From the IMG/VR virus record IMGVR_UViG_3300042898_002514: a DNA stretch of 64,000 nucleotides; one strand, 5' to 3'. Under the pieces are notes generated by a model. That model saw only the letters and a program-made list of their open reading frames with translations. It searched no databases and was not told the DNA's origin. A program made the position numbers and the translations under genes. Source of the DNA: a virus. Positions 1-64,000 of the stretch are shown piece after piece. The first letter of the stretch is position 1, and every line of letters starts with the position of its first letter.

Positions 1-65
1 AAGCACCTTCTGTAATCTCAACTAGTGTAGCCATTTTGTTCGCTCCTGTGTGTTAGTAAGTCTCT

Positions 66-94
66 ATTATAGCAAAGAAAGCTCAATGTGTCAA
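66..94 (-). promoter_or_regulatory. sigma70-type early promoter TTGACA-17-TATAAT
   Basis: Plus strand ATTATA 66-71 and TGTCAA 89-94, 17-nt spacer; AGGAG RBS downstream. Confidence 0.85.
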
Positions 95-276
95 GCCCCG
101 TAGTAGGGACTGTATTCTTCGTGTGGCTGATCTGCCACATCCTCAACGCTCATCTCTGCCAGCGCACCCAATACAATCTCAATAGGGCACTCTAGTTCTG
201 CCGCAATGGCACGACTGTTGAAGCCCTCAATGTACAGTTGTTCAATGTCGTAGGCTAGATCTTTAATCGCGCTCAT
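91..276 (-). CDS. hypothetical early protein
   Basis: ATG at 276 overlaps the stop of the upstream ORF; GAGGAG RBS. Confidence 0.7.
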   Translation of the reverse strand: MSAIKDLAYDIEQLYIEGFNSRAIAAELECPIEIVLGALAEMSVEDVADQPHEEYSPYYGA

Positions 277-758
277 GCTGTCTCCTCTTGTGCAATACGA
301 TCTTGTTCGTCCATGATAGCGGACTCCAGTGTAACAAAGTCTCCGTCGTGATCGGATACAAACCAAACAGCCACACCGTTGTCATTGCGCAGGATGTAGT
401 CGTATTCTTCCCATTGGCCATCAATCAAAAAGTGTTCATAGTCTTTGAACTTTCTGGCACTCGTACCTGTCTCGCCACGATCACGTCCGTAGAATGTAGT
501 TGCACCCTGTGCCTGAGCCGCTTCGTACAATGCCTTCTGTGTATCGCCCTCGTGTGGGCTGAAGGGGTGCTTAGTGCCTACAATCTTGCCCAGTGAACTA
601 ATGTCTCCCAAGTCAATCAAGTCACGCAAGATGAACGGGTTTGAATAGTGCTTGAGCAAGATCTGCCCGTTGTGTGCCAAATAGCCGTCCCAGTGGCAGT
701 AGACCTGCTGGACTGTGCCGTCTGCGTACTCTAGCGCAATTGTGCTTCGTGTTCCCAT
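273..758 (-). CDS. hypothetical early protein (YCHWDGY motif)
   Basis: 161 aa ORF with AGGAG RBS and its own promoter. Confidence 0.85.
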   Translation of the reverse strand: MGTRSTIALEYADGTVQQVYCHWDGYLAHNGQILLKHYSNPFILRDLIDLGDISSLGKIVGTKHPFSPHEGDTQKALYEAAQAQGATTFYGRDRGETGTSARKFKDYEHFLIDGQWEEYDYILRNDNGVAVWFVSDHDGDFVTLESAIMDEQDRIAQEETA

Positions 759-790
759 TTGTCGCTCCTAATGTGTTTGTGTAAGTATCA

Positions 791-819
791 ATTATAACAG
801 CTTATGACAGTTCTGTCAA
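791..819 (-). promoter_or_regulatory. sigma70-type early promoter
   Basis: TTGACA-17-TATAAT on minus strand. Confidence 0.85.
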
Positions 820-1056
820 CTGAATGTCAGCAATAACCCTATCCTCATCGTGGTCATAGCTGAGAAACACTTTAGTACTATCTGTTCCGCCCTTGACTGG
901 AAAGACTGCTTGGTAGCAGAACTGTCCGCCGTTGGTAATGCCCAGGAACTTACAGGCTGTGAAGTTAGCACCTTTCCAGCCTGCCAGCTGTGCGGCCTTA
1001 GTCAGGTACTGTGGTGAATAGGTGGCAAGTACCTTTATTGTGTCTGCTGTAATCAT
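802..1056 (-). CDS. hypothetical early protein
   Basis: 84 aa ORF, AAGGAG RBS, own promoter. Confidence 0.8.
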   Translation of the reverse strand: MITADTIKVLATYSPQYLTKAAQLAGWKGANFTACKFLGITNGGQFCYQAVFPVKGGTDSTKVFLSYDHDEDRVIADIQLTELS

Positions 1057-1083
1057 ATCGCGCTCCTTTGTGTCTAAGTATCT

Positions 1084-1112
1084 ATTATAGCTTCAAACTG
1101 TGGACCTGTCAA
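1084..1112 (-). promoter_or_regulatory. sigma70-type early promoter
   Basis: TTGACA-17-TATAAT on minus strand. Confidence 0.85.
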
Positions 1113-1482
1113 CCCCTGCAGCATCTAGTTCCCAGCTCAAGTCCTGGAACTTCCTGTAGAGTCTGTAGACCTGCTGTTTAGCATTGGCCAAGCTCTGCTC
1201 AATGAGATCTTCTGCCGTACCGTCTGTCAAACACTCTCTAGCATCTTCGTAGAGCATACCGCCCAAGTGTTCTGAATCCAGCTCAAGTCCTTCAACTAAG
1301 ACACGTACCCGCAACACGAACCAATCCAAGTGGCCGTGTTCAATGTTGTGGTTGATTTCTGCAATGTCGAACTGAGTGTCATCAAAGCAGTCTGCAACAC
1401 TGATATCTTCCCAGGTCTTGTCCACGATGATCTCGTAGCCTTCGCGTTCGTATACAGCCAGTTCTTCGTAGTGTCTAGTCAT
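1093..1482 (-). CDS. hypothetical early protein (acidic)
   Basis: 129 aa ORF, AAGGA RBS. Confidence 0.8.
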   Translation of the reverse strand: MTRHYEELAVYEREGYEIIVDKTWEDISVADCFDDTQFDIAEINHNIEHGHLDWFVLRVRVLVEGLELDSEHLGGMLYEDARECLTDGTAEDLIEQSLANAKQQVYRLYRKFQDLSWELDAAGVDRSTV

Positions 1483-1682
1483 GCCAATTCCTTTGTGTGT
1501 TTGTCTATGCTAATTATACTGCCTTTTTGCCAATCTGTCAATACAAATCGCATTGGTGGATGCATACGTTGCAGTTCCGCAACCTTGCGACGAGCCCTAG
1601 CCAAGCTGAGCTCGTCACCCCAATAGTGTCCTGAGTACAGTTTGTCCTTGTAGAACATCTGGCATTCCCATTTGATCATCAC
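1479..1682 (-). CDS. hypothetical protein
   Basis: 67 aa ORF with ATGA overlaps at both ends. Confidence 0.6.
   Translation of the reverse strand: MMIKWECQMFYKDKLYSGHYWGDELSLARARRKVAELQRMHPPMRFVLTDWQKGSIISIDKHTKELA
1513..1541 (-). promoter_or_regulatory. sigma70-type early promoter
   Basis: TTGACA-17-TATAAT inside the upstream ORF. Confidence 0.8.
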
Positions 1683-1960
1683 ATGCTCCAGTAGAGTTCG
1701 CTTGAAGGATCACAACTCCGCGGAGTGTCGTGTGCTATTTGGATCTCTGCACCCGACATCAAGTTGGTCACAGTCTTCATTGTAGGGAAGTACTCAAAGC
1801 GCCAGCCCTGGGTTGCAGGGTACAGCCAGTAGAGTCCATTGCACTCGTTGCGCATAGCTTCTGCAGTACGGTCTTGCCATACTGTAGTACTAAACAGACG
1901 CTCGCCCGTTTTGGTGCGCTTGTCTGCTTTGTAGATGTACATGGTGTAATCTTGTTTCAT
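1679..1960 (-). CDS. hypothetical early protein
   Basis: ATG at 1960 after AAGGAG RBS. Confidence 0.8.
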   Translation of the reverse strand: MKQDYTMYIYKADKRTKTGERLFSTTVWQDRTAEAMRNECNGLYWLYPATQGWRFEYFPTMKTVTNLMSGAEIQIAHDTPRSCDPSSELYWSM

Positions 1961-1987
1961 TGCCGCTCCTTTGTTGTCTATGTGTCT

Positions 1988-2016
1988 ATTATAGCACCAA
2001 ACGGTCACCTTGTCAA
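1988..2016 (-). promoter_or_regulatory. sigma70-type early promoter
   Basis: TTGACA-17-TATAAT. Confidence 0.85.
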
Positions 2017-2355
2017 TCAGTCCCCACGAACATCCGTATTCAGTGTAGGGTTAATGGCACGGCGAAGTTCTACTTCACGCTTGTGGGCAGCCGCCTTGCC
2101 GCGAACTACTTCGTGTACCAATACTTCTATCTCGCTCTTGTCGCTGAGAGTGCGCAATGCATGACACAGAGCCCAATCCTTAGCTTCCTTTTTGGCACGA
2201 TAGAAGTGCTTGGCCGCACGAGCCAGCACGCTCTTATTAATAGTAGTCTCAGTCTTAGCTGTGACGCCTATGTAATTGCCGCCCGCAACACGCAACTCAT
2301 ATATGATATGATTGCGGTCTGTGCGCTTTTTACGGGGAGTGTTTTTTGTGTCCAT
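2017..2355 (-). CDS. GIY-YIG nuclease family protein
   Basis: IIY-x8-YIG motif, downstream R-x3-H and E-x9-LN; ATG 6 nt after TATAAT (probably leaderless). Confidence 0.7.
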   Translation of the reverse strand: MDTKNTPRKKRTDRNHIIYELRVAGGNYIGVTAKTETTINKSVLARAAKHFYRAKKEAKDWALCHALRTLSDKSEIEVLVHEVVRGKAAAHKREVELRRAINPTLNTDVRGD

Positions 2356-2361
2356 GTCGCT

Positions 2362-2390
2362 ATTATAGCGCACTTTGGCTGAACCGTCAA
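2362..2390 (-). promoter_or_regulatory. sigma70-type promoter TTGACG-17-TATAAT
   Basis: Read directly from sequence. Confidence 0.8.
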
Positions 2391-2552
2391 CCAAAAGGGA
2401 CTAGACCCTGATGAGTCTAGGGTTTCTCGTTCGCGACACGTGCTGTGTCACATGCTGCCAAAATGTAGCCAAAATGCCACAAATTGGGCTCAGCTGCGGC
2501 ACTCTCCTTTGCTGCGCAGCACTGTGGATGCTGCTCAAGCTGCAGGTGTACG

Positions 2553-2639
2553 TGGTACCCGGAGCCGGAATCGAACCGGCACGCTGTTGCCAGCGAGAGA
2601 TTTTAAGTCTCTTGTGTCTACCTATTTCACCATCCGGGT
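2553..2639 (-). tRNA. tRNA-Leu(TAA)
   Basis: Cloverleaf, anticodon loop CTTAAAA, long variable arm, GGTTCGATTCC T-arm, encoded CCA. Confidence 0.95.
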
Positions 2640-2655
2640 GTTGCTGCTGTTAACC

Positions 2656-2732
2656 TGGCCAGCCCTACTGGATTCGAACCAGTGGCCTACAGCTTAGAAG
2701 GCTGTTGCTCTATCCAACTGAGCTAAGGGCTG
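2656..2732 (-). tRNA. tRNA-Arg(TCT)
   Basis: CAGCCCT/AGGGCTG acceptor stem, loop CTTCTAA, encoded CCA. Confidence 0.95.
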
Positions 2733-2750
2733 ATTGTGTGCTGCAATGTT

Positions 2751-2828
2751 TGGTGGGCCCCCCGTGAGTCGAACACGGCACCAATGGATTATGAGTCCAC
2801 TGCTCTAACCAACATGAGCTAGGGGCCC
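2751..2828 (-). tRNA. tRNA with CAT anticodon, most likely Ile2 (lysidine, reads ATA)
   Basis: GGGCCCC acceptor stem and GACTCATAATC anticodon arm resemble ileX-type tRNAs; no fMet GGG/CCC anticodon stem. Confidence 0.8.
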
Positions 2829-2836
2829 GTATGCTG

Positions 2837-3160
2837 CTACTTTGTCTCGATACTTTTGACGAACTCCAGTTTGACTTTAATCTGCTGTTCTAGTTCACGC
2901 TGCTTGATCATGCGATATAAGGGTTCCATGTGTTCCTGAAACACCTCCGGCGATGTCTCTGTTGCACGAGTCATGTCCCAAGCATTAGGATAGTGTCTGA
3001 GTATGCTGCGAGCTTCCGCACGAACTGCCTTGGGCACACGGGGATATTCCCCACCCGCTAGTCGTTGTAGAAACTGTTGTGCATACTGTACAGCACGGTA
3101 TCTCTCATCTGGTAATGTCATTTCTCTGCTCCTAGATAATAACAACTTCTTCTTCAGCAT
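2837..3160 (-). CDS. hypothetical protein
   Basis: ORF; true start may be MTLPDER after GGAG. Confidence 0.7.
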   Translation of the reverse strand: MLKKKLLLSRSREMTLPDERYRAVQYAQQFLQRLAGGEYPRVPKAVRAEARSILRHYPNAWDMTRATETSPEVFQEHMEPLYRMIKQRELEQQIKVKLEFVKSIETK

Positions 3161-3166
3161 ATGTAT

Positions 3167-3195
3167 ATTATATGATCATTTGCGGTGTGTGTCAA
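3167..3195 (-). promoter_or_regulatory. sigma70-type promoter driving the ORF and the tRNA cluster
   Basis: TTGACA-17-TATAAT. Confidence 0.8.
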
Positions 3196-3403
3196 TCTTT
3201 TTGTGTTGTTTTTGAGCAATAGTTTCACAGTGTTCCAGGAACTCTCTATACAGTATGGCATCGTTTGAGAAGATTGATGCCAGATGTCCCAGTATGAATC
3301 CCTGTGTATATAGGGTATTAAGTCTAGTATCACCGTGAGGATTTAATACAGCTACAGTGTGTTGTATGTGATCTGCTATGGCCTGTATGTGATTCTGACT
3401 CAA
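3176..3403 (-). CDS. hypothetical protein
   Basis: 75 aa, TTG start after AGGAG; TAAATA upstream. Confidence 0.6.
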   Translation of the reverse strand: MSQNHIQAIADHIQHTVAVLNPHGDTRLNTLYTQGFILGHLASIFSNDAILYREFLEHCETIAQKQHKKIDTHRK

Positions 3404-3445
3404 GGTTCGCTCCTATAGTGTATTTACTGTAAGAGATCACATATA

Positions 3446-3945
3446 CAGCAGCGGGGCCTATGTGTGTCAAGTGGGTTTACGGTCCTATATAGTCTAAGTC
3501 GCTGCTATTAGACCGTGGATTTAGTATGAATAAATACTGGTAGCACCGTTAGACCACGGTTAAAACTAGGCCGATTGGGTCGTTTGGTTGGCAGAATTGC
3601 ACTTTATTGCACTATTTTGCACTTTGACACACCGTGGTATGTGAGGCATAGTTTAAATGGTGCCACCCAGTCTCCCACTCTATACACTGTCTCCCACGAT
3701 AATTCTCTATAGTTCTCTATAATTCACTATAATACCAATATATCAGCAGCGGGGCCTATTGCCAATATGTGCTTTTAGCCAGAGGGTCAACGCAGCCTTG
3801 AGCCTTATCACTCTACACACATACATATACACTATAATATACCCTACGCTATACACGCAGCCACACTTGTACACTATATCATACATATACACGCACACGC
3901 ACTTGCTATACACGCTATACTCTAACTATCAGCAGCGGGGCCTAT
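3446..3945. repeat. three exact copies of CAGCAGCGGGGCCTAT plus 10-bp-period tandem repeats in a non-coding strand-switch region
   Basis: Copies at 3446, 3744, 3930; TTGCACTWTN x3 at 3597-3626; ARTTCWCTAT x3 at 3701-3730. Confidence 0.9.
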
Positions 3946-4005
3946 ATGCTGTATTGGCGTTATATCTGTTTAATCTAGTTCAAATCTTTTGGTGTAAATA
4001 ACTCA

Positions 4006-4221
4006 ATGCAACATCCAGAAGCAACCATTGTGTGCTATCGTTATCAGGCTTGGATCACTGATCTTGACTGCGAACTAGTATGGCAGTTTGTACAGCGTCA
4101 CGGAGGCTATATCAGTATACGTCAAGATGCCATAGACTACTTTGTGCCCGTCAAATATCAAGTGTTGTTTGCTTTGGCCTATCCAGAACTCACTCGTCAG
4201 TACAATCTAGATCTAGTGTGA
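4006..4221 (+). CDS. hypothetical protein
   Basis: 71 aa; TAAATA 5 nt before ATG. Confidence 0.7.
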   Translation: MQHPEATIVCYRYQAWITDLDCELVWQFVQRHGGYISIRQDAIDYFVPVKYQVLFALAYPELTRQYNLDLV

Positions 4222-4283
4222 AAATTTTGCTCGCTTCGCGCCACTTTGTGGCTGGTAGAATTATGTGACCAGTTAAATACTCC

Positions 4284-5195
4284 ATGACAACCTTTACTGT
4301 AACAGACATCGACATTGTGTATTTGAGCTATGATGAGCCCAATGCAGAAGCCAACTGGGCTCACTTGCGGAACATATGCCCTTGGGCACAGCGTGTACAC
4401 GGCATCAAAGGTTCAGATCGGGCGCACAAGGCCTGTGCTGATATCACTGAAGGCACACACATGATCACTGTGGATGGGGACAATCAGATCAATCCCAAAT
4501 TTTTCAATCAGACCTGGTCATTTGATTCAAGCTGGAATGTTGATTCAAGTGTGCTCAGTTTCAGCTCGCTCAATGTCATAAACGGCTTGACCTATGGCAA
4601 TGGGGGCATCAAGTTATGGCCCAGACATGTGGTACACGCCATGCAGACACACGAAGCTGTCTCCTCGGGCTCAGCGGCTGTGGACTTTTGCTGGCATCTA
4701 GACTATGTGCTCATGCCCGGCATATGGAGCACCAGCTTGATCAATCACACACCCCATCAGGCCTGGCGAGCGGGCTTTCGCGAAGGGGTCAAGATGGCTC
4801 TGGTCAATGGCCAGCTGATCAAGAATCCTGCTGAGTGGCGCAGCAGTATGGCCAAGGTCAATTGGGATAGACTCACTGTGTGGCTGCAGGTGGGTCTGGA
4901 TCAGCAGAATGCTGCCTGGGCCATCATGGGTGCTCGTCAGGGTCTACACAGAGCCATGCTCACAGACTGGGATCATAGCCAGGTACAGTCATTTGATCAC
5001 CTAGATCACATATGGCACGAAGAAGTCCGAGACCTAGCTGACCCCCAGGGATATATTCGAGATCTGGGTGTGGAACTGCGCAACCGTTTGGGCATGGCCA
5101 TAGAACCTGAACCCCTTACACCAGCCCAGAGCAAGTGGTTTAAATCAGTGTTTCACCAGCCTGAACGAGTAGAACCCCGGAGACTGCGACCATGA
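4284..5195 (+). CDS. GT-A fold glycosyltransferase-like protein
   Basis: DIVYLSYDE N-terminus, ITVDGDN DxD motif, YGNGG motif. Confidence 0.7.
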   Translation: MTTFTVTDIDIVYLSYDEPNAEANWAHLRNICPWAQRVHGIKGSDRAHKACADITEGTHMITVDGDNQINPKFFNQTWSFDSSWNVDSSVLSFSSLNVINGLTYGNGGIKLWPRHVVHAMQTHEAVSSGSAAVDFCWHLDYVLMPGIWSTSLINHTPHQAWRAGFREGVKMALVNGQLIKNPAEWRSSMAKVNWDRLTVWLQVGLDQQNAAWAIMGARQGLHRAMLTDWDHSQVQSFDHLDHIWHEEVRDLADPQGYIRDLGVELRNRLGMAIEPEPLTPAQSKWFKSVFHQPERVEPRRLRP

Positions 5196-6640
5196 CCGAA
5201 ACAGCCAATCGCAGTGAGTTCTTGTTGGGTCTGGAAGAATACCTCAAGTATATTGGACAGCCCACGGCAGCAGATCTTGTGCATTCCGTGGCCCGTGGCC
5301 TACAGAGCGAAGACCCCAAGCTGGAACTCACACGATCACATCTACGCTATCTGTCTGCCACCTTGCCCCCTGAGTTGCGAGATCTAGCTGATCTTGTTCA
5401 CAGCATCAATAAATCGGGTGCAGACACTGAACAAGTTTATCGAATACTATTGAACTACTGCACACGAGTTCTTAAAACCACTTCAAACAGTCAAGAGTTG
5501 AGTGATCTAGCTGACCTATGTCACAGCATCAATAAATCGGGTGCAGACACTGAACAAGTTTATCGAATATTATTGAACTACTGCACACGAGTTCTTAAAA
5601 CCACTTCAAACAGTCAAGAGTTGAGTGATCTAGCTGACCTATGTCACAGCATCAATAAAAGTGAACCAGTTTCAGAAGCAGTTTACAAATCAATTCTACT
5701 GTACAATACCAACTTTATAAAATCTCGCGCAACTGTTACTCAACCAGAAAAAGAACAGGCAATTTTACGTGATCTAGCCAGTCTGTGCCATAACACAAGA
5801 ACTTCGGTTGACATCAAAGACATTTATAAAGCATTGTTACTGCACAGCACCAATATGTTGAAAATACAAGGGCTGGAAGAATTAGGCACAGAAACTGCAA
5901 AAATTCTAAGAAGCATGAGTCAAGAAGACTTTGCTGAGTTTACAGTTAAAACTCAATTGGCCAAATTAGATAGACAATTCCCCCATGACTCAATCTTTAG
6001 AAGTATCATGAGATATCTAAAACTCGATCTAGACAGTTCAGCCCTTCAAGATGCCTTTAGCCGCAGCCAGATCAAGAGCAAAATTTGGCTGGTACAAGAG
6101 TTGGCCAATCTCAATGTAACATATCACAATGTGTTGGTTATGGCAGGCTGGTTTGGCCAATTAAAAAACATCTACAAACAGCAGTTGACCTATCGCAAGA
6201 TGCGAGTACTAGAACTAGATCGAGCAGCCTGTGAAACTTCGGACTATGTGTTTAATCTAGACAATCTCACTGAACACAAGGTCAAAGCAGTGTGTACCGA
6301 TATTAACCAATTGACCCTGCACAAAAACGGCTATGAGTGGAGTGTGGAGAACTTTCGAGATGGTACAGCATACAGTGAAAAGTTCCTGCCTGATTTGATC
6401 ATCAACACTTCAGCAGAGCATATGACCGAAGAATGGTTTCACCAGCTGCGCTTCAAGCAACTAGACAGTGATCCCATTGTGGCCATACAGAGCAACAACC
6501 TATTTGATATACCCGAGCATGTGAACTGTGTACACAGTGTAGATCACATGATGAAAAAGTTCCCCATGCGTGAAGTGCTATTTGCCGGAGAGCTTCAGCT
6601 CAAGGGCTACAAACGTGTGATGTTGATAGGCAGAGTTTGA
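5192..6640 (+). CDS. class I SAM-dependent methyltransferase-like protein with N-terminal helical repeats
   Basis: VLVMAGWFG motif I, LELD acidic strand, INTSAEH; 41-aa repeats in the N-terminal half. Confidence 0.7.
   Translation: MTETANRSEFLLGLEEYLKYIGQPTAADLVHSVARGLQSEDPKLELTRSHLRYLSATLPPELRDLADLVHSINKSGADTEQVYRILLNYCTRVLKTTSNSQELSDLADLCHSINKSGADTEQVYRILLNYCTRVLKTTSNSQELSDLADLCHSINKSEPVSEAVYKSILLYNTNFIKSRATVTQPEKEQAILRDLASLCHNTRTSVDIKDIYKALLLHSTNMLKIQGLEELGTETAKILRSMSQEDFAEFTVKTQLAKLDRQFPHDSIFRSIMRYLKLDLDSSALQDAFSRSQIKSKIWLVQELANLNVTYHNVLVMAGWFGQLKNIYKQQLTYRKMRVLELDRAACETSDYVFNLDNLTEHKVKAVCTDINQLTLHKNGYEWSVENFRDGTAYSEKFLPDLIINTSAEHMTEEWFHQLRFKQLDSDPIVAIQSNNLFDIPEHVNCVHSVDHMMKKFPMREVLFAGELQLKGYKRVMLIGRV
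5381..5659 (+). repeat. 123-bp intragenic tandem repeat (about 2.3 copies)
   Basis: GATCTAGCTGA starts at 5381, 5504 and 5627; units nearly identical. Confidence 0.95.
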
Positions 6641-6861
6641 TGAACTTGGACCTGTTGGATCTTAGAACTCTGCAGAAAGAATCTGCACGGGCAATGACTG
6701 TGTTTGAAGCCACCAACAATGCCATCTACAAGTACAATCAGCAGGCTCATCACAACAGCGAAAACTGGTACAAGGCCGTGATCCGAGACTATGTGGCTCA
6801 GTACGGTGATCTTCCCAGTTGCACAGGACCGGGTCGAGATGTTAAACTGATAGTAGAATAA
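6637..6861 (+). CDS. hypothetical protein
   Basis: 74 aa, coupled to upstream stop. Confidence 0.7.
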   Translation: MMNLDLLDLRTLQKESARAMTVFEATNNAIYKYNQQAHHNSENWYKAVIRDYVAQYGDLPSCTGPGRDVKLIVE

Positions 6862-6864
6862 TAA

Positions 6865-7224
6865 ATGTTAGCCTTCTCCAGCAATTTAAAAATATACCTG
6901 TTTAAAGAAAAAAACAAGGTGAGTTTCAGTGTAAGGATCAGTGATTCTTTGGTAACTGAATATTCCTTTACCATTGACGAGTTCAACGAATTCATCAGTA
7001 CCTGGGATAAACCACAGGGCATCAATGCAGTTTATTCTGGAGTACACTGGAGTATTCTACATAAAACAACTACTGCTCGTCCTGAGGCCGGTTCTGCTAA
7101 CTATGTAAGATTGACTGCCAATAAGAATGGCATAGGGATGCATCATAGAGTAGATTACCTAGATATGCTTAATGTTAAAAAAGATTATTTTTATCAACAG
7201 AACAATAAAATGTATTGGGATTGA
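6865..7224 (+). CDS. hypothetical protein
   Basis: 119 aa ORF within the operon. Confidence 0.7.
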   Translation: MLAFSSNLKIYLFKEKNKVSFSVRISDSLVTEYSFTIDEFNEFISTWDKPQGINAVYSGVHWSILHKTTTARPEAGSANYVRLTANKNGIGMHHRVDYLDMLNVKKDYFYQQNNKMYWD

Positions 7225-7226
7225 TC

Positions 7227-8396
7227 ATGTACAGATACAACGAAATTAAAACAGTACATCTAGAAATCACAGCAGCCTGTAATGCCAGTTGTCCCATGTG
7301 CTCACGCAACATCAATGGGGGAGAAGTTAACCCACAGATGCCCGCCGCTGAACTTGATCTAGCAGCCATAGAAAAGATATTTGATCCTGAGTTTGTTAGG
7401 CAGTTGGATAGGATCTATCTCTGCGGCAATTTTGGAGATCCAATCGCAGCTCGAGATACTCTAGAAGCACTGAGTTATTTTAGAACTACCAACCCCAACA
7501 TCAACCTTAGTATGCATACTAATGCTTCAGCCAAGCGACCTGAATGGTGGGCAGAGTTGGCTCGGGTGATAGGACCCAAGGGCTATGTGGTATTCAGTCT
7601 AGACGGCCTAGAAGACACTAACCACCTGTACCGACAGGGCACTGTATGGTCAAAGATAATGGAAAATGCACGAGCTTTTATTGCCGCAGGTGGTCGTGCT
7701 CGTTGGGACTACATTGTGTTTGCTCACAATGAACATCAGGTAGAAGCTGCAGAAGCTCTTAGCAAAGACATGGGTTTTGAGCGTTTCCAATACAAGAAGT
7801 CTGCTAGATTTTTCAGTAATAGCAGCGGGATGACCAAAGAAATGCATCAGGCTGCCAATCGTCGAGGACTGGCTACTACACTGTTGCAACCTCCAACCAA
7901 TCCCAAATACAGAAATTCAGTAATCGACGAACTCAGCAAGATCAGTAAAAACAATCAACCCTTGAAGTTTTTGCCCAGCAGAGTGGTCGATGTAAAAGAC
8001 ACGCTGTACTCACAGACGTTCCACAGAGACCCTCTAAAGAAAAAACCCATGGAACGTGTCTGGGACGAAGCAGAAATAAAATGCAAGGTGCAAGAAGAAA
8101 AAAGTCTTTACATTTCAGCAGAGGGCATTGTACAACCCTGCTGCTGGACAGCCAATCAGATGTATGTTTGGTATTGGAATGAGCACGGTGGTCAAATATG
8201 GACGGCCATCGATGAAGTGGGCAAAGACACATTAAATGCCATTGATCACAGTCTAGAAAGCATAGTTGATGGCAGATACTTTCAAGAAGTTATTCCCGAG
8301 AGTTGGGGCAAATCTAGTTGTGCTGACGGCAAACTGGCAGTCTGTGCTAAAACCTGCGGTACTAAATATGATGCATTCAAGGAGCAATTTAAGTGA
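7227..8396 (+). CDS. radical SAM protein with C-terminal SPASM/twitch domain
   Basis: CNASCPMC; C-terminal C...PCC...C..TC. Confidence 0.92.
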   Translation: MYRYNEIKTVHLEITAACNASCPMCSRNINGGEVNPQMPAAELDLAAIEKIFDPEFVRQLDRIYLCGNFGDPIAARDTLEALSYFRTTNPNINLSMHTNASAKRPEWWAELARVIGPKGYVVFSLDGLEDTNHLYRQGTVWSKIMENARAFIAAGGRARWDYIVFAHNEHQVEAAEALSKDMGFERFQYKKSARFFSNSSGMTKEMHQAANRRGLATTLLQPPTNPKYRNSVIDELSKISKNNQPLKFLPSRVVDVKDTLYSQTFHRDPLKKKPMERVWDEAEIKCKVQEEKSLYISAEGIVQPCCWTANQMYVWYWNEHGGQIWTAIDEVGKDTLNAIDHSLESIVDGRYFQEVIPESWGKSSCADGKLAVCAKTCGTKYDAFKEQFK

Positions 8397-8464
8397 AATA
8401 TGTAGATATGGGATGTGTATGCATACACGATATAAGAGAGAGAAAAATTACTAATGACAACTGA
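8393..8464 (+). pseudogene. 23-aa minigene, probable deletion remnant of a radical SAM paralog
   Basis: GTG start overlapping the upstream stop, AAGGAG RBS; MKYVDMGCVCIHDIRERKITNDN resembles the C-terminus SCFCTHDMKARKFKI of the next gene. Confidence 0.55.
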
Positions 8465-9479
8465 TGTCTACAATCAATGGTTATTAAAAAATACCAAACC
8501 TTTTGATCAACAAACAGCAGAGCAATCAGATTATCTCAGAGTTTGTTTTCAGGTAGGAAACATCTGTACCAATAATTGTGTTTATTGCCCCCCAGGATGT
8601 AAAGACGGAACATACCCTTGGCCCAGTTATGAACAGGCTGCTAAAATTATTAATAAAATTGATCAGATATATAAAAGTGCCCCCTACAACAAGAAGAAAA
8701 TTCAATTTGAACTGCTAGGCGGAGAAGTAACACTTTGGAAAGACATTGAAAGAGTTATAGAATTAATATATTCTTTAGGTAATACTGTTTGTCTAGTTAC
8801 CAACGGAGTTAGAACTGTTAGATGGTGGCAAGAGTATGGAAAATATTTTGAATATATTACCTTGAGTGTTCATGCAGAGTTTGCAGAAAAGGAACATTGC
8901 ACTGATGTATTGAATGTACTGACAGAAAACAATGTAAAAAGTCATGCACTGATGCTGATGTTACCCAGTCATTGGCAAAAGTGTTTAGACACCATTGACT
9001 ATATGGTAGAAAATGGCAAGTTTGAATTAATACGAGCAAGACCGTTAACATTAATAGGGGAACAAGGCAACCATGATCGATGGCCTTATTCTGATCTAGA
9101 ATGGAAATGGTTAGAAGACAATCCAACATTCTTTCCCAAGGCCGGCAAGGTAATAAATACCCCAAAAGGACCCAATTGGGAAAGTACATTATGGCGAAAC
9201 TCAGTTACCAAAGAAATCAAGATACAAAACGCTGAAGAAGTTATTTCTCTAAAACAAAATAATTGGAAGGGATGGAATTGTTTTGTTGGTATAGATACAT
9301 TATATCTAGAACAAAATGGAGACATACGAAGGGATGCCATGTGTTATGTACGTCCACCAATAGGAAATTGGAAGAGAGATAATCTTGATGAACTAACTTG
9401 GCCCTTTGAACCGGTAAGATGCCCGTTTAATTCTTGTTTCTGCACACACGATATGAAAGCACGAAAATTTAAAATATGA
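8454..9479 (+). CDS. radical SAM protein
   Basis: CTNNCVYC, GGE, TNG; C-terminal C..G..C...CxxxxCxC. Confidence 0.92.
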   Translation: MTTDVYNQWLLKNTKPFDQQTAEQSDYLRVCFQVGNICTNNCVYCPPGCKDGTYPWPSYEQAAKIINKIDQIYKSAPYNKKKIQFELLGGEVTLWKDIERVIELIYSLGNTVCLVTNGVRTVRWWQEYGKYFEYITLSVHAEFAEKEHCTDVLNVLTENNVKSHALMLMLPSHWQKCLDTIDYMVENGKFELIRARPLTLIGEQGNHDRWPYSDLEWKWLEDNPTFFPKAGKVINTPKGPNWESTLWRNSVTKEIKIQNAEEVISLKQNNWKGWNCFVGIDTLYLEQNGDIRRDAMCYVRPPIGNWKRDNLDELTWPFEPVRCPFNSCFCTHDMKARKFKI

Positions 9480-9542
9480 AATATTCACAAAACAACGAAC
9501 AAGAAATTATATTAAATTTCTTTGTTATCAAGGAAAAATAAG

Positions 9543-10313
9543 ATGAGTAAAAAAGTTTTAATATTAGGATGTAGTCTTACTCAAGGTTCTTACGCTAGAG
9601 ATGAAAAATCATCAATTAAAGAGAGCATTGTTTCATCGTACGGATGGTATGATTCTTTAAAATGCTTAAAAGATTTAGAAATTGATGTTTTTGCATATGG
9701 TGGTGGTGGCTATACCACTTTTGCTGAGACTCTCAACGATTTGCATTCCAACGGCAAATTAAAAGATTACTCGATGTTAATTATTCAGGAAACTTCAGAA
9801 CCTCGATTTGTTTTAAGAAAACAAGATTTTTCTTGGCGAGAAGATTCATCTAAAGAGATTGAGGGAAGAGAGCTGTTAATAAAACACAGGTCTGCTTTTT
9901 CTATCCCTCCGCAATCTGTATTTTCAAAGAATCCTACTACCTTGGACGCTATATGCGAACATCACTATGGAATCCCATCCTTACCAACTGATTTTAAACT
10001 TGATATATTAGAATCAATTACATACAAAAATTTAGTTAAATTTTCTTTGGCTTATATAAATCAAACTATAGAACAATATAATTTAAAATCTTTTGTATTT
10101 TCATTATTTGAACCGCATGCCAATTCTGAAAATTTGCCAAAGGCCACTCGATTAGATTTGCCATCAAATTTATACTATGAAATTAAAAATGATTCATTGA
10201 AGAATTTAAGTTCGGAAATCGAGCTGCCTAGATCTTATCTCAGACATTTTTCTAATCTAGGAAATAAAAAATTAGGAGAAATCATAAACGAATCTCTTAA
10301 AAAAATTATTTAA
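9543..10313 (+). CDS. SGNH/GDSL hydrolase-like protein
   Basis: ILGCSLTQG block I, GGG block II, C-terminal HFSxxGN. Confidence 0.7.
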   Translation: MSKKVLILGCSLTQGSYARDEKSSIKESIVSSYGWYDSLKCLKDLEIDVFAYGGGGYTTFAETLNDLHSNGKLKDYSMLIIQETSEPRFVLRKQDFSWREDSSKEIEGRELLIKHRSAFSIPPQSVFSKNPTTLDAICEHHYGIPSLPTDFKLDILESITYKNLVKFSLAYINQTIEQYNLKSFVFSLFEPHANSENLPKATRLDLPSNLYYEIKNDSLKNLSSEIELPRSYLRHFSNLGNKKLGEIINESLKKII

Positions 10314-10323
10314 TACATATTAC

Positions 10324-10470
10324 ATGCAATCAAAATATCCTTCAAAAACTTGGTGTATCTTACCCTGGGTACACCTTAGCACTAGACCCGATGGCAGTAT
10401 ACCTGTAAGATGTCCATTTAATTCTTGTTTCTGCACACACGATATGAAAGCACGAAAATTTAAAATATGA
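10324..10470 (+). pseudogene. 48-aa chimeric minigene (N-terminus of the 11107 rSAM fused to the C-terminus of the 8454 rSAM)
   Basis: MQSKYPSKTWCILPWVHLSTRPDGSI-PVRCPFNSCFCTHDMKARKFKI, in frame. Confidence 0.85.
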
Positions 10471-11105
10471 AATATTCACAAAACAACGAACAAGAAATTA
10501 TATTAAATTTCTTTAACGGACGCATAGGCCGTTATCTAGACATAGGTGCATTTGATGGTGTGGCGGCAAGCAACACTCTTGCTCTAGCTGAACTAGGTTG
10601 GCAGGGTACTGTCATTGAACCTTCTCCTTGGGTGTTTAAAAGATTAAAAAGCAACTATGAAGAAAGAAATCTAACAACAAATATAAGACTGATAGAAGCT
10701 GCTGCGGTTCCCAATAACTATCCAGCTCAAATGAAATTCTACGAAACACATCGAATGGATCACTTTGAAGTCGGCAATGGTGTTGGCGGGTTTTCTTTTG
10801 AACACTCCACTAAAGAAATATTGAGAAATGAAAACATTTATTACGGTAAAGTATTAGAAACTATAGTAGATACTATAAAAGTAAAAGATATATTTCATAA
10901 TACTAATTATAATTTTATAAGTATAGATGTTGAATCATTTAATCTTGAGTTAATGGTTAGTATTCCGTGGGAGACTCTAACAGAATTAGAGCTCATTTGT
11001 ATTGAATCGGATGTTCCTTTCTGGCGATTTGTTAATTTTATGAAACCGTTAGGTTGGGAAGTTCATAGGGTTGAGAATTTTAATCTATTTTTTGTAAGGT
11101 CATAA
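10467..11105 (+). CDS. FkbM family methyltransferase
   Basis: YSQ start, LDIGAFDG..SNT, IEP, SIDVE motifs. Confidence 0.88.
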   Translation: MKYSQNNEQEIILNFFNGRIGRYLDIGAFDGVAASNTLALAELGWQGTVIEPSPWVFKRLKSNYEERNLTTNIRLIEAAAVPNNYPAQMKFYETHRMDHFEVGNGVGGFSFEHSTKEILRNENIYYGKVLETIVDTIKVKDIFHNTNYNFISIDVESFNLELMVSIPWETLTELELICIESDVPFWRFVNFMKPLGWEVHRVENFNLFFVRS

Positions 11106-11106
11106 A

Positions 11107-12507
11107 TTGAGTTATCCTAGTAAAACATTTTGTATCCTACCCTGGGTACATCTAAGCACTCGACCAGACGGCAGTATGCGAGTGTGCTGTACAGCCAATG
11201 CCAGTGGAGTAGGTGCCAGCAACGATAAAAAACTTGGAGGAGCACAAGTAGGAGTACTCAAAGACGACGAAGGTCTCCCAAGCAATCTCAACAACACAGA
11301 CTTTCAAACAGCTTGGAATAGCAACTACATGAAGAATGTGCGTAAGCAGATGTTGGCCGGCGAACAACCTCCTAGCTGTACTAAATGTTATAAAGAAGAA
11401 GCTGCTGGTCATAATAGCAAACGTCAATGGGAAACTGAGTATTGGAAACAACGTGTAAGCGTAGACAAGTTGATCAACGAAACCAACGAAGACGGTAGTG
11501 TTCCCCCACAGCTGGCCTACATTGATCTACGTTTTGGAACCAAATGCCAATTGGCCTGTATCATGTGCAGCCCACATGACAGCAGTGGCTGGATCAAAGA
11601 TTGGCAGAAGGTGTTCCCCACACTGGAAAGTGAGGGAGTTAAAAAAATATGGCAATGGGATAACAAGGGCAGTATCAACGGCAGTAGTTATAATTGGCAC
11701 AAACAAAATCCTGTGTTCTGGCAACAGTTCTATGAACAGATTCCACATATGCAACAGGTTTACTTTGCAGGCGGAGAACCCCTAATCATCGACGAACACT
11801 ACGAGATCCTGGAAGAGATTATTCGACAGGGTCGTGCCAAAGACATTGAGATTCGCTACAACAGCAATGGAGTAGAATGGCGTGAAGATCTGTTTGAGTT
11901 ATGGAGCCACTTTAAAATTGTACGATTCCATTACAGCGTAGACAGCATAGGTGCTATGAATGAATACATTCGGTATCCCAGCAAGTGGGAACGTACACAA
12001 CAAGTATTCCGTATACTTGACGAGCAGACCACAGACAATGTAGAAGTAACTATTGCCTGCGCTGTAAATGCCCTAAACATATATTACATTCCAGACTTCT
12101 TGAAATGGAAACTGCAACAGAACTTCAAGAAAGTTAATATGTGGCCGTTAGGAGCAGGAGGTATAAACTATCACTTTGTCTATTGGCCAGCTTTCTTAAA
12201 TGTAAAAGTATTGCCACAATGGTTCAAAGATGAATGTGAACGCAAGTACGAAGAGTTTATTCCTTGGTTTGAAGAAAACTGGGAATTGTGTCTATCTGAA
12301 AAAGATAGAGGAAAGATAACTAAAGAACGTTGGCTAGCAAACAGCTACGGAGTGAAACGACTTCGAGGCATGATCAGCTTTATGAAGTCAGAAGACTGGA
12401 GTCAACGATTGCCGGAAATGAAAGACTATCTAGAAAAAATAGATGCACATAGAGGAATATCTTTCTATGATACTTTTCCAGAAATGAAGGATATTTTTAA
12501 TGAATAA
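11107..12507 (+). CDS. radical SAM protein with N-terminal twitch/SPASM-like domain
   Basis: FCILPW..CC..CTKC, then CQLACIMC and GGEP. Confidence 0.92.
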   Translation: MSYPSKTFCILPWVHLSTRPDGSMRVCCTANASGVGASNDKKLGGAQVGVLKDDEGLPSNLNNTDFQTAWNSNYMKNVRKQMLAGEQPPSCTKCYKEEAAGHNSKRQWETEYWKQRVSVDKLINETNEDGSVPPQLAYIDLRFGTKCQLACIMCSPHDSSGWIKDWQKVFPTLESEGVKKIWQWDNKGSINGSSYNWHKQNPVFWQQFYEQIPHMQQVYFAGGEPLIIDEHYEILEEIIRQGRAKDIEIRYNSNGVEWREDLFELWSHFKIVRFHYSVDSIGAMNEYIRYPSKWERTQQVFRILDEQTTDNVEVTIACAVNALNIYYIPDFLKWKLQQNFKKVNMWPLGAGGINYHFVYWPAFLNVKVLPQWFKDECERKYEEFIPWFEENWELCLSEKDRGKITKERWLANSYGVKRLRGMISFMKSEDWSQRLPEMKDYLEKIDAHRGISFYDTFPEMKDIFNE

Positions 12508-13624
12508 AAATATATTTTGTGTAGCACCTTTTGTTAATTTAAGTACAACCAATCACGGAAAAGTTAGACTGTGTTGTCAATCAAAGACACTAGGCAATCT
12601 TCATGTAAACAAAAATAGCCTAGAAGACATATGGCAAGGTCAAGATTATCAACGTGTTCGAGAACAATTTTTAAACAACAAATGGCCCACAGAGTGTGAT
12701 ACCTGTAGACTTAACGAAGAAAAAAGTATTCCAAGCCGTCGAAGTTTTGAAAATCAAAAATGGTCTCAAATAGAAAAAAAATCGTATCCAACACAGGCCG
12801 TTGATTTTCCATGGGCAGTTGATTTGAGATTGGGGAATCTGTGTAATTTAAAATGTATAATGTGTACTCCTGACAACAGCAATACATGGTATGATGAATA
12901 TGAAAATTTTGAACATCTCAAATTTTTTAAGAAGGATGAAAATGTTCGCTGGCCCCTACATCCTAGTTTTTTAGACAACTATCAAGAATGGGTTCCAAAG
13001 GTACGAGTGTTGTACTTTAGTGGAGGAGAACCTTTACTAATAAAAAAACATAGACAAATTATAGAATTTTTAATTGAAAAAGATCTAGCAAAAAATATTG
13101 TTCTTTGGTATGATACCAACGGAACTTACATCGATCAAGAGTGGATCGATATGTGGTCTCATTTTGAACAAGTTAATCTAAGCCTAAGCATAGATGGCGG
13201 CAAACAAATTAATGAATATATACGATTCCCCACAAATCATGACAGCCTTTTAGAAAATTATAAACTGCTTTCTACAAGATCAAAAAATATCAAGGTCAAA
13301 TTACAAATAGCAGTGGGTGCTTTAAATATTTTTGAAATTGATAAAATTAGATTATACTCAAATCAATTTAATTTTTCACTTAACTTTAATGTAAGTATTA
13401 TATTTTGGCCAATCTTTATGACATTGGATGCTTTACCACACAGTGTAATAGATCAAATAACAGCACAATATAAAAATGATCCCAATGATAGAATTAAAAA
13501 TATGACTAAAAATCTCAAACACGATCCACAAAAACTAAAAGAACTAAAAGAATATTTGAATAAAATAGATGAGCTAAGAGGATTAGATCATAGAACTTGT
13601 TTTGAATACCTATACAAGGACTAA
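12500..13624 (+). CDS. radical SAM protein with N-terminal twitch/SPASM-like domain
   Basis: FCVAPF..CC..CDTC, then CNLKCIMC and GGEP. Confidence 0.92.
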   Translation: MNKNIFCVAPFVNLSTTNHGKVRLCCQSKTLGNLHVNKNSLEDIWQGQDYQRVREQFLNNKWPTECDTCRLNEEKSIPSRRSFENQKWSQIEKKSYPTQAVDFPWAVDLRLGNLCNLKCIMCTPDNSNTWYDEYENFEHLKFFKKDENVRWPLHPSFLDNYQEWVPKVRVLYFSGGEPLLIKKHRQIIEFLIEKDLAKNIVLWYDTNGTYIDQEWIDMWSHFEQVNLSLSIDGGKQINEYIRFPTNHDSLLENYKLLSTRSKNIKVKLQIAVGALNIFEIDKIRLYSNQFNFSLNFNVSIIFWPIFMTLDALPHSVIDQITAQYKNDPNDRIKNMTKNLKHDPQKLKELKEYLNKIDELRGLDHRTCFEYLYKD

Positions 13625-13625
13625 T

Positions 13626-15593
13626 ATGAAAATACTGTTTGGATACTGGGATACTAGAAAATTAGCAAAAGGAATAACAAAAAGTTTTGCTGATCTAACC
13701 TTTTATTGGTCAAAGACAACCGGTGATACTTTGGCAAAAGAAGTAATAGATAATAGTACTGCCAGTTCTATTATTGCTTCGGATAATATAAACACAATAA
13801 TAAAACAGGCAAGTATAGAATCTGCAGATTTTTTGTTTATAGTACCATCGGGAACTATTTTCTTAAATCCAGTCCCTGTAGCCAACGGTCTATTAGAATT
13901 TATAAAAACAGATCCTGCAATAGCTGGACATATCATCGATCATTCAATTAAAAACAATAACTGGAAATCTTTCTTTGGATTGCATGAGCAATGCCTTATA
14001 ATTTCTAAGAGAGTTATAACCGACATAGTAACTGAGGGTTTTACAATAGAAGAGACATTTGAATATAGTGATACCAGTTGGCCGCTAATCGACCGAAGTG
14101 AATCAAATATACACGACAACTATACTCCTTTGTGGATAAAAAAAGGAACTGAAGAAACTGTGCAAATAGAAAAGAAAAATTCAGAATTTTGTCTTTTTCA
14201 TGATCTAATTAAATTTGTTATTAACAAAAATTACACTGTACACAACTTACCTCAAGAACTTAGAAACAATAGAACTTATACCTATCATTTAAATAGACCA
14301 AATGATCTCGAAGCATTGATAGATAAACCGTTATCTGAAATTAACAAAATAGAAACGCAAGTAAAAGGCCACAAAGAATTTTTAATCAAATGGAAAACAT
14401 TATTAAATCCCGAAGCAGGATTTTGGGCCTATAATACAGAATCTACATCAATTGATAACAATTTAAAAGTTGATTGTTTTATTGCTGTGGCCAGCGGAAT
14501 TATTCCGTGGAGTTATCTTGCGAAATTTGATCTTCAGCCTAATTCAAATATCTATTTTGTTGATGTAAATCAAAACTGTCTAGACTTTCAAAAATACATT
14601 TTAGATAATCTTTATAACTTTGACAGCTATTCAGACATTGTTGAAGAATTTAACAAAGACTATAGTCTAATTAGATTTGGTTCAAAAGGCCAATCAGTAG
14701 ATGAAGATAAACTTCTATTTGAAATTAAAGAAAAATGGAATATTATTAAAACTTGTAATTTTCACTTTGTTAAAGGTGATATAATTCATCTAGACGATAA
14801 TATTAAACAGGCCGTGAAAACTTCTAGTCATCCCTATGTTTGGTTTAGTAATGTACTACGCTACATTCCTAGTTTAACTCAACTGTATCGAGACGACAGT
14901 CTTCAGGCTTACCTAACAGAACTGCTATCCTATAATTTAAATTTTTCTTGGTCAGGCGTTGGAATCAACAATCATAGAAGTTCCGGACCAAATAGTTTAC
15001 CGAATGCTGTGGGAAATTTTTACAAAACAATTGACATTAAATTACCCTACAAAGACTTTGTTGATGAGATCAAATCTTTAGAGAATCTTAATTTATTCAC
15101 ACGTCATAGAAGTGATAATTATGTTAAAGGAGTGCAATTACACAGAGGTTGGTCAAGTTTTGTATTGCACGGATTAGGGTATGATAAAACTGAAGGGTAT
15201 GAAGTGTACGGCTATGACAATAATGACTCAGCTCCCTACGAATGGACTCAAGAAGCAATTGAACACTGCCCAAACTTGGTTAATTGGTTTAAAGAAAACA
15301 AGTTTAAAGACAGATACCATAGACTTCGAATAATGAAGCTAGATCCAGGCGGAATGATAGGACTGCATTCTGATAATCCTGATCCAAATACCTGGGCAAC
15401 CAACATGGCTATAATCAATCCAGAAGGCTGCGAAATGCATTTTTGGAACAAGAATTGGGAATACTTAGGACAGGTTCCTTGGGAGGCTGGTGATACCAAT
15501 AGAATAAGAATTGGCTATTTCCATATTGTAATTAATAAAAGCAACGAGACAAGATACCATATGATTATACACGGAGAAGGCGGATGGATGTAA
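13626..15593 (+). CDS. multidomain protein with C-terminal Asp/Asn beta-hydroxylase-like 2OG-Fe(II) domain
   Basis: RLRIMKLDPGGMIGLHSD...H.V.N....RYH. Confidence 0.75.
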   Translation: MKILFGYWDTRKLAKGITKSFADLTFYWSKTTGDTLAKEVIDNSTASSIIASDNINTIIKQASIESADFLFIVPSGTIFLNPVPVANGLLEFIKTDPAIAGHIIDHSIKNNNWKSFFGLHEQCLIISKRVITDIVTEGFTIEETFEYSDTSWPLIDRSESNIHDNYTPLWIKKGTEETVQIEKKNSEFCLFHDLIKFVINKNYTVHNLPQELRNNRTYTYHLNRPNDLEALIDKPLSEINKIETQVKGHKEFLIKWKTLLNPEAGFWAYNTESTSIDNNLKVDCFIAVASGIIPWSYLAKFDLQPNSNIYFVDVNQNCLDFQKYILDNLYNFDSYSDIVEEFNKDYSLIRFGSKGQSVDEDKLLFEIKEKWNIIKTCNFHFVKGDIIHLDDNIKQAVKTSSHPYVWFSNVLRYIPSLTQLYRDDSLQAYLTELLSYNLNFSWSGVGINNHRSSGPNSLPNAVGNFYKTIDIKLPYKDFVDEIKSLENLNLFTRHRSDNYVKGVQLHRGWSSFVLHGLGYDKTEGYEVYGYDNNDSAPYEWTQEAIEHCPNLVNWFKENKFKDRYHRLRIMKLDPGGMIGLHSDNPDPNTWATNMAIINPEGCEMHFWNKNWEYLGQVPWEAGDTNRIRIGYFHIVINKSNETRYHMIIHGEGGWM

Positions 15594-16819
15594 AAAAAGA
15601 AACTTTTTGTATTGCTCCGTTTACACACCTATCTACTAAAACTGACGGTAGTATAAAGGCCTGCTGCAGAAGTTTGCCAGCATTATCAAATATTAAAAAA
15701 GAAACTTTGCTTCAGGCCTGGAACAACGAAGAAATGAAACAGCTTCGCAACGACCTTATAAACGGCGTTAGAAACGAACGCTGTGATGTCTGCTGGAAAC
15801 TGGAAGATGTTGGCGCCCAAAGTCTTCGTATGAAGTACAACAGCTCTTCAGTGGGCAGACAGGTAATTAATGCAGAAACAAATTTAAAATCTATTAACGA
15901 AGATTATAGTTTAAACAATAAGCCTACTTGGATAGAATTTAAACTTAGCAATCTTTGCAATTTTAAATGTCGTATGTGCCACCCTATGGATAGTACACGT
16001 TGGTTTGAAGATTATAAAAAAATATCACACCTACACGAAGATAGTTGGCAACAAGAAATGATAGATCTTAATCTAACTAAAAAATCATTGTTAAAGAGTT
16101 ATCCGGAAGAATTTTTTGAAAACTTACCAGAGTTGATGAGTAATGTAGATGAAATTTGGTTTGCGGGCGGCGAACCTTTATACGACAATGATCATTATAG
16201 AATTCTTGAAAGTGTAATGCATCGCGCTGATAAGATTACTTTAAATTATGCAACTAATTTAAGTATGCTATCTAATAAAAAATACAATGTAGTTGATTAC
16301 TGGAAAAAATTTAAAAAAGTTATTGCAGCAGTGAGTTTAGATGGGCCTCCAGATCTTAATGAATATATTAGATCAGGAGCAGATAGCAAAGTAATCGAAG
16401 ATAACATAAGACTATTGCAGAAAGAATTACCTAATGTTTTTATACAGGGAAAAATAACAGTACAGGCGCTGAACATTTACTATGTCCCCGAAACGTTCGA
16501 ATGGTTCAAAAATATGAAGGTGTTCACAGGAGTTCATTTTGTCACTTGGCCAAAGTTCTTAGACAGTAGAATCTGGACCGGTGAAGCCCGGCAAGAAATT
16601 AAAGTAAAACTAGAATCTTATCTAAAACATCAAGACAACTTGAACGGTTTACAATTAAATGTAGGCAATAGTATTAGAGATGTTGTTAGATTTTTTAATG
16701 GATCTGAACAATATGATAACACTAAATGGAATAAGTTTTTAGAGTATAATAAAACACTTGACGGCGCAAGAGATGAAACGTTTGAAAAATTTGAGTTTTT
16801 AAAAAAATGGATGAAATAA
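15584..16819 (+). CDS. radical SAM protein with N-terminal twitch/SPASM-like domain
   Basis: FCIAPF..CC..CDVC, CNFKCRMC, GGEP. Confidence 0.92.
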   Translation: MDVKKETFCIAPFTHLSTKTDGSIKACCRSLPALSNIKKETLLQAWNNEEMKQLRNDLINGVRNERCDVCWKLEDVGAQSLRMKYNSSSVGRQVINAETNLKSINEDYSLNNKPTWIEFKLSNLCNFKCRMCHPMDSTRWFEDYKKISHLHEDSWQQEMIDLNLTKKSLLKSYPEEFFENLPELMSNVDEIWFAGGEPLYDNDHYRILESVMHRADKITLNYATNLSMLSNKKYNVVDYWKKFKKVIAAVSLDGPPDLNEYIRSGADSKVIEDNIRLLQKELPNVFIQGKITVQALNIYYVPETFEWFKNMKVFTGVHFVTWPKFLDSRIWTGEARQEIKVKLESYLKHQDNLNGLQLNVGNSIRDVVRFFNGSEQYDNTKWNKFLEYNKTLDGARDETFEKFEFLKKWMK

Positions 16820-17988
16820 CTTCTAAAACATTCTGTGTATTGCCATGGATGCATTTGGCTACAAATGCCAGCGGAAATTTACGTGTTTGTTGCAACAGCG
16901 ATCCCAAAAACAATAACATTTTAAAAAGTCCTGGCTCGTCATATCAAATACAACGTGATGATATGTTAGAAGCTTGGAATAGTCCTACATATACAAAAAT
17001 AAGACAGCAGTTTTTAGATGGAGAACGACCTGACATGTGCGTTAGATGTTTTCGAGAAGAAGATGCAGGTATTAAAAGTGCAAGACAAGCAGCCAACGAT
17101 AAATGGGGGACGGACCGAGAGTATCCGATCCAGGCGACATTTAATATTAGATATGTTGACATTCGATTAAGTAATTTGTGTAATCTAAAATGTCGTATGT
17201 GTAATCCTTATGCTAGTAATATGTGGACAGCAGAATGGCCCTTGATAGGAGAAGTTCTTAGTCAAAGCGAATACAATAGATTAAACAACATGGATTGGCC
17301 TGAAAGAGAAAAAACTTGGGAAAATTTATATCTTATTGCTGACACTGTAGAAGAAATATATCTAACAGGCGGCGAGCCAACAATTATTAAAGCACAGCAC
17401 AAACTCTTGGATTATTTTATAGATAGGGGTACTGCTAAAAATATTAGATTGAAATACAACACAAATCTTACTAATGTTCCAAAACATTTATTAGATCGGT
17501 GGACGCATTTTAAACGTGTACAATTGAATTGTTCTATTGATGCAACAGGAGAACTTGATCGTTATATTAGATTTCCCAGCAGTTGGCAGCATATCCAAGA
17601 AAACTTTGAAAAGATAAGAACATTAAAAAATTGTTCAATAGAGATCCATTGCACAGTACAGATGTATAATATACTTCGCCTCAACGAATTAATAGATTGG
17701 GCAGTTCCCTACGGACATAGAATTTATTTTAATATTTTAAATCACCCGGAAGAATTAAACATCCGGGTCTTGCCACAGCATCTAAAAGAACAAGTGGTTA
17801 AATTATTAGAACCTTATCTGCATATAGATAAAGTCAAAGGAATTATTGATTATATGAATGCAGAAGACTGGAGTCATAAACTTCCTAAGTTTTATCATTA
17901 TACAAACGCACTAGACAAGTCTCGCAACCAAGATCTAGCAACTTTAATACCAGAATTATCATATGAAAATACTAGTAGCAGGAAATAA
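16807..17988 (+). CDS. radical SAM protein with N-terminal twitch/SPASM-like domain
   Basis: FCVLPW..CC..CVRC, CNLKCRMC, GGEP. Confidence 0.92.
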   Translation: MDEITSKTFCVLPWMHLATNASGNLRVCCNSDPKNNNILKSPGSSYQIQRDDMLEAWNSPTYTKIRQQFLDGERPDMCVRCFREEDAGIKSARQAANDKWGTDREYPIQATFNIRYVDIRLSNLCNLKCRMCNPYASNMWTAEWPLIGEVLSQSEYNRLNNMDWPEREKTWENLYLIADTVEEIYLTGGEPTIIKAQHKLLDYFIDRGTAKNIRLKYNTNLTNVPKHLLDRWTHFKRVQLNCSIDATGELDRYIRFPSSWQHIQENFEKIRTLKNCSIEIHCTVQMYNILRLNELIDWAVPYGHRIYFNILNHPEELNIRVLPQHLKEQVVKLLEPYLHIDKVKGIIDYMNAEDWSHKLPKFYHYTNALDKSRNQDLATLIPELSYENTSSRK

Positions 17989-18517
17989 AAATTACGGCCT
18001 TGCTGCCGAATTATTTAAATTGTACCCAGATGTTTTTTTTGCTAGCCGTACTACAGGCTTTGATCTAACAAAAAATGATGATCAGAAAAAACTAGCGGAT
18101 CTCACATTAGATTATGATATCTTTATAAACTGTAGTGCTTTACATAAATTTAATCAAACTATTTTATTAGATGCAGTTTACAAAAAATGTACAGAGAATA
18201 ATCATAGACTTCAAATCATTTGCATAGGATCTACCACTGACCGTGTGAAGAAAGGCGGCGCTTGGTTGTATAACGCAGAAAAGAAAGCATTGAGAGACTA
18301 CTGCAATACACTAGGTATGAATGGTGTTTGGGATAACGGTCCTAAAATTACCTTAGTTAGTTTTGGAAGTTTAACAAATGTACAATCTAAACATCCTACA
18401 AGAAAATGTTTAGACATTGTTCAAGCCGCACTATATATTAAATGGATTGTAGAACAACCAAAAGATATTTGTGTAAATGAAATTAGTATAGATCCGTTAC
18501 AACAACCTTATGAATGA
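17963..18517 (+). CDS. short-chain dehydrogenase/reductase-like protein
   Basis: N-terminal G-x4-GLA Rossmann motif, FINCS, catalytic YxxxK (YNAEK). Confidence 0.75.
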   Translation: MKILVAGNKNYGLAAELFKLYPDVFFASRTTGFDLTKNDDQKKLADLTLDYDIFINCSALHKFNQTILLDAVYKKCTENNHRLQIICIGSTTDRVKKGGAWLYNAEKKALRDYCNTLGMNGVWDNGPKITLVSFGSLTNVQSKHPTRKCLDIVQAALYIKWIVEQPKDICVNEISIDPLQQPYE

Positions 18518-19679
18518 TTTAAGTTGGTCGGCCTACGACTTTACCCAAATACCCTACAACGATATTGTTCGTGTAGGACAACGTACAATGTTGTACAAAG
18601 ATCTCTTTACAGTCAGTTGGCTGTTAGGACGTTATTGTAATTACCGTTGTAGCTATTGCTGGCCCTATGCCCGCAGTGATACAAAAGACCACAGACCAAC
18701 CGAACTGTGTTTACGCACAATAGATGAAATCAAACGACAAGCTAGAGAACGCAATTTTAACAGTTTTCATTTTAGTCTTAGTGGCGGCGAGCCTACCTTC
18801 CATCCTGGTTATATTGATATCCTTAATTATCTAAATGATGATGTAGCAAACACAAACTATACTAGCGTACACATGACTAGCAATATGAGTAGACCACTTA
18901 AATGGTTTGAAGAAAAGTATTGTCCTGCTGTTAGTAAATTTCATCGTGCTAGTATCACTGCTAGTTTACATACAGAACACGTAGACACACCCGAGAAGAT
19001 GCAGGAGTTTGCCGACAAACTAATACTATGCCAGCAACACGATGTTCAAATAACTATTAATCAGGTTATGGTTCCTGAATGGTTTGAACGTGATTTTGAA
19101 AATGCTCTGTTCTTTCACAATCAAGGCATCAATGTTACACTAAAGCCTCAGAGTGATCCCACTGCTAGTCGTGTAGTTGATGGATATACTCCTGACATGT
19201 TAAAACGTCTACACAACGGTATGCCGCAACGTGCCTTCACTGAAGATAAAGCAACCAAGACCAAGTTAGTTAAACGTCCTGAACCCAAATTCTTTAAAAC
19301 ACCAGATCCTATTTACAAGCAAGAACACAGTAAAATACCACAGCATTTTCAAGTAGAGTTCGTAGATAAAGAACAGAAGATTTGGTACATGGATCAAGCT
19401 GAACGGTTCAATGCTTTTAATTTTAACAAGTTTACAGATTGGGAATGCTCAAGCGGCTACAGAGGCATTATTATACGTGAACCAGACGGCAGCATTAAAC
19501 GTAGCTATAGTTGCCACGATGCACCGTTAGGTAATATAGAAACAGGATTTCAGCTTTTTGACGGCCCTAAACCTTGTATTAGTCCTAGCTGTGTAAGCAG
19601 TGCAGACAGTAAAATACCTAAAAGAGCGCCAGGTACCAAACTGCCTCTTTGGCCCGGCGACAAAACTTTTGAATCCTAA
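18510..19679 (+). CDS. radical SAM protein
   Basis: CNYRCSYC, SGGEP, C-terminal Cys cluster. Confidence 0.92.
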   Translation: MNDLSWSAYDFTQIPYNDIVRVGQRTMLYKDLFTVSWLLGRYCNYRCSYCWPYARSDTKDHRPTELCLRTIDEIKRQARERNFNSFHFSLSGGEPTFHPGYIDILNYLNDDVANTNYTSVHMTSNMSRPLKWFEEKYCPAVSKFHRASITASLHTEHVDTPEKMQEFADKLILCQQHDVQITINQVMVPEWFERDFENALFFHNQGINVTLKPQSDPTASRVVDGYTPDMLKRLHNGMPQRAFTEDKATKTKLVKRPEPKFFKTPDPIYKQEHSKIPQHFQVEFVDKEQKIWYMDQAERFNAFNFNKFTDWECSSGYRGIIIREPDGSIKRSYSCHDAPLGNIETGFQLFDGPKPCISPSCVSSADSKIPKRAPGTKLPLWPGDKTFES

Positions 19680-19689
19680 TAAATACTTG

Positions 19690-19932
19690 ATGCGAATATT
19701 TGAAGTTATCCAAAACAAAGAATTAGACGAAGAGCCCGCGAGCCGAGCTCTTTGCACGAGCGGCAAACCCAATGCTGCACTAGGTGCCAGTCAACTGGCC
19801 AGCTGCAAGAGCCAAGGCTATCGTGGTCGACACGGCAATAAATCACACAAGATTGGCAATGAGCGCACCACAGTAAAAGGCAAAAGAATCAAGGGCAAGA
19901 AATATGGCGGCCCACTTCCAGACTGGAGTTGA
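19690..19932 (+). CDS. small basic protein with MRIFE N-terminus (putative virion-internal)
   Basis: ATG 4 nt after TAAATA; K/R-rich C-terminal half. Confidence 0.7.
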   Translation: MRIFEVIQNKELDEEPASRALCTSGKPNAALGASQLASCKSQGYRGRHGNKSHKIGNERTTVKGKRIKGKKYGGPLPDWS

Positions 19933-19938
19933 TCTAGA

Positions 19939-20496
19939 ATGCATAGAATCGAAAAAGGAGATTTATTAATATCTCCTCCTAACATGAGCGATTCAAGATT
20001 TGACAAAACAGTGTTACTGGTCACTCATAGTACAAATCGAGGTTCTCTGGCACTCTGTGTAAATCGCCCAACAAGCCATTCAATAAACAGCGTCCTCAAA
20101 GAAATAAACATAGAGCTGGCTCAAGATTTCAATCTCTATTGGGGTGGTCCAGTGGGACTCAACACAGTATGGATGTTACATCACAGTGATTGGAAGATGG
20201 ATTCAACACATAGGATCAATGCCGATTGGTCAATGACCAGCAATGTTGGTATGTTTCATCATCTAGCCGACAACGATTATCCAGAGCGTTTTAGAATATT
20301 TTTTGGACAAAGCAGCTGGGGCCCAGGACAACTTGAAGGCGAGCTACTAGGCGATCCGCCGTGGAGCAGACAACAAAGCTGGCTGACTTTAAAAACACCT
20401 GATCCAGTTTGGCTTTTAGAAACGAATACCAAAGAGATGTGGATAGAATCCACGCAGTTATGCGGAGAACAGGCCACTGACAGTTGGATGGCCTAG
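19939..20496 (+). CDS. YqgE/AlgH (DUF179) family protein
   Basis: LLISPP.M.D..F.KTV, NRP, GGPV, G.S.WGPGQL..EL. Confidence 0.9.
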   Translation: MHRIEKGDLLISPPNMSDSRFDKTVLLVTHSTNRGSLALCVNRPTSHSINSVLKEINIELAQDFNLYWGGPVGLNTVWMLHHSDWKMDSTHRINADWSMTSNVGMFHHLADNDYPERFRIFFGQSSWGPGQLEGELLGDPPWSRQQSWLTLKTPDPVWLLETNTKEMWIESTQLCGEQATDSWMA

Positions 20497-21384
20497 ATGC
20501 AACTTCGCAGTATTAGAGACAATCGATATTTCTATATCGACTGGTGGTTGATGAATCACTGCAATTACAATTGCAGTTATTGTCCTGATATTATAAAAAG
20601 TGGCAGTATTGACTTGCCAAACATCGAACACTGTTTGAAATTTGTTGATCAAGTTAGTGACTTTGCCAAAACCCTAGGCAAAACCTGTAATTATTATTTT
20701 ACAGGAGGGGAAGTTACTCAGTGGCCCTGGCTTGTGGATTTGATAAAACACATCAAGACAAAAAACAGTAACGTATGCATACGAACCAATGCCAGTATGC
20801 CTATTGCAGAATGGAAAACCCTGTTAGATACAGTTGACAGTATAAATCTAGAAGTACATTCAGAACACACTCCGATCAGTCATTTTATGCTATGCTTATA
20901 TGCTGCTAAAAAGAAAAATGTAAACGTAAGTATAACAGTGAGTATGTTGCCGGACCGATGGCAAGAATTAGAAGATACTATTACTAAAATAAAAAAAATG
21001 TGGCCCGATCAACTCGTTCATAGAAAGATGCTGTTTGAAGATCCCGCTATTAACAAACAGCCGATGGAATACAAACTTGAACACGCTGTAAAATTAAAAC
21101 GCCAACACGGAGATTTGATTTACGTTAATGACACAGGAGAAGAAGAATTTTCAGACTTTCAAACTCTTATGCTTGAGAAAAAGAATACGTTTCCCGGACA
21201 ACAGTGTATGGCCGGCGTTGAACAACTAATCGTTGATGCCTGGGGCCGTATAAAACGAGGCCACTGTGGTCAAGGTGGCCTTGTTGGAAAACTAGGAATA
21301 GAATTTACAGGGGTTCAAAACTCTATAATTTGCAAAGCCGATGCCTGTCGCAACGGCTTTGACATCCAAGCTACTAAACAGTAA
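20497..21384 (+). CDS. radical SAM protein
   Basis: CNYNCSYC, TGGE, C-terminal Cys. Confidence 0.9.
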   Translation: MQLRSIRDNRYFYIDWWLMNHCNYNCSYCPDIIKSGSIDLPNIEHCLKFVDQVSDFAKTLGKTCNYYFTGGEVTQWPWLVDLIKHIKTKNSNVCIRTNASMPIAEWKTLLDTVDSINLEVHSEHTPISHFMLCLYAAKKKNVNVSITVSMLPDRWQELEDTITKIKKMWPDQLVHRKMLFEDPAINKQPMEYKLEHAVKLKRQHGDLIYVNDTGEEEFSDFQTLMLEKKNTFPGQQCMAGVEQLIVDAWGRIKRGHCGQGGLVGKLGIEFTGVQNSIICKADACRNGFDIQATKQ

Positions 21385-21889
21385 TTTCTTTTTCGGCAAT
21401 CATATTACGCAGTATATTTTCTACCAGCTGGTTTAGAGTAATGTCCTGTTCGTGTGCCATACGCATAAGTTCAAACATTTTATCATCTTCTAGTTCCAAC
21501 GGAACTGACACTTTTGTATCATAATCTTCACCTGCTTGAATAGCCAAACACTTTTGGATAAAGTCGTCATCTACTTCTAGATCAATATAATTGACATCGT
21601 CCCAGGCTTCGTCTTTGTTGACGTCTCGACGACGAGCTTCTTTTTTATTTTTCTTTTGGAAGTCTGGATTGATCATACGGTATGCACGATTATGCACATA
21701 GTCGTGTACCTGCACTTCGTAAACTGTTTGGTCTTTGGTATCAAAGATGACTGTGAAACTATGCCCGTCGTGATCACCATTCCACGAATCTAATGCATAT
21801 GCATCAGAACCATAGCATTGCCAGCCGTATGCACTACCCTCTGTAATTCGATAACCAACCAATTCCATCCATTCTTTCATATTAATCAT
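21374..21889 (-). CDS. hypothetical phage protein
   Basis: 171 aa with AAGGA RBS. Confidence 0.8.
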   Translation of the reverse strand: MINMKEWMELVGYRITEGSAYGWQCYGSDAYALDSWNGDHDGHSFTVIFDTKDQTVYEVQVHDYVHNRAYRMINPDFQKKNKKEARRRDVNKDEAWDDVNYIDLEVDDDFIQKCLAIQAGEDYDTKVSVPLELEDDKMFELMRMAHEQDITLNQLVENILRNMIAEKEITV

Positions 21890-22072
21890 TTTATATCCTT
21901 TAGGTAATTAAAAACACAGTTGCAAACAAAGAAATAACAAATACCACACTCATCATAGAAGTGAATATAGTTGTTGCCAATACTCCCTCGGTCTCATACA
22001 TAGATAGACCTGTTGTTATAGTAAAAAATATCAACGACATAAACCATACGCTGATATATATTTCGCTAAGTG

Positions 22073-22270
22073 TCATTGTGTGTCCTTGAACTGCCGTTCG
22101 GCAATCATAGTTTCAAAGGTAGCCCACAGTTGTTTGAACTTGTATTCATAAACACAGGCCAATGAGGTCATGTCTGCGGTATTGGCACCTTGAGCTTCCA
22201 TCATGGGAATGTCATCAGTGATCTTCCAGCAGTCCATAATTTGTTGTTCTAAATCAAATCTATCAGTCAT
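22073..22270 (-). CDS. hypothetical protein
   Basis: 65 aa, GGAG RBS. Confidence 0.7.
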   Translation of the reverse strand: MTDRFDLEQQIMDCWKITDDIPMMEAQGANTADMTSLACVYEYKFKQLWATFETMIAERQFKDTQ

Positions 22271-22595
22271 TCTTCTTCTCCGCTAATTGTTGTTCACATT
22301 GGTTAATCGTACGGTCCAGCATGGCCGTTGTGATTTCGTTGAGATTCATTTCAAAATGTTGTTTAACCATGTCTACTCCCTGTCCGCGACTAATCATGTC
22401 ACGCAACATGGGATTTAATGCTTGACAACATTCTGTCACAATCAACCGGGCGAATTTTTCGTTAAACTGTGTATGCCAATCAATGTGACCATCTTCCCAA
22501 ATCTTACCCGGAGTCTTGGATCTTACAGGCGGTGTATATACTTCATTTACATAATCACCAGCCTGTTTAGCAAGTTCTCTAATTCTTTCGTTCAT
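22263..22595 (-). CDS. MNERI/FAxLIV paralog family protein
   Basis: MNERIRELA...EKFARLIVTEC. Confidence 0.8.
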   Translation of the reverse strand: MNERIRELAKQAGDYVNEVYTPPVRSKTPGKIWEDGHIDWHTQFNEKFARLIVTECCQALNPMLRDMISRGQGVDMVKQHFEMNLNEITTAMLDRTINQCEQQLAEKKND

Positions 22596-22707
22596 AAAAA
22601 CCACTCCTTGATATGCCAGACCGCAATGGCGACAATATTAAACCATAAAGCAAACAACACCGTATAGATATACAGCATAGCCCAGCGTCCTGCTCGTTCT
22701 CCTTCTG

Positions 22708-22950
22708 TCATAGCTTCTCTCCGCAATGTGGACACAGTCGGGTATTGGCATTACGCATGTCTTTCAGTGTCCGGTTAAGTTTGCGGGCCTCAGCCAACTG
22801 ACTTTTGATCAGCTTACGATTTCGTTCGTGTTTGGCTTTGCTCAATTCTTCTTTAAGATGCAACTTCATCTTATTCAGTCGACCTTCGAATATTTCGATA
22901 AAGCCCGTTATGCCCGGGCTAGAGCTTGAGGGTGTTCCGCTCGTTTTCAT
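22708..22950 (-). CDS. hypothetical protein with C-terminal CPHCG zinc knuckle
   Basis: 80 aa coiled coil followed by CxxC. Confidence 0.65.
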   Translation of the reverse strand: MKTSGTPSSSSPGITGFIEIFEGRLNKMKLHLKEELSKAKHERNRKLIKSQLAEARKLNRTLKDMRNANTRLCPHCGEKL

Positions 22951-22956
22951 AATATC

Positions 22957-23982
22957 TTATTCACTTTTTAACAAAAATTTATTAGAGATCGCCTTGAACG
23001 AACATTGCATGGCCTTGCTTTTAAACACAACGCCTTCACGTTCACAACCTATCATTCCCATAACTGATTTACCTTCTGCAAAACGCAGAATTCCGTCAAT
23101 GCTGTTGACTCCTAGGGTATCTGACAGTTCAGCCCCAAATGCCAGCACAGGCACGTGTTTGATGTCGTGTTCTTGAACAAATGCCTTGCGTTCGGCAGGA
23201 GTAAAGTACTTGCTGGTATCGATGTCGTAGATATCAAACAAGAAAAATTCCTGTCCTTTTTGCTTGTATGGATTACCTTGGATACCTTCTCCAATCAACT
23301 CACCTTGCAGTGCAAGATTACGATCGGCACGACGAAGCTTCAACTCCAAATCATTGCGTACTGCAACCTTCCACAGGCTGTTGGTTTCGCTGGGCTTGAG
23401 TTCAAGATTACGTGAACACACACCAAACTCTCCATCACGCAGATACACAGTCATTGAGCTGCCATCCAGCTTTTCAGTAACTTCCCAAACGTGTTGTTCT
23501 CTAAGCCAGTAGTCCAATTCTTCTTTCAAGTTTTGAACACGTTCTTGGTCAGTCTTTTGAATCCAACCTGGGAACATGCCCTTGACTTCTCCTGCCAATT
23601 GTGCTGGGATGGGGGCTTCGTATTTCACAATGCCTAGTGGAAATGATACATCGAGTCCTTCAAATAGTTCCGAATCTATCATAGTCAATGTAGACAATGG
23701 CAACAACAGCCCCTGGCTCAACTGTCCTCGAAGCTTCATTGTACGCAGACGTTCGCCTTGAATACCATCAAACACTCTGGGCTCCTTGCCCTTGCTCAAA
23801 AATGGTGCCAGTGCGTGAGGAATCCAAGAATCGATTTCGCAGTACACAGCAAGATCACCTGCGGCATATTCACCCTTCTTAACCACAGCCGTCCATCCAC
23901 CTACGACTGCACATTCGATAGCATCAGCATCCGGGATAGGACGCAGTGCATCAATCTTCCTAATGGTTGCTAACTTCCTCAT
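22957..23982 (-). CDS. ATP-dependent RNA ligase, DRB0094 family
   Basis: RKLATI N-terminus, EKLDGSS, GELIG..IQGN.Y, REGVVFK, FKAISNKFLL. Confidence 0.92.
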   Translation of the reverse strand: MRKLATIRKIDALRPIPDADAIECAVVGGWTAVVKKGEYAAGDLAVYCEIDSWIPHALAPFLSKGKEPRVFDGIQGERLRTMKLRGQLSQGLLLPLSTLTMIDSELFEGLDVSFPLGIVKYEAPIPAQLAGEVKGMFPGWIQKTDQERVQNLKEELDYWLREQHVWEVTEKLDGSSMTVYLRDGEFGVCSRNLELKPSETNSLWKVAVRNDLELKLRRADRNLALQGELIGEGIQGNPYKQKGQEFFLFDIYDIDTSKYFTPAERKAFVQEHDIKHVPVLAFGAELSDTLGVNSIDGILRFAEGKSVMGMIGCEREGVVFKSKAMQCSFKAISNKFLLKSE

Positions 23983-24014
23983 ATCAAGTCCTTTGATTAA
24001 CTGTCTAAGTGTAT

Positions 24015-24043
24015 ATTATACACTCAATATCATTTAATGTCAA
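24015..24043 (-). promoter_or_regulatory. sigma70-type promoter for the RNA ligase
   Basis: TTGACA-17-TATAAT. Confidence 0.85.
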
Positions 24044-24285
24044 CCGTTTTTATTCTCTAACTCTCGAGTCAAGTCATTCATCTTTGCTTTTAGTTTAGGA
24101 TATATTTGTCCCACGCTGATCAAGGTGCTGTGTGCAGTCTTTGGGTCAAATCCGTACTTGAGATGTTGCATCAAATTCAAATGCGCCATTGCAACCAAAT
24201 GCAAGGCCTGATCGGTGTCACGCCGGGCAATTTCTACTCTCTGCTGGGCCCATTCTTCGTGTGCTTTGAGCGGGACTTGATTCAT
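24040..24285 (-). CDS. hypothetical cassette protein
   Basis: Starts in the ATGA of the junction repeat. Confidence 0.75.
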   Translation of the reverse strand: MNQVPLKAHEEWAQQRVEIARRDTDQALHLVAMAHLNLMQHLKYGFDPKTAHSTLISVGQIYPKLKAKMNDLTRELENKNG

Positions 24286-24521
24286 TCTATAACTCCGAAA
24301 TGTTGTTTCATTCTTATCATTGCCAATCGAACACTTTTAGTATCAGCACTACCATCATCTTCACCTTCGACAATGTAGAGACATTCCTCAACAATCAACT
24401 CGGCGAACTTTTCAGTGTAATAGTCCATCCAGTGCCAAGAAATGTCACCGTCAAGATCCTTTGTACACTGATTGGCATATTCTTTTGCGTGGTCAGCCAG
24501 TTCTATGATTCGTTCGTTCAT
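24282..24521 (-). CDS. MNERI/FAELIV/FGVxE paralog
   Basis: All three conserved blocks present. Confidence 0.85.
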   Translation of the reverse strand: MNERIIELADHAKEYANQCTKDLDGDISWHWMDYYTEKFAELIVEECLYIVEGEDDGSADTKSVRLAMIRMKQHFGVIE

Positions 24522-24751
24522 TTTCCAATACCTTCTAATACATTTATCAAACGGTAAATCACTTTTTTCAAATTTTCTTCTGTGAGATAAAGTTCAATCA
24601 TCATGTCCATTTCTGCATCGTTGGATGTGTCTGTCATAGTAAGCATAAATGTACGGGAATTCACAGCAACCGGTCTGAGTGTTAAATCAACAAACCGATT
24701 ATCTGCATCGTATACACATTGTTGAAATATCGCACCGTGATCTATGTTCAT
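24518..24751 (-). CDS. hypothetical cassette protein
   Basis: Starts in the junction repeat. Confidence 0.75.
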   Translation of the reverse strand: MNIDHGAIFQQCVYDADNRFVDLTLRPVAVNSRTFMLTMTDTSNDAEMDMMIELYLTEENLKKVIYRLINVLEGIGK

Positions 24752-24939
24752 TCTTTAACTCCAAAACATACCTTTGCGGCATTCCATCCATACTGAAATG
24801 CTTCCCATTCTAGTTCATCGTAACCGTGCGCACGGCGGCCGTGCCAACCTTTCCAAGTTTGCGACCTTGAATCCGATGTGTCGTCAAGAAACTTGTCAAA
24901 CATATCTGATTGTTCTTGGGTGTCCCAATCTTTTTTCAT
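24748..24939 (-). CDS. hypothetical cassette protein ending FGVKE
   Basis: Bounded by junction repeats at both ends. Confidence 0.75.
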   Translation of the reverse strand: MKKDWDTQEQSDMFDKFLDDTSDSRSQTWKGWHGRRAHGYDELEWEAFQYGWNAAKVCFGVKE

Positions 24940-25169
24940 TCTTCAACTCCAAAACGGTCTTGAATTCTTTGTTCAATCTCATAGCATCTATCCAGCGCCC
25001 AGTCATCGGGTTCAGAAATGTTTCCCACATTACGTGCAATATTAGCGCATTCCTGCACAATCAACTCGGCGAACTTTACTTCGTTAGGCATATATTTCTT
25101 CATAAGGTAGACATCAGCAACCGTGGTTAGCCCAGCCTGTTCAGCAAGTTGTCGAATTCGTTCATTCAT
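24936..25169 (-). CDS. MNERI/FAELIV/FGVEE paralog
   Basis: All three blocks present. Confidence 0.85.
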   Translation of the reverse strand: MNERIRQLAEQAGLTTVADVYLMKKYMPNEVKFAELIVQECANIARNVGNISEPDDWALDRCYEIEQRIQDRFGVEE

Positions 25170-25257
25170 TCTGTCGTTGTCCTTTAATCTTCATTTGAAC
25201 GGTATGCATATATGATAGCTGCTACTATGTAACCTGCAATGAATCCTAAAATAAAAC

Positions 25258-25551
25258 TCATTCTTCAACTCCGAAATGTTCCCGAATCAAATCACCCTGT
25301 GTCTTACCACCTTCGGCAAGGATCCAATCAACTTTTCCGGCGCATTCTTTCACAATCAACTCGGCGAATTCTCTGTAATCAAAATCACTCAACTCTTCAC
25401 GATCACTACCATAGGGTGCAATTAGTCCTGCCTGTCTAGCAAGTTCTTTAATTCGTTCGTTCATACGATGTTTTCCTTGAATTTTAAGTCCTTCAAGTCT
25501 GGATTTCTCCCAACCTGATTCAACGGCTTTGATTAAATCTGGAACAATCAT
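25258..25551 (-). CDS. MNERI/FAELIV/FGVEE paralog (internal MNERI start at 25464)
   Basis: 29-aa leader from the junction ATG is in frame with MNERI. Confidence 0.8.
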   Translation of the reverse strand: MIVPDLIKAVESGWEKSRLEGLKIQGKHRMNERIKELARQAGLIAPYGSDREELSDFDYREFAELIVKECAGKVDWILAEGGKTQGDLIREHFGVEE

Positions 25552-25554
25552 TCT

Positions 25555-25752
25555 TCAACTCCGAAATAGGGCATTGCCCAATTGTTGTTCAAGGTCAGCA
25601 ACTTGTTTTTCATACCGATCAATTCTATTATCCCGGTCATCTTCTACGCTGCTTAATTGTTCCTGCAGATAAGTTATCTGTCCTTTTAAATATATAATCT
25701 CTTGGAGAAGTTCAAAGATTTTTTCTCGCTGAGGATCTTCATCATTGTTCAT
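25555..25752 (-). CDS. hypothetical coiled-coil cassette protein
   Basis: Ends inside a junction repeat read in a different frame (FRS-stop). Confidence 0.75.
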   Translation of the reverse strand: MNNDEDPQREKIFELLQEIIYLKGQITYLQEQLSSVEDDRDNRIDRYEKQVADLEQQLGNALFRS

Positions 25753-25985
25753 TCTTCAACTCCGAACTCTCGTTTAATTTTTACAGCAAGTTTATCATAC
25801 AAAATCCATCGACCATGAAGATCTACCATACTTGCACATTCCTGAACAATCAACTGGGCGAACTTTTTAGCACTCTTTTCACCTTGCCAATAAACAGTAG
25901 GTGGATTACCGTCCCGCATAGGATCACCGTCATGGTGTCGTATGCTATGGGCTTGTTGGTATAGTTCACGAATTCTGTCGTTCAT
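25749..25985 (-). CDS. MNDRI/FAQLIV/FGVEE paralog
   Basis: All three blocks present. Confidence 0.85.
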   Translation of the reverse strand: MNDRIRELYQQAHSIRHHDGDPMRDGNPPTVYWQGEKSAKKFAQLIVQECASMVDLHGRWILYDKLAVKIKREFGVEE

Positions 25986-26200
25986 TCTTCAACTCCGAAA
26001 TGTTCTTTAATCTGTTTAATGTGTTTAATTGACCTTTGATACTTTTCAGTATTGTGGCCATCACGAGTGATACCCATCTGAATAGTCTGAATACATTCTG
26101 CCACAATCAACTCGGCAAACTTGGTCAATTCAACCTCAAACATCTCCGCCACAGCAGTCAACCTAGCATCATCAATTAGTTTATCAATTCGTAGGTTCAT
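25982..26200 (-). CDS. MNLRI/FAELIV/FGVEE paralog
   Basis: All three blocks present. Confidence 0.85.
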   Translation of the reverse strand: MNLRIDKLIDDARLTAVAEMFEVELTKFAELIVAECIQTIQMGITRDGHNTEKYQRSIKHIKQIKEHFGVEE

Positions 26201-26547
26201 ACAATTACTGCTTGCTCTGTGGCTCGTTCATCCCAGATCTTGTAGCTGTAATTCTTGCGTACCCAATTGGCAAAGCTCTGAGCATCTGTAGTGAACCAAT
26301 CTTGAATATCTGTTTTTGTAATGTCGTCATTGCTGGTGAATACGTAGATTTCATAGTGGCGATGACTGTTGAATTGGGCACGAAGTTTCAATGATTGAAT
26401 ACTAAAGCTCATGGGCTTTTCTACCCGCTTGTTTTGTTTGATGGTGTCAAACAAATGATCCTTGGCCCAATTGTCAGGATGATGTTCTGTGATCTCTTCA
26501 AAAAACTCTACACCCTGCTGATCCCAACTGACGATGTAATAACGCAT
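26197..26547 (-). CDS. hypothetical protein
   Basis: 116 aa ORF. Confidence 0.75.
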   Translation of the reverse strand: MRYYIVSWDQQGVEFFEEITEHHPDNWAKDHLFDTIKQNKRVEKPMSFSIQSLKLRAQFNSHRHYEIYVFTSNDDITKTDIQDWFTTDAQSFANWVRKNYSYKIWDERATEQAVIV

Positions 26548-26563
26548 TTTTAATACCTAACAA

Positions 26564-27337
26564 TCAACGCAGTGTAATATTACCTACAACAGCACCTGGC
26601 TTCTGTAGTGCTTCGTCTCGACGCTTTTTATATTCTTCGTTGTCGACCTGCAACAGATTTAAATCCTGTGGTTGAACCCTGCTAACTGCCACAGGTGTAA
26701 TCTGTGGCAATACCACAGGTGTAATCTGTGTCTCAGATACCTGCTTTTTAGTATTTTTATTAATCTCACGATCAATTGCCTCGTCACTATCCTGCTTTAT
26801 TGTTTCACGTTGCAGTTTGTCTTTGAGCAAACGATTAGTATCGCCCATTGGATAGCGAATTAATACAAATGTACGATACGCACGATTCTCGGATATAACC
26901 CGGCTGTCCTCTAAATGATGACCAGTCAATGCTGTATCGGTAATAGTCTTGCGGATCATGAGACTTGAGTAGTCGTTGGTCACTGTACCAGCACTGTCCT
27001 TTCGACTTTGACGGAACACAGAATCAATAACTCCGTTGATCTTGTCTGCTAATTGATGTTGCGCATCGAGCATGGCCTTAGCTCGACTCATTGACAAGTC
27101 TGAACTAACTGCTGTGCCTGTGACAAATACATATTCTTCTGTACTTGCCGGAGCCTTGACATACCAACTAGGTAGATCAATAGTCAACGGTGCTTCTGCT
27201 CTACCTTGCGCAGGTACAGTTTGATCTTTAGTTACTGCTGGAGTAGGACTAGCAATAGGAGAATTAGGCGAAAGTTTTGTACTACTACAACCGCTCAGTA
27301 CCGCCAACACGCATAATGTTATTAGTGTCTTTTTCAT
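26564..27337 (-). CDS. lipoprotein, LPP20-like
   Basis: Lipobox LSGC; P.W...G.A.S......A.KA...A...LA pattern. Confidence 0.7.
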   Translation of the reverse strand: MKKTLITLCVLAVLSGCSSTKLSPNSPIASPTPAVTKDQTVPAQGRAEAPLTIDLPSWYVKAPASTEEYVFVTGTAVSSDLSMSRAKAMLDAQHQLADKINGVIDSVFRQSRKDSAGTVTNDYSSLMIRKTITDTALTGHHLEDSRVISENRAYRTFVLIRYPMGDTNRLLKDKLQRETIKQDSDEAIDREINKNTKKQVSETQITPVVLPQITPVAVSRVQPQDLNLLQVDNEEYKKRRDEALQKPGAVVGNITLR

Positions 27338-27338
27338 C

Positions 27339-27467
27339 TTAGATTCCTACTTTCTTAATGTAATTGCCAGCCTTGTTTAAATCTTCACCTGCCCCCGAAA
27401 CAGCGCCACCAATTGTACCACAAGCAGTAAGTGTCATTAGTACTAAACTTAAAATTACTGTTTTCAT
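27339..27467 (-). CDS. 42-aa entericidin-like lipoprotein
   Basis: MKTVILSLVLMTLTACGTIGGAVSGAGEDLNKAG; lipobox LTAC, G.G.D motif; below the ORF-track cutoff. Confidence 0.65.
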   Translation of the reverse strand: MKTVILSLVLMTLTACGTIGGAVSGAGEDLNKAGNYIKKVGI

Positions 27468-27592
27468 TTTGCCATCTCCTTACTGTGTGTTTTAACTGTG
27501 TCTACTCCATTGTCCAACATCCGAGCAATGCCGGAGAATCCAACAGTTGCTAGGATAAGTCCAAAGACTGTGCCTATAATAAAGTTTCTCAT
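27464..27592 (-). CDS. small membrane protein
   Basis: MRNFIIGTVFGLILATVGFSG...; AAGGT RBS; promoter at 27620-27648. Confidence 0.6.
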   Translation of the reverse strand: MRNFIIGTVFGLILATVGFSGIARMLDNGVDTVKTHSKEMAK

Positions 27593-27619
27593 ATCTACCT
27601 TTCTGTGTGTGAAGTATAT

Positions 27620-27648
27620 ATTATACTGTGAAAATTACCACTTGTCAA
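27620..27648 (-). promoter_or_regulatory. sigma70-type promoter
   Basis: TTGACA-17-TATAAT. Confidence 0.85.
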
Positions 27649-28201
27649 CCACTCGCCAAACCTTTTGATCGGGACTTCGACAAATAATTCCTTGTTGCAT
27701 ATCAACTTTTCCAATATCGGGTTTGGATTCAATAAACCATTTACAGAAACTGCCTCTGTATCTAAATATATCTTTGTAGGCAGGATGCACTTGAACTTCA
27801 CTTTCCCAAATCAAATCACCTACAGATACTGTGGCCTTGTGTTTAGGTTTGGGTTCATCTGTGCAAATCAATTCTTGACTGCCGGTAATTTTAGTACCAC
27901 TTACAGATTCCAAAATACTCACACGCCCGGAATTCAACGCCTTGGCACAGATAGTATCCAAACTGTCATTGACACTGCCAATTTCCTCACCTTGAGCAGT
28001 ATGCCATTTGTTATTGATATAGGCTCGAAATGTAATTCGGCACAAGTTCTTACCGTTGCCTTCTGGTAACACCTTTCGTTCTACATCTGCAATCTGTTCA
28101 ATTGATGAAGTCAGTTTGCTCACGGTAGACGAGCGAGTATAACACTCTGCCTGCGCAGTTGCGGCTGACAGCAACACCAAACCAATTAGAAGCCTTGACA
28201 T
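27635..28201 (-). CDS. secreted Cys-containing hypothetical protein
   Basis: Signal peptide ending AQA. Confidence 0.75.
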   Translation of the reverse strand: MSRLLIGLVLLSAATAQAECYTRSSTVSKLTSSIEQIADVERKVLPEGNGKNLCRITFRAYINNKWHTAQGEEIGSVNDSLDTICAKALNSGRVSILESVSGTKITGSQELICTDEPKPKHKATVSVGDLIWESEVQVHPAYKDIFRYRGSFCKWFIESKPDIGKVDMQQGIICRSPDQKVWRVVDKW

Positions 28202-28464
28202 TGTGTTCTTATTGTCCATAAGACTACCTTTGCTGATTGTGTTCGTTGTATGGCAGTTTGGTTACCAGATATCGTAGCAAAGGTCCCCTGCCAAGTGGGA
28301 TTTTCAATTTGCGGATTAGAAATTATTGTTTCTAGATCTGCTGACATCATGTTTCCATATCTACAATCAACCTGAAGTGGTTGAATTGGGTGATTTGGAC
28401 TAGCACTGTTGTGCTGTGCAGTTGCACAGCCAGATAATAGTAGAACAAGTAATAGTGGTTTCAT
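28186..28464 (-). CDS. putative lipoprotein
   Basis: Lipobox LSGC. Confidence 0.7.
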   Translation of the reverse strand: MKPLLLVLLLSGCATAQHNSASPNHPIQPLQVDCRYGNMMSADLETIISNPQIENPTWQGTFATISGNQTAIQRTQSAKVVLWTIRTQCQGF

Positions 28465-28712
28465 TCTCTGCTCAATCTGCTCCAAACAAGGAACTCTTTA
28501 AAGGCTGTATAAACTGTGGCAGCTTCCTTGTCATCTACAGGAACCTTTGTGCCGCGAACATAGAATCCATCTTCAGCAACACGAAGCATCTCAACTCCCT
28601 TGTTGTTCAGAATAATATTGTTTGGTTTAGATTTAGGAAGTCTGAATCTTGTGGTATCGTCAGTGGTCCAATTGGCAACCACTTTGTTTAATTCTGTGAA
28701 ATCGTATGCCAT
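28461..28712 (-). CDS. hypothetical protein
   Basis: 83 aa coupled ORF. Confidence 0.7.
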   Translation of the reverse strand: MAYDFTELNKVVANWTTDDTTRFRLPKSKPNNIILNNKGVEMLRVAEDGFYVRGTKVPVDDKEAATVYTAFKEFLVWSRLSRE

Positions 28713-28713
28713 T

Positions 28714-28980
28714 TTATTTGTCGCTGTCTTTGATAGTGGTTAGTAAAGTATTTCGCTGTTCTTTATAACGAGTCCAACTGGTCTTTAAAGAATCCAAAAC
28801 AAACCATTTAAAAAATACTATCAGCAGTAGAATCATTCCAACTAAATTCATACCAGACGATATTTCTGTGCCTATAGCGAACAGACTGCCTACATTAAAA
28901 ACTAGGCTAGCCAACAAGATCCATTGCCATATTTCCAACTTTGAGAACCACCAACGGATAAATCCAATTTGTTCTTTCAT
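28714..28980 (-). CDS. two-TM membrane protein
   Basis: Two hydrophobic segments. Confidence 0.7.
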   Translation of the reverse strand: MKEQIGFIRWWFSKLEIWQWILLASLVFNVGSLFAIGTEISSGMNLVGMILLLIVFFKWFVLDSLKTSWTRYKEQRNTLLTTIKDSDK

Positions 28981-30299
28981 TAGATTTTTTCTCCAGCTTT
29001 AAAGCCACGGAATCGTAGGAAGCGTGGAAAGCGTAGACTGTAGGTTCCGTCTTGATTCTGTGTAACAGCATCGGCACGTACTTCCACTACCTGTCCAACC
29101 ACTGTATCACGTTCTTGCCAATAAGAATCACGATCCCCGTCACTAAAACCACTGCCCACATTGACGCAAATTGTCTTATCATCATCGACGCCCTCGCAGA
29201 CCAAAGCACCAAGGCGTCCAACATTTCTTCCGGTACCTTCTTCCACGGATGTGATCGAAAGGCTAACTTCGATAAAGGGTTTTTGTTTAAGCCACGAAAC
29301 AGATCTTTTACATTCATATTTGGCCTCTGGATCCTTAATCATAATGCCTTCGAAACCTTCAGCAACCATTTTCTTGTTGTAGTCTCGATATTCAATGTCA
29401 CCTACAAACTCATCTAGGTTGACTTCAATCTGCGGAATGATCTCAACGCACCCGCTGTCTGCAAAGATGTTAGCCCAATTCTTTAGTAGATTGGAACGTC
29501 GACGTTGTCCCATCACACTCTTGCCAGCTTTAAACTCTACAAGTGGAACAGCATCGAACAAACATAAACGAGCATCCTGTGCCTGCACATTACTCTTACG
29601 ATGAACCTGTTTCATGAGGTCCTGGAATGAATGACTAACAACTTCACCGTCAAATACCATACTGCGACCAATCTCTTCGATATAGCCTTCTAGGTAACTA
29701 GTGATGTGTGCAAAGTTTTCAAGAACTTTACCATTGCGTGTGTACATGGTAACAGTTTTGGATTCGTAGTCTACTACAGTGATAGCACGAACACCATCCA
29801 ACTTAGGCTCAAGCAGTTTCTTACCTGTGATCTTCTTTTCGTGATTGGCACCGTCGTGTGCCAGCATACATTCAAACACAGGTACAGATGCAATAGTTTT
29901 GCCCTTGAGTACCTTGTTGACTGTTTTCTCGCTGACACCACAGCGCAAATCCTTGATCAGTATACGACGATACCAATCGTTCCACTGCCCTTGCGTAGCC
30001 ACATCCATGGCCAGTTGAATAGCATCACGGGCATCGTGCCCTGTAAGTTTACGGCGATAAAGACTGTCCGCGAGCTCAACAAAGTTAGTCCAGCTAAGAC
30101 CTTGTCCTTCAGCTTTATCTTTTGTGGGAACCTGTTTAACACCAAAGGTGTACAAGTTATCCAAACACATTCTAAGTCCTTCGAAGAATTCGTCTAGACC
30201 TTCTTCAACGGCAGCTTCGAGTATCTGTTCTTTATTAATACGGCTATTGTGGATTTCCAATTGCCGAATAATGAATTCTGGTTGTGTTCGCAAAATCAA
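28980..30299 (-). CDS. lig: ATP-dependent DNA ligase
   Basis: EPKLDGVR, FDGEV, EGIMIK, WLKQK, VGSGF, SLRFPRF. Confidence 0.95.
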   Translation of the reverse strand: MILRTQPEFIIRQLEIHNSRINKEQILEAAVEEGLDEFFEGLRMCLDNLYTFGVKQVPTKDKAEGQGLSWTNFVELADSLYRRKLTGHDARDAIQLAMDVATQGQWNDWYRRILIKDLRCGVSEKTVNKVLKGKTIASVPVFECMLAHDGANHEKKITGKKLLEPKLDGVRAITVVDYESKTVTMYTRNGKVLENFAHITSYLEGYIEEIGRSMVFDGEVVSHSFQDLMKQVHRKSNVQAQDARLCLFDAVPLVEFKAGKSVMGQRRRSNLLKNWANIFADSGCVEIIPQIEVNLDEFVGDIEYRDYNKKMVAEGFEGIMIKDPEAKYECKRSVSWLKQKPFIEVSLSITSVEEGTGRNVGRLGALVCEGVDDDKTICVNVGSGFSDGDRDSYWQERDTVVGQVVEVRADAVTQNQDGTYSLRFPRFLRFRGFKAGEKI

Positions 30300-30382
30300 C
30301 TCCTAATCGTTTACTATGCTACTAGTATACTACATTAGGGGTTGGTTGTCAACCAGTTTGTGAGTGGATGATTGGATTGTGG

Positions 30383-31900
30383 TTATTTGAACACAAAACT
30401 AATTTTTTTGGAGGGTTTAGCGTTAGATGTGTAATGATCTGACTCGATAGCTATTTTGCCAGCAAATGTGGGAGGCCATACCACATTGAAATCGTTAAAC
30501 TTGATACCCTTTGAAGATCGTTCAGTGTCAGTATAGACCTGTACCATTTGCGACTTGTTGAGAACAGCCTTGAAAAAATCAGTCATCAGCGATGAATTTT
30601 CATTGAGTTTAAATTTTAACAGTTTAGCGCAATTGCCTAACAAATGGTAGCCCATTTGAAATTTGGCATTGCTGAGATCTACACCTATGTTTGAAATCAC
30701 CGACTTGCCTGCTTTGTTTGTGATAGGTGCTCCTAAAAATGCCTTGGCCTTGTAGACAGTTGGCAAATTAGGATAGTTTTGTAGGTCTTGTTCAGTGCCT
30801 GTGCCTTTGCCATAGATGCTGACAATAAAATCTTTTTCTTCTTCAGTGATAATCTGTTGCAGTACACATGCAGCCAATACTCCGGGAATTGCTTGATTTT
30901 TATGCAGCACTTCAAAGGTAGATAATATTGGCGAATATTTTTTATAAAACTTGGTGCCTGGACCAAACTCTTCCGGATACTTGTCTATGGTTTCCATGGC
31001 ACCAGTAAGGCTGGCCGGTGCTCCACCTGTTTTATTCTTGCTGCTGATAATTATTTTGGTGTCACCGGCATACAAAAAAGAATCACCAATCTTCTCGCCA
31101 AAAGCTCCAAAAGAAACTTCGGTAAAATCACCCCAAGTTAGTCCTAATGGACCCAGTAGATTCTGTTCAGCATCACTATACGATCCGCTGACTCGTTTGT
31201 TTAAGGCCAACGCTATGGGCGCGGCTGACTCACCAAATACCACTTCAACTTGATCAGCATATTGTTCTAGATTAGGCACAGGCCCTGTGTTGTTGATTAA
31301 ATCGTCTATGAGAGCAGGCAATCCTACTTTGAGATTTTGCGGATAGGTATCCGGGCGAGCATTTAGATTTTGAGCGATTAGTCCAGGGAGAGCTGTTATC
31401 TGATATCGTCCAGGTCTAACAAAATCATACGGACTGATTTTTACTTCAGCGGCCTTGGCTGTAGCCGACTTGCCCTTGCCAGTCTGACTCCATCCTGTAT
31501 CTTGAGTAAACACGCTGGTCTGCCAATATATTGGAGGATGAACTGATTTCTTTTCTTTGACAAATTTAACAAATGCTATTTTCTTATTCTGATCACCAAT
31601 AATTACCACCATTGCAGCACCGGAGTTGTTCTTGGCCCCTATGTATTTTTGTACAGCCGCTCCTTGTTCTTGAAGGTATTGATCTATATCTAACTTCATA
31701 GAGTCAGTGGCTGGAGTTTCTGGGTTTTCTGGATCAGGTTCGTATTTTAATCGTTGATCTTGCGGGAACACTGCAACATCAACAAGTTCGTAGGTTTGAT
31801 TACCGTTGAGAAACTGGATATTTGCACCAGATTTTTTCTCTAACATGCGGTCCCACATTCCGCCTTGGGCTTCAACTAATAGGAATTCAAAAAATCTCAT
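30383..31900 (-). CDS. hypothetical protein with MRFFEF N-terminus
   Basis: 505 aa; TAAATA 5 nt upstream. Confidence 0.8.
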   Translation of the reverse strand: MRFFEFLLVEAQGGMWDRMLEKKSGANIQFLNGNQTYELVDVAVFPQDQRLKYEPDPENPETPATDSMKLDIDQYLQEQGAAVQKYIGAKNNSGAAMVVIIGDQNKKIAFVKFVKEKKSVHPPIYWQTSVFTQDTGWSQTGKGKSATAKAAEVKISPYDFVRPGRYQITALPGLIAQNLNARPDTYPQNLKVGLPALIDDLINNTGPVPNLEQYADQVEVVFGESAAPIALALNKRVSGSYSDAEQNLLGPLGLTWGDFTEVSFGAFGEKIGDSFLYAGDTKIIISSKNKTGGAPASLTGAMETIDKYPEEFGPGTKFYKKYSPILSTFEVLHKNQAIPGVLAACVLQQIITEEEKDFIVSIYGKGTGTEQDLQNYPNLPTVYKAKAFLGAPITNKAGKSVISNIGVDLSNAKFQMGYHLLGNCAKLLKFKLNENSSLMTDFFKAVLNKSQMVQVYTDTERSSKGIKFNDFNVVWPPTFAGKIAIESDHYTSNAKPSKKISFVFK

Positions 31901-31908
31901 AGTAATAT

Positions 31909-32424
31909 TTAGCCTAAATAGTTGGACCAGCTGGGGTGATGAAAATGATAGCCTCTATCTCGGCGTTTAGCCACTAGATCCCAAAATGTAGGCTTGTAGG
32001 GTGTGATCTTTGGCTTCATCTTGCCCACGTGAGCTGCTTTCTTGTAGTTGCAGCTCTTGCAGGCAGTGGCGGAGTTTTCCCAAGTGGTCTTGCCACCTTT
32101 GCTCACAGGCAGTACGTGATCCAACGTGGCAGTGACTTCTGTGACTGCGATGCCACAATATTGGCAGGTGTAGGCATCACGCAGAAATATGTTGCGTTTG
32201 CTTAATCTCATAGTGTGCTTGGGTTTTTGATATTGATTCAACATGATCACCGCAGGCACACGAGTCTGCCATCTAGCACTGTGTACTATCCAATCTTCGT
32301 GCCATTCAAGCACCTTGACCTTGTCTAGGACCATATATCTGATGGCTTCCTGCCATTCGACCACACTCAGTGGAAGTAGGCTCACGGGTTGCATATCTGC
32401 GTTTAATAAAAGTGTACTGCTCAT
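31909..32424 (-). CDS. HNH endonuclease
   Basis: RD...CQYC, TLDHVLP.SKGG, WEN...AC..CN..K. Confidence 0.92.
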   Translation of the reverse strand: MSSTLLLNADMQPVSLLPLSVVEWQEAIRYMVLDKVKVLEWHEDWIVHSARWQTRVPAVIMLNQYQKPKHTMRLSKRNIFLRDAYTCQYCGIAVTEVTATLDHVLPVSKGGKTTWENSATACKSCNYKKAAHVGKMKPKITPYKPTFWDLVAKRRDRGYHFHHPSWSNYLG

Positions 32425-32552
32425 TTTGATTTACTAATCATCTATCGGACAAGTATTTAACATATAGCATCATTATACACTCAGATTACTTGCAAAGCAA
32501 GACAAATTTGTATAAAATATATGATACAACAAATTTATAAAAGGATTAGCGA

Positions 32553-33137
32553 ATGTTAGTACCAATGGTAATTGAATCATCTAGTAAAGGCGAACGAGCC
32601 TACGACATTTACAGCCGACTGCTCAAAGAAAGAATTATCATGCTGAATGGTCCTGTAGAGGATCAAATGGCCAATGTTATTGTAGCCCAATTACTATTTC
32701 TAGAAAGTGAAAATCCAGACAAAGACATCAGCCTGTTTATCAACAGTCCCGGTGGAGTTGTCACATCGGGTATGAGCATCTATGACACCATGCAATTTAT
32801 CAAACCCGATGTATCAACCTATGTTATGGGACAGGCCTGTTCAATGGGATCATTGTTGGCCACTGCCGGAGCCAAAGGCAAACGTTTTATGTTGCCCAAT
32901 GCTCGACACATGATTCATCAACCCAGTGGCGGTGCTCGCGGACAGGCCACAGATATGCAGATTCAAGTTGAAGAGATTATTAAAATGAAAAAGACATTGA
33001 CTGAAATCTATGTCAAACACAACAGCCAGGGCAAAACTTTTGCACAGATGACTGCTGATATGGAACGAGACAAATTTATGAGTGCTGATGAAGCATTGGC
33101 CTACGGACTCATCGACAAAATTATAACGGAGAGATAA
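32553..33137 (+). CDS. clpP: ATP-dependent Clp protease proteolytic subunit
   Basis: [30 protein letters not shown]. Confidence 0.97.
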
Positions 33138-33520
33138 TGAACTTACAGACATTGGGTAAAATAGACAAGGGTTGGGGATTTGAATTGGTGTTTGCCAACA
33201 ACGACAAATACTGCGGCAAACTATTGGTATTTGAACGTGCAGGGGCCAAGACCAGTTTGGTGTTTCACAAAGAAAAAGCCAAGAGTTGGTTTGTGAATGC
33301 AGGCAAGTTCAAAGTTAAATTTATCGATGTTGCCACCGGAGAAGTAAAAGAAGCTGTGCTAGAAGAAGGACAGACTGCTGACTTTGGGCAGCTAGGACCA
33401 CATCAAGTAGAATCTCTAGTGGCCAACAGTGTGATATTTGAAGTTGGTACTGGAGACTATGCAGAAGATCGTTTTAGACTTGCGCCGGGTGACACGCAAA
33501 TGAAGCAGTCAGCGCCGTAA
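33137..33520 (+). CDS. cupin-fold protein (sugar isomerase-like)
   Basis: KGWG.E, YCGKLL, S..FH..K...W. Confidence 0.7.
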
Positions 33521-34685
33521 TCAGATCTTCAATCATACCATCATCGTGAAACGGAGTGGGAGCAATACGCAACCGCTCCGTTCCTACGGCAACTGTGGGA
33601 TTGTTGATAGGCTGTATGTAGATGTTGTGTTCGTTGAGCAGTTCATCACTGATGGCTTTACAGCGAACAGCTTCTCCTACTAGGATAGGTACAATGTGAG
33701 TGGTAGTACATTCCATTGCAGGCATACCGGCCACAGATAATCTATGCTTGAGCTTACGAGCCCGTTCTTGATGTTTGTCACGCAATTCATTGTGATCCTT
33801 TAGGTACTTGACCGCAGCCAGGGCACCAGCACAACTTACAGGACTCATACTTGTGGTAAAGATAAAGCCCGCAGCTACTGAACGGATGGCGTCAATGACT
33901 TCTACATCGGCAGCTATATAACCACCTTGGACTCCATAGGCTTTCCCTAATGTACCATTGACTATGTCAATACGGGATTGTAGCCCAAGCTCTTCAACTT
34001 TCCCACCACCGTGGGGACCATAGAGTCCTACCGCATGAACTTCATCGATATATGTTATAGCACCATAACGATCTGCTAGATCGCAGATTTCTTTGATGTG
34101 TCCAACATCGCCATCCATTGAGTAAACTGATTCAAATACTATACAGGGTGTATTGCCTGTGAGCTGTATGCTGGTTAATATATCTTCTAGGTGATTGAGA
34201 TCGTTGTGACGAAACACAGTCTTTGGAGCACGACTGTGTACCATACCTATGACTAGGCTGTTGTGGTTCTCACTGTCTGATACAAAATGTATGTTGGGTA
34301 TGATCTTGCTTAAAGCAATTAATGTCCACTCGTTGGCCACATAGGCTGAACTAAACAGCAAGGCCTTAGCTTTGTTGTGCAAGGTGGCTAGTTCGTGTTC
34401 TAGAGCCACGTGATAGTGACTGGTGCCTGCAATATTGCGAGTGCCTCCGCTGCCTGCTCCTGTGTGATCTAGTGCAGTATGCATGGCATCTAGTACAACT
34501 TTATGCTGGCCCATACCTAGATAATCATTGCTACACCAGTTTGTGATAGTTTTGATATTATAGGGACCGTACCACATAGCTGAAGGGAACTTGCCCTTTT
34601 CGCGGATGATATCGTTAAACACACGATATTTGCCAGTGTCTTTAAGATTTTTTAGTAGAGCATTAAAGGGAGCTTTGTTTATCAT
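33474..34685 (-). CDS. hemA: 5-aminolevulinate synthase (PLP-dependent)
   Basis: [52 protein letters not shown]. Confidence 0.92.
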
Positions 34686-34730
34686 AGTAAGTGTATTTAA
34701 CCTGCTAAATATTAGACTGAGGATTTTGAA

Positions 34731-34961
34731 ATGGATATAGTTAAATTAGATGTACCCTTGTTTATACGCCTGCTAGAGCTGGCTCGCGAAGATGTCAAAC
34801 AAGATGCTGACCTGCATGATGTTGCAGAAGCTGTGATCAAATTATCACAAGAGGGTGTTGTTACTATGGCTGACTATGATCAAATCGTAGGTTTTATGCA
34901 AAAGCAAGGTGATCCTGCAAAAGAAGAAATTGCACGTATTAGACAACTAGGTGGTATGTAA
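34731..34961 (+). CDS. hypothetical late protein
   Basis: GAGG RBS, TAAATA upstream. Confidence 0.75.
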
Positions 34962-34963
34962 TA

Positions 34964-35932
34964 ATGGCCGATATAAACTATTGGGGACTAACCGGAACAA
35001 AACGTAGCGTTACCGGAATAACATTGGCCACTGCCACCGTTGACACACTAATCACAGCCATTGCCACAGACGAAGGACTACCAGCAGATTATTATCACTG
35101 GAGTCTCTTAAGTGATCCTAGCAAAAATAGCATTACCTTTGGTGATAGTTCTACAAAGTTATCAGCAATGGGGCTGGTAGACGGTGATACTGTGTTATGT
35201 ACTCCACAACAAAATGAAAGTAAACAAGAACGGCAGCTGAGAAAATTATATATTGCTCAGGCAAAAAAGCAAGCATTTGGCGACACAACTAAACCTTACT
35301 ATCGGGTGAACAACACTTTTGATATCACTCTATTACCGGACACCTATGCCACTGACGCAGATGATAATCCTAATACTGGAGGATTGCTACAAGGACGTCC
35401 GTGGATCAACGTTGCAGCTATTACATTTACATCTGGAGTTTATCATCGCACAGTAACCGGCACAACGAATGCTAATGGCTACTTTGGTACTGATTTTACT
35501 CCGGCTAACGATGATCTAACATTTTTTGACACCTATGCCGCAACGTCTCAAGGTGTCTATACAAGTTTAAACTTATCCAGCCTACCAGAGTATAGTAGTA
35601 TTATGCTAACAGGATACTTCTTAGCACCTACTACAGATACCTATACATTCTACACCAACACCGACGATGCTAGTTATATGTGGATAGGCCCGAATGCCAT
35701 CACTGGATATACTCATACCAATGCTATTGTACAGAATGGCGGCCTTCACGGTCCTGTAGAAGTGAGCGGAACCGTTGCAATGACCGCAAACATCTATTAT
35801 CCTTTCCGTGTTATGTTTGGTAACCTAACAGGCCCAGGAACAATGACAGTTAGTTGGGCATCTAGTACACAGGCTAAAACATCGACTTGGACAGGTAAAC
35901 TGTTCTACAACTCAGCCACTAACGGATTCTAA
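34964..35932 (+). CDS. PA14/GLEYA carbohydrate-binding domain protein with ubiquitin-like N-terminus
   Basis: GYFLAP.T..YTF...DDASYMWIG, NGGLHG, YYPFRV.FG. Confidence 0.75.
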   Translation: MADINYWGLTGTKRSVTGITLATATVDTLITAIATDEGLPADYYHWSLLSDPSKNSITFGDSSTKLSAMGLVDGDTVLCTPQQNESKQERQLRKLYIAQAKKQAFGDTTKPYYRVNNTFDITLLPDTYATDADDNPNTGGLLQGRPWINVAAITFTSGVYHRTVTGTTNANGYFGTDFTPANDDLTFFDTYAATSQGVYTSLNLSSLPEYSSIMLTGYFLAPTTDTYTFYTNTDDASYMWIGPNAITGYTHTNAIVQNGGLHGPVEVSGTVAMTANIYYPFRVMFGNLTGPGTMTVSWASSTQAKTSTWTGKLFYNSATNGF

Positions 35933-35933
35933 T

Positions 35934-36092
35934 ATGACTGAAGAAACAGAAACATATCAACGACTAAAACCCAAATGCACCTGCTGGTGTACCGCACACT
36001 GCGGATTCAGCTGTATGACAGACGGCTGCGATTGCCCGGACTGTGAATGTAGTGATTGTGTAGACAAAGGTATTCAACGAGGCTACAACTAA
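35934..36092 (+). CDS. 52-aa Cys-rich metallothionein-like peptide
   Basis: 10 Cys in CTCWCTAHCGFSCMTDGCDCPDCECSDC; fills the gap between coupled genes. Confidence 0.7.
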   Translation: MTEETETYQRLKPKCTCWCTAHCGFSCMTDGCDCPDCECSDCVDKGIQRGYN

Positions 36093-36727
36093 TGAGTTTC
36101 TTAGTGGCTAATCTGCCACCTGTACATTGTTTTGTAAGACGAGAATTTCTCTACGATTTTAAATCAGGATACGGAGAGTATGAACCCTGCATCTGGGTTA
36201 GTATCAAGAGCCTACGCAGTCAAGCATTCCGCATAGAAAGCTATTTGCCCAGATACGGTGCTCTCTATGACAAGCTGCCCCTACATGCCTATGTGAGTAG
36301 AAACACTGACTTAGAGTCGGACAAGTTCCTATCATTGGACACCTTACAGATTTGGGATTGTTTCAGCTATGACATAGCTGTGATCCAGAAAGCATTTCTA
36401 CGCAATCTCAGCTGTGAGTTCTATGCCAAGGATCGTCAGCTACACAAGGGCAAATACTTGTTCACAGTGGACAATGCCGCACCTGACATGAACATCATAG
36501 ACACCACATATTCAGAATGGCCTGAAGATCACAAGAGCTTTAACTTTATCGAACTAGACAACGGACAGTATGCCGCACAGCCCAACAATCGCTGCAGATT
36601 CTTTGATGCCGCCAGCAATCCCAAAGAAATGCTGCACCCAGACTTCAAAGTGGCCACTAAGAAGTGGGTGGTTGAACAGAACCCTAAATGGCGTCTAGGT
36701 GACTCAGACACTGTTACATACGAATAA
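36092..36727 (+). CDS. hypothetical phage protein
   Basis: MSFLVANLPP...AAQPNNR; ATG overlaps the upstream stop. Confidence 0.8.
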   Translation: MSFLVANLPPVHCFVRREFLYDFKSGYGEYEPCIWVSIKSLRSQAFRIESYLPRYGALYDKLPLHAYVSRNTDLESDKFLSLDTLQIWDCFSYDIAVIQKAFLRNLSCEFYAKDRQLHKGKYLFTVDNAAPDMNIIDTTYSEWPEDHKSFNFIELDNGQYAAQPNNRCRFFDAASNPKEMLHPDFKVATKKWVVEQNPKWRLGDSDTVTYE

Positions 36728-36751
36728 ATACTAGCACTTATTGGAGTTTAT

Positions 36752-37192
36752 ATGAAAAGATTTTTAGCCGTATTATTGTTAGTCCCGGTACTAGCATTTG
36801 CACAGGGCAAGATGCCTGCCAAGTCAGCGACTTATGACGCACAAGTTATTAGAGTGAGTGATGGCGATACTATTGTAATCGCCGCTCCCTTTCTACCACT
36901 ACCGCTCAAACCTGAACTTGCTGTTAGAATCTACGGAGTCGACACCCCGGAAAAAGGACACAGAGCTCAATGTCCACAAGAAGACCAGCGAGCGCAACTG
37001 GCGAGTAAATTTACAACTCAAGCCCTACAATCCCACCCAAAGCACCAAGTTATTATCTATGGATGGGATAAGTTTGGTGGCCGTATATTGGGAGATATCT
37101 TGGTAAACGGACAGAGCATTAGACAGGGACTTATTAGCAACGGTCACGCTCGTGAATACTACGGTGACGCTAAACAAAGCTGGTGCAATTAA
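36752..37192 (+). CDS. thermonuclease (SNase family) with signal peptide
   Basis: DGDT, RIYGVDTPE, DKFGGRILG. Confidence 0.9.
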   Translation: MKRFLAVLLLVPVLAFAQGKMPAKSATYDAQVIRVSDGDTIVIAAPFLPLPLKPELAVRIYGVDTPEKGHRAQCPQEDQRAQLASKFTTQALQSHPKHQVIIYGWDKFGGRILGDILVNGQSIRQGLISNGHAREYYGDAKQSWCN

Positions 37193-37199
37193 TTTTAGA

Positions 37200-37300
37200 A
37201 TAGAACACCTACCTTAGGAACGCTTGCGTTACTTGGTGTGCCCGGCTGCTGGGCAGAACGTTATCGGAGTCGTGCCCGGGAATGGCGTTCTAAGTGAGCA
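37200..37300 (+). ncRNA. putative structured RNA of unknown class
   Basis: GC-rich intergenic segment with stems ACACC/GGTGT, AACG/CGTT, TGCCC/GGGCA, AGAACGTTAT/ATGGCGTTCT. Confidence 0.5.
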
Positions 37301-37318
37301 CTAACATAAAGAGCTGTG

Positions 37319-37963
37319 ATGAAAAAGATTGCGTTATTCTTACATCAACCCAAGTGCAGTGTGCAAAGCGGCAATGGGATTATGCAAGCCCTGGGCTCAC
37401 ATTACAGTTTTAAAATATTCACCCGCCACGAAGTTGAGCGGGATTTCTTTGACGATGTAGACTGTATCTGTATTCCCGGAGGCATAGGGGATGCCAGTAG
37501 TTTTGATTATCTATTCAGCGAGAATGGAGATGCAGTCAAAAGATTTGTTCGTGGTGGTGGCCGGTACCTAGGCATCTGTATGGGAGCCTATTGGGCCGAA
37601 CATTACTATCTTGATCTACTCAAAGACATTCGTGCAGAACAATACATTACCCGTCCAGGTGCTGACACACGCAGACCACACGCCAAGAATCAACGAGTGT
37701 TGTGGCAGGGTGAAGAAGAATCTATGTTCTTCTATGATGGCTGTGCTCTAGTAGGTGCAGGCATTGACACAGCCAAGATATGGAGTCTGTATCCCAACGG
37801 TGATCCAATGGCTGTTATACAGGGCAATGTAGGCATCATGGGCTGTCATCCCGAAAGTCAACCTCATTGGTATGAAGGCTATTCATGGATGCAGGGTCTG
37901 TACCATAATGGTCACCACCACACATTGTTATTAGACTTTGTTGACGAATTGATGACTTTGTAA
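37319..37963 (+). CDS. BPL_N / class I glutamine amidotransferase-like protein
   Basis: IPGG, YLGICMGAY nucleophile elbow, HPE. Confidence 0.8.
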   Translation: MKKIALFLHQPKCSVQSGNGIMQALGSHYSFKIFTRHEVERDFFDDVDCICIPGGIGDASSFDYLFSENGDAVKRFVRGGGRYLGICMGAYWAEHYYLDLLKDIRAEQYITRPGADTRRPHAKNQRVLWQGEEESMFFYDGCALVGAGIDTAKIWSLYPNGDPMAVIQGNVGIMGCHPESQPHWYEGYSWMQGLYHNGHHHTLLLDFVDELMTL

Positions 37964-37975
37964 TCTTAGTGTAAT
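37958..37975 (+). promoter_or_regulatory. Pho-box-like direct repeat
   Basis: TTGTAAT-CTTA-GTGTAAT (11-bp period) about 10 nt upstream of a -10-like element before the plcP-like gene. Confidence 0.5.
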
Positions 37976-37996
37976 CGAATATTCGTTAAATATTTG

Positions 37997-38881
37997 ATGC
38001 AAAAGACTTATCGTAGTATTTTTGTAAGCGATGTCCACTTAGGTACCAAAGACTGCAAGGCTGGACAACTAAATAATTTCCTCAAGCATAATAGTTGTGA
38101 CACACTATACCTTGTGGGAGATATAATCGACGCCTGGAAGATACAACAGAACAAATGGCGGTGGAAGCAGAGCCACACTAATGTGGTACGCAGAATACTA
38201 GGTCACGCCAAGCGTGGAACTCGTGTGGTATTCATAGCAGGCAATCACGATGAGTTTCTAAGACCCATGATACCGTATGGCTTTTCATTTGGACTAGTAG
38301 AAATACACAATCAAATAGAACATATAGGTGCAGACGGCAAACACTATCTAGTTACACATGGTGACCTATTTGATGGCATTACTAGACTGGCACCGTGGAT
38401 TGCGTTCTTGGGAGACAAGGCCTATGACTTTATTCTTAGCCTCAACAATAAATTTAATTGGATTCGTCGTCGTATGGGTTTTGGGTACTTTAGCCTTAGC
38501 AAATTTCTTAAGCACAAGGTTAAAAAAGCAGTAGACTTTATATTCAAGTTTGAAGAGAATCTAGCAGGCTATTGCAAGAAACGTGGCTTTGATGGAATCA
38601 TATGCGGACACATACACCATGCAGAGATCAAAGAGATCAACGGTGTAACTTATATGAATGACGGTGACTGGGTTGAATCGTGTACTGCACTTGTAGAACA
38701 CCACAACGGCCGTTGGGAAATTATAACTTGGACCAAGGAGCGAGATGATGTGGCTATTGATACTGACAGCGATACATATAAACGATCCCCAGGATCAACC
38801 AGGCAGAGTAGAACTCCAGTTCCAAGATCAAAAGACCTGCGAGCAAGTCCTAAGCAGCCTCAAGTGGCAGCTGAAGTTTAA
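37997..38881 (+). CDS. plcP: PlcP-like metallophosphoesterase (LpxH/YbbF family phospholipase C)
   Basis: SDVHLG, LVGDIID.W, GNHDE, HGD.FD, CGHIH, GDWVESCTALVE. Confidence 0.8.
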   Translation: MQKTYRSIFVSDVHLGTKDCKAGQLNNFLKHNSCDTLYLVGDIIDAWKIQQNKWRWKQSHTNVVRRILGHAKRGTRVVFIAGNHDEFLRPMIPYGFSFGLVEIHNQIEHIGADGKHYLVTHGDLFDGITRLAPWIAFLGDKAYDFILSLNNKFNWIRRRMGFGYFSLSKFLKHKVKKAVDFIFKFEENLAGYCKKRGFDGIICGHIHHAEIKEINGVTYMNDGDWVESCTALVEHHNGRWEIITWTKERDDVAIDTDSDTYKRSPGSTRQSRTPVPRSKDLRASPKQPQVAAEV

Positions 38882-38918
38882 AAATTTTAAGGTGGTAGGC
38901 CAATGCAAACGACAATAA
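38745..38918 (+). CDS. 57-aa protein overlapping the plcP tail in another frame
   Basis: AAGGAG RBS; MMWLLILTAIHINDPQDQPGRVELQF...C...CKRQ. Confidence 0.6.
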   Translation: MMWLLILTAIHINDPQDQPGRVELQFQDQKTCEQVLSSLKWQLKFKNFKVVGQCKRQ

Positions 38919-39619
38919 GCGATAAAATTACCATTGTGGTTCCCTGCAAGAATGAGGAGAACTACATACACCATTTGCTAGACTCTCTACGCAGCCAAAA
39001 CATTGGTGATACTAGAATCATCATTGCTGATTGTTCTACAGACAATACTCGTGAAGTTATTCAAGCCGCAAAGGGCAAGTTAAATGTAGAAATCATTGAA
39101 GGTGGGCCTGTTTCGCTGGCCAAGAACAATGGAGCACAACTGGTCACTACTCCCTATATCTTGTTTATTGATGCTGATGTGCGATTCTTTAAAGATAATG
39201 TAATACAAGATGCTGTTGACATGATAGAGCGTAAGAACCTAGACCTCATAGGATTGAATATCAAATGCTATGATCGAGACCTACGAGCAAAGATTGGGTT
39301 TACAGCATTTAACCTAATCAATCATGTATTAAAATATGTTAGTCCTTTTGCTGTTGGTGCTTTTATGCTAACACGCAGGGATCGCTTTGAACAGTACGGC
39401 GGCTTTCCGGAGCAGTTTGCAACATCAGAAGACTTCTTCTTGAGCCGTAAGTACAGCCCTAAGAAGTTTAGAATCATACGACATCACTTTGGTCAGGACA
39501 GTCGTAGATTCAAGAAGATGGGCTATATGGGCATGGCCAAGTATCTAGTCAAAAACTTTGTCAATCGCAACAACAAAGCCTATTGGGACAGTTTAGACAG
39601 CACCAGATACTGGAGTTAA
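38903..39619 (+). CDS. GT2 family glycosyltransferase
   Basis: IVVP.KNEE, STDNT, FIDAD, GGF...ED. Confidence 0.9.
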   Translation: MQTTISDKITIVVPCKNEENYIHHLLDSLRSQNIGDTRIIIADCSTDNTREVIQAAKGKLNVEIIEGGPVSLAKNNGAQLVTTPYILFIDADVRFFKDNVIQDAVDMIERKNLDLIGLNIKCYDRDLRAKIGFTAFNLINHVLKYVSPFAVGAFMLTRRDRFEQYGGFPEQFATSEDFFLSRKYSPKKFRIIRHHFGQDSRRFKKMGYMGMAKYLVKNFVNRNNKAYWDSLDSTRYWS

Positions 39620-40192
39620 AACTAGTTCGTAGAGTTCGCGCCAGTTCTTGACCACAGGGTATGAACATTCATGATGCATATTGTGCCCGTGTTCAATAAG
39701 GATAGAGCGCAGTCCTAGACTGTGGCCAACATCGGCATTGGCAGGCTTGTCTTCAATCCACCACATGCCACTCGCCTTGTAAGGAGCCAATGCTGAATCT
39801 TTGTCTGCACCTGTGTCCAGGCAAATAACACTTTCAATGGCATTGCCAAACAGTTTACGAAGATTCATTTCACGCAGTTTGCCTGCGTTCTTGTCTAGAC
39901 TTAGACTTGTGATCACCCGGAATTCATAACCGTGTTCTTCGTGCAGTCTTTTAACATAGTGAGCTGAATCACGTAGAGCAGGAAGAAAGCCAATGGCTGC
40001 TGACTCGTTGAAAGTTTTAACAACTTTCTTTGAATCCCGTTCCTCTAGCTCATTGTAGTGATCATGCAGATAATAGCTTTTCTTGTTGTCTGCTGTTAGA
40101 GTGTAACCGCGTTCTTGCATCCAAACTGAGAATGCCCATTCCCAATCTAGCAAAACTCCATCTGCGTCTGTGAGTATAAGTTTATTTTTCAT
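39593..40192 (-). CDS. HAD-family 5'(3')-deoxyribonucleotidase-like phosphatase
   Basis: DADGVL motif I, IED motif; TTGACA-17-TATAAT at 40198-40226, 5 nt before ATG. Confidence 0.8.
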   Translation of the reverse strand: MKNKLILTDADGVLLDWEWAFSVWMQERGYTLTADNKKSYYLHDHYNELEERDSKKVVKTFNESAAIGFLPALRDSAHYVKRLHEEHGYEFRVITSLSLDKNAGKLREMNLRKLFGNAIESVICLDTGADKDSALAPYKASGMWWIEDKPANADVGHSLGLRSILIEHGHNMHHECSYPVVKNWRELYELVLTPVSGAV

Positions 40193-40241
40193 ACTATATT
40201 ATAGCATAATTTAACCCTTATGTCAACGGGCTAAGTAAAAG

Positions 40242-40946
40242 ATGACTATAATAATCGCAACCCTAGTAATGACGCACATCACAATAGTCTGTGTCACACT
40301 ATATCTACACAGAAACCAAGCACATAGAGGAATTGAATTTCACCCAATCCTGAGCCATTTTATGCGTTTTTGGTTGTGGATGACCACAGGCATGACTACT
40401 AAGCAATGGGTAGCAATTCACCGTAAACATCATCAAAATACTGATGTAGAAGGTGATCCACATAGTCCACACGTATTTGGTATTTGGCCATTGGTATTTG
40501 GTGGAGTCAAGTTTTATAATCGTGCTGGCAAAGATGCTGACATGATCATGAAATACGGAATGGGCACTCCCAAAGACTGGATTGAACGCAAGTTGTATAC
40601 CCCACATCACAAACTAGGCATTCTCTTAATGCTAGTCATAGACTTATTGTTATTTGGGCTTTGGGGGTTTATGGTGTGGGGTGTACAAATGTTATGGATT
40701 CCGTTCTGGGCCGCTGGATTTATCAACGGCATCGGACACTGGTGGGGCTATCGCAATGGCGAAACCAAAGACCACAGCCGTAATATAGTGCCTTGGGGCA
40801 TACTAATTGGCGGTGAAGAACTACACAACAATCATCACTTAGATCCTGCTAATCCTAAGCTGAGTCGTCGTTGGTTTGAGTTTGACATAGGTTGGATGTG
40901 GTTTAGTCTATTTAAATTTTTAAGACTGGCCAAGTTACGCACATAG
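40242..40946 (+). CDS. membrane fatty acid (delta-9-type) desaturase
   Basis: His boxes HRNQAH, HRKHH, HNNHH. Confidence 0.92.
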   Translation: MTIIIATLVMTHITIVCVTLYLHRNQAHRGIEFHPILSHFMRFWLWMTTGMTTKQWVAIHRKHHQNTDVEGDPHSPHVFGIWPLVFGGVKFYNRAGKDADMIMKYGMGTPKDWIERKLYTPHHKLGILLMLVIDLLLFGLWGFMVWGVQMLWIPFWAAGFINGIGHWWGYRNGETKDHSRNIVPWGILIGGEELHNNHHLDPANPKLSRRWFEFDIGWMWFSLFKFLRLAKLRT

Positions 40947-40970
40947 AAAAAGGACCCGAAGGTCCTTTTT
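40947..40970. terminator. bidirectional intrinsic terminator
   Basis: AAAAAGGACC-CGAA-GGTCCTTTTT between convergent genes. Confidence 0.85.
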
Positions 40971-41010
40971 CATTTACTATATTATAATATACCGCTATGC
41001 GGCTAATAAT

Positions 41011-41286
41011 TTACTTCTTGGTAGCGCCAGCATTGACAAATGCGTACATTTTCTCTGCTGTTTCTAGAACTTTATCAAGTCCTGGGAAAGTTGGCATGTC
41101 TACCTTAGTAACGATCTGACCAGTCTTCTCATCGCGAGTAGCAGTCATTTCCCAACCTTGGAACTTGGCTTGGAAGTCGTCTTGTACTAGGCTCTTGGCC
41201 ATGCCCAAGATGTCTGTACGAATTTCGTATCCGTTCTTGTTGAATTTAACTTCTGGTAGCTTTGGTGCTGTAAAAATTTCTGACAT
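41011..41286 (-). CDS. hypothetical phage protein
   Basis: AGGAG RBS; KNGYEIR motif. Confidence 0.8.
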   Translation of the reverse strand: MSEIFTAPKLPEVKFNKNGYEIRTDILGMAKSLVQDDFQAKFQGWEMTATRDEKTGQIVTKVDMPTFPGLDKVLETAEKMYAFVNAGATKK

Positions 41287-41373
41287 AATAATCTCCTGTG
41301 TGTAATGTCTGTTTACATAGATACTTCTTTTTCTCTATGTACTATTATATATGCTCTATGATCTAAAAGCAAC

Positions 41374-41949
41374 TTATTTCTTGAACTTGTTTACTCGTTC
41401 TTTAATAAGTTTAACCACTACGTCACTGAGCACAACCTCATAGTGGTTATAATCTACTTCTACTAGTTCCATATCCTCATGATGCTTCTGACTAGCAATA
41501 GTCACAACACCATCATTGGGCTCATGCATGAATGCACTTTGTCCTTTGACTGTTACAATGTTAGTCCAAGGATGCTGTATCTTGATGTTTCTTGCCTGTT
41601 TCATAACCCAACTACTAGGACCAATGTCACGCATCAGTCTGCTGAACGGCAAGAAGTATTGGGCATAGTCTGCCACTTCGGCGCCACCATATGGTGTGCT
41701 TAGAGTAACAGCACCTTTAACAGCATCGGGCATACTATTGGCCAAATGCAGGCTATAGATACCGCCTAGACTATGTGCAACAAACACTAGATCAGTATTC
41801 CCGTCTAACGTAGACTGCATATCTTTTAGGTTGTTTTCAAACCCATTGCGACTGTCGTAGTTTATATCTAGTCCGTCGCCTAGTTTACTCTTGATGTAAT
41901 TGAAGCTCTCGCTGGTGGCATTGGCACCGTGTATATACACTAATTTCAT
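41374..41949 (-). CDS. alpha/beta hydrolase (lipase/esterase-like)
   Basis: IHG, AHSLGG, DGVV, C-terminal His; ATG 5 nt after TAAATA. Confidence 0.85.
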   Translation of the reverse strand: MKLVYIHGANATSESFNYIKSKLGDGLDINYDSRNGFENNLKDMQSTLDGNTDLVFVAHSLGGIYSLHLANSMPDAVKGAVTLSTPYGGAEVADYAQYFLPFSRLMRDIGPSSWVMKQARNIKIQHPWTNIVTVKGQSAFMHEPNDGVVTIASQKHHEDMELVEVDYNHYEVVLSDVVVKLIKERVNKFKK

Positions 41950-42177
41950 GCCAGTATTTATTAGCTTAGAACCAGCCGTGAAATTCGTCAACTATAGGAT
42001 GTACTTCCCACCCTTGTTGTTTCCAGCGTAACAGCATTATTACGGTGTCTAAGTAGTTCATTTAGTTTGTGTATACGGCTTTGGCTTCTTCAATGCGACC
42101 TTGACGAGCAAGACTTGCGGCAGCACGGGCCTGTGCAAATGATTCTAAAAATGACCAGATTGAGTTTAAGATTGTTT

Positions 42178-42354
42178 TCATAGATAAGATTCCTTTTGGG
42201 AGTTGAATTGTCGAATATAATTTTCGAGTTGTGCGGCATCGGTAATGCCTTTGGTGCTTAGATATTGATCTAAGCGGCTTTGATAGCTGGATCCAGGGAA
42301 CATTTCGGATAGACGTTCCATAATAGCTAACATTCGATCTGATAAAAATTTCAT
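42178..42354 (-). CDS. small DUF3563-like protein
   Basis: YL.....D...LE...R pattern; AGGA RBS. Confidence 0.45.
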   Translation of the reverse strand: MKFLSDRMLAIMERLSEMFPGSSYQSRLDQYLSTKGITDAAQLENYIRQFNSQKESYL

Positions 42355-42487
42355 TGTGTTTCCTGTGTGTTAGTGTAGACTCAGTGTTTCTACTGAGTTA
42401 TTTATCCGGCTCTTGTGCGATCGCACATTTTTCAGTACAATGTTATTATTGTTTAAAATGAGTTAAATACACAATAGGAATATTTCA

Positions 42488-42772
42488 ATGAAGCTTCAAA
42501 CCAGATCGATTTTGCAGGAACTAAATTCTATTGCCGATGTGCGCAGCACTGATTCGTTGATAGAAAGTCGTGCTGCCAACATCATCAATTCGGCTATTAA
42601 CCTCTTGGAAAGTATTCATAAAAATTATGATTCTGCTTCAGCAGACGAACTTGAGCGTAGACTTATCAATGCAATCAAGGGTCAAGATCCTGCAAAATTC
42701 ACACGTGGTGTTCGCAGAATAGCAGAAGCACGTAAACTCAAGAAAAAATTGGATGAAAGCAATGATCAGTAA
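42488..42772 (+). CDS. hypothetical late protein
   Basis: TAAATA and AGGA upstream. Confidence 0.8.
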   Translation: MKLQTRSILQELNSIADVRSTDSLIESRAANIINSAINLLESIHKNYDSASADELERRLINAIKGQDPAKFTRGVRRIAEARKLKKKLDESNDQ

Positions 42773-43577
42773 ACTGTCAGAAGGCGGCAACGTATTCAAA
42801 GGCCCGGAAAAACAACCACTAACACAGCGTATTGCCACAGGAGACGTAGAGGAAACCATTCTCTACATTGAAAAAATCACAGGTCTTGACTTTACCAAAG
42901 AAAAGCATCTTGATGACAAGAAGCCGGTTAAATGGCTAGGTACCACAGGCCGCAAAGAAGATCCAGATGGCACCTTTGAAAAGAACAGTTCAGGTGATCT
43001 AGACCTGTCAGTTGATGCCAACGAAGTGGATAAAAAATCATTCGCTGAAAAACTCATTGCACAATTTGGCAAAGAAAACATCAAACTCAGCGGAGACAAT
43101 GTACACTGGAAGGTGCCAATCAAAGGCAGTCCGGACAATGGATTTGTACAAGCAGACTTTATGTTTTCAGCTAATCCTAAATTTCAACAAGGCTCAATGA
43201 TTGGTGGACAGGGCGAGTATCGCGGTGAACATCGACATATCCTATTGAGTTCAATTGCTCGTGCTCGCGGCATCAAGTACAGTCCAAAGCACGGAATACT
43301 AAATGCTACCACAGACGAACTACTACCCAATGGCAACGACTGGAATCAAATTGCCAAGGTGTTGCTGGGACAAACAGCCACAGTTAAAGATATCAAATCA
43401 GTGGACAACATTTTAGATTTTATTAAAAAATTGCCTAACTACGAAGAACTAGTTGCAGGCGCAAGAGAAACATTGGGCAAGCAAGGTATTACCTTGCCGG
43501 AAAACGTAATCTCGTTTGAAAGTGCGCAAACTGGAACACCCTCTTGGTTTCGCAAAATGATGGAACGAGTTAAATGA
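42762..43577 (+). CDS. nucleotidyltransferase-like protein
   Basis: LGTTG...SGDLDL...VQAD, pol-beta-like motif. Confidence 0.55.
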   Translation: MISKLSEGGNVFKGPEKQPLTQRIATGDVEETILYIEKITGLDFTKEKHLDDKKPVKWLGTTGRKEDPDGTFEKNSSGDLDLSVDANEVDKKSFAEKLIAQFGKENIKLSGDNVHWKVPIKGSPDNGFVQADFMFSANPKFQQGSMIGGQGEYRGEHRHILLSSIARARGIKYSPKHGILNATTDELLPNGNDWNQIAKVLLGQTATVKDIKSVDNILDFIKKLPNYEELVAGARETLGKQGITLPENVISFESAQTGTPSWFRKMMERVK

Positions 43578-44674
43578 GAGCATTTGAATTTTTACGTGAA
43601 GCTGAAGCAGCCCCTGCACCCAAGAAAGTGGGCCGTGAGTTCAACCACCTAGAAGATCTTGTATTCACAGAAGCCAATGGTGCAAACAAGGCCATTAAAA
43701 TACTAAAAGATCTAGCCAGTCCCGAAACCAGTATCACGATCAAGTGGGACGGCAATCCCACAGTGTACTGGGGACGTGAGGATGATGGCAGTTTCCGACT
43801 GGTAGGCAAAAACAACTGGGGACGTGAGGAAGGCAAAAGTTCTAGCCCAGACGAACTCAAACAGTTTATCATGAGTCGTGGCAAAGGCGAAGATTGGCGT
43901 GAGAAGTTTGCCGGAGATATGGCAGCATTATGGCCCATATTTGAACGTGCAACTCCTGCAGAGTTTCGAGGTTATGTCTACGGAGACATCCTATTCCATC
44001 CAGGCAAACCATATGCCGGCGCTAACGGCAAAATTACATTTACTCCCAATCAAACCACTTACTCTGTTGCTGGCACTAGTGAAATTGGTCGAGCATTGGC
44101 CAAGGCCAAGGTAGCAGTGGCGGCACACAAGGTGTTTGGTTACTTTGGAGACAAGACAGGTGCGGACTTTGACGATCCTGATCAGTTTAGTGGCAATCCA
44201 GACCTAAAGGTATTTGGCTTGACCAGTGTTAGCTATAGACCAGCAGTTGGTGCAGACAATATTGCTGCTATTGAAGCACTGGCTAAAAATCAACAGGCCA
44301 TTGATAAATTGTTAGCTCCTGTTGCTGGTATGGGCTATCTGCAGAGTGAAATTTACACTTTTGTAAATAACCAATCGAAAACAAAACAACTGGACAATAT
44401 CAACACAGAAGCTTTTATGGCCTTTGAGCAAAAGACTCCTGCCAAAGCTGCCAAGATAGCGGCACACAGCGAACTGCACCCCGGAGTCATGGATGTGATG
44501 TTTGAACTAGTGCGTGAGATCATGGCGGCCAAAGACGAAGTAATTCGTGAGCTAGATGCATCAGGCGGCGACATAGAACAAACTACAGGTGGTAAGCCCG
44601 GTGGTGAAGGCTATGTTGCAGGCGGTTCAAAATTAGTGCCACGTGATCGCTGGACTCCGTTTCGAGCCGATTAA
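43574..44674 (+). CDS. ligase-fold (KxDG) protein, DUF6267-like
   Basis: HLED, IKWDG.P, GDIL, EGYV, KLV.R. Confidence 0.6.
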   Translation: MRAFEFLREAEAAPAPKKVGREFNHLEDLVFTEANGANKAIKILKDLASPETSITIKWDGNPTVYWGREDDGSFRLVGKNNWGREEGKSSSPDELKQFIMSRGKGEDWREKFAGDMAALWPIFERATPAEFRGYVYGDILFHPGKPYAGANGKITFTPNQTTYSVAGTSEIGRALAKAKVAVAAHKVFGYFGDKTGADFDDPDQFSGNPDLKVFGLTSVSYRPAVGADNIAAIEALAKNQQAIDKLLAPVAGMGYLQSEIYTFVNNQSKTKQLDNINTEAFMAFEQKTPAKAAKIAAHSELHPGVMDVMFELVREIMAAKDEVIRELDASGGDIEQTTGGKPGGEGYVAGGSKLVPRDRWTPFRAD

Positions 44675-44759
44675 CAGGTCTAAGACCACGGTTTTTTCCA
44701 ATCTGACTAAATAATATGCCAGTCCCGGAGCGGGACTATTGATTTAAGGAGAACATATC

Positions 44760-45128
44760 ATGGCAACATTCACAAGAACAAATCCAACAGCAGTAGCTCG
44801 CGGTACAATTCAATACACATCCGAATTAACATTCTACAAAGTAGTTCTAAATGGATCAGGACTAGCAGTAGCAGCTTCAGACGCAGCCGCAGCAAAGATT
44901 TCCGATGCACTAGGTTCTATAGCTCGTTTGTTTCAATTCAAAAGCAACGGTCTTGAAATTTTTATGGTAGCAGATCGTCACAGCACCAGCATCGACGCTG
45001 TTGCTAGACTAATTGCTCAAGTTCTAGATACAGGTACATTTACTAATACAGCCGGCAGCGGTGTTGCTACATTGTCTGATTCCAACACAATTACAGTAAC
45101 TGTTCCGACAGACCTAGAAGGTATGTAA
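44760..45128 (+). CDS. putative virion structural protein
   Basis: TAAATA, 5' hairpin, AAGGAG RBS, own terminator; Ala/Thr-rich. Confidence 0.7.
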   Translation: MATFTRTNPTAVARGTIQYTSELTFYKVVLNGSGLAVAASDAAAAKISDALGSIARLFQFKSNGLEIFMVADRHSTSIDAVARLIAQVLDTGTFTNTAGSGVATLSDSNTITVTVPTDLEGM

Positions 45129-45155
45129 TTTTAAATTCTCAGGGATGGGAAGACT

Positions 45156-45179
45156 AAGCCCGGTTCGCCGGGCTTTTTT
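45156..45179 (+). terminator. intrinsic terminator
   Basis: AAGCCCGG-TTCG-CCGGGCTT then T run. Confidence 0.9.
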
Positions 45180-45219
45180 ACGACTACAATTTTGTAGAGT
45201 TAAATAGTAGCATATAATT

Positions 45220-45624
45220 ATGCAACTGTTCAAACTTGTCAGTGTGGTTGATATCACACGTTCTCGTCCATCTAGATCAGAAACAGATCATTTGAAATTG
45301 GGGCAACAGGCCAATTTCAACAGCCTCATACAGGCCATTGGCATTAGGTCAAATGTGGAATGGGATCGAGACCCAGAATGCCACACAGGTAGACTACCCG
45401 ATGCTATAGAAGGTGCTGCCACTCATTGGATTTGGGAATTTTCAGTTGAAAGAGATTTTGTTTTTCGACTTGGTGACGATCCAGTGGGTCTGCTGTTGGA
45501 TGACCTTGAAGGTGTTCCTGTGATAAATCAGTTAAATAATTCAGTAGATATTACACCTTCAATATTTCAAACCAAAGGTGATCGTGCAAATATTTGGATA
45601 TACGAAATCTCACAAGCGGGATAA
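45220..45624 (+). CDS. hypothetical late protein
   Basis: 134 aa; TAAATA upstream. Confidence 0.75.
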   Translation: MQLFKLVSVVDITRSRPSRSETDHLKLGQQANFNSLIQAIGIRSNVEWDRDPECHTGRLPDAIEGAATHWIWEFSVERDFVFRLGDDPVGLLLDDLEGVPVINQLNNSVDITPSIFQTKGDRANIWIYEISQAG

Positions 45625-45720
45625 ATATAATTTAACAGGCAAAACAATTAGGCATTTCGGAACACTTAGGCACATGGCTCGGAGCGAGCACTTGACTTAA
45701 CATAAAAGGAAACAGCCTAC

Positions 45721-46026
45721 ATGGCCACAACCGTAGAACGACTTGGTGTAGTAGAAACCAAGGTAGCGAACCTAGACGAAAAATTAGATGAGATCAAGGT
45801 TGATGTTAAAGACATGCACGACTGTCTAGATAAAACTAGAGAAAGTGTCATGGCCAAACTAGAAGACATGTATGGTGCAAGCTGTGAACAACATAGTCAA
45901 TTGGCCAGTAAAATTACAGAATTAGAAAAATTTAGACAAAAATGGATCTATATGACTGCTGGTGGCGTAGCGGTATTAGGCTGGGTATCAGGGCATATGG
46001 ATCTAGTTGCCAAGATGTTTAGCTAA
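45721..46026 (+). CDS. coiled-coil protein with C-terminal TM helix
   Basis: Heptad pattern then WIYMTAGGVAVLGW. Confidence 0.75.
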   Translation: MATTVERLGVVETKVANLDEKLDEIKVDVKDMHDCLDKTRESVMAKLEDMYGASCEQHSQLASKITELEKFRQKWIYMTAGGVAVLGWVSGHMDLVAKMFS

Positions 46027-46068
46027 TATCAATCACCCACTTAAATAAGGGCCATAGGTCCTTTTTTT

Positions 46069-46509
46069 ATGACAAACATACAGCGGCGGTTAGAGCACTT
46101 AGTAGCTAACGCACAGCATAAACTCATAGCTGACAACCACATTCTGCCACTGAAGGTTGCTGAAGGTATTCTTGTAGGTGATGTGTTAATCGTCAGTGAA
46201 GAAACTACAAAACATCTTTATAGGCACAACAGTCTTATCTACAGCAACATTAATCTCAATGCCACAGCAATCAGAATGGCCAATCTAGTGACAAAAAATA
46301 CCAATTCTGCAACCGTAGATAAAATTTACAGATTAGACCAAGAGTACGGCAAATGGTTCACAGATAGTCAGATTCTAAGAACACAGTATCAAAAAGCTGT
46401 CATAACTAAAAACTATGAAAAAGCGGATACTCTTTGGGCAAGGTACTGCGAAAGCAGAGATAAAACTCTAGCTGCCAAAGAAACTGTAACCGCTTTGACT
46501 TATTTCTGA
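46069..46509 (+). CDS. hypothetical protein
   Basis: 146 aa ORF. Confidence 0.7.
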   Translation: MTNIQRRLEHLVANAQHKLIADNHILPLKVAEGILVGDVLIVSEETTKHLYRHNSLIYSNINLNATAIRMANLVTKNTNSATVDKIYRLDQEYGKWFTDSQILRTQYQKAVITKNYEKADTLWARYCESRDKTLAAKETVTALTYF

Positions 46510-46540
46510 ATAAATAATACATCACTATGGATCAACCAAT

Positions 46541-47752
46541 ATGAAAACCACAGATCTCTTCAAAATTAATAGAACCAGTAAAAGACTGAACGAAAGTATG
46601 TTTAAGACTTTTGGTCGCAAACTGAATCTAGAAACATTCAATGTTGAACAGCTGGAAGATGCTAGAAACAAACTGCGCACACAGATCTACACAGCACGTA
46701 GCAGTTCTGGCTTCAATGAAACTGTGGAAAATGATGCACTGTCACAGGCACAGTTCATGCACGATGCCATAGTAGCTGAATTATCAGAGCGTGATGAACC
46801 TATTGTAGACAACACAGTACAAGAAGGTGCAGACATCGACAAACAAGCATTGATGATGATCCTCAAAAACTTTGATGAAAACATGAACGAACGTGGTGGC
46901 TACGGTGATCCTGATTATAATAAAGTACTAGCAGCTCTCAATCAAGGTGATGTTGAATCTGCTGTGGAAGAAGTATATTATGCCTATAGTGATCAAGACG
47001 GTGGCGAAATTGACATGGCCGACTACCTAGAAGATCTAGAAGATCAGTTCAAAGATATGGTTGGAAGCGAAAACATTCAAACAGAATTAAGTACAAACAC
47101 TCTAAAATCTTATCAAGACAAAGCAGGCAAAGACATTGTAAACACAATGACTTCCGGCGACTATATGACCACAGACAAGAGTGCAAAGAAAGTTATGAAT
47201 CGTATGAGAGGCAGTGAAAAAGCTGACAATAAGATTTACAAAAAAGAGAATGAAAGCATAGAACAAACAGGAGAAAGTATGAATAATTTAAGAGAAGGTG
47301 AGATCCAGCAAGCAAGTGCGATCGTCACAGCAAAGACCATGGTTGACAGAGTGGGCCGTTGGATTGAAGAACTAAGCGGTATGGAGAATGATACTCTATT
47401 GCAGTTAGGTGATAGCATCCGTGACGAAATGGGACAAGAACAGGCAAAGGGATTTATTGAAGCAGTGGCTCCGGCAATTCAATCAGCCTTGGAAAATCTC
47501 AAGACCACACGTGAAGCATTGGCCACTGGAGTACGTACACTAACAGGTGAAGAACAGCCTGTCAATATGTTAGGCGGCGAGCCGGCAGCTGACATGGCTG
47601 CTGAACCCGATGCCATGAACGCAGATGCTGAATTAGGTGGAGACGAATTTGCCGCTGCTGAGCCAGCTGCAGGTGGTGCAGAAGAAGCAGGTCGTGAGAT
47701 GCGCGAAAGTATCAACCATCAGAATCGTTTGATGAGAGCATTAGCAGGATGA
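46541..47752 (+). CDS. acidic helical protein, putative prohead core/scaffold-like
   Basis: Many LxE-type sites, E/A-rich tail, late promoter. Confidence 0.55.
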   Translation: MKTTDLFKINRTSKRLNESMFKTFGRKLNLETFNVEQLEDARNKLRTQIYTARSSSGFNETVENDALSQAQFMHDAIVAELSERDEPIVDNTVQEGADIDKQALMMILKNFDENMNERGGYGDPDYNKVLAALNQGDVESAVEEVYYAYSDQDGGEIDMADYLEDLEDQFKDMVGSENIQTELSTNTLKSYQDKAGKDIVNTMTSGDYMTTDKSAKKVMNRMRGSEKADNKIYKKENESIEQTGESMNNLREGEIQQASAIVTAKTMVDRVGRWIEELSGMENDTLLQLGDSIRDEMGQEQAKGFIEAVAPAIQSALENLKTTREALATGVRTLTGEEQPVNMLGGEPAADMAAEPDAMNADAELGGDEFAAAEPAAGGAEEAGREMRESINHQNRLMRALAG

Positions 47753-48051
47753 AACTCGAAGAATTCACCAGTGGGTTACGACTAAGAGAGTTAACACCTC
47801 CTATGCCTGGTGCAGCGGCTCCGGGTGCTAAACCGTCTCCGTTGGGAACATTTGCAGCTGGTGCTGCAGGATCAAAACCTCCAGCTGCCGGTCAGCCACC
47901 GGCCCCAGCAATGGATCCTCAAGCAATGGCCAAACAGCAGGCAGCTCAGGTCAAACAGATGGCCGAACGAAAGAAAGCCATTCAAGAGCAGATTAAAGAA
48001 ATGCAAAAGCAGATTCAAGAACTTACTAAAGAATTGAGCACACTAAAATGA
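47749..48051 (+). CDS. Pro/Ala/Gln-rich hypothetical protein
   Basis: ATGA-coupled; MKLEEF N-terminus. Confidence 0.7.
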   Translation: MKLEEFTSGLRLRELTPPMPGAAAPGAKPSPLGTFAAGAAGSKPPAAGQPPAPAMDPQAMAKQQAAQVKQMAERKKAIQEQIKEMQKQIQELTKELSTLK

Positions 48052-48416
48052 GATTTTTTGAATTTGGCGGAAACTCCGGAATAGAAATTGATCGATTCAT
48101 AATGGTTCTTAGAAACTATATAGGTCGTGCTGCCAGTCAAAAAGCCCCTTCGAAATTAAATTGGAACGGACTCAACAAAGTTTTAGCAATCAACGGATTT
48201 GAGCTTACCGCTGATTATGAAACTTTCAAAGCCATGTACGATTCAAGTCCGGCAGTACAGGCAATGATTTCAAATTTCAATGATGACGGCATTGAGCTCA
48301 AAGTGCCAGGCGCCGGCAGCGAAAAACAAAAACCAGACGGCACCAAAGACAGTCAAGCGGAAGTAGATAAAATTGCAGCCAGTGCTGCCCCACAACAATT
48401 AGCCACCCAGGCTTGA
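48048..48416 (+). CDS. hypothetical protein with MRFFEF N-terminus
   Basis: ATGA-coupled. Confidence 0.75.
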   Translation: MRFFEFGGNSGIEIDRFIMVLRNYIGRAASQKAPSKLNWNGLNKVLAINGFELTADYETFKAMYDSSPAVQAMISNFNDDGIELKVPGAGSEKQKPDGTKDSQAEVDKIAASAAPQQLATQA

Positions 48417-48450
48417 CAACATAATATCTTTACTGTAATATATACAGTAT

Positions 48451-49146
48451 ATGATTATCAACCCACCACCCTTTGTTGAACGTTTCCAATATAAAAATTG
48501 TGTTCAAATCAACGACCCCGTAACACGTAAACGTGTTTACCAAACTCCCGACGGCGAAAGTCTACCCTCAGTGACTACTATATTGAGTGCCACCAAAGAC
48601 ATGACTCATTTGAACGAATGGAAGAAACGAGTAGGAGTTGAAAAAGCACAACAGATTACCACTGAAGCTGCAGGCGTAGGCACAGCCATGCACAGCAATC
48701 TAGAAAGATTCATTGCTGGTATACAACGACAGCCTGGTAACAATCCTGTTCACGTACAGGCTAACAAAATGGCTGATGTTATTATTGAAAATGGATTATC
48801 AAAAGTATCCGAAGTATGGGCTATGGAACAGAGTCTATACTATCCGGGATTGTTTTCAGGTACAACTGATCTAGTTGCAGTACACGATGGAGAGCCCGCA
48901 GTATGCGATTACAAACAGACCAACAAGCCCAAGAAAGCGGAATGGGTAGAAGATTACTACCTACAGCTGATGGCCTATATATTAGCACATAATGAAGTCT
49001 ATGGCACAGACATCAAGAAAGGTGTTATCTTTATGTGTTCACGAGACTTTCAATATCAGCAGTTCACACTAGAACCTACAGACTTCAACAAGTGGCAGGA
49101 TGCCTGGCTCACAAAGGTAGAGGAATACTACAAGCTAGGTAGATAA
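48451..49146 (+). CDS. PD-(D/E)XK exonuclease
   Basis: PSVTTIL, GT.MH, E..L, GTTDL, DYKQ, QL.AY. Confidence 0.88.
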   Translation: MIINPPPFVERFQYKNCVQINDPVTRKRVYQTPDGESLPSVTTILSATKDMTHLNEWKKRVGVEKAQQITTEAAGVGTAMHSNLERFIAGIQRQPGNNPVHVQANKMADVIIENGLSKVSEVWAMEQSLYYPGLFSGTTDLVAVHDGEPAVCDYKQTNKPKKAEWVEDYYLQLMAYILAHNEVYGTDIKKGVIFMCSRDFQYQQFTLEPTDFNKWQDAWLTKVEEYYKLGR

Positions 49147-49175
49147 ATACTCTATAACGCATAGAGGATATCAAA

Positions 49176-51047
49176 GTGGCTGTAATTCAAATCTCGAAAA
49201 TCCAGGTCAGAAGAGGCCAAAAAAATTCAGGCATAGGTGTTCCACAACTGAGTTCAGCAGAATTTGCCTGGGCTGTTGACAGTCAAGAACTATTCATAGG
49301 CAACGGCAGTGTTGCTGAAGGTGCCCCGGCAGTGGGCAACACCAAAGTCCTTACTGAACACGATAATATTTTAGAATTGGCCGCCAGCTATAGATTTGCT
49401 GCCGATGATAATTCAATTACTCTCAGTATTGCTCGTGGATTGCAGTCTAAAATAGATGAGATACAGGTCAGTGTGGTAGATTTTGGTGCAATACCAGACG
49501 GATCAACTGACAGCACTCTAGCATTTACCACGGCCATTGATGAACTGTTTAAAAATTCCAACGATAAATTTAAAAAAATATTGGCTGTGCCAAATGGTGT
49601 GTATCTTTTTCTTGATGATCTAATTATACCTAGCAATGTGTTGATCAAGGGAGAAAATTCACAAGAAACAGTTCTAGAAATAGGAGATAACAATATTATC
49701 TTCCAAGACATCTCCGGTAGACCGCAAGGCATTGTGATAGAAAATTTAACCATTAATCATAACGATGGTCAAACAGTCATAACCGGTTCACAGGAATGTA
49801 AATTCAAAAGTGTTAAATGGCAATCTGGATATGTGTTAGGTGATGCTGTGTTTGTGCCGGAAAATGCCAGTTGTTTGTACAACATACCCACAATGAGTAT
49901 AGGTGGTAACGTCATAGTATCGGGCAGCGGAGTGAGTTCAACTATCAACACTGCCTTTACCAGTACTTTTGCCAACACCCTAGGCATAGCAGTAGGAACA
50001 TTAAATGCTGATGCCACATTTAGTGCAAACTTTGAAGCTGTTGTGGTAGGCGGTAGTATTAAAATTAGTTCCAAGTCAGATGCAACATTGGCCGCAACAG
50101 TGCAATCTAATTTCACAGTGACCAGCTTGTCTTCGGGCAGCGGCAGTACCAGCACTATTACTCCAGTGCTGGCAGAATTCACAGATGGGTCTGCCAATGT
50201 AACTGCATCAGTATTTTGGGAAAATAACTTGTTTGGCACCAGAGTCAACAAACTGGTGTTTGAAGATTGCAAATGGCATTCAACACCATTGGCAGTGGAA
50301 TGCCAACAGACTGTGTCATTTGATTCAGTAGTGGATTTTGAACACTGTGAATTTTTTGTCTGTGATACAGGAATATATATTGGCGGTGTTGTTGGTCAGG
50401 GAAATCTTTGGCACATTGACGACTGTCACTTTGAAGAAGTGGCCAATCAAGCATTCATTAGTACTCAAGGAAGAGGAACACAGTTTCAAAGATCTAGATT
50501 CACCAACTGTGGCAACAACACCAACAGTGCGTCTTCACCATATACTAGTATAGTGTCATTTGGTGAATCCTTCGGCAACACATTGGTAAACTGTTCCAGC
50601 AATCGACATCAAGAATCTGGAATTGTCAGTGTGACTACTGCAGATACTAGAGTGGAATTTGAAAATGCTAGCTCAGCCAGCCTAGTGGATAGAAACTACA
50701 GCGAACTATATCTCAGTGATGCACCAAGACCATTGGCTGTGTTCAGTGCATACAACAACTACATTTATGTTGATTACACTTTGAGATTAGGTCAGCACGT
50801 AAGGACCGGACAAGTTGTCATAGTGATTAACACATTTAACACTGACATAGAAATTTCAGATACATATACCTATTCGGGAGGAGGAATTGTTATGACAGGA
50901 TTCGAATTTTTTGCAGAACTAAAAAACAACAGCAACTATGATGATTCAGCTGGACCAAATAATGACACCCTACTTCTTAAATATCAAAACCCATTAATTT
51001 CTGGTGCTATTGGTTCAATCGAATATAATATTACCTACGGTGTTTGA
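49176..51047 (+). CDS. tail fibre/spike-like protein with pectate-lyase-type beta-helix
   Basis: IQVRRG...E..W..D...LFIGNG N-domain; SVVDFGA..DG.TD.T.AF beta-helix cap. Confidence 0.75.
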   Translation: MAVIQISKIQVRRGQKNSGIGVPQLSSAEFAWAVDSQELFIGNGSVAEGAPAVGNTKVLTEHDNILELAASYRFAADDNSITLSIARGLQSKIDEIQVSVVDFGAIPDGSTDSTLAFTTAIDELFKNSNDKFKKILAVPNGVYLFLDDLIIPSNVLIKGENSQETVLEIGDNNIIFQDISGRPQGIVIENLTINHNDGQTVITGSQECKFKSVKWQSGYVLGDAVFVPENASCLYNIPTMSIGGNVIVSGSGVSSTINTAFTSTFANTLGIAVGTLNADATFSANFEAVVVGGSIKISSKSDATLAATVQSNFTVTSLSSGSGSTSTITPVLAEFTDGSANVTASVFWENNLFGTRVNKLVFEDCKWHSTPLAVECQQTVSFDSVVDFEHCEFFVCDTGIYIGGVVGQGNLWHIDDCHFEEVANQAFISTQGRGTQFQRSRFTNCGNNTNSASSPYTSIVSFGESFGNTLVNCSSNRHQESGIVSVTTADTRVEFENASSASLVDRNYSELYLSDAPRPLAVFSAYNNYIYVDYTLRLGQHVRTGQVVIVINTFNTDIEISDTYTYSGGGIVMTGFEFFAELKNNSNYDDSAGPNNDTLLLKYQNPLISGAIGSIEYNITYGV

Positions 51048-51462
51048 TCTATACAACAATGATAGATTAATAAAATGGAAACAATTTCGTGATAGCATAG
51101 AAACTAGCCAAACTCCACTAGAGGATGTTGCACATCTTTGGAGTCGAGCACCATTTGTTAGTCATTATCTCAACCCCCTTACTCCGGACAAGTGGCCGGA
51201 TCCTTGGCATCTAGTTTTAAATTCTAAACTAGATGAGCTTGCTATTGTTCTTGGAATGCTGTATACTTTAAAGTTAACACAGCGGTTTATAGCAAGTCGA
51301 TTTGAGATACATATGTCTACAATGGAAGCCAGTAGGTACAGTAAATATTTTTTGGTAGTAGACAATCACGTTTTAAACCTGGAATATGGGTGTGTTTTGT
51401 CAACTGTTGAATTAAGCGGAGTTGAAACCAGCATCATCTGGACAAATAACAGTAACAAATAA
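51040..51462 (+). CDS. hypothetical protein
   Basis: GTG start overlapping the upstream gene; WPDPW motif. Confidence 0.7.
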   Translation: MFDLYNNDRLIKWKQFRDSIETSQTPLEDVAHLWSRAPFVSHYLNPLTPDKWPDPWHLVLNSKLDELAIVLGMLYTLKLTQRFIASRFEIHMSTMEASRYSKYFLVVDNHVLNLEYGCVLSTVELSGVETSIIWTNNSNK

Positions 51463-51496
51463 ATATCAGATCGCAAAGAATAACGTAGAGAAAACA

Positions 51497-53830
51497 ATGA
51501 CAATAACGGTGATTAAACGCAATGGGCAAAGAGAACAGTTGACACTGGAAAAATGGCAGACACAGATTGCAAAAGTATGTAGAGGAATAGCCGATGTCAG
51601 TCAGAGCATGATTGAAATCAAAGCCCAGCCACATTTTTACGATGGAATCACCACACAAGAAATAGATGGCATCACGCTGAGAGCTATTGTGGATTTGATT
51701 GATGTAGAATCAAATCCAGATGTTGGACATGTTAACTATCAATATGTAGCAGGCAAGCAACGTTTAAGTATGTTGCGTAAGGATGTTTATGGCTCCTACG
51801 AGCCTCCCCACCTCTACGAGATTGTAAAAACCAATGTGGCCACTGGTTTGTACACAGCTGAATTATTGACTTGGTACAACGAAGAAGATTGGAACAAGAT
51901 GAATGACATGCTGGATCATTCTAAAGATGAAGAATATGGGTATGCTGCCATCGAGCAGTTGATTGAAAAATATTTGGTCAAGAATCGTGCCACAAAGGAA
52001 ACTTATGAAACTCCACAAATTAGATACATGGTCGCGGCCGCTACTGTATTTCACCGAGAAGAACAGAATGCATCGAGAATGCGCTACATCAAAGAATATT
52101 ACACAGCAGCTAGTGACGGCTTGTTTACTCTTGCTACTCCTGTGCTCGCTGGTCTTGGGACTCCTACTAAACAGTTTAGTAGTTGCGTACTTATCAGGAG
52201 TGACGATGATCTGGACAGTATATTTGCTTCAGGTGAAATGATGGCCAAGTATGCCAGCAAGCGAGCAGGCATTGGTTTGGAGATAGGACGATTGCGTCCA
52301 CTAGGCAGTCCCATCCGTGGTGGTGAGATTATGCACACAGGTATGATACCTTTCCTGAAAAAATGGTTCGGCGACCTAAGAAGTTGCAGTCAAGGAGGTA
52401 TTCGTAATGCAAGTGCTACTGTTTTTTATCCTATTTGGCATCATCAGTTTGATGATCTTATTGTGCTTAAAAACAACCAAGGAACAGAAGAAACCCGAGT
52501 CCGTCATATGGATTATGGGGTTGTGCTTAGTGCTTTCTTCTGGAGACGATTTAAAAACAAAGAACAAATAACGTTCTTTGATCCCAACCAAGTACCAGAC
52601 TTATACGAAGCGTTTTATCAAAACACAGAACGCTTCGAAGAGCTCTACGTAAAGTACGAAAAACGCAAAGACCTGCGTACCAAGACCATGAGTGCCGAAG
52701 AAGTTTTCAAGAGTGGTATACTGAAAGAACGCACAGACACAGGTCGAATATATCTTGTATTCATTGATAATGTAATGAATCAAGGACCATTTGATCCTGA
52801 GTATCATACGATTTATCAAAGTAACTTGTGTTGTGAGATCCTATTACCCACCCGTTCATTTAAGAGATTAGACGACGAGGATGGCCGCATAGCGTTATGT
52901 ACACTGGGATCTATCAACTGGGGAGCGTTCCGGAACCCGGAGGATATGCGTAGAGCCTGCAGGATTCTACAGCGTAGCCTGTGTAACATTCTTGACTATC
53001 AAGACTTCTTATCAATACAAAGTAAATTAAGTAATGATGAGATACAGCCCCTAGGCATTGGCATTACTAATCTAGCCTATTGGCACGCCAAGCGTTCATT
53101 GAAGTACGGGGAACAGGATGCATTGGCAGAAGTCAAAACCTGGATGGAGCATCAGGCCTACTATCTCACAGAAGCCACAGTTGAACTGGCCAAGGAACGT
53201 GGACCTTGTTTAGAGAGTGCCAAAACACGTTACGGACAAGGTGTGTTTCCCTGGGAACTGCGGGCTAAGGGAGTCAACGAACTAGCAGACTTTACGCCTG
53301 AACTTGATTGGGAAGCACTACGTACGAATATGAAAGAACACGGTGTTCGTAATGCCACCTTGATGGCGGTAGCACCTGTTGAATCAAGCTCAGTGGTAAT
53401 TGATTCAACTAACGGCATTGAAATGCCAATGAGCTTGATCAGCACTAAAGAATCAAAGGCAGGATCGTTTACGCAGGTTGTTCCAGAATATAATAGATTA
53501 AAAAACAAATATCAATTGATGTGGGAACAAAAAGACTGCGATGGTTATTTGAAAACAGCGGCTGTTATTGCTGCTTATGTTGATCAATCAATTTCAACTA
53601 ACACATTCTATAATCCTGCACATTTTCCAGAACGCAAAGTTCCAACAACCCTGATTGCTAAGAATTTGATGCAGGCACATATGTGGGGATTAAAAACATT
53701 CTACTATAGCTTGATTAACAAAGCAGGAAGCAAAATGCAAGAAGAACAATTAGTGGTGCAAGTAAACGGACACACAAATTCTGTAAATGGATATGAAATA
53801 GAAGAGGACTGCGAGGCCTGTAAATTATGA
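51497..53830 (+). CDS. nrdA: ribonucleotide reductase class Ia alpha subunit
   Basis: ATP cone VIKRNG, QFSSCVL, SNLCCEI, C-terminal CEAC. Confidence 0.97.
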   Translation: MTITVIKRNGQREQLTLEKWQTQIAKVCRGIADVSQSMIEIKAQPHFYDGITTQEIDGITLRAIVDLIDVESNPDVGHVNYQYVAGKQRLSMLRKDVYGSYEPPHLYEIVKTNVATGLYTAELLTWYNEEDWNKMNDMLDHSKDEEYGYAAIEQLIEKYLVKNRATKETYETPQIRYMVAAATVFHREEQNASRMRYIKEYYTAASDGLFTLATPVLAGLGTPTKQFSSCVLIRSDDDLDSIFASGEMMAKYASKRAGIGLEIGRLRPLGSPIRGGEIMHTGMIPFLKKWFGDLRSCSQGGIRNASATVFYPIWHHQFDDLIVLKNNQGTEETRVRHMDYGVVLSAFFWRRFKNKEQITFFDPNQVPDLYEAFYQNTERFEELYVKYEKRKDLRTKTMSAEEVFKSGILKERTDTGRIYLVFIDNVMNQGPFDPEYHTIYQSNLCCEILLPTRSFKRLDDEDGRIALCTLGSINWGAFRNPEDMRRACRILQRSLCNILDYQDFLSIQSKLSNDEIQPLGIGITNLAYWHAKRSLKYGEQDALAEVKTWMEHQAYYLTEATVELAKERGPCLESAKTRYGQGVFPWELRAKGVNELADFTPELDWEALRTNMKEHGVRNATLMAVAPVESSSVVIDSTNGIEMPMSLISTKESKAGSFTQVVPEYNRLKNKYQLMWEQKDCDGYLKTAAVIAAYVDQSISTNTFYNPAHFPERKVPTTLIAKNLMQAHMWGLKTFYYSLINKAGSKMQEEQLVVQVNGHTNSVNGYEIEEDCEACKL

Positions 53831-54015
53831 CAACACAAAATATTGGACAACAAATAGAAAACATTAAAGCAGCGTTGGAAACAATAAATTCTTTAATGGC
53901 TGAACTTCATCCCAACAATGTTGAGATAAGAATCGTATACAAAGAACCCGATAATGGAGAACCTCCAAGACTAGATCTCTGGAGGGCTGTAGCACACGTG
54001 GATTACTTAAAATGA
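53827..54015 (+). CDS. hypothetical protein between nrdA and nrdB
   Basis: ATGA overlaps at both ends. Confidence 0.7.
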   Translation: MTTQNIGQQIENIKAALETINSLMAELHPNNVEIRIVYKEPDNGEPPRLDLWRAVAHVDYLK

Positions 54016-55112
54016 GTAAACAACAATACAACCTAAACACAAAGACAGACTACCTTAATCGCAAGATGTTTTTGGATCCAGCTGGGCCTGTGACCATACA
54101 GAGATTTGAAGAAGTCAAATACAAAAAAATTGCCGACTTTGAAGCAACAGCACGTGGCTTCTTTTGGCAACCAGAAGAGATCAGTCTTACCAAAGATTCA
54201 AACGACTTCAAAGACGCCAGCGATGCTGTCAAGCATATCTTTACCAGCAACTTGTTACGCCAAACAGCCTTAGACAGTTTACAAGGACGTGGCCCAAGTC
54301 AAATCTTTATGCCTGTAATATCTTTGCCAGAACTAGAAGCACTAGTATACAACTGGACATTTTTTGAAACCAACATACATAGCAAGAGTTATAGCCACAT
54401 CATTCGCAACATCTACAATGTACCCAAAGATGTGTTTAACACCATACATGACACTAAAGAAATTGTAGACATGGCATCAAGTGTGGGCAACTACTATGAA
54501 GCACTTCACGTTATCAATTGTCGTAAACAGCTAGGCGAGACAGTTACAGAGAAAGAACACATCCGAGCAATATGGATGGCCTTACACGCAAGTTATGCTC
54601 TTGAGGCATTCCGTTTTATGGTTAGTTTTGCTACTAGTTTAGCAATGGTAGAGAATAAAATCTTTATGGGCAATGGTAATATTATTCAATTAATTCTACA
54701 AGACGAGTTGTTACACAAGGGATGGACTGCCTATTTGATCAACCAAGTGGTCAAAGAGGACACACGGTTTGTTGAAGCCAAACAAGAATGCGAAGCAGAA
54801 GTGTATCAACTGTACATGGATGTGATACGTGAAGAAAAAGATTGGGCCACATACCTGTTTAAGATGGGACCAGTTATTGGACTCAACGCTAATATCCTAC
54901 GTGATTTTGTGGACTACACAGCAGTAGATGCACTAAAACAAATTGGTATCAAGTACCAGGCGACAGCGCCTAAGTCAACTCCGATCCCTTGGTTTAACAA
55001 GCACACTGATACTAGCAAGAAACAAACAGCACTACAAGAAAGTGAAAGCACAAATTATGTCATTGGCATAATGGGAGAAAGCCTAGATTACGATGAGCTA
55101 CCGGCCATCTAG
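54012..55112 (+). CDS. nrdB: ribonucleotide reductase class Ia beta subunit
   Basis: FWQPEE, LDSLQ, E..IHS.SY, LEAFRF..SF, DE.LH. Confidence 0.97.
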   Translation: MSKQQYNLNTKTDYLNRKMFLDPAGPVTIQRFEEVKYKKIADFEATARGFFWQPEEISLTKDSNDFKDASDAVKHIFTSNLLRQTALDSLQGRGPSQIFMPVISLPELEALVYNWTFFETNIHSKSYSHIIRNIYNVPKDVFNTIHDTKEIVDMASSVGNYYEALHVINCRKQLGETVTEKEHIRAIWMALHASYALEAFRFMVSFATSLAMVENKIFMGNGNIIQLILQDELLHKGWTAYLINQVVKEDTRFVEAKQECEAEVYQLYMDVIREEKDWATYLFKMGPVIGLNANILRDFVDYTAVDALKQIGIKYQATAPKSTPIPWFNKHTDTSKKQTALQESESTNYVIGIMGESLDYDELPAI

Positions 55113-55120
55113 GAATATAT

Positions 55121-55288
55121 ATGTACAAGGTACAATTTAAAAGTAAAAGTCCTTTTGAATCTTGGAATTCTATAGGCGGTGCTGGCACCGAATCTCAGGC
55201 CATTTCTATGGCCCTGGCCAAAAAAGCTAAAGGTGCTATACTGGTTAGAGTCCTTGATAAAAAAGGCAGAGTTATATATTCAAGTTAA
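55121..55288 (+). CDS. 55-aa hypothetical protein
   Basis: AGGA RBS; MYKVQFKSKSPFESW... Confidence 0.6.
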   Translation: MYKVQFKSKSPFESWNSIGGAGTESQAISMALAKKAKGAILVRVLDKKGRVIYSS

Positions 55289-55290
55289 TT

Positions 55291-55743
55291 ATGAAAACAC
55301 TAAGAGAATACATTAACCTCATTGAAGGTAAAATTGACGATAGCTGGTTTAAAGATGGGGCATTTAAAACTTTTAAGAAGCCAATTCCAGTGCCGTATAC
55401 CATTGCCGACAGTGATGGAGTTACACAAACATTGGAAGGTCCAGTAGAGCATAAGGCAGGACATTATATCATGGGTCCGGGTCCTAAGAAAGAATTTTGG
55501 CCTTTGGATCCTGAAAATTTTCATGACAAATACGACGACAATCATGACGGTACAGGAACCCCTAAGGGTGGTGTAATCAAAATAGCTAAGTTGGCTGATC
55601 ACGATGGCGTTATTAAAGCCACGTGGGGCAACTTGGAATATACCGCAGGCAATGATGTTATTGTGCGTCACGGCGAAGGAGACTATGGTGCTGTGAAAAA
55701 AGACATCTTCCAACAGACATATGACACAAAGGAAATAAAATGA
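55291..55743 (+). CDS. hypothetical protein (PGDYG-like internal duplication)
   Basis: TLEG...AGHYI and TWG...AGNDVI...GDYG repeats; MKTLREY N-terminus. Confidence 0.7.
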   Translation: MKTLREYINLIEGKIDDSWFKDGAFKTFKKPIPVPYTIADSDGVTQTLEGPVEHKAGHYIMGPGPKKEFWPLDPENFHDKYDDNHDGTGTPKGGVIKIAKLADHDGVIKATWGNLEYTAGNDVIVRHGEGDYGAVKKDIFQQTYDTKEIK

Positions 55744-55967
55744 AAGCAACAGTATGGTCAAAGTACCATTGCCCCTATTGTGACCAGGCCAAGGCCTTGT
55801 TAAAACAACGAGGTATTCCGTTCGAAGAAAAGAAAATTGGAGACGGATATACTCGAGAAGAACTATTGGAAGCTGTTCCAACAGCACGAACAGTTCCGCA
55901 GATTTTTATCGGCGAAGAACTGATTGGTGGATTTACAGAACTTAAAGCACATTTAGAAAAGGTATAA
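55740..55967 (+). CDS. glutaredoxin
   Basis: CPYC, TVPQIFI, IGGF. Confidence 0.95.
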   Translation: MKATVWSKYHCPYCDQAKALLKQRGIPFEEKKIGDGYTREELLEAVPTARTVPQIFIGEELIGGFTELKAHLEKV

Positions 55968-55968
55968 A

Positions 55969-56259
55969 ATGTTAATTAATAAAGGCGTATCAGCAGGCGA
56001 AGTAATCACTCTTAAACTCACAAGTGGTGAAGAAATTGTTGCCAAGTTAGTAGAAGACGGTGCAGTTTATTATAAACTAAAAAATCCGCAAGTAATTGGT
56101 ATGGGGCCAAAAGGTCCAGGTTTAATGCCTTACCTGTTTACAGTCAATCCGGATACTGAAGTTAAACTACAAAAATCAACTGTTACTGTAGCCGAAGCAA
56201 CAGATTCACAGTTTGCCAAACAATTTCTTGAATCAACTACTGGCATTGCGTTGGCCTAA
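55969..56259 (+). CDS. hypothetical protein (Sm-like)
   Basis: LKLTSGEEIVA motif. Confidence 0.7.
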   Translation: MLINKGVSAGEVITLKLTSGEEIVAKLVEDGAVYYKLKNPQVIGMGPKGPGLMPYLFTVNPDTEVKLQKSTVTVAEATDSQFAKQFLESTTGIALA

Positions 56260-56263
56260 TAGT

Positions 56264-56527
56264 ATGCCAGGCGTAGCAAGAGTCAATGTAGACAACTGTG
56301 GGGGGCTAGTTATTGAAGCACTGGTTCCTTCGGTAATAGTCAATAATGCTCCTATATCCGTAACTGCTGCATCAGTAGAAGGTCATGGCAGTGGTGAACA
56401 TGGTGGTCCTAAAACACAGGCTGCAAGTGGGAATGTGTTTGCTGGGAACAAACCAGTTAACCGTCAGGGAGATGCCTGCACCTGTGGCGACCCATTGACT
56501 GGGTCGTCAAATGTCTTTGCTAATTAA
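56264..56527 (+). CDS. PAAR-domain spike tip protein
   Basis: MPGVAR, NNAP, H...H, R.GD..TCG...GSSNVF. Confidence 0.85.
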   Translation: MPGVARVNVDNCGGLVIEALVPSVIVNNAPISVTAASVEGHGSGEHGGPKTQAASGNVFAGNKPVNRQGDACTCGDPLTGSSNVFAN

Positions 56528-56532
56528 ATAAT

Positions 56533-56952
56533 ATGATTAAATTAAAAAAAGCGTTCTTTTTTGTTCTAGGCTGTCTTTGCCTAGTAATGGCATACATTGG
56601 AGTTATAACTCCGGGTATTCCTTATAGTCCCTTTGTGGTTGCAAGTGCTTTTTGTTTTGCAAGAAGTTCAGAACGTATGCATAACTGGATTATGAATCAC
56701 AAGCTGTTTGGACCTTTCCTACGCAATTGGTCAGAGAAACGTGTATTTCCACAAAAGATGAAATATCTTATGATTGGCATGATGTCGTTGAGTTTGATCT
56801 TAATGAGTATTGGGACAGTGCCATTGCGTGGTGTTATCTATACAGGTATCTTTATGGCTCTCGTAGCTGTATGGGCCTGGAGATATCCCAGTACCCCAGA
56901 AGAATATGATCGAAGAAAAGAAACAGGAGAAAAAATAGCATGGCTAAAATAA
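56533..56952 (+). CDS. YbaN/DUF454 family membrane protein
   Basis: IG...PG.P..PF.......FARSS.R.H.W...H..FGP. Confidence 0.85.
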   Translation: MIKLKKAFFFVLGCLCLVMAYIGVITPGIPYSPFVVASAFCFARSSERMHNWIMNHKLFGPFLRNWSEKRVFPQKMKYLMIGMMSLSLILMSIGTVPLRGVIYTGIFMALVAVWAWRYPSTPEEYDRRKETGEKIAWLK

Positions 56953-57191
56953 CTCTTGATGAACTTGTGGATATTGCTTTTGCACACGAAGAAGGCGACC
57001 CGTTTGACTGGGGAGTATTTTCCAAAGGCCAAGAGCAGACCATGCGAATGATAGGCTCTAGTATTCTAGAACAGTTTGACAAAGAAACAATTACAGATGC
57101 GGATAGATTAATCATGCTGGCCACTATCACTAAACTGGTCACTGAGAATATGATCTTACACACTAGATTGATGAAACAAAATGAAATGTGA
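56940..57191 (+). CDS. hypothetical protein
   Basis: AGGAG RBS. Confidence 0.7.
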   Translation: MAKITLDELVDIAFAHEEGDPFDWGVFSKGQEQTMRMIGSSILEQFDKETITDADRLIMLATITKLVTENMILHTRLMKQNEM

Positions 57192-57489
57192 ACAAGGCGA
57201 TCTTGCCAAAATTATCATGAGCATACGGCCTACCAACATAGGCAAAACTGTGTTGGTGGATGAGTATGTGGGACATTTTACGCAAGGTGAGGAATTTCAG
57301 TTTAAGGGAATTGCCTGCAAGGCTGCTATTACAGATCACTTTTGGTGGATAGCCACAGAATTTGGATTGAGTAATATGTACGGAGATACTCCAAAGGCCT
57401 ACATTCCAGATTCCTGGTTAGAACCTATTCGTCCTATGAAAGAAGTCCAAAAGCAACAAGAAGACATTGACTTAACTGTTAAAATGTAG
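57181..57489 (+). CDS. hypothetical protein
   Basis: MKCEQGDLA...DSWLEPIR. Confidence 0.75.
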   Translation: MKCEQGDLAKIIMSIRPTNIGKTVLVDEYVGHFTQGEEFQFKGIACKAAITDHFWWIATEFGLSNMYGDTPKAYIPDSWLEPIRPMKEVQKQQEDIDLTVKM

Positions 57490-57501
57490 TTAAATATAAG
57501 T

Positions 57502-57848
57502 TATTGCTGTATGAAGCGATGAGAAATAAGTTCAAGACGCGGGGGCAGTGCCCGCCAGGTCCACCAAAAGGATATTTATGAAGTACACCGCATTGTGCCC
57601 AAGTTGTTTTAATAGATTTAGTTGGGCACCAGGTAAAGGTTTAACAAGACATAAGTGTTTTTCTGATGGGCCTGACACAGGATCGATTGGGCAAAGAGTA
57701 ACAGAGTGGACAGCTCGGCAATGTAGAAGCCGTTAGGATTGGGGTCTCCCGGTCGAAGACACAAAAAAGTAACCGCAAACGACTCAAAGTTCGCATTAGC
57801 TGCCTAAACTCAGCTTAGGGTAAGACATACCTCGTAACAGAAACTCGG
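57502..57848 (+). ncRNA. ssrA: circularly permuted two-piece tmRNA, alphaproteobacterial type; tag (A)ANDSKFALAA
   Basis: 3' acceptor piece CAGGTCCACCA (57556-66) lies upstream of 5' GGGCCTG (57668); G3:U70 pair; T-loop GGCAGTG; tag ORF 57775-57807; AACAGAA at 57836; outer ends approximate. Confidence 0.92.
57578..57736 (+). CDS. putative zinc-finger peptide encoded in the tmRNA intervening sequence
   Basis: AAGGA RBS; CPSC-x14-HKC; first 30 codons end exactly at the mature tmRNA 5' end. Confidence 0.5.
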   Translation: MKYTALCPSCFNRFSWAPGKGLTRHKCFSDGPDTGSIGQRVTEWTARQCRSR

Positions 57849-57870
57849 AACCCGCTTCGGCGGGTTTTCT
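57849..57870 (+). terminator. intrinsic terminator (copy 1)
   Basis: AACCCGC-TTCG-GCGGGTT then T run. Confidence 0.9.
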
Positions 57871-57883
57871 TTTTGTTTTGTAC

Positions 57884-57912
57884 TTGACATTTGGCACTAT
57901 TGACGGTATAAT
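57884..57912 (+). promoter_or_regulatory. consensus sigma70 promoter
   Basis: TTGACA-17-TATAAT. Confidence 0.9.
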
Positions 57913-57955
57913 AAACACATACGCTAAACAAGCGGCCACATCTAGAAAGACTAAA

Positions 57956-58669
57956 ATGATTTCCGATAACATCAAAAACTTAACTACTGAAGAATACAGA
58001 TTGTTGCAGTCAACACAAGACCGAACACGGTGGACTGAGTTTTATGGATTACCTGACGCAATGTATTATCCTGTACAAGCTCCCATTTCATCTAAACGTA
58101 AAGGTGATATATGGGAAGATAAAATACGTGCATCATCTGGGCTATTAGAAAAGCAAGACGAAACCCATGATGCCACTTTAGACTCTGCTGTTGTTAAATT
58201 GCAAAATTTACGGGGAGCCCGTGTGGAAATCAAATATACTGTAATAGCCAAAGGTGACTCTACAAAAGCAATTGAAAAAAGAGGATATGCTCTAGAAGCA
58301 GGCGCACGTACTAAGAAACTTGTAAAGAATCCGCTTGCTACTAAAGGTTATAATTATATCGGTGGCGGCACTTTTCAACAGATACATCCAGACAAAGCTG
58401 ACTACGGATTGTTTTCTGCGGTGTTCGGCAACGGTGCTGTGCATTACTGGGTTCCTTATCACCTAATCTCAACCACCGCGGGTGCTGATAATTTCACTAA
58501 AGGTATGATACCGTTACAATCACAACACCGAGGACACACTACAGAAGGACAAATTAGTAGACCGGAAAAATTCCATGATTTGTTCTTATTAGACATCACA
58601 TGGGAAACTCCATTCCTTACAGATTTATCTAAATACGATTTATCTAAATACGAAAACTTGGTGTACTAA
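57956..58669 (+). CDS. putative restriction endonuclease-like PD-(D/E)XK protein
   Basis: G..WE...HD...VEIK; adjacent to a methyltransferase. Confidence 0.55.
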   Translation: MISDNIKNLTTEEYRLLQSTQDRTRWTEFYGLPDAMYYPVQAPISSKRKGDIWEDKIRASSGLLEKQDETHDATLDSAVVKLQNLRGARVEIKYTVIAKGDSTKAIEKRGYALEAGARTKKLVKNPLATKGYNYIGGGTFQQIHPDKADYGLFSAVFGNGAVHYWVPYHLISTTAGADNFTKGMIPLQSQHRGHTTEGQISRPEKFHDLFLLDITWETPFLTDLSKYDLSKYENLVY

Positions 58670-58676
58670 ATATAAA

Positions 58677-60260
58677 ATGCTAGAAGAAAAAAATATACAA
58701 TCAAAAAAATATCAGTTAGGACAATTTTTTACACCCGTGGATCTTGTTAAAGAAATTCTGGGTAATATAAAAGTTGACTCTGATATTGTAATTGAACCTA
58801 GTTTCGGGGGCTGCGGGTTCATTGAACCTATGATCGAAATGTATCCTGACAAAAAAATTGTGGGAGTTGAGCTTGATCAAGAATGGTACGACAAGGGAGT
58901 TGACCGATTTCCTAATTTGGATCTGTACCATTCTAATTTTTATGACATTGATAAAGAATTAGTTTTTGAAAATAAGAGTGTATCTTTTATTGGCAATGTT
59001 CCTTTTAGAAGCCCTGCATACAGTTTAACTACACATAAAAAATATGTAAAAGCACTAGCACACAAGTATGAAGTTACTGGTATTAGAGAAGAAGCTGTTT
59101 TCTTTATTATAAAAACGGCAGACATTATGATTACCAATAACTATACTGGCGGGATCCATTATGTTATTCCAAAAAGTCTAGTTACTAACGATTCTAAATT
59201 TTATCTACAATTTAAAAACTTCTTAAAAAAGTATTTTAAAATTGTAGCAGTGTTCGACGTAGATCCATCCAAGTTTGATAATGTAGCACAAGGACTGATT
59301 GTACTTAGTATGCAGATTGGTGGCGACACTACTAACTACAATACTCTACATAATGGAGTAGAAGAGCCAGTGGATGAAGTATTACAACTATTATCACCAG
59401 ATATCCCATTTCAGCAAATTTTTAAAAAAACTTACTTAGGGTCAGTTCCTGCAGAAAGTTTTCTAATTAGTTCGCCTGGTGAATCTCAAACAGAATTTAA
59501 GAATAGATTGGTTAGGATTTTTAGTAATCCCGTTACTGCGGCGTCATTGGCTACAGATTTAACGCACAATAAAAAATTCCATTTGAAAATTCTTAGCAGT
59601 AAAGACCCTGTTAAAGTACAGTCTAAATTAGAACAAATTGCAGATTATATAAACGAAGTTAAAACAGTAGTCAAAGATTTATCAATTTTTGCAGATGACA
59701 AAAATTATAAACCAATTCAGCAACGTAAAGTAACACGATTCTATTTTAGAAATATAGCATTAAAAAAATGTAGTTTTGTATACGAACTAAATCCAAATCC
59801 GCAACCTAGTTTTTACTTTACATCTAATCCGTCTAGCGGAAGTACTGATTACTTTGGGTATTGTGAATATGACATTACTAGAAATAGTAGTCCGGGGTGC
59901 TGTAGGACTGTTCCTTTAAAAAATATGGCTGACAACCTAACAGACAAATTTAAGGTATATTGGAATACCGCAACTGAGAACGAAGAGGGCATTTCCCTTC
60001 CGTACGAATTTGTGTTTAGTTATATAAAGTATGTTTCTGCTCAACCCTGGTACAAGCAACAAAAGCAAATAAGAAAACGTTTTTACTTCTGTCTACCAAA
60101 ACAGTTTATGAAAGAGTGGATTAGCTCATTAGATGCTGAAGCAGAAACAATAACTATGGCAGGATTCCTAGCTCTACATATAGAAGAGCCAGAGGTTATC
60201 GACGATATCACAGATCAAGAAGCAGAAGATAGATTTAACAATTTATTCATTGTCGAGTAA
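58677..60260 (+). CDS. N6-adenine DNA methyltransferase-like protein (gamma class)
   Basis: LGQFFTP motif X, EPSFG.CGF motif I, GVELD, IGNVPF motif IV variant. Confidence 0.8.
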   Translation: MLEEKNIQSKKYQLGQFFTPVDLVKEILGNIKVDSDIVIEPSFGGCGFIEPMIEMYPDKKIVGVELDQEWYDKGVDRFPNLDLYHSNFYDIDKELVFENKSVSFIGNVPFRSPAYSLTTHKKYVKALAHKYEVTGIREEAVFFIIKTADIMITNNYTGGIHYVIPKSLVTNDSKFYLQFKNFLKKYFKIVAVFDVDPSKFDNVAQGLIVLSMQIGGDTTNYNTLHNGVEEPVDEVLQLLSPDIPFQQIFKKTYLGSVPAESFLISSPGESQTEFKNRLVRIFSNPVTAASLATDLTHNKKFHLKILSSKDPVKVQSKLEQIADYINEVKTVVKDLSIFADDKNYKPIQQRKVTRFYFRNIALKKCSFVYELNPNPQPSFYFTSNPSSGSTDYFGYCEYDITRNSSPGCCRTVPLKNMADNLTDKFKVYWNTATENEEGISLPYEFVFSYIKYVSAQPWYKQQKQIRKRFYFCLPKQFMKEWISSLDAEAETITMAGFLALHIEEPEVIDDITDQEAEDRFNNLFIVE

Positions 60261-60273
60261 ATTAAATACAATC

Positions 60274-60299
60274 AAAAAACCCGCTTCGGCGGGTTTTTT
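60274..60299 (+). terminator. intrinsic terminator (copy 2, identical core)
   Basis: AACCCGCTTCGGCGGGTTTT. Confidence 0.9.
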
Positions 60300-60426
60300 G
60301 GTAAAGTTAATCAATTATCACATCGAAGTTGTGCGTGTACGCACAAGTTTTGTTTGATATTTTGCGTATAATGGTAGTATAAACCACTAATTAAGTTTAT
60401 GACTCATATTATTAAAAAGGAAAATT

Positions 60427-61323
60427 ATGACAACAACAATCACGATCAAAGACAAACCAATTAACGCAACTTATCAAAATGTCACAGGCCTAACAGGCGG
60501 AACCGGAACCGGTGCTGCGTTTGATGTTACTAAAACAGACGGAGTATACTCTGTTGTTCTAGACAGTCTAGCAGCCAGTGCAGGTACAGGTTACCTTGCC
60601 GGCGACACAATCACCCTTGCTGGTACAGCATTAGGCGGCGCAGTGGCTAACAACTTGATCGTCACAGTGGCCACAGTTGGCACCGCAGGTAAGATTGCCA
60701 CCTTTGGTGTAGTGGGTACAGGTCGCGCAGGTGATGGCACAGTGGATATCACAGTTGACGTTACTGGTACTACCGGAGTTGACACTTATGCAATGGGTGG
60801 CAAGAGCACAGAGTTCACAGTTACTAAAACTGCTGACAATGTAAAGTTAGCCAGCACATTGGTCAGCAACATGGAATTCAATCTTGCCAACCACGAGCGT
60901 GTGGTGTTCACGGACAAGGCTGTTGCCTATGATGCCGCAGGTCGTGCAGGTGATGTTTACGCATTGTTAGCTGCCGCACTTGGTACAGCTGATGTTACCA
61001 AAGCCTATACAGGTGTTGGCATTCGACTTGCTGATTCAGGTTGGACCAACAAGGAATTAGCCACAGCATTGTTAGCCACAGATGTTTACAAAACAGATGC
61101 AGGTGGTGTTAGCAATGAAACATTTATCAAGCACGTTTACAAAAATGTCTACGGCACTGATGCTACATTGACACAGGTTACAGACTACACAGCATGGATG
61201 ACCAACAACAAGTTGAGTCAGGCTGACGTCTTAGTTGCTGCCAGCGAGTTGGCAGCTTTTGAAACTACTATTGGGTTAGTTGGTCTAGCAACTACAGGTA
61301 TTGAGTATACTCCGGTAGTGTAA
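60427..61323 (+). CDS. Gly/Thr/Ala-rich protein with DUF4214-like (S-layer-associated) C-terminal domain
   Basis: ER..F.D...A.D..G.AG..Y.L..AA...SNETFI..VY.NV.G pattern; own terminator. Confidence 0.6.
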   Translation: MTTTITIKDKPINATYQNVTGLTGGTGTGAAFDVTKTDGVYSVVLDSLAASAGTGYLAGDTITLAGTALGGAVANNLIVTVATVGTAGKIATFGVVGTGRAGDGTVDITVDVTGTTGVDTYAMGGKSTEFTVTKTADNVKLASTLVSNMEFNLANHERVVFTDKAVAYDAAGRAGDVYALLAAALGTADVTKAYTGVGIRLADSGWTNKELATALLATDVYKTDAGGVSNETFIKHVYKNVYGTDATLTQVTDYTAWMTNNKLSQADVLVAASELAAFETTIGLVGLATTGIEYTPVV

Positions 61324-61340
61324 ACACTTTACAATTTACC

Positions 61341-61361
61341 AAAGGCTCTTCGGAGCCTTTT
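61341..61361 (+). terminator. intrinsic terminator
   Basis: AAAGGCTC-TTCG-GAGCCTTTT. Confidence 0.9.
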
Positions 61362-61488
61362 CTATTATTAGTTCTTCCTATTAGTGCCATTAAAAAATAT
61401 TAGTCAAAACTAATGGAAAACCATTGATTTATAGCGTAAATAAATGTACAATAATTATTGTTTCATTCACACACAAGGAGATATAAGC

Positions 61489-62028
61489 ATGAAAACAGTT
61501 GGAGATAAATTAGCCCCATTCGCAATTACAGGTGTCAAGCCAGGACAACCAGAAGATGCGTTCTACACTATTACAGAAAATAGTTTCGAAGGCAAGTGGA
61601 AAGTAATCGTTTACTATCCAAAAGACTTTACATTTGTTTGCCCAACAGAGATTGTGGCCTACGACAAGTTGACACAAGACTTTGCTGACCGTGATGCAGT
61701 CCTGCTAACAGGTTCAACAGATAATGAGTTCTGTAAAGTAGCATGGCAGACTGCACACGCTGATTTGAAGAAAATCACACATCACCAGTTTGCTGATACA
61801 CAGCGTGGTGAGTTGAGCTTGATTGAACAACTGGGTGTGTTCTATGCTCCAGCTGGTGCGGCATTACGTGCCACATTCATTGTTGATCCAAGCAACGAGA
61901 TTCAGCATGTTACAGTCAATAACTTAAATGTTGGTCGTAGCCCAGAAGAAACACTTCGTGTGTTGGATGCGCTACAAACAGGTGAACTCTGTGCTTGTAA
62001 TCGTACAGTGGGCGGAGAGACTCTATAA
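61489..62028 (+). CDS. ahpC: peroxiredoxin AhpC
   Basis: YPKDFTFVCPTE, GR...E.LR, LCAC. Confidence 0.95.
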   Translation: MKTVGDKLAPFAITGVKPGQPEDAFYTITENSFEGKWKVIVYYPKDFTFVCPTEIVAYDKLTQDFADRDAVLLTGSTDNEFCKVAWQTAHADLKKITHHQFADTQRGELSLIEQLGVFYAPAGAALRATFIVDPSNEIQHVTVNNLNVGRSPEETLRVLDALQTGELCACNRTVGGETL

Positions 62029-62444
62029 TGTTAAACACAAAAAATGTTGATCGTGTTGGAAATACTTTAGTTGATATTTTTCACCGATTGGCACTTTTTG
62101 GAATAGGCGCCGCAACGGTATGGGCCGCTGGCTGGACGTTTTTTGAAATGTTCCAGAAGCACCATGCCGGAGTTGCCGACTTGTTGCTAATGTTTATCTA
62201 TTTGGAAATTGGGGCCATGGTTGGGATTTACTTTAGAACCAATCATATGCCTGTTAGGTTTCTACTTTACATAGCAATAACTGCATTGACCCGGCACATG
62301 GTAGACATCATGAGTCACCAGCCCATCAACATTGTTGAGATGCTGTCAGTGGCTGGTTCCACATTTATTATTGCCATCAGCGTATTGGTTATTCGATACA
62401 CTAGTGCAAAATTCCCTAGCGATAAGAAAGATGAGGTAGCATAA
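62028..62444 (+). CDS. psiE: phosphate-starvation-inducible PsiE family membrane protein
   Basis: DLLLMFIYLE..AM..IYF....PVRF..YIAITAL.R. Confidence 0.85.
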   Translation: MLNTKNVDRVGNTLVDIFHRLALFGIGAATVWAAGWTFFEMFQKHHAGVADLLLMFIYLEIGAMVGIYFRTNHMPVRFLLYIAITALTRHMVDIMSHQPINIVEMLSVAGSTFIIAISVLVIRYTSAKFPSDKKDEVA

Positions 62445-62445
62445 A

Positions 62446-62952
62446 ATGAGTTTTATTGAATCAGTAAAAGGCGTATTACCAGAATACGCAAAGGACACTA
62501 AGTTAAACTTGGACGCTGTCCTTTTGCGTAGTACACTAGATGCAGATGTGGCTATGGGGTGTGCTGTGGCTGCATTGGCCGCAACTGGCAACGGCAAGGT
62601 GCTTGCGGTGTTGTTAGCAGATGCTCCAGTACATGCTGACTCTGCAATGACAGCCGCTAGTATTATGGCACAGAACAATGTATGGTACCCTTACGTTGAA
62701 ATGGCAGATGATCCTAGTCTAAAAGGATTGCCAGCACAGTTACGCATGAACGCTATTGCTAGTCACGGCGGAACTACTAAGGCAAATTTTGAAGCATTCT
62801 CTTTGGCAGCTAGTATTGTGGGCAAGTGTCACTTCTGTGTGAAAGCACATTATGAAACACTAAAAACAGAAGGCTATAGTGTAGAGCAACTGCGTGACAT
62901 TGGTAGAATCGCGGCAGTTATGAATTCAGTTGCTAAGGTGTTGAACAGCTGA
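62446..62952 (+). CDS. ahpD: alkylhydroperoxidase AhpD
   Basis: PEYAKD.KLNL, M..NN.WY, S...KCHFC..AH. Confidence 0.92.
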   Translation: MSFIESVKGVLPEYAKDTKLNLDAVLLRSTLDADVAMGCAVAALAATGNGKVLAVLLADAPVHADSAMTAASIMAQNNVWYPYVEMADDPSLKGLPAQLRMNAIASHGGTTKANFEAFSLAASIVGKCHFCVKAHYETLKTEGYSVEQLRDIGRIAAVMNSVAKVLNS

Positions 62953-62958
62953 TACTGT

Positions 62959-63663
62959 TCATTTATGTTTTAATCGTGTTAAAACTTTTAGAACGTTGAC
63001 CCATGTTTTTCGAACATTCCATACTATCATAGTTGAGCCGTGATTCCACGACGATAGTCTATGCATTTTTCTAGTATCGATATAGTAGGTAGTATTTGGT
63101 AAAAATGTTTTAATATTACCTTCTACTTCCCATTCCAAATTATCGCTCGAGTTACCTAAAAAAGTAACAAGCCTAAATGTATCACGATTAAGTAAAAAGT
63201 GATCTCTGTGTCTTGGGTAAAAGCCGCCGGCATTTAATCTTATGATAAAACTACGACACATAGGGGAGAAGAATTCCATAATTTCCTGACAAGAATGTAG
63301 TAGAGGAACAGCATCAGTTGGATAGGTAAATTCAGTTTCTTTTGGAAAACGACCTATTTTTGCGTGAACGTGCGACAATCCCGTTGGACTGATTGCAGTG
63401 TCACCGTTCAACCCAAACAATAAAATTGAATCTCTATCGTTGGTTATTCCTTCTTTTGGCTGGAACGGTCGCCATAGGTCTTTAAGCCTACCCTTGTCGT
63501 CTTCCCAAATTGACTGATCAATTAAAAAATCTAAAGGCTCCCAGCAACCTATTGCACTTAATTGCATTTCGCACATTAAATGTTCGGTTGATACATCGAT
63601 ATTTAAAGACGATGAAAAGTCGTTTGGTTTAGTAGGAAAAGCAAATTTAGGATCAGTGGTCAT
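62959..63663 (-). CDS. Asp/Asn beta-hydroxylase-like 2OG-Fe(II) oxygenase
   Basis: R.NAGG.YPRHRD ... DT.K.H. Confidence 0.65.
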   Translation of the reverse strand: MTTDPKFAFPTKPNDFSSSLNIDVSTEHLMCEMQLSAIGCWEPLDFLIDQSIWEDDKGRLKDLWRPFQPKEGITNDRDSILLFGLNGDTAISPTGLSHVHAKIGRFPKETEFTYPTDAVPLLHSCQEIMEFFSPMCRSFIIRLNAGGFYPRHRDHFLLNRDTFRLVTFLGNSSDNLEWEVEGNIKTFLPNTTYYIDTRKMHRLSSWNHGSTMIVWNVRKTWVNVLKVLTRLKHK

Positions 63664-63688
63664 TCTGTATTTAATAAATAACCACAGT

Positions 63689-64000
63689 ATGAAAATAACA
63701 ATTGGACCTAAACACCTAGAACGCGAGTTTACTTTTACTATTCCGGAAGTAGATAATATTGGAATTTTTATGTCGGGCGGTTTAGACTCGTCTGCAATGT
63801 TATCTTTAATTTTAACAGAACTATATCAGACTGATCGATTAAAAACAGTATCATTGACTGCTTTCACTATAGAAAAACCAACAGGCGAGACAAGGTATGC
63901 AACTCGTATTTTAAAGCAGTTTGAAGACCATTTTCAAGTTGGCATATTGCACGTGAATAATATTCCTAATACTGAAGAGGCAATTCGCCAGGGAAGAATG
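63689..64000 (+). CDS. PP-loop (QueC-like) ATPase, truncated by the window end
   Basis: IGIFMSGGLDSS; frame open to 64000. Confidence 0.7.
   Translation, partial: MKITIGPKHLEREFTFTIPEVDNIGIFMSGGLDSSAMLSLILTELYQTDRLKTVSLTAFTIEKPTGETRYATRILKQFEDHFQVGILHVNNIPNTEEAIRQGRM

Follow-up and report, generated by a model that had tools for sequence, protein, structure and literature searches.

The gene array at positions 24040-26200 of the window, by which we mean the whole 64,000-nt stretch of viral DNA analysed here, represents gene shuffling driven by recombination, in a form not yet catalogued, and is not an integron. The explanation that we prefer, and consider likely to be correct, is homologous recombination at constant DNA blocks that also couple translation, a process that works like the PeSL shuffling of T4. 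Three kinds of evidence bear on it: the anatomy of the blocks, their conservation at synonymous sites, and the places at which similarity between phages begins and ends.

Results

Junction Blocks Join Paralogs and Unrelated Genes

An earlier note on this DNA had described an 18-nt repeat that occurs seven times on the minus strand. Seven minus-strand matches were indeed found, at 24282, 24748, 24936, 25258, 25548, 25749, and 25982, when one or two mismatches are allowed; as a count of exact copies the claim does not hold, as only four matches are exact, one carries one mismatch, and two carry two. By chance 0.08 matches would be expected, and 0 of 100 shuffles gave seven. The spacing of 188-466 nt and the presence of GGAG and ATGA in all seven copies are as described. 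In each copy GGAG is followed, after a spacer of 7 nt, by an ATGA in which stop and start codons overlap, and each copy joins minus-strand genes within 24040-26200. About 12 conserved nucleotides upstream extend the 18-mer to a block of about 30 nt, of which it forms the core; this is the 3' constant block of the MNERI/FAELIV/HFGVEE mini-protein family. Two more repeat families were found within the array, a mid-gene block in five copies and a start-of-gene block in four.

All features of the array are on the minus strand. The first paralog of the family, P1 (25982..26200, 72 aa, mid block 26085-26123), ends in junction block J1 (25982..26011, exact 18-mer), at which P2 starts (25749..25985, 78 aa, mid block 25828-25866). 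P2 ends in J2 (25749..25778, exact), the start of a non-family coiled-coil cargo ORF of 65 aa (25555..25752). The next block, J3 (25548..25577, exact), is out of frame in this ORF, where it is read as FRS-stop, and its ATG starts P3 (25258..25551), a paralog with a 28-aa N-terminal extension, an internal family start at 25467, and a mid block at 25334-25372. J4 (25258..25287, exact) ends P3 and starts a hydrophobic 25-aa membrane peptide (25184..25261), which is cargo. P4 (24936..25169, 77 aa, mid block 25039-25077, start block 25127-25172) ends in J5 (24936..24965, one mismatch), which starts an unrelated, non-family 63-aa cargo ORF (24748..24939). That ORF ends as FGVKE in J6 (24748..24777, two mismatches), the start of an unrelated 77-aa cargo ORF outside the family (24518..24751). 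Finally, P5 (24282..24521, 79 aa, mid block 24373-24411) ends as FGVIE in J7 (24282..24311, two mismatches), which starts another unrelated, non-family cargo ORF of 81 aa (24040..24285), the last gene of the unit. The earlier note had thus correctly read five paralogs as ending in FGVEE or FGVIE, an unrelated ORF as ending in FGVKE, one block as out of frame, and the overlapping ATG as the start codon of unrelated ORFs, the 25-aa peptide among them. A distant sixth paralog (22263..22604, minus strand, 113 aa) has a decayed junction block, so that its reading frame continues as a tail of 30 aa; GGAG, 7 nt, and ATG are present again at the 3' end of this gene itself.

The phage is large and of lytic type, and the array occupies a single unit that runs from one promoter to the next. 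A sigma-70 consensus promoter matching at 12 of 12 positions (27620..27648, minus strand) is the likely start of its transcription unit, and another 12/12 match (24015..24043, minus strand) lies just past the array, ahead of an RNA ligase gene; the latter belongs to a recurrent element, about 65 nt long, that is present in many related loci. Pattern scans detected neither a 12-of-12 promoter nor a minus-strand terminator inside the array, and no stem-loop beside the promoter element at 24015-24050. None of the seven junctions contains an inverted repeat. When they were folded as RNA, they gave differing weak structures (z-scores from -2.3 to +0.8) with no consistent fold, hence the start site is open; an RNA hairpin at the junction was rejected on the same result.

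The signal is strong and widespread. There are at least 176 exact 18-mers in at least 120 IMG/VR viral contigs, and the GC content of the phages involved ranges from 34 to 50%. In almost every case the 18-mer is translated as ...HFGVEE-stop and the overlapping ATG opens an ORF. As assembled, the junction block appears identical letter for letter in hundreds of uncultured lake phages. In a survey of 363 junction sites, the ATG was present in 355, a non-family ORF lay behind 249, and an ORF in another frame ended at 21. Unrelated cargo therefore carries the junction, out-of-frame cases included, as had been claimed.

An Unnamed Family of Helical Mini-Proteins

The MNERI/FAELIV/HFGVEE family is very large and unnamed; its members are helical phage proteins of about 75 residues (about 70-100) with three constant blocks, on all of which the five array ORFs and the distant copy align. 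An AlphaFold model of a family protein has four helices (mean pLDDT 79). Searches against PDB and BFVD with this model returned no named fold, the matches being only uncharacterised proteins of uncultured phages, and the ESM Atlas gave only "hypothetical protein" matches. Likewise, Pfam and PHROG searches with all array proteins gave nothing above threshold; no cargo protein had a family or fold match, and the anti-defence or host-takeover roles that the earlier note had raised for the cargo are hypothetical. The 284 relatives at E <= 0.001 are all hypothetical or unnamed, and none has a Pfam domain. Neither the array, searched by megablast, nor one paralog, searched by tblastn, had a match among 50,697 records of cultured phages, and the family appears, from these sequence comparisons, to be confined to uncultured phages. 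When the searchable literature was screened for the family motifs, none of HFGVEE, FGVEE, and FAELIV turned up in any paper.

All Three Blocks Are Conserved at Synonymous Sites

Codon use was read in codon-blind samples, that is, in loci reached via the RNA ligase or via degenerate peptide patterns. The ligase route yielded 80 loci (up to 94% aa identity) and a codon sample independent of the 18-mer; homology in these loci ends at the borders of the ligase gene (23982 and 22967), hence they are unusable as relatives of the array. In the 3' block, GGA, GTT, CAT, and TGA are each used at 97%. The mid block uses GCC at 83%, GAG at 90%, TTG at 91%, ATT at 94%, AAG at 91%, and TGT at 91%, and the start block uses AAC at 92%, CGA at 94%, and CTT at 76%. 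Background use, in loci of 34-50% GC, is 22% for GGA, 22% for GCC, 27% for TTG, and 14% for CGA. Codons at the block edges are free: the Val that ends the mid block and the Gly that ends the start block each use all four codons, which provides an internal control for saturation.

The junction is thus conserved as DNA beyond what the protein requires, as the earlier note had proposed, and so are the other two constant blocks. Recombination alone leaves synonymous sites unfixed, so the explanation needs selection on DNA; we infer that selection on the DNA itself best explains the conservation of the blocks.

Similarity between Phages Switches at the Blocks

We compared 248 distinct three-block genes from 134 sources, counting halves as alike at 80% nucleotide identity or more. 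The N-half alone was alike in 48 pairs, the C-half alone in 43, and both halves in 3; the unlike half was at the random level of 55%. By this measure, N- and C-halves appear to assort independently. At junctions, both flanks were alike in 2 of 69 pairs, compared with 117 of 229 at control motif-free ATGA overlaps (Fisher p = 3e-15), and in 65 of 67 pairs with one-sided similarity, the similarity extended up to the junction or stopped no more than 10 nt short of it.

The cassettes of the window tell the same story individually: the closest relative of each is in a different contig, and the alignment ends on blocks. The N-half of P2 is 89-93% identical at the nucleotide level to contigs L187, L029, and L007, with homology ending at the mid block. 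P3 resembles contig L033 in its N-half (87%) and contig L106 in its C-half (85%), and the C-half of P4 is 90% identical (nt) to contig L050 from the mid block onward. Cargo behaves alike. The coiled-coil ORF has a 95% aa homologue in contig L168 that ends in the same out-of-frame junction, and a 55% homologue in contig L041 that has its own end and no junction. A 96% identical homologue of the 25-aa peptide lies immediately behind a junction in phage contig L037. The 63-aa ORF is 95% identical (nt) to contig L002 from junction to junction, with both neighbours different, and the 81-aa ORF is 87% identical (nt) to contig L022 from the junction onward; homologues of the 77-aa ORF at 45-49% aa are in contigs L029, L187, and L007.

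A close variant, found via a 97% homologue, is represented by contigs L288-L290 from three samples. These are identical to the window from 25150 to 23851 and unrelated to it upstream of 25172. Over 1.3 kb there are only three mismatches, clustered at 25151-25154, inside the start block; the upstream neighbour of P4 has thus been swapped inside the start block of that gene. Exact-protein look-ups with seven array proteins returned only the same genotype. Indeed, the array of this phage is 99.96-100% identical in seven contig stretches from six samples, the other contigs of this phage that were examined have the same neighbouring genes, and array proteins are indexed in more than 100 blocks of the collection. 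As far as these assemblies tell, the array is not rapidly variable and exchange is rare.

What had been named as evidence against shuffling, namely fixed cassettes, breakpoints avoiding the repeat, and free synonymous sites, is not what we found: cassette neighbours vary between phages, with breakpoints at the block. The idea of the junction as a special site fared less well. It is one of three equally DNA-conserved blocks, and the other two, the mid-gene and start blocks, contain crossovers as well.

The 18-mer might instead be fixed by dual coding only, that is, by the end of the C-terminal helix together with the ribosome-binding site and start codon of the next gene; the mosaicism would then be the generic phage pattern, in which the products of illegitimate recombination survive at gene borders, and recombination would owe nothing to the block. 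GGAG, spacing, ATG, and stop overlap are all there, an ATG is supplied at nearly every surveyed site (355/363), the site lacks structure, as is typical of good start sites, and one-sided similarity is seen also at control ATGA boundaries (112 of 229 pairs). We nevertheless regard this as unlikely. It leaves unexplained the equal synonymous conservation of the mid-gene block, which has no start role, and that of the start block (CGA 94%, CTT 76%), as well as the 97% use of GTT and CAT, neither of which pairs with the anti-Shine-Dalgarno sequence. Nor does it explain the assortment of half-genes at the mid block, the start-block crossover in a near-identical variant, or linkage across junctions that is 17 times below that of the controls, which include conserved core genes, so that region type may contribute partly to this contrast.

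Discussion

A Model for Shuffling at Constant Blocks

We propose that the 3' block serves as a ready-made translation start, with GGAG, a 7-nt unstructured spacer, and an ATG overlapping the upstream stop codon; judging from this anatomy, any ORF placed behind it would be translationally coupled to the gene in front. The comparisons show that homology between phages switches partner at the start, mid-gene, and 3' blocks alike, which would make them crossover points. With a length of about 17-45 nt and identity in many phages, they could serve ordinary homology-dependent recombination, which would swap half-genes, whole genes, and non-family cargo that had acquired a block. A cassette with drifted blocks would presumably be unable to recombine into new genomes, and a drifted 3' block would probably lose the start signal too. 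Such shuffling would proceed on an evolutionary time scale and not at high frequency.

The closest precedent is provided by the PeSL (promoter-early stem-loop) cassettes of the hyperplastic regions of T4-type phages, which are non-coding, consist of a promoter and a terminator stem-loop, and have been demonstrated to form mini-circles (Arbiol 2010, PMC2839356; Comeau 2014, PMC4122927). As with PeSLs, short conserved repeats between small non-essential genes are sites of homologous exchange between unrelated flanks, seen here in the junction pair counts and in the start-block breakpoint of the variant, and ORFans are inserted, deleted, or replaced through exchange. The setting is also similar, an early-type region with consensus sigma-70 promoters, to which the window adds, where the array ends, the roughly 65-nt promoter element that recurs in related loci. 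In contrast, the junction block contains neither a sigma-70-like promoter nor an adjacent stem-loop terminator; it is coding sequence with a ribosome-binding site and a start codon, and exchange in the array also halves genes at an internal block.

A second parallel is with the gp38 tail-fibre adhesins of T-even phages, in which glycine-rich motifs lie between hypervariable segments (Trojet 2011, PMC3157838). In both cases constant and variable segments alternate, the structural core is built from the constant motifs, and the variable segments occur in new combinations from phage to phage. However, gp38 is one gene only, an essential determinant of host range whose function is known, whereas the array family is multi-copy and its proteins are tiny; moreover, the 3' block also joins unrelated genes and, by its anatomy, would couple their translation. 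ATGA stop/start overlaps mediate translational coupling in phage and bacterial operons, and the junction resembles them in placing a stop/start overlap and a Shine-Dalgarno sequence inside the upstream gene. Unlike ordinary overlaps, it is conserved as identical DNA over about 30 nt in phages whose GC content ranges from 34 to 50%, and it is passed on from one gene to another.

Alternative Explanations

A bolder version of shuffling, which seems to us quite improbable, would assign the blocks to a system of combinatorial diversification run by the phages, as its dedicated recombination signals and not merely as tolerated homology, with, for example, a block-recognising nuclease or recombination mediator focusing breaks at the blocks. 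If this were true, the phages would command a very large mix-and-match repertoire of mini-proteins and could load new cargo into an expression slot that is wired in advance; the system would be an equivalent of integrons or of segmental gene conversion that is guided by homology.

Selection might also act on RNA, the start region and possibly the other blocks being a site of binding or cleavage by a regulator that coordinates many early messages. T4 offers models in the RegA repressor and in the RegB nuclease, which cuts at GGAG. Conservation of about 30 nt around the start codon goes beyond the needs of the ribosome, the block is kept where it is not read as HFGVEE, and the window contains 27 copies of a heptamer common to the mid and 3' blocks where 8.8 would be expected, although 10 of the 27 are within the array. 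We consider an RNA-level operator very unlikely, as there is no conserved fold, no regulator was identified in scans that outside the array covered ORFs of about 150 aa and above, and homology breakpoints on the blocks are not predicted by it. Separately, a Chi-like role of the shared heptamer was set aside: its excess is only about two-fold once the array copies are removed.

Integrons are arrays of short cassettes in one orientation behind a single promoter, with attC hairpins and the integrase IntI. The array shares with them short cassettes in a single orientation and a direct repeat at each cassette border; by the pattern scans, the cassettes appear promoterless and lie behind one strong promoter. 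The earlier note had proposed an integron-like plug-in recombination junction. Of this proposal the shuffling of neighbours at the block stands, but the likeness to integrons does not. In Pfam or PHROG scans that covered the array itself, the majority of ORFs of at least 150 aa in the 64 kb, and some smaller ones, no integrase or other recombinase of the tyrosine, serine, or any other type was detected; the only nucleases found in the same scans were an HNH endonuclease and a PD-(D/E)XK nuclease. The repeat is coding sequence without an inverted repeat or a folded attC-like hairpin, exchange occurs at several different blocks, two of them intragenic and unrelated to the junction, there is no sign of site-specific chemistry, and the array is invariant in all contigs and samples examined. 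That the junction is the site of a dedicated recombinase encoded outside the window, in a true integron-like array, is consequently highly improbable; with no integrase detected in the 64 kb, no attC-like hairpin, and crossovers at other blocks, homology-dependent recombination fits better than a site-specific system.

Equally hard to credit is re-assortment created by metagenome assemblers mis-joining different phages at shared blocks: the comparison DNA comes entirely from metagenome assemblies, in which mis-joining at repeats is possible in principle, many contigs with these genes do not reach 2 kb, and the junction is exactly where two of the variant contigs start. But the window mosaic is reproduced base for base in independent ENA, JGI, and NCBI assemblies, the variant join is present in three samples, and the final k-mer of the k141 contigs greatly exceeds the length of the blocks, which is 40 nt or less.

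Implications for Phage Gene Turnover

Hyperplastic regions contain most of the unknown genes of phages, and their turnover has been documented for few systems, such as PeSLs and gp38. In the explanation preferred here, exchange takes place at blocks that are coding sequence and also bring a ribosome-binding site and a start codon, so that a gene dropped behind one would be expressed at once, and even half-proteins can be recombined through them. The array offers a natural test of DNA-level selection for recombination competence, and the rapid re-assortment of the mini-protein family suggests a role in an arms race.

Junction Repeat and Layout of the Array

The 18-nt junction repeat of the minus-strand small-gene array (24040–26200) has seven minus-strand copies within 24282–25999 (four exact, one with one mismatch and two with two), spaced 188–466 nt apart, where 0.08 would be expected by chance. 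The sequence and the ORF list agree with the earlier note on how the copies are read: FGVEE or FGVIE forms the C-terminal end of five paralogs, FGVKE ends an unrelated 63-aa ORF (24748–24939), and the copy at 25548 is read in another frame by a coiled-coil ORF (25555–25752). The next ORF starts at the ATG of each ATGA, one such ORF being a 25-aa hydrophobic peptide, and the array genes are linked in a chain via 4-nt overlaps. Two perfect sigma-70 consensus promoters on the minus strand (27648–27620 and 24043–24015) bracket the array; neither a strong promoter nor a minus-strand terminator was found within it.

According to a repeat finder, the array holds repeats of three families: the junction, where the conserved stretch spans ∼30 nt (the 18-mer plus 12 nt upstream), a mid-gene block in five copies and a start-of-gene block in four. 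The heptamer GAGTTGA is common to the mid and junction blocks, in different reading frames; it is present at 27 sites in the window (e.g., 25989–25995 and 25061–25067) versus 8.8 expected, with 17 copies found beyond the array and almost all lying on the coding strand.

The Blocks Are Conserved as DNA

The exact 18-mer is found in 176 copies on at least 120 IMG/VR contigs, often several times per contig at spacings of 200–300 nt. Because a sample of contigs drawn by the exact 18-mer is biased, codon use was analyzed in two codon-blind samples, loci reached via RNA ligase and loci reached via degenerate peptide patterns of the mid and start blocks. In these samples codon shares at the junction were far from background, upholding the claim that it is conserved as DNA. 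At FGVEE ends the 3′ block (the 18-mer with its conserved upstream nucleotides) used GGA (97%), GTT (97%), GAA (99%, twice) and TGA (97%), preceded by CAT for His (97%). The mid block used AAG (91%), GCC (83%), GAG (90%), TTG (91%), ATT (94%) and TGT (91%), and the start block AAC (92%), CGA (94%) and CTT (76%). Background shares in these loci (34%–50% GC) were GGA 22%, GTT 35%, GCC 22%, TTG 27% and CGA 14%; by this comparison fixation is as strong in the mid and start blocks as at the junction. All four codons are used for the Val at the end of the mid block and for the Gly at the end of the start block, showing that synonymous sites are otherwise saturated in these lineages.

Homology Changes Partners at the Blocks

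For each cassette of the window, the nearest relative lies in another contig and another context, and the alignments end on blocks. The 63-aa ORF matches contig L002 at 95%, junction to junction; the membrane peptide with the following start block matches L037 at 96%; and the 81-aa ORF matches L022 at 87%, beginning at the junction. This common cargo also stands behind a junction in those three contigs, next to neighbors other than the window's. Among the paralogs, the N-half of P2 (25749–25985) matches three contigs at 89%–93%, ending at the mid block, the C-half of P4 (24936–25169) matches L050 at 90% from the mid block onward, and the two halves of P3 (25258–25551) match different contigs.

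A near-identical variant is represented by contigs L288–L290, from three JGI samples: between 25150 and 23851 they do not differ from the window, and upstream of 25172 they are unrelated to it. There, P4 is preceded by a different family member with the exact 18-mer at its end, and the sole three mismatches (25151–25154) cluster within the P4 start block. As read from these alignments, the join is a recent crossover within a constant block.

The same pattern was seen across the family. Among 248 distinct three-block genes, likeness (at least 80% nt identity) was confined to the N-half in 48 pairs and to the C-half in 43, and extended to both in 3; the unlike half was similar only at the random level. 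Among 368 distinct junction contexts, both flanks were alike in 2 of 69 similar pairs, compared with 117 of 229 for control ATGA overlaps lacking the motif at the same loci (p = 3e-15), a control that includes core genes. In 65 of 67 pairs, one-sided likeness extended right up to the junction. The junction-flank comparison bears out breakpoints at the repeat, as the earlier note had proposed; the half-gene and L288–L290 comparisons place partner switches in the mid and start blocks as well.

The Junction Is Attached to Unrelated Genes

Among 363 junction sites with enough flanking sequence, the ATG is kept at 355 and 249 feed a non-family ORF. An in-frame upstream ORF without a mid block was present at 81, and at 21 an ORF terminates within the motif in another frame. 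The window's out-of-frame case recurs in contig L168 (95% homolog); a 55% homolog in L041 lacks the junction and ends in a terminus of its own, which indicates that the coiled-coil ORF acquired the block. The L168 gene behind this junction (5320–5450) has a family-type start block, a 35-aa Cys-rich insert and a second start block without ATG, and P3 carries a different 28-aa extension at the position of the insert; small segments are apparently inserted between junction and start block.

The Mini-Protein Family

Three blocks, MNERI..EL, FAELIV.EC and HFGVEE, unite the five array paralogs with a sixth copy at 22263–22604. No Pfam or PHROG family was found for these proteins, a search of cultured phages gave no match, and all 284 metagenomic relatives at E ≤ 0.001 are hypothetical or unnamed. 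The AlphaFold model predicts four helices (pLDDT 79), with no named structural neighbor, and a literature search for the family motifs returned no paper containing them. The sixth paralog (minus strand) has lost the junction: with ∼8 nt of the block gone, HF runs in frame into the MN... of the next ORF, giving a 113-aa fusion whose own 3′ end again shows GGAG, 7 nt and a stop-overlapping ATG.

Phage Setting

The window derives from a large phage and encodes RNA ligase, DNA ligase, an HNH endonuclease, ribonucleotide reductase, ClpP and many radical-SAM enzymes. A run on the plus strand (7215–21384) comprises nine radical-SAM genes, of which several encode SPASM domains, and also holds an FkbM-type methyltransferase, an Asp/Arg hydroxylase-like protein and an AlgH-like gene; its GC content (33%–40%) is below that of the rest of the window, and the cluster is unusually large for a phage. 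Three tRNA genes (Leu-TAA, Arg-TCT and Met-CAT) are clustered at 2553–2828 on the minus strand. The genes for ClpP protease (32553–33137), a ferredoxin-family protein (36056–36727), a fatty-acid desaturase (40242–40946) and an AhpC-type peroxiredoxin (61444–62028) are auxiliary metabolic genes. The RNA ligase gene (22957–23982, minus strand) behaves as an isolated module: homology to its relatives (74%–90% nt identity) begins and ends at the gene borders, and the genes on either side are entirely different.

Relation to Known Systems and Proposed Mechanism

The comparison to an integron array did not hold for its defining features, integrase and attC: the ORFs scanned in the window yielded no integrase or other recombinase, and the junctions showed no inverted repeats by the repeat finder and no hairpin or consistent RNA fold. 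Nor was high-frequency variation of the array seen in seven fetched contig stretches from six samples (99.96%–100% identical); neighboring genes were unchanged in the further contigs of this phage inspected. The index places the array proteins in over 100 blocks of the collection.

Mechanistically, the nearest known system is the PeSL-mediated modular shuffling of T4-type phages; the promoter plus stem-loop that defines a PeSL is absent from the array. The constant/variable layout resembles that of gp38 adhesins. A ∼65-nt minus-strand element at 23986–24050 and 27595–27660 contains a perfect TTGACA, 17 nt, TATAAT and then a ribosome-binding site, with 78%–85% identical copies, several per contig, at many related loci (L011, L022, L064, L180 and L181 among them). 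Shuffling may also take place at this element, which would then be a point of a second kind, nearer PeSL; no stem-loop was detected at it.

On the sequence comparisons, made with metagenomic DNA throughout, three blocks are conserved as DNA, homology partners switch at them, and foreign genes carry the junction block. We infer that exchange would proceed by ordinary homologous recombination over short identical stretches, and that the junction would couple translation of the genes it joins. Synonymous conservation would reflect DNA-level selection for recombination competence, to which start-site function would be added at the 3′ block.

Follow-up and report, generated by a model that had tools for sequence, protein, structure and literature searches.

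Can the intervening sequence of a two-piece tmRNA gene itself be a gene, and what becomes of a reading frame that runs, without a stop, out of such a spacer into the tmRNA from which the spacer is to be removed? Both questions are posed by a lake-phage locus in a 64,000-nt stretch of viral DNA (the window, by which we mean the whole stretch analysed), in which the spacer of a tmRNA gene carries a frame for a small Cys- and His-containing peptide. An earlier note on this DNA had proposed that the excised spacer is a non-stop message and that its product, built into the tmRNA gene as a sensor, would accumulate only when trans-translation or ClpXP is saturated.

The region 57505-57807 (+) is a circularly permuted (two-piece) tmRNA gene, which matches the Rfam model RF04321 at 102.1 bits (gathering threshold 47) and also the alpha-type model RF01849 at 72.6 bits (gathering threshold 50). 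ARAGORN called no tmRNA in the window, and the Rfam model was needed to recognize the gene. Its parts are permuted: the T-arm and the CCA-bearing 3′ acceptor strand come first, followed by the intervening sequence, the 5′ acceptor strand and the tag frame. The acceptor stem (GGGCCUG/CAGGUCC) contains a G3·U pair, and the tag frame (57775-57807) encodes ANDSKFALAA followed by a stop. Both the CCA end and the position of RNase P cleavage are predicted from the tRNA-like fold. The 5′ end of the acceptor piece (57505-57530) reads TGCTGTATGAAGC in nearly all of these phage tmRNAs; it contains an ATG, the frame of which meets a stop after 3 codons in the window and is open through the whole spacer in a related locus, L201.

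The locus has no annotated close relative among 50,697 phage records, as blastn returned only short T-arm or terminator matches, and the nearest record (G001), 99.6% identical, is uninformative. A scan with the sigma-70 consensus found no promoter directly upstream of the tmRNA gene. Right after the terminator of the tmRNA stands a perfect sigma-70 consensus promoter (TTGACA, 17 nt, TATAAT; 57884-57912), and downstream of it a 237-aa ORF (57956-58669) without a Pfam match. Elsewhere in the window, positions 7227-21384 hold a run of ORFs with CxxxCxxC-like N termini that, judged from their first 40 residues only, have a radical-SAM/SPASM-type look (for example, 7227-8396, 12500-13624, 15584-16819, 16807-17988 and 20497-21384).

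The core ORF of the spacer starts 11 nt after the CCA, occupies 89% of the spacer and translates to MKYTALCPSCFNRFSWAPGKGLTRHKCFSD, with the pattern CxxC-x14-HxC; the first in-frame stop is a TAG at 57734-57736, which makes the precursor ORF 52 aa long. The layout given in the earlier note agrees exactly with the sequence and the list of open reading frames: a spacer of 101 nt between the CCA end at 57566 and the GGGCCTG start at 57668, AAGGA (57568-57572) and an ATG at 57578, 30 codons without a stop up to the predicted RNase P site, a precursor frame ending at 57736, the spacing of the Cys and His residues and a phage clpP (Table 1). A single open frame of 30 codons would arise in such composition with a chance of roughly 0.1-0.2, by our estimate, and is not significant alone; the comparative data below show it to exceed chance.

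Table 1. Positions of the tmRNA gene, its spacer and associated features in the window
Feature	Position	Strand	Basis or remark
tmRNA acceptor piece	57505-57566	+	5′ pairing strand, T-arm, 3′ acceptor strand CAGGTCC, discriminator A and encoded CCA (to 57566); RF04321 alignment, model positions 1-63; T-arm and acceptor stem in precursor MFE fold
Intervening sequence (spacer), 101 nt, absent from mature tmRNA	57567-57667	+	insert in CM alignment
SD-like AAGGA	57568-57572	+	5 nt before ATG; also in the 5′ strand of the closing stem
Closing stem, 5′ strand	57568-57580	+	holds SD and AUG; pairs with 57650-57662, 13 bp
Core ORF, 30 codons, Cys2-His-Cys peptide	57578-57667	+	ends ...FSD at the last spacer base
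Inner hairpin GTGCCCAA...TTGGGCAC	57595-57629	+	codons 6-9 paired with codons 16-18
Closing stem, 3′ strand	57650-57662	+	ORF codons 25-28
Leader CTGAT before mature 5′ end	57663-57667	+	its TGA (57664-57666) is out of the ORF frame
Read-through part on unprocessed precursor	57668-57736	+	22 codons and TAG, inside the mature tmRNA 5′ region
tmRNA coding piece	57668-57807	+	GGGCCTG, D-loop analogue, tag frame; CM alignment and sequence
Intrinsic terminator closing the tmRNA transcription unit	about 57847-57878	+	
Phage clpP (context only)	32553-33137	+	Pfam CLP_protease, 276.3 bits

Conservation of the spacer frame and its peptide

Relatives of the peptide were collected by a protein search with the 52-aa precursor ORF as query, by back-translated pattern scans of viral contigs and by an exhaustive profile search of 1.84 billion proteins. 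The family so defined comprises 17 distinct spacer DNAs in at least eight phage tmRNA bodies, beta-type tmRNAs (RF01850, 125 bits) among them. Every one of the 17 variants starts 11 nt after the CCA and lacks stops, and its last codons, those for ...(F/L)SD, directly abut the 5′ acceptor strand. The frame, the Cys and His residues and the codon phase at the predicted RNase P site (17/17 spacer copies), the conservation of which the earlier note had proposed to test across phage two-piece loci, are kept throughout. One member (P0001), located in a different tmRNA body, departs from the window's 30-residue peptide by two conservative changes, and four of the six DNA differences from the spacer ORF of the window are synonymous; one subgroup carries an in-frame 6-nt (two-codon) insertion. 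All 15 peptide variants, namely the 13 of the alignment plus P0003 and P0005, have C7, C10, H25 and C27 unchanged. Within the 13-sequence alignment M1, Y3-P8, F11, F14, W16, G21, L22, H25-C27, S29 and D30 are invariant as well, and residues 9, 12, 15, 17-20 and 23 vary. Few family members occur in a collection of 15 billion proteins, and when 185,579 species genomes were searched with a degenerate pattern, none of the 74 matches obtained at that stringency lay in a tmRNA context or had the family signature. A CxxC...H...C peptide in the spacer of another locus (L013) is similar by eye and proved unrelated by hhalign.

Coding constraint was assessed on a neighbour-joining tree with Fitch reconstruction, which yielded 61 inferred substitutions. 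Read in the ORF frame, the changes are 25 synonymous, 34 non-synonymous and 0 stop-creating; the corresponding counts are 7, 48 and 4 in frame +1 and 12, 35 and 12 in frame +2. The synonymous excess is confined to the ORF frame (25/59 compared with 14 expected by random placement, P=0.0004), and the count of zero stop-creating changes in that frame has P=0.056 under random placement.

The exhaustive profile search also returned a free-standing homologue, P0005 (34 aa, 62.5 bits, E 2.3e-12), encoded at L488:1501-1605 between two tRNA genes of a phage-like contig, with its own AAGGA and its own TAA; no tmRNA was found at this locus. Compared with the spacer versions, 13-14 of its codons are identical, 7-8 differ synonymously and 11 change the residue, and the DNA differs mostly at third codon positions. 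The existence of this copy outside any tmRNA establishes that the Cys2-His-Cys family is a protein, and its normal stop shows that this protein can do without a non-stop context. Judged from these comparisons of sequence, the spacer ORF is a genuine, conserved, phage-specific protein-coding micro-gene.

The same nucleotides also fold. The spacer alone is predicted to form a long hairpin closed by a stem (-25.3 kcal/mol, z -2.8), and the precursor, in its MFE fold, has this hairpin next to the T-arm and the acceptor stem. The closing stem is kept in 16/16 aligned variants, in which one-sided changes turn G·U into G-C or A-U pairs. RNAalifold retains both stems, with only one double-sided covariation; the inner stem is broken without compensation in four variants, and the Cys, Pro and Trp codons are retained there. 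Because the invariance at the N and C termini overlaps the closing stem, part of the conservation belongs to the RNA level. RNA structure and coding thus coexist in the spacer, with the periodic signal attributable to coding.

The predicted product is a basic peptide of 30 residues that probably binds zinc through its CxxC knuckle and HxC motif, and a basic Cys2-His-Cys zinc knuckle is our best guess at its identity. AlphaFold2, given the 13-sequence alignment, modelled two β strands (residues 3-6 and 13-17) that form a hairpin around the CxxC knuckle, at a pLDDT of 77 for the best model and 52-63 for the other four. The peptide matched no Pfam family at E up to 1 and, as a profile, no PDB sequence at E up to 10, and Foldseek returned nothing for the model at E under 3. 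Of the named Atlas clusters, those closest to the peptide are of small Cys proteins (Zn_ribbon_Com, 0.83; SR1P, 0.81), which, with all scores below 0.9, serve as leads only. Small zinc-ribbon and zinc-knuckle proteins include Com of phage Mu and ribosomal protein L36, and the peptide resembles these in being basic, in its size class (about 30-60 residues), in its CxxC knuckle between two β strands and in the two ligands near the C terminus; it differs from them in having no significant sequence or fold match and in its Cys2-His-Cys arrangement with the unusual HxC spacing.

The spacer slot and its exchange between phages

A pattern scan of viral contigs for a T-arm and acceptor end gave 118 loci, 85 of which are permuted tmRNAs, and a second scan, with the 5′ strand of the window's lineage, gave 68 distinct spacers that fall into two classes. 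Non-coding spacers are hairpins that start with about AAAGCATAYT and end with about AGTATGCTTT-TGAT; coding spacers start with TAAGGAnnTTTnATG, and their ORF fills 78-97% of the spacer. The TGAT is conserved in nearly all spacers. Coding spacers outside our family share its layout of SD and start codon, with the start 9-12 nt after the CCA, and some of their ORFs match Pfam families: DUF2061 (72.6 bits), DUF6356 (39.3 bits) and Oxidored-like (45.5 bits). Homologous pairs of spacer genes show a third-position bias (for example, 10/7/33 differences by codon position). The spacer peptides fall into 29 families. In 16 of them the ORF terminates at the UGA of the UGAU leader, one base short of the mature 5′ end; five terminate further upstream, and eight (about four of them credible) are still open at the end of the spacer. 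The leader UGA is thus used by 16/24 of the families that reach the leader, compared with the 1/3 expected by phase alone. These patterns suggest that the spacer is a slot used by many phage tmRNA genes for small genes.

Loci of close relatives were collected through a 102-aa gene just upstream of the window's tmRNA. Phages that are 97-98% identical in this gene have minimal hairpins of 24-25 nt or unrelated spacers of 68-90 nt in their tmRNA genes, and one of them (L220) combines a tmRNA body almost identical to that of the window with a 24-nt spacer without the peptide gene; more distant phages carry other small genes in the spacer. Since the spacers of close relatives lack it, the peptide gene is exchangeable cargo and not integral to the tmRNA, and the earlier description of the peptide as built into the tmRNA does not hold.

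Several further observations concern the slot and the gene around it. At the same position as in the window, some relatives (L219-L229, L233, L240 and L248) have a beta-type tmRNA (RF01850), in some cases without an encoded CCA; a different tmRNA subtype beside an upstream gene that is 97-98% identical points to the tmRNA gene itself being mosaic and exchanged between close relatives. The spacer of a phage permuted tmRNA at L105:6043-6188 contains a tRNA-Val(GAC) (L105:6101-6170, ARAGORN); a tRNA gene within an intervening sequence figures as a unique case in a 2025 tmRNA database paper. T-arm-like GGTTCGAnTCC elements, uncalled by ARAGORN, occur in the spacers of L068, L082, L144, L008, L040, L073 and L046. 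At L201:8224-8472 (-), a 115-nt spacer encodes the Oxidored-like domain (CCGRGCxGCVW; PF09791, 45.5 bits) in a frame with neither start nor stop inside the spacer; this frame is open from an ATG in the conserved 5′ part of the acceptor piece via T-arm, CCA and RNase P site into the tmRNA, in the same phase as the ORF of the window. The region L238:3134-3389 holds a 256-nt spacer in which two ORFs for small membrane peptides follow one another, both preceded by an SD.

Proposed course of translation and maturation on the precursor

All 17 spacer copies are open up to the point where RNase P is predicted to cut, and in each the leader UGA lies one base out of phase. The in-frame stop follows 3, 8, 17, 18, 19, 22 or 29 codons inside the tmRNA, and the resulting tails are unrelated, the read-through tail of the window not being conserved among family members. 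A few other spacer genes cross the site without a stop (L160/L184, L163, L262 and the Oxidored-like frame of L201). For RNA, contigs of four lake metatranscriptomes, which do not show RNA ends, were compared with positions 57400-57950 of the window. A 188-nt contig (depth 51.7) joins a different T-arm and CCA to a family spacer (the VM variant) and the 5′ acceptor strand of another tmRNA body; as DNA carry-over into the library is possible, it is a weak hint of an unprocessed precursor. A joint that skips 76, considered as a processing product, fits a relative with a short spacer instead.

The best explanation, to which we assign a probability of about one half, is an exchangeable micro-gene whose ribosome reads the precursor through the RNase P site before the tmRNA matures. 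The order of events, with the ribosome ahead of RNase P, is the most likely one by reasoning. A ribosome would load on the SD of the nascent precursor before the 3′ strand of the closing stem exists; because the spacer of this family has no stop, it would continue past the RNase P site, enter the tRNA-like domain by its 5′ strand and end translation where the tmRNA offers its first in-frame stop, in the window after 22 codons. Formation of the acceptor and closing stems, and with it RNA processing, would have to await this termination. SD and AUG would then be hidden in the closing stem, so that few peptides would be made per transcript. Since the frame extends over the cleavage site, any one molecule could at a given moment serve either peptide synthesis or tmRNA maturation, but not both.

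RNase P cutting under a translating ribosome would create a non-stop complex of the kind known from trans-translation. Were RNase P to cut first, the ribosome would stall at the new 3′ end (...GAU-3′) and need trans-translation; such stalling must take place to some extent, in our analysis as a side path and not as the designed one. Four considerations favour the read-through path: an excised spacer would hide SD and AUG in its closing stem; 3′ maturation of the acceptor piece, as inferred from tRNA processing, would place a cut alongside the SD; the 5′ acceptor strand would be occupied by a ribosome that translates the final codons; and tails of any kind are tolerated beyond C27, that of the free-standing copy among them. 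Ribosomes would more probably initiate on the nascent precursor, where a stop lies 3-29 codons downstream, than on the excised spacer, where SD and AUG would be locked in the 13-bp closing stem. The proposal of the earlier note that the excised spacer is the translated message is therefore disfavoured. Read-through as the normal fate would, however, add a variable tail of 3-29 residues, which is odd for a conserved core of 30, and the fact that the family consistently keeps the nearby UGA out of frame could alternatively reflect selection for a missing stop.

In a different reading, that of the earlier note and a possible but rather doubtful one, the spacer would be a message designed to lack a stop: cleavage by RNase P would leave the ORF without one, the product would be tagged by phage or host tmRNA and destroyed by ClpXP, and peptide would escape only if trans-translation or proteolysis were saturated, its level reporting rescue capacity by the logic of arfA. 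Such a design would account for the stop-less state and the constant end phase at the last spacer base in 17/17 copies. That most other spacer genes stop on the leader UGA (16/24, against 1/3 expected) makes the stop-less state a conserved exception and not the default. The unconserved read-through tails, a phage tag ending in ALAA, the phage's own clpP and the Cys-rich spacer ORF of L201, which crosses the site in the same phase, are likewise consistent with it, and the arfA precedent is real (PMC3989581). It has to contend, however, with SD and AUG being base-paired in the stem that closes the excised spacer, with an acceptor-piece 3′ maturation that would, by inference from tRNA processing, cut next to the SD, with the stop that the precursor offers 3-29 codons downstream, with the normal stop of the free-standing homologue and with the lack of similarity to ArfA. 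The closest relatives, moreover, lack the peptide, which can thus be no general control device of phage tmRNA, and accumulation of the peptide is unlikely because its mRNA and the tmRNA arise 1:1 from one transcript. We consider it unlikely, too, that the tmRNA gene makes its own obligatory trans-translation substrate, a peptide that survives only when tmRNA-SmpB or ClpXP is exhausted and then acts on the translation or rescue machinery; if true, arfA-like logic would have been invented independently and wired into the tmRNA precursor itself.

It might also be the act of translating that matters and not the peptide, much as with a leader peptide, a ribosome that crosses the closing and acceptor stems delaying or timing their folding and RNase P processing. 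The ORF does cover both strands of the closing stem and enter the 5′ acceptor strand, in a layout common to unrelated spacer ORFs, but amino acids are conserved beyond what pairing needs (the four Cys and His residues, W16), and the synonymous bias in the unpaired middle part indicates a product under selection. With a homologue that stands free of any tmRNA and many close relatives whose tmRNAs manage with 24-nt spacers, we hold this reading to be quite improbable. Least credible, and largely refuted by the comparative data, is that the ORF is an accident of a conserved processing hairpin. Although the hairpin is stable, the non-coding spacers of the lineage have similar stem ends (AAAGCATAYT...TGAT) and the closest relatives lack the gene, a mere hairpin would leave unexplained the synonymous excess in the ORF frame only (P=0.0004), 0 stop-creating changes against 4 and 12 in the other frames, the in-frame 6-nt indel, the Cys, Pro and Trp codons that stay in the four variants with an uncompensated break in the inner stem, and a free-standing homologue with its own stop.

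Relation to known systems

Two-piece tmRNA genes of phages are known from the OM43 phage Melnitz and from pelagimyophages (PMC9004378; the Melnitz paper covers the phage tmRNA only), and the bacterial permuted tmRNAs are covered by RF04321, RF01849 and RF01850 (PMC11915505). The gene in the window shares with these known cases the order of acceptor piece with CCA, intervening sequence and coding piece, a tRNA-like domain with G3·U, a tag ending in ALAA and a place beside nucleotide-metabolism genes in an aquatic phage. In contrast to published accounts, in which the intervening sequence is treated as discarded RNA, that of the window carries a conserved gene with a frame that extends past the RNase P cut. 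As contents of an intervening sequence, the 2025 tmRNA database paper names no more than a tRNA gene and a repeat element, and we found no report of protein genes in tmRNA intervening sequences in the searchable literature. Gene callers and tmRNA annotators both miss such spacer genes. Precursors of tmRNA have been viewed purely as precursors of a stable RNA and their spacers as waste; here the waste would be a message, and the nested peptide gene has its ribosome-binding site built into the processing stem.

Dual-function small RNAs that encode peptides include SR1/SR1P of Bacillus subtilis, SgrS/SgrT and RNAIII/hld. As in these, one transcript would be both a functional RNA and the message for a peptide of under 50 residues, and SR1P is likewise a small Cys-containing peptide (with the weak Atlas score of 0.81). 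Unlike in dual-function RNAs, the coding part is removed during maturation, so that the two roles would be sequential and competing: one RNA molecule would be either translated or folded and cut and, if cut under the ribosome, would yield exactly the stalled complex that tmRNA resolves. The locus may thus offer a compact natural system for the competition of translation with stable-RNA processing, and it bears on whether phages tune ribosome rescue and on the roles of small Cys/His peptides in infection.

Two further systems place an ORF in an RNA that is cut. In Escherichia coli, RNase III cleavage of a hairpin makes arfA a non-stop mRNA, the product of which is controlled by trans-translation (PMC3989581). 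The spacer resembles arfA in having an ORF for a small basic peptide in a hairpin, in a processing cut that would remove access to the stop and in full-length and truncated forms that would differ in their C-terminal tail; it differs in sequence, in the nuclease, which would be RNase P acting on a tRNA-like fold, in that the message is part of the tmRNA precursor itself, in the sequestration of the SD after excision and in the free-standing homologue with a stop. The 23S rRNA intervening sequence of Coxiella burnetii and Leptospira holds an S23p ORF; the product of that of Coxiella is reported to be apparently not synthesized in vivo and the element to be selfish (PMC4990558). Both cases have a stem-closed piece, excised from the precursor of a stable RNA, that holds an ORF and is patchy and cargo-like in its distribution, whereas the spacer ORF of the window has a strong SD, coding constraint and a free-standing homologue. 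The conserved peptide gene in a tmRNA spacer can thus be compared with three known kinds: dual-function RNAs, ORFs in rRNA intervening sequences (PMC4990558) and the logic of arfA (PMC3989581).
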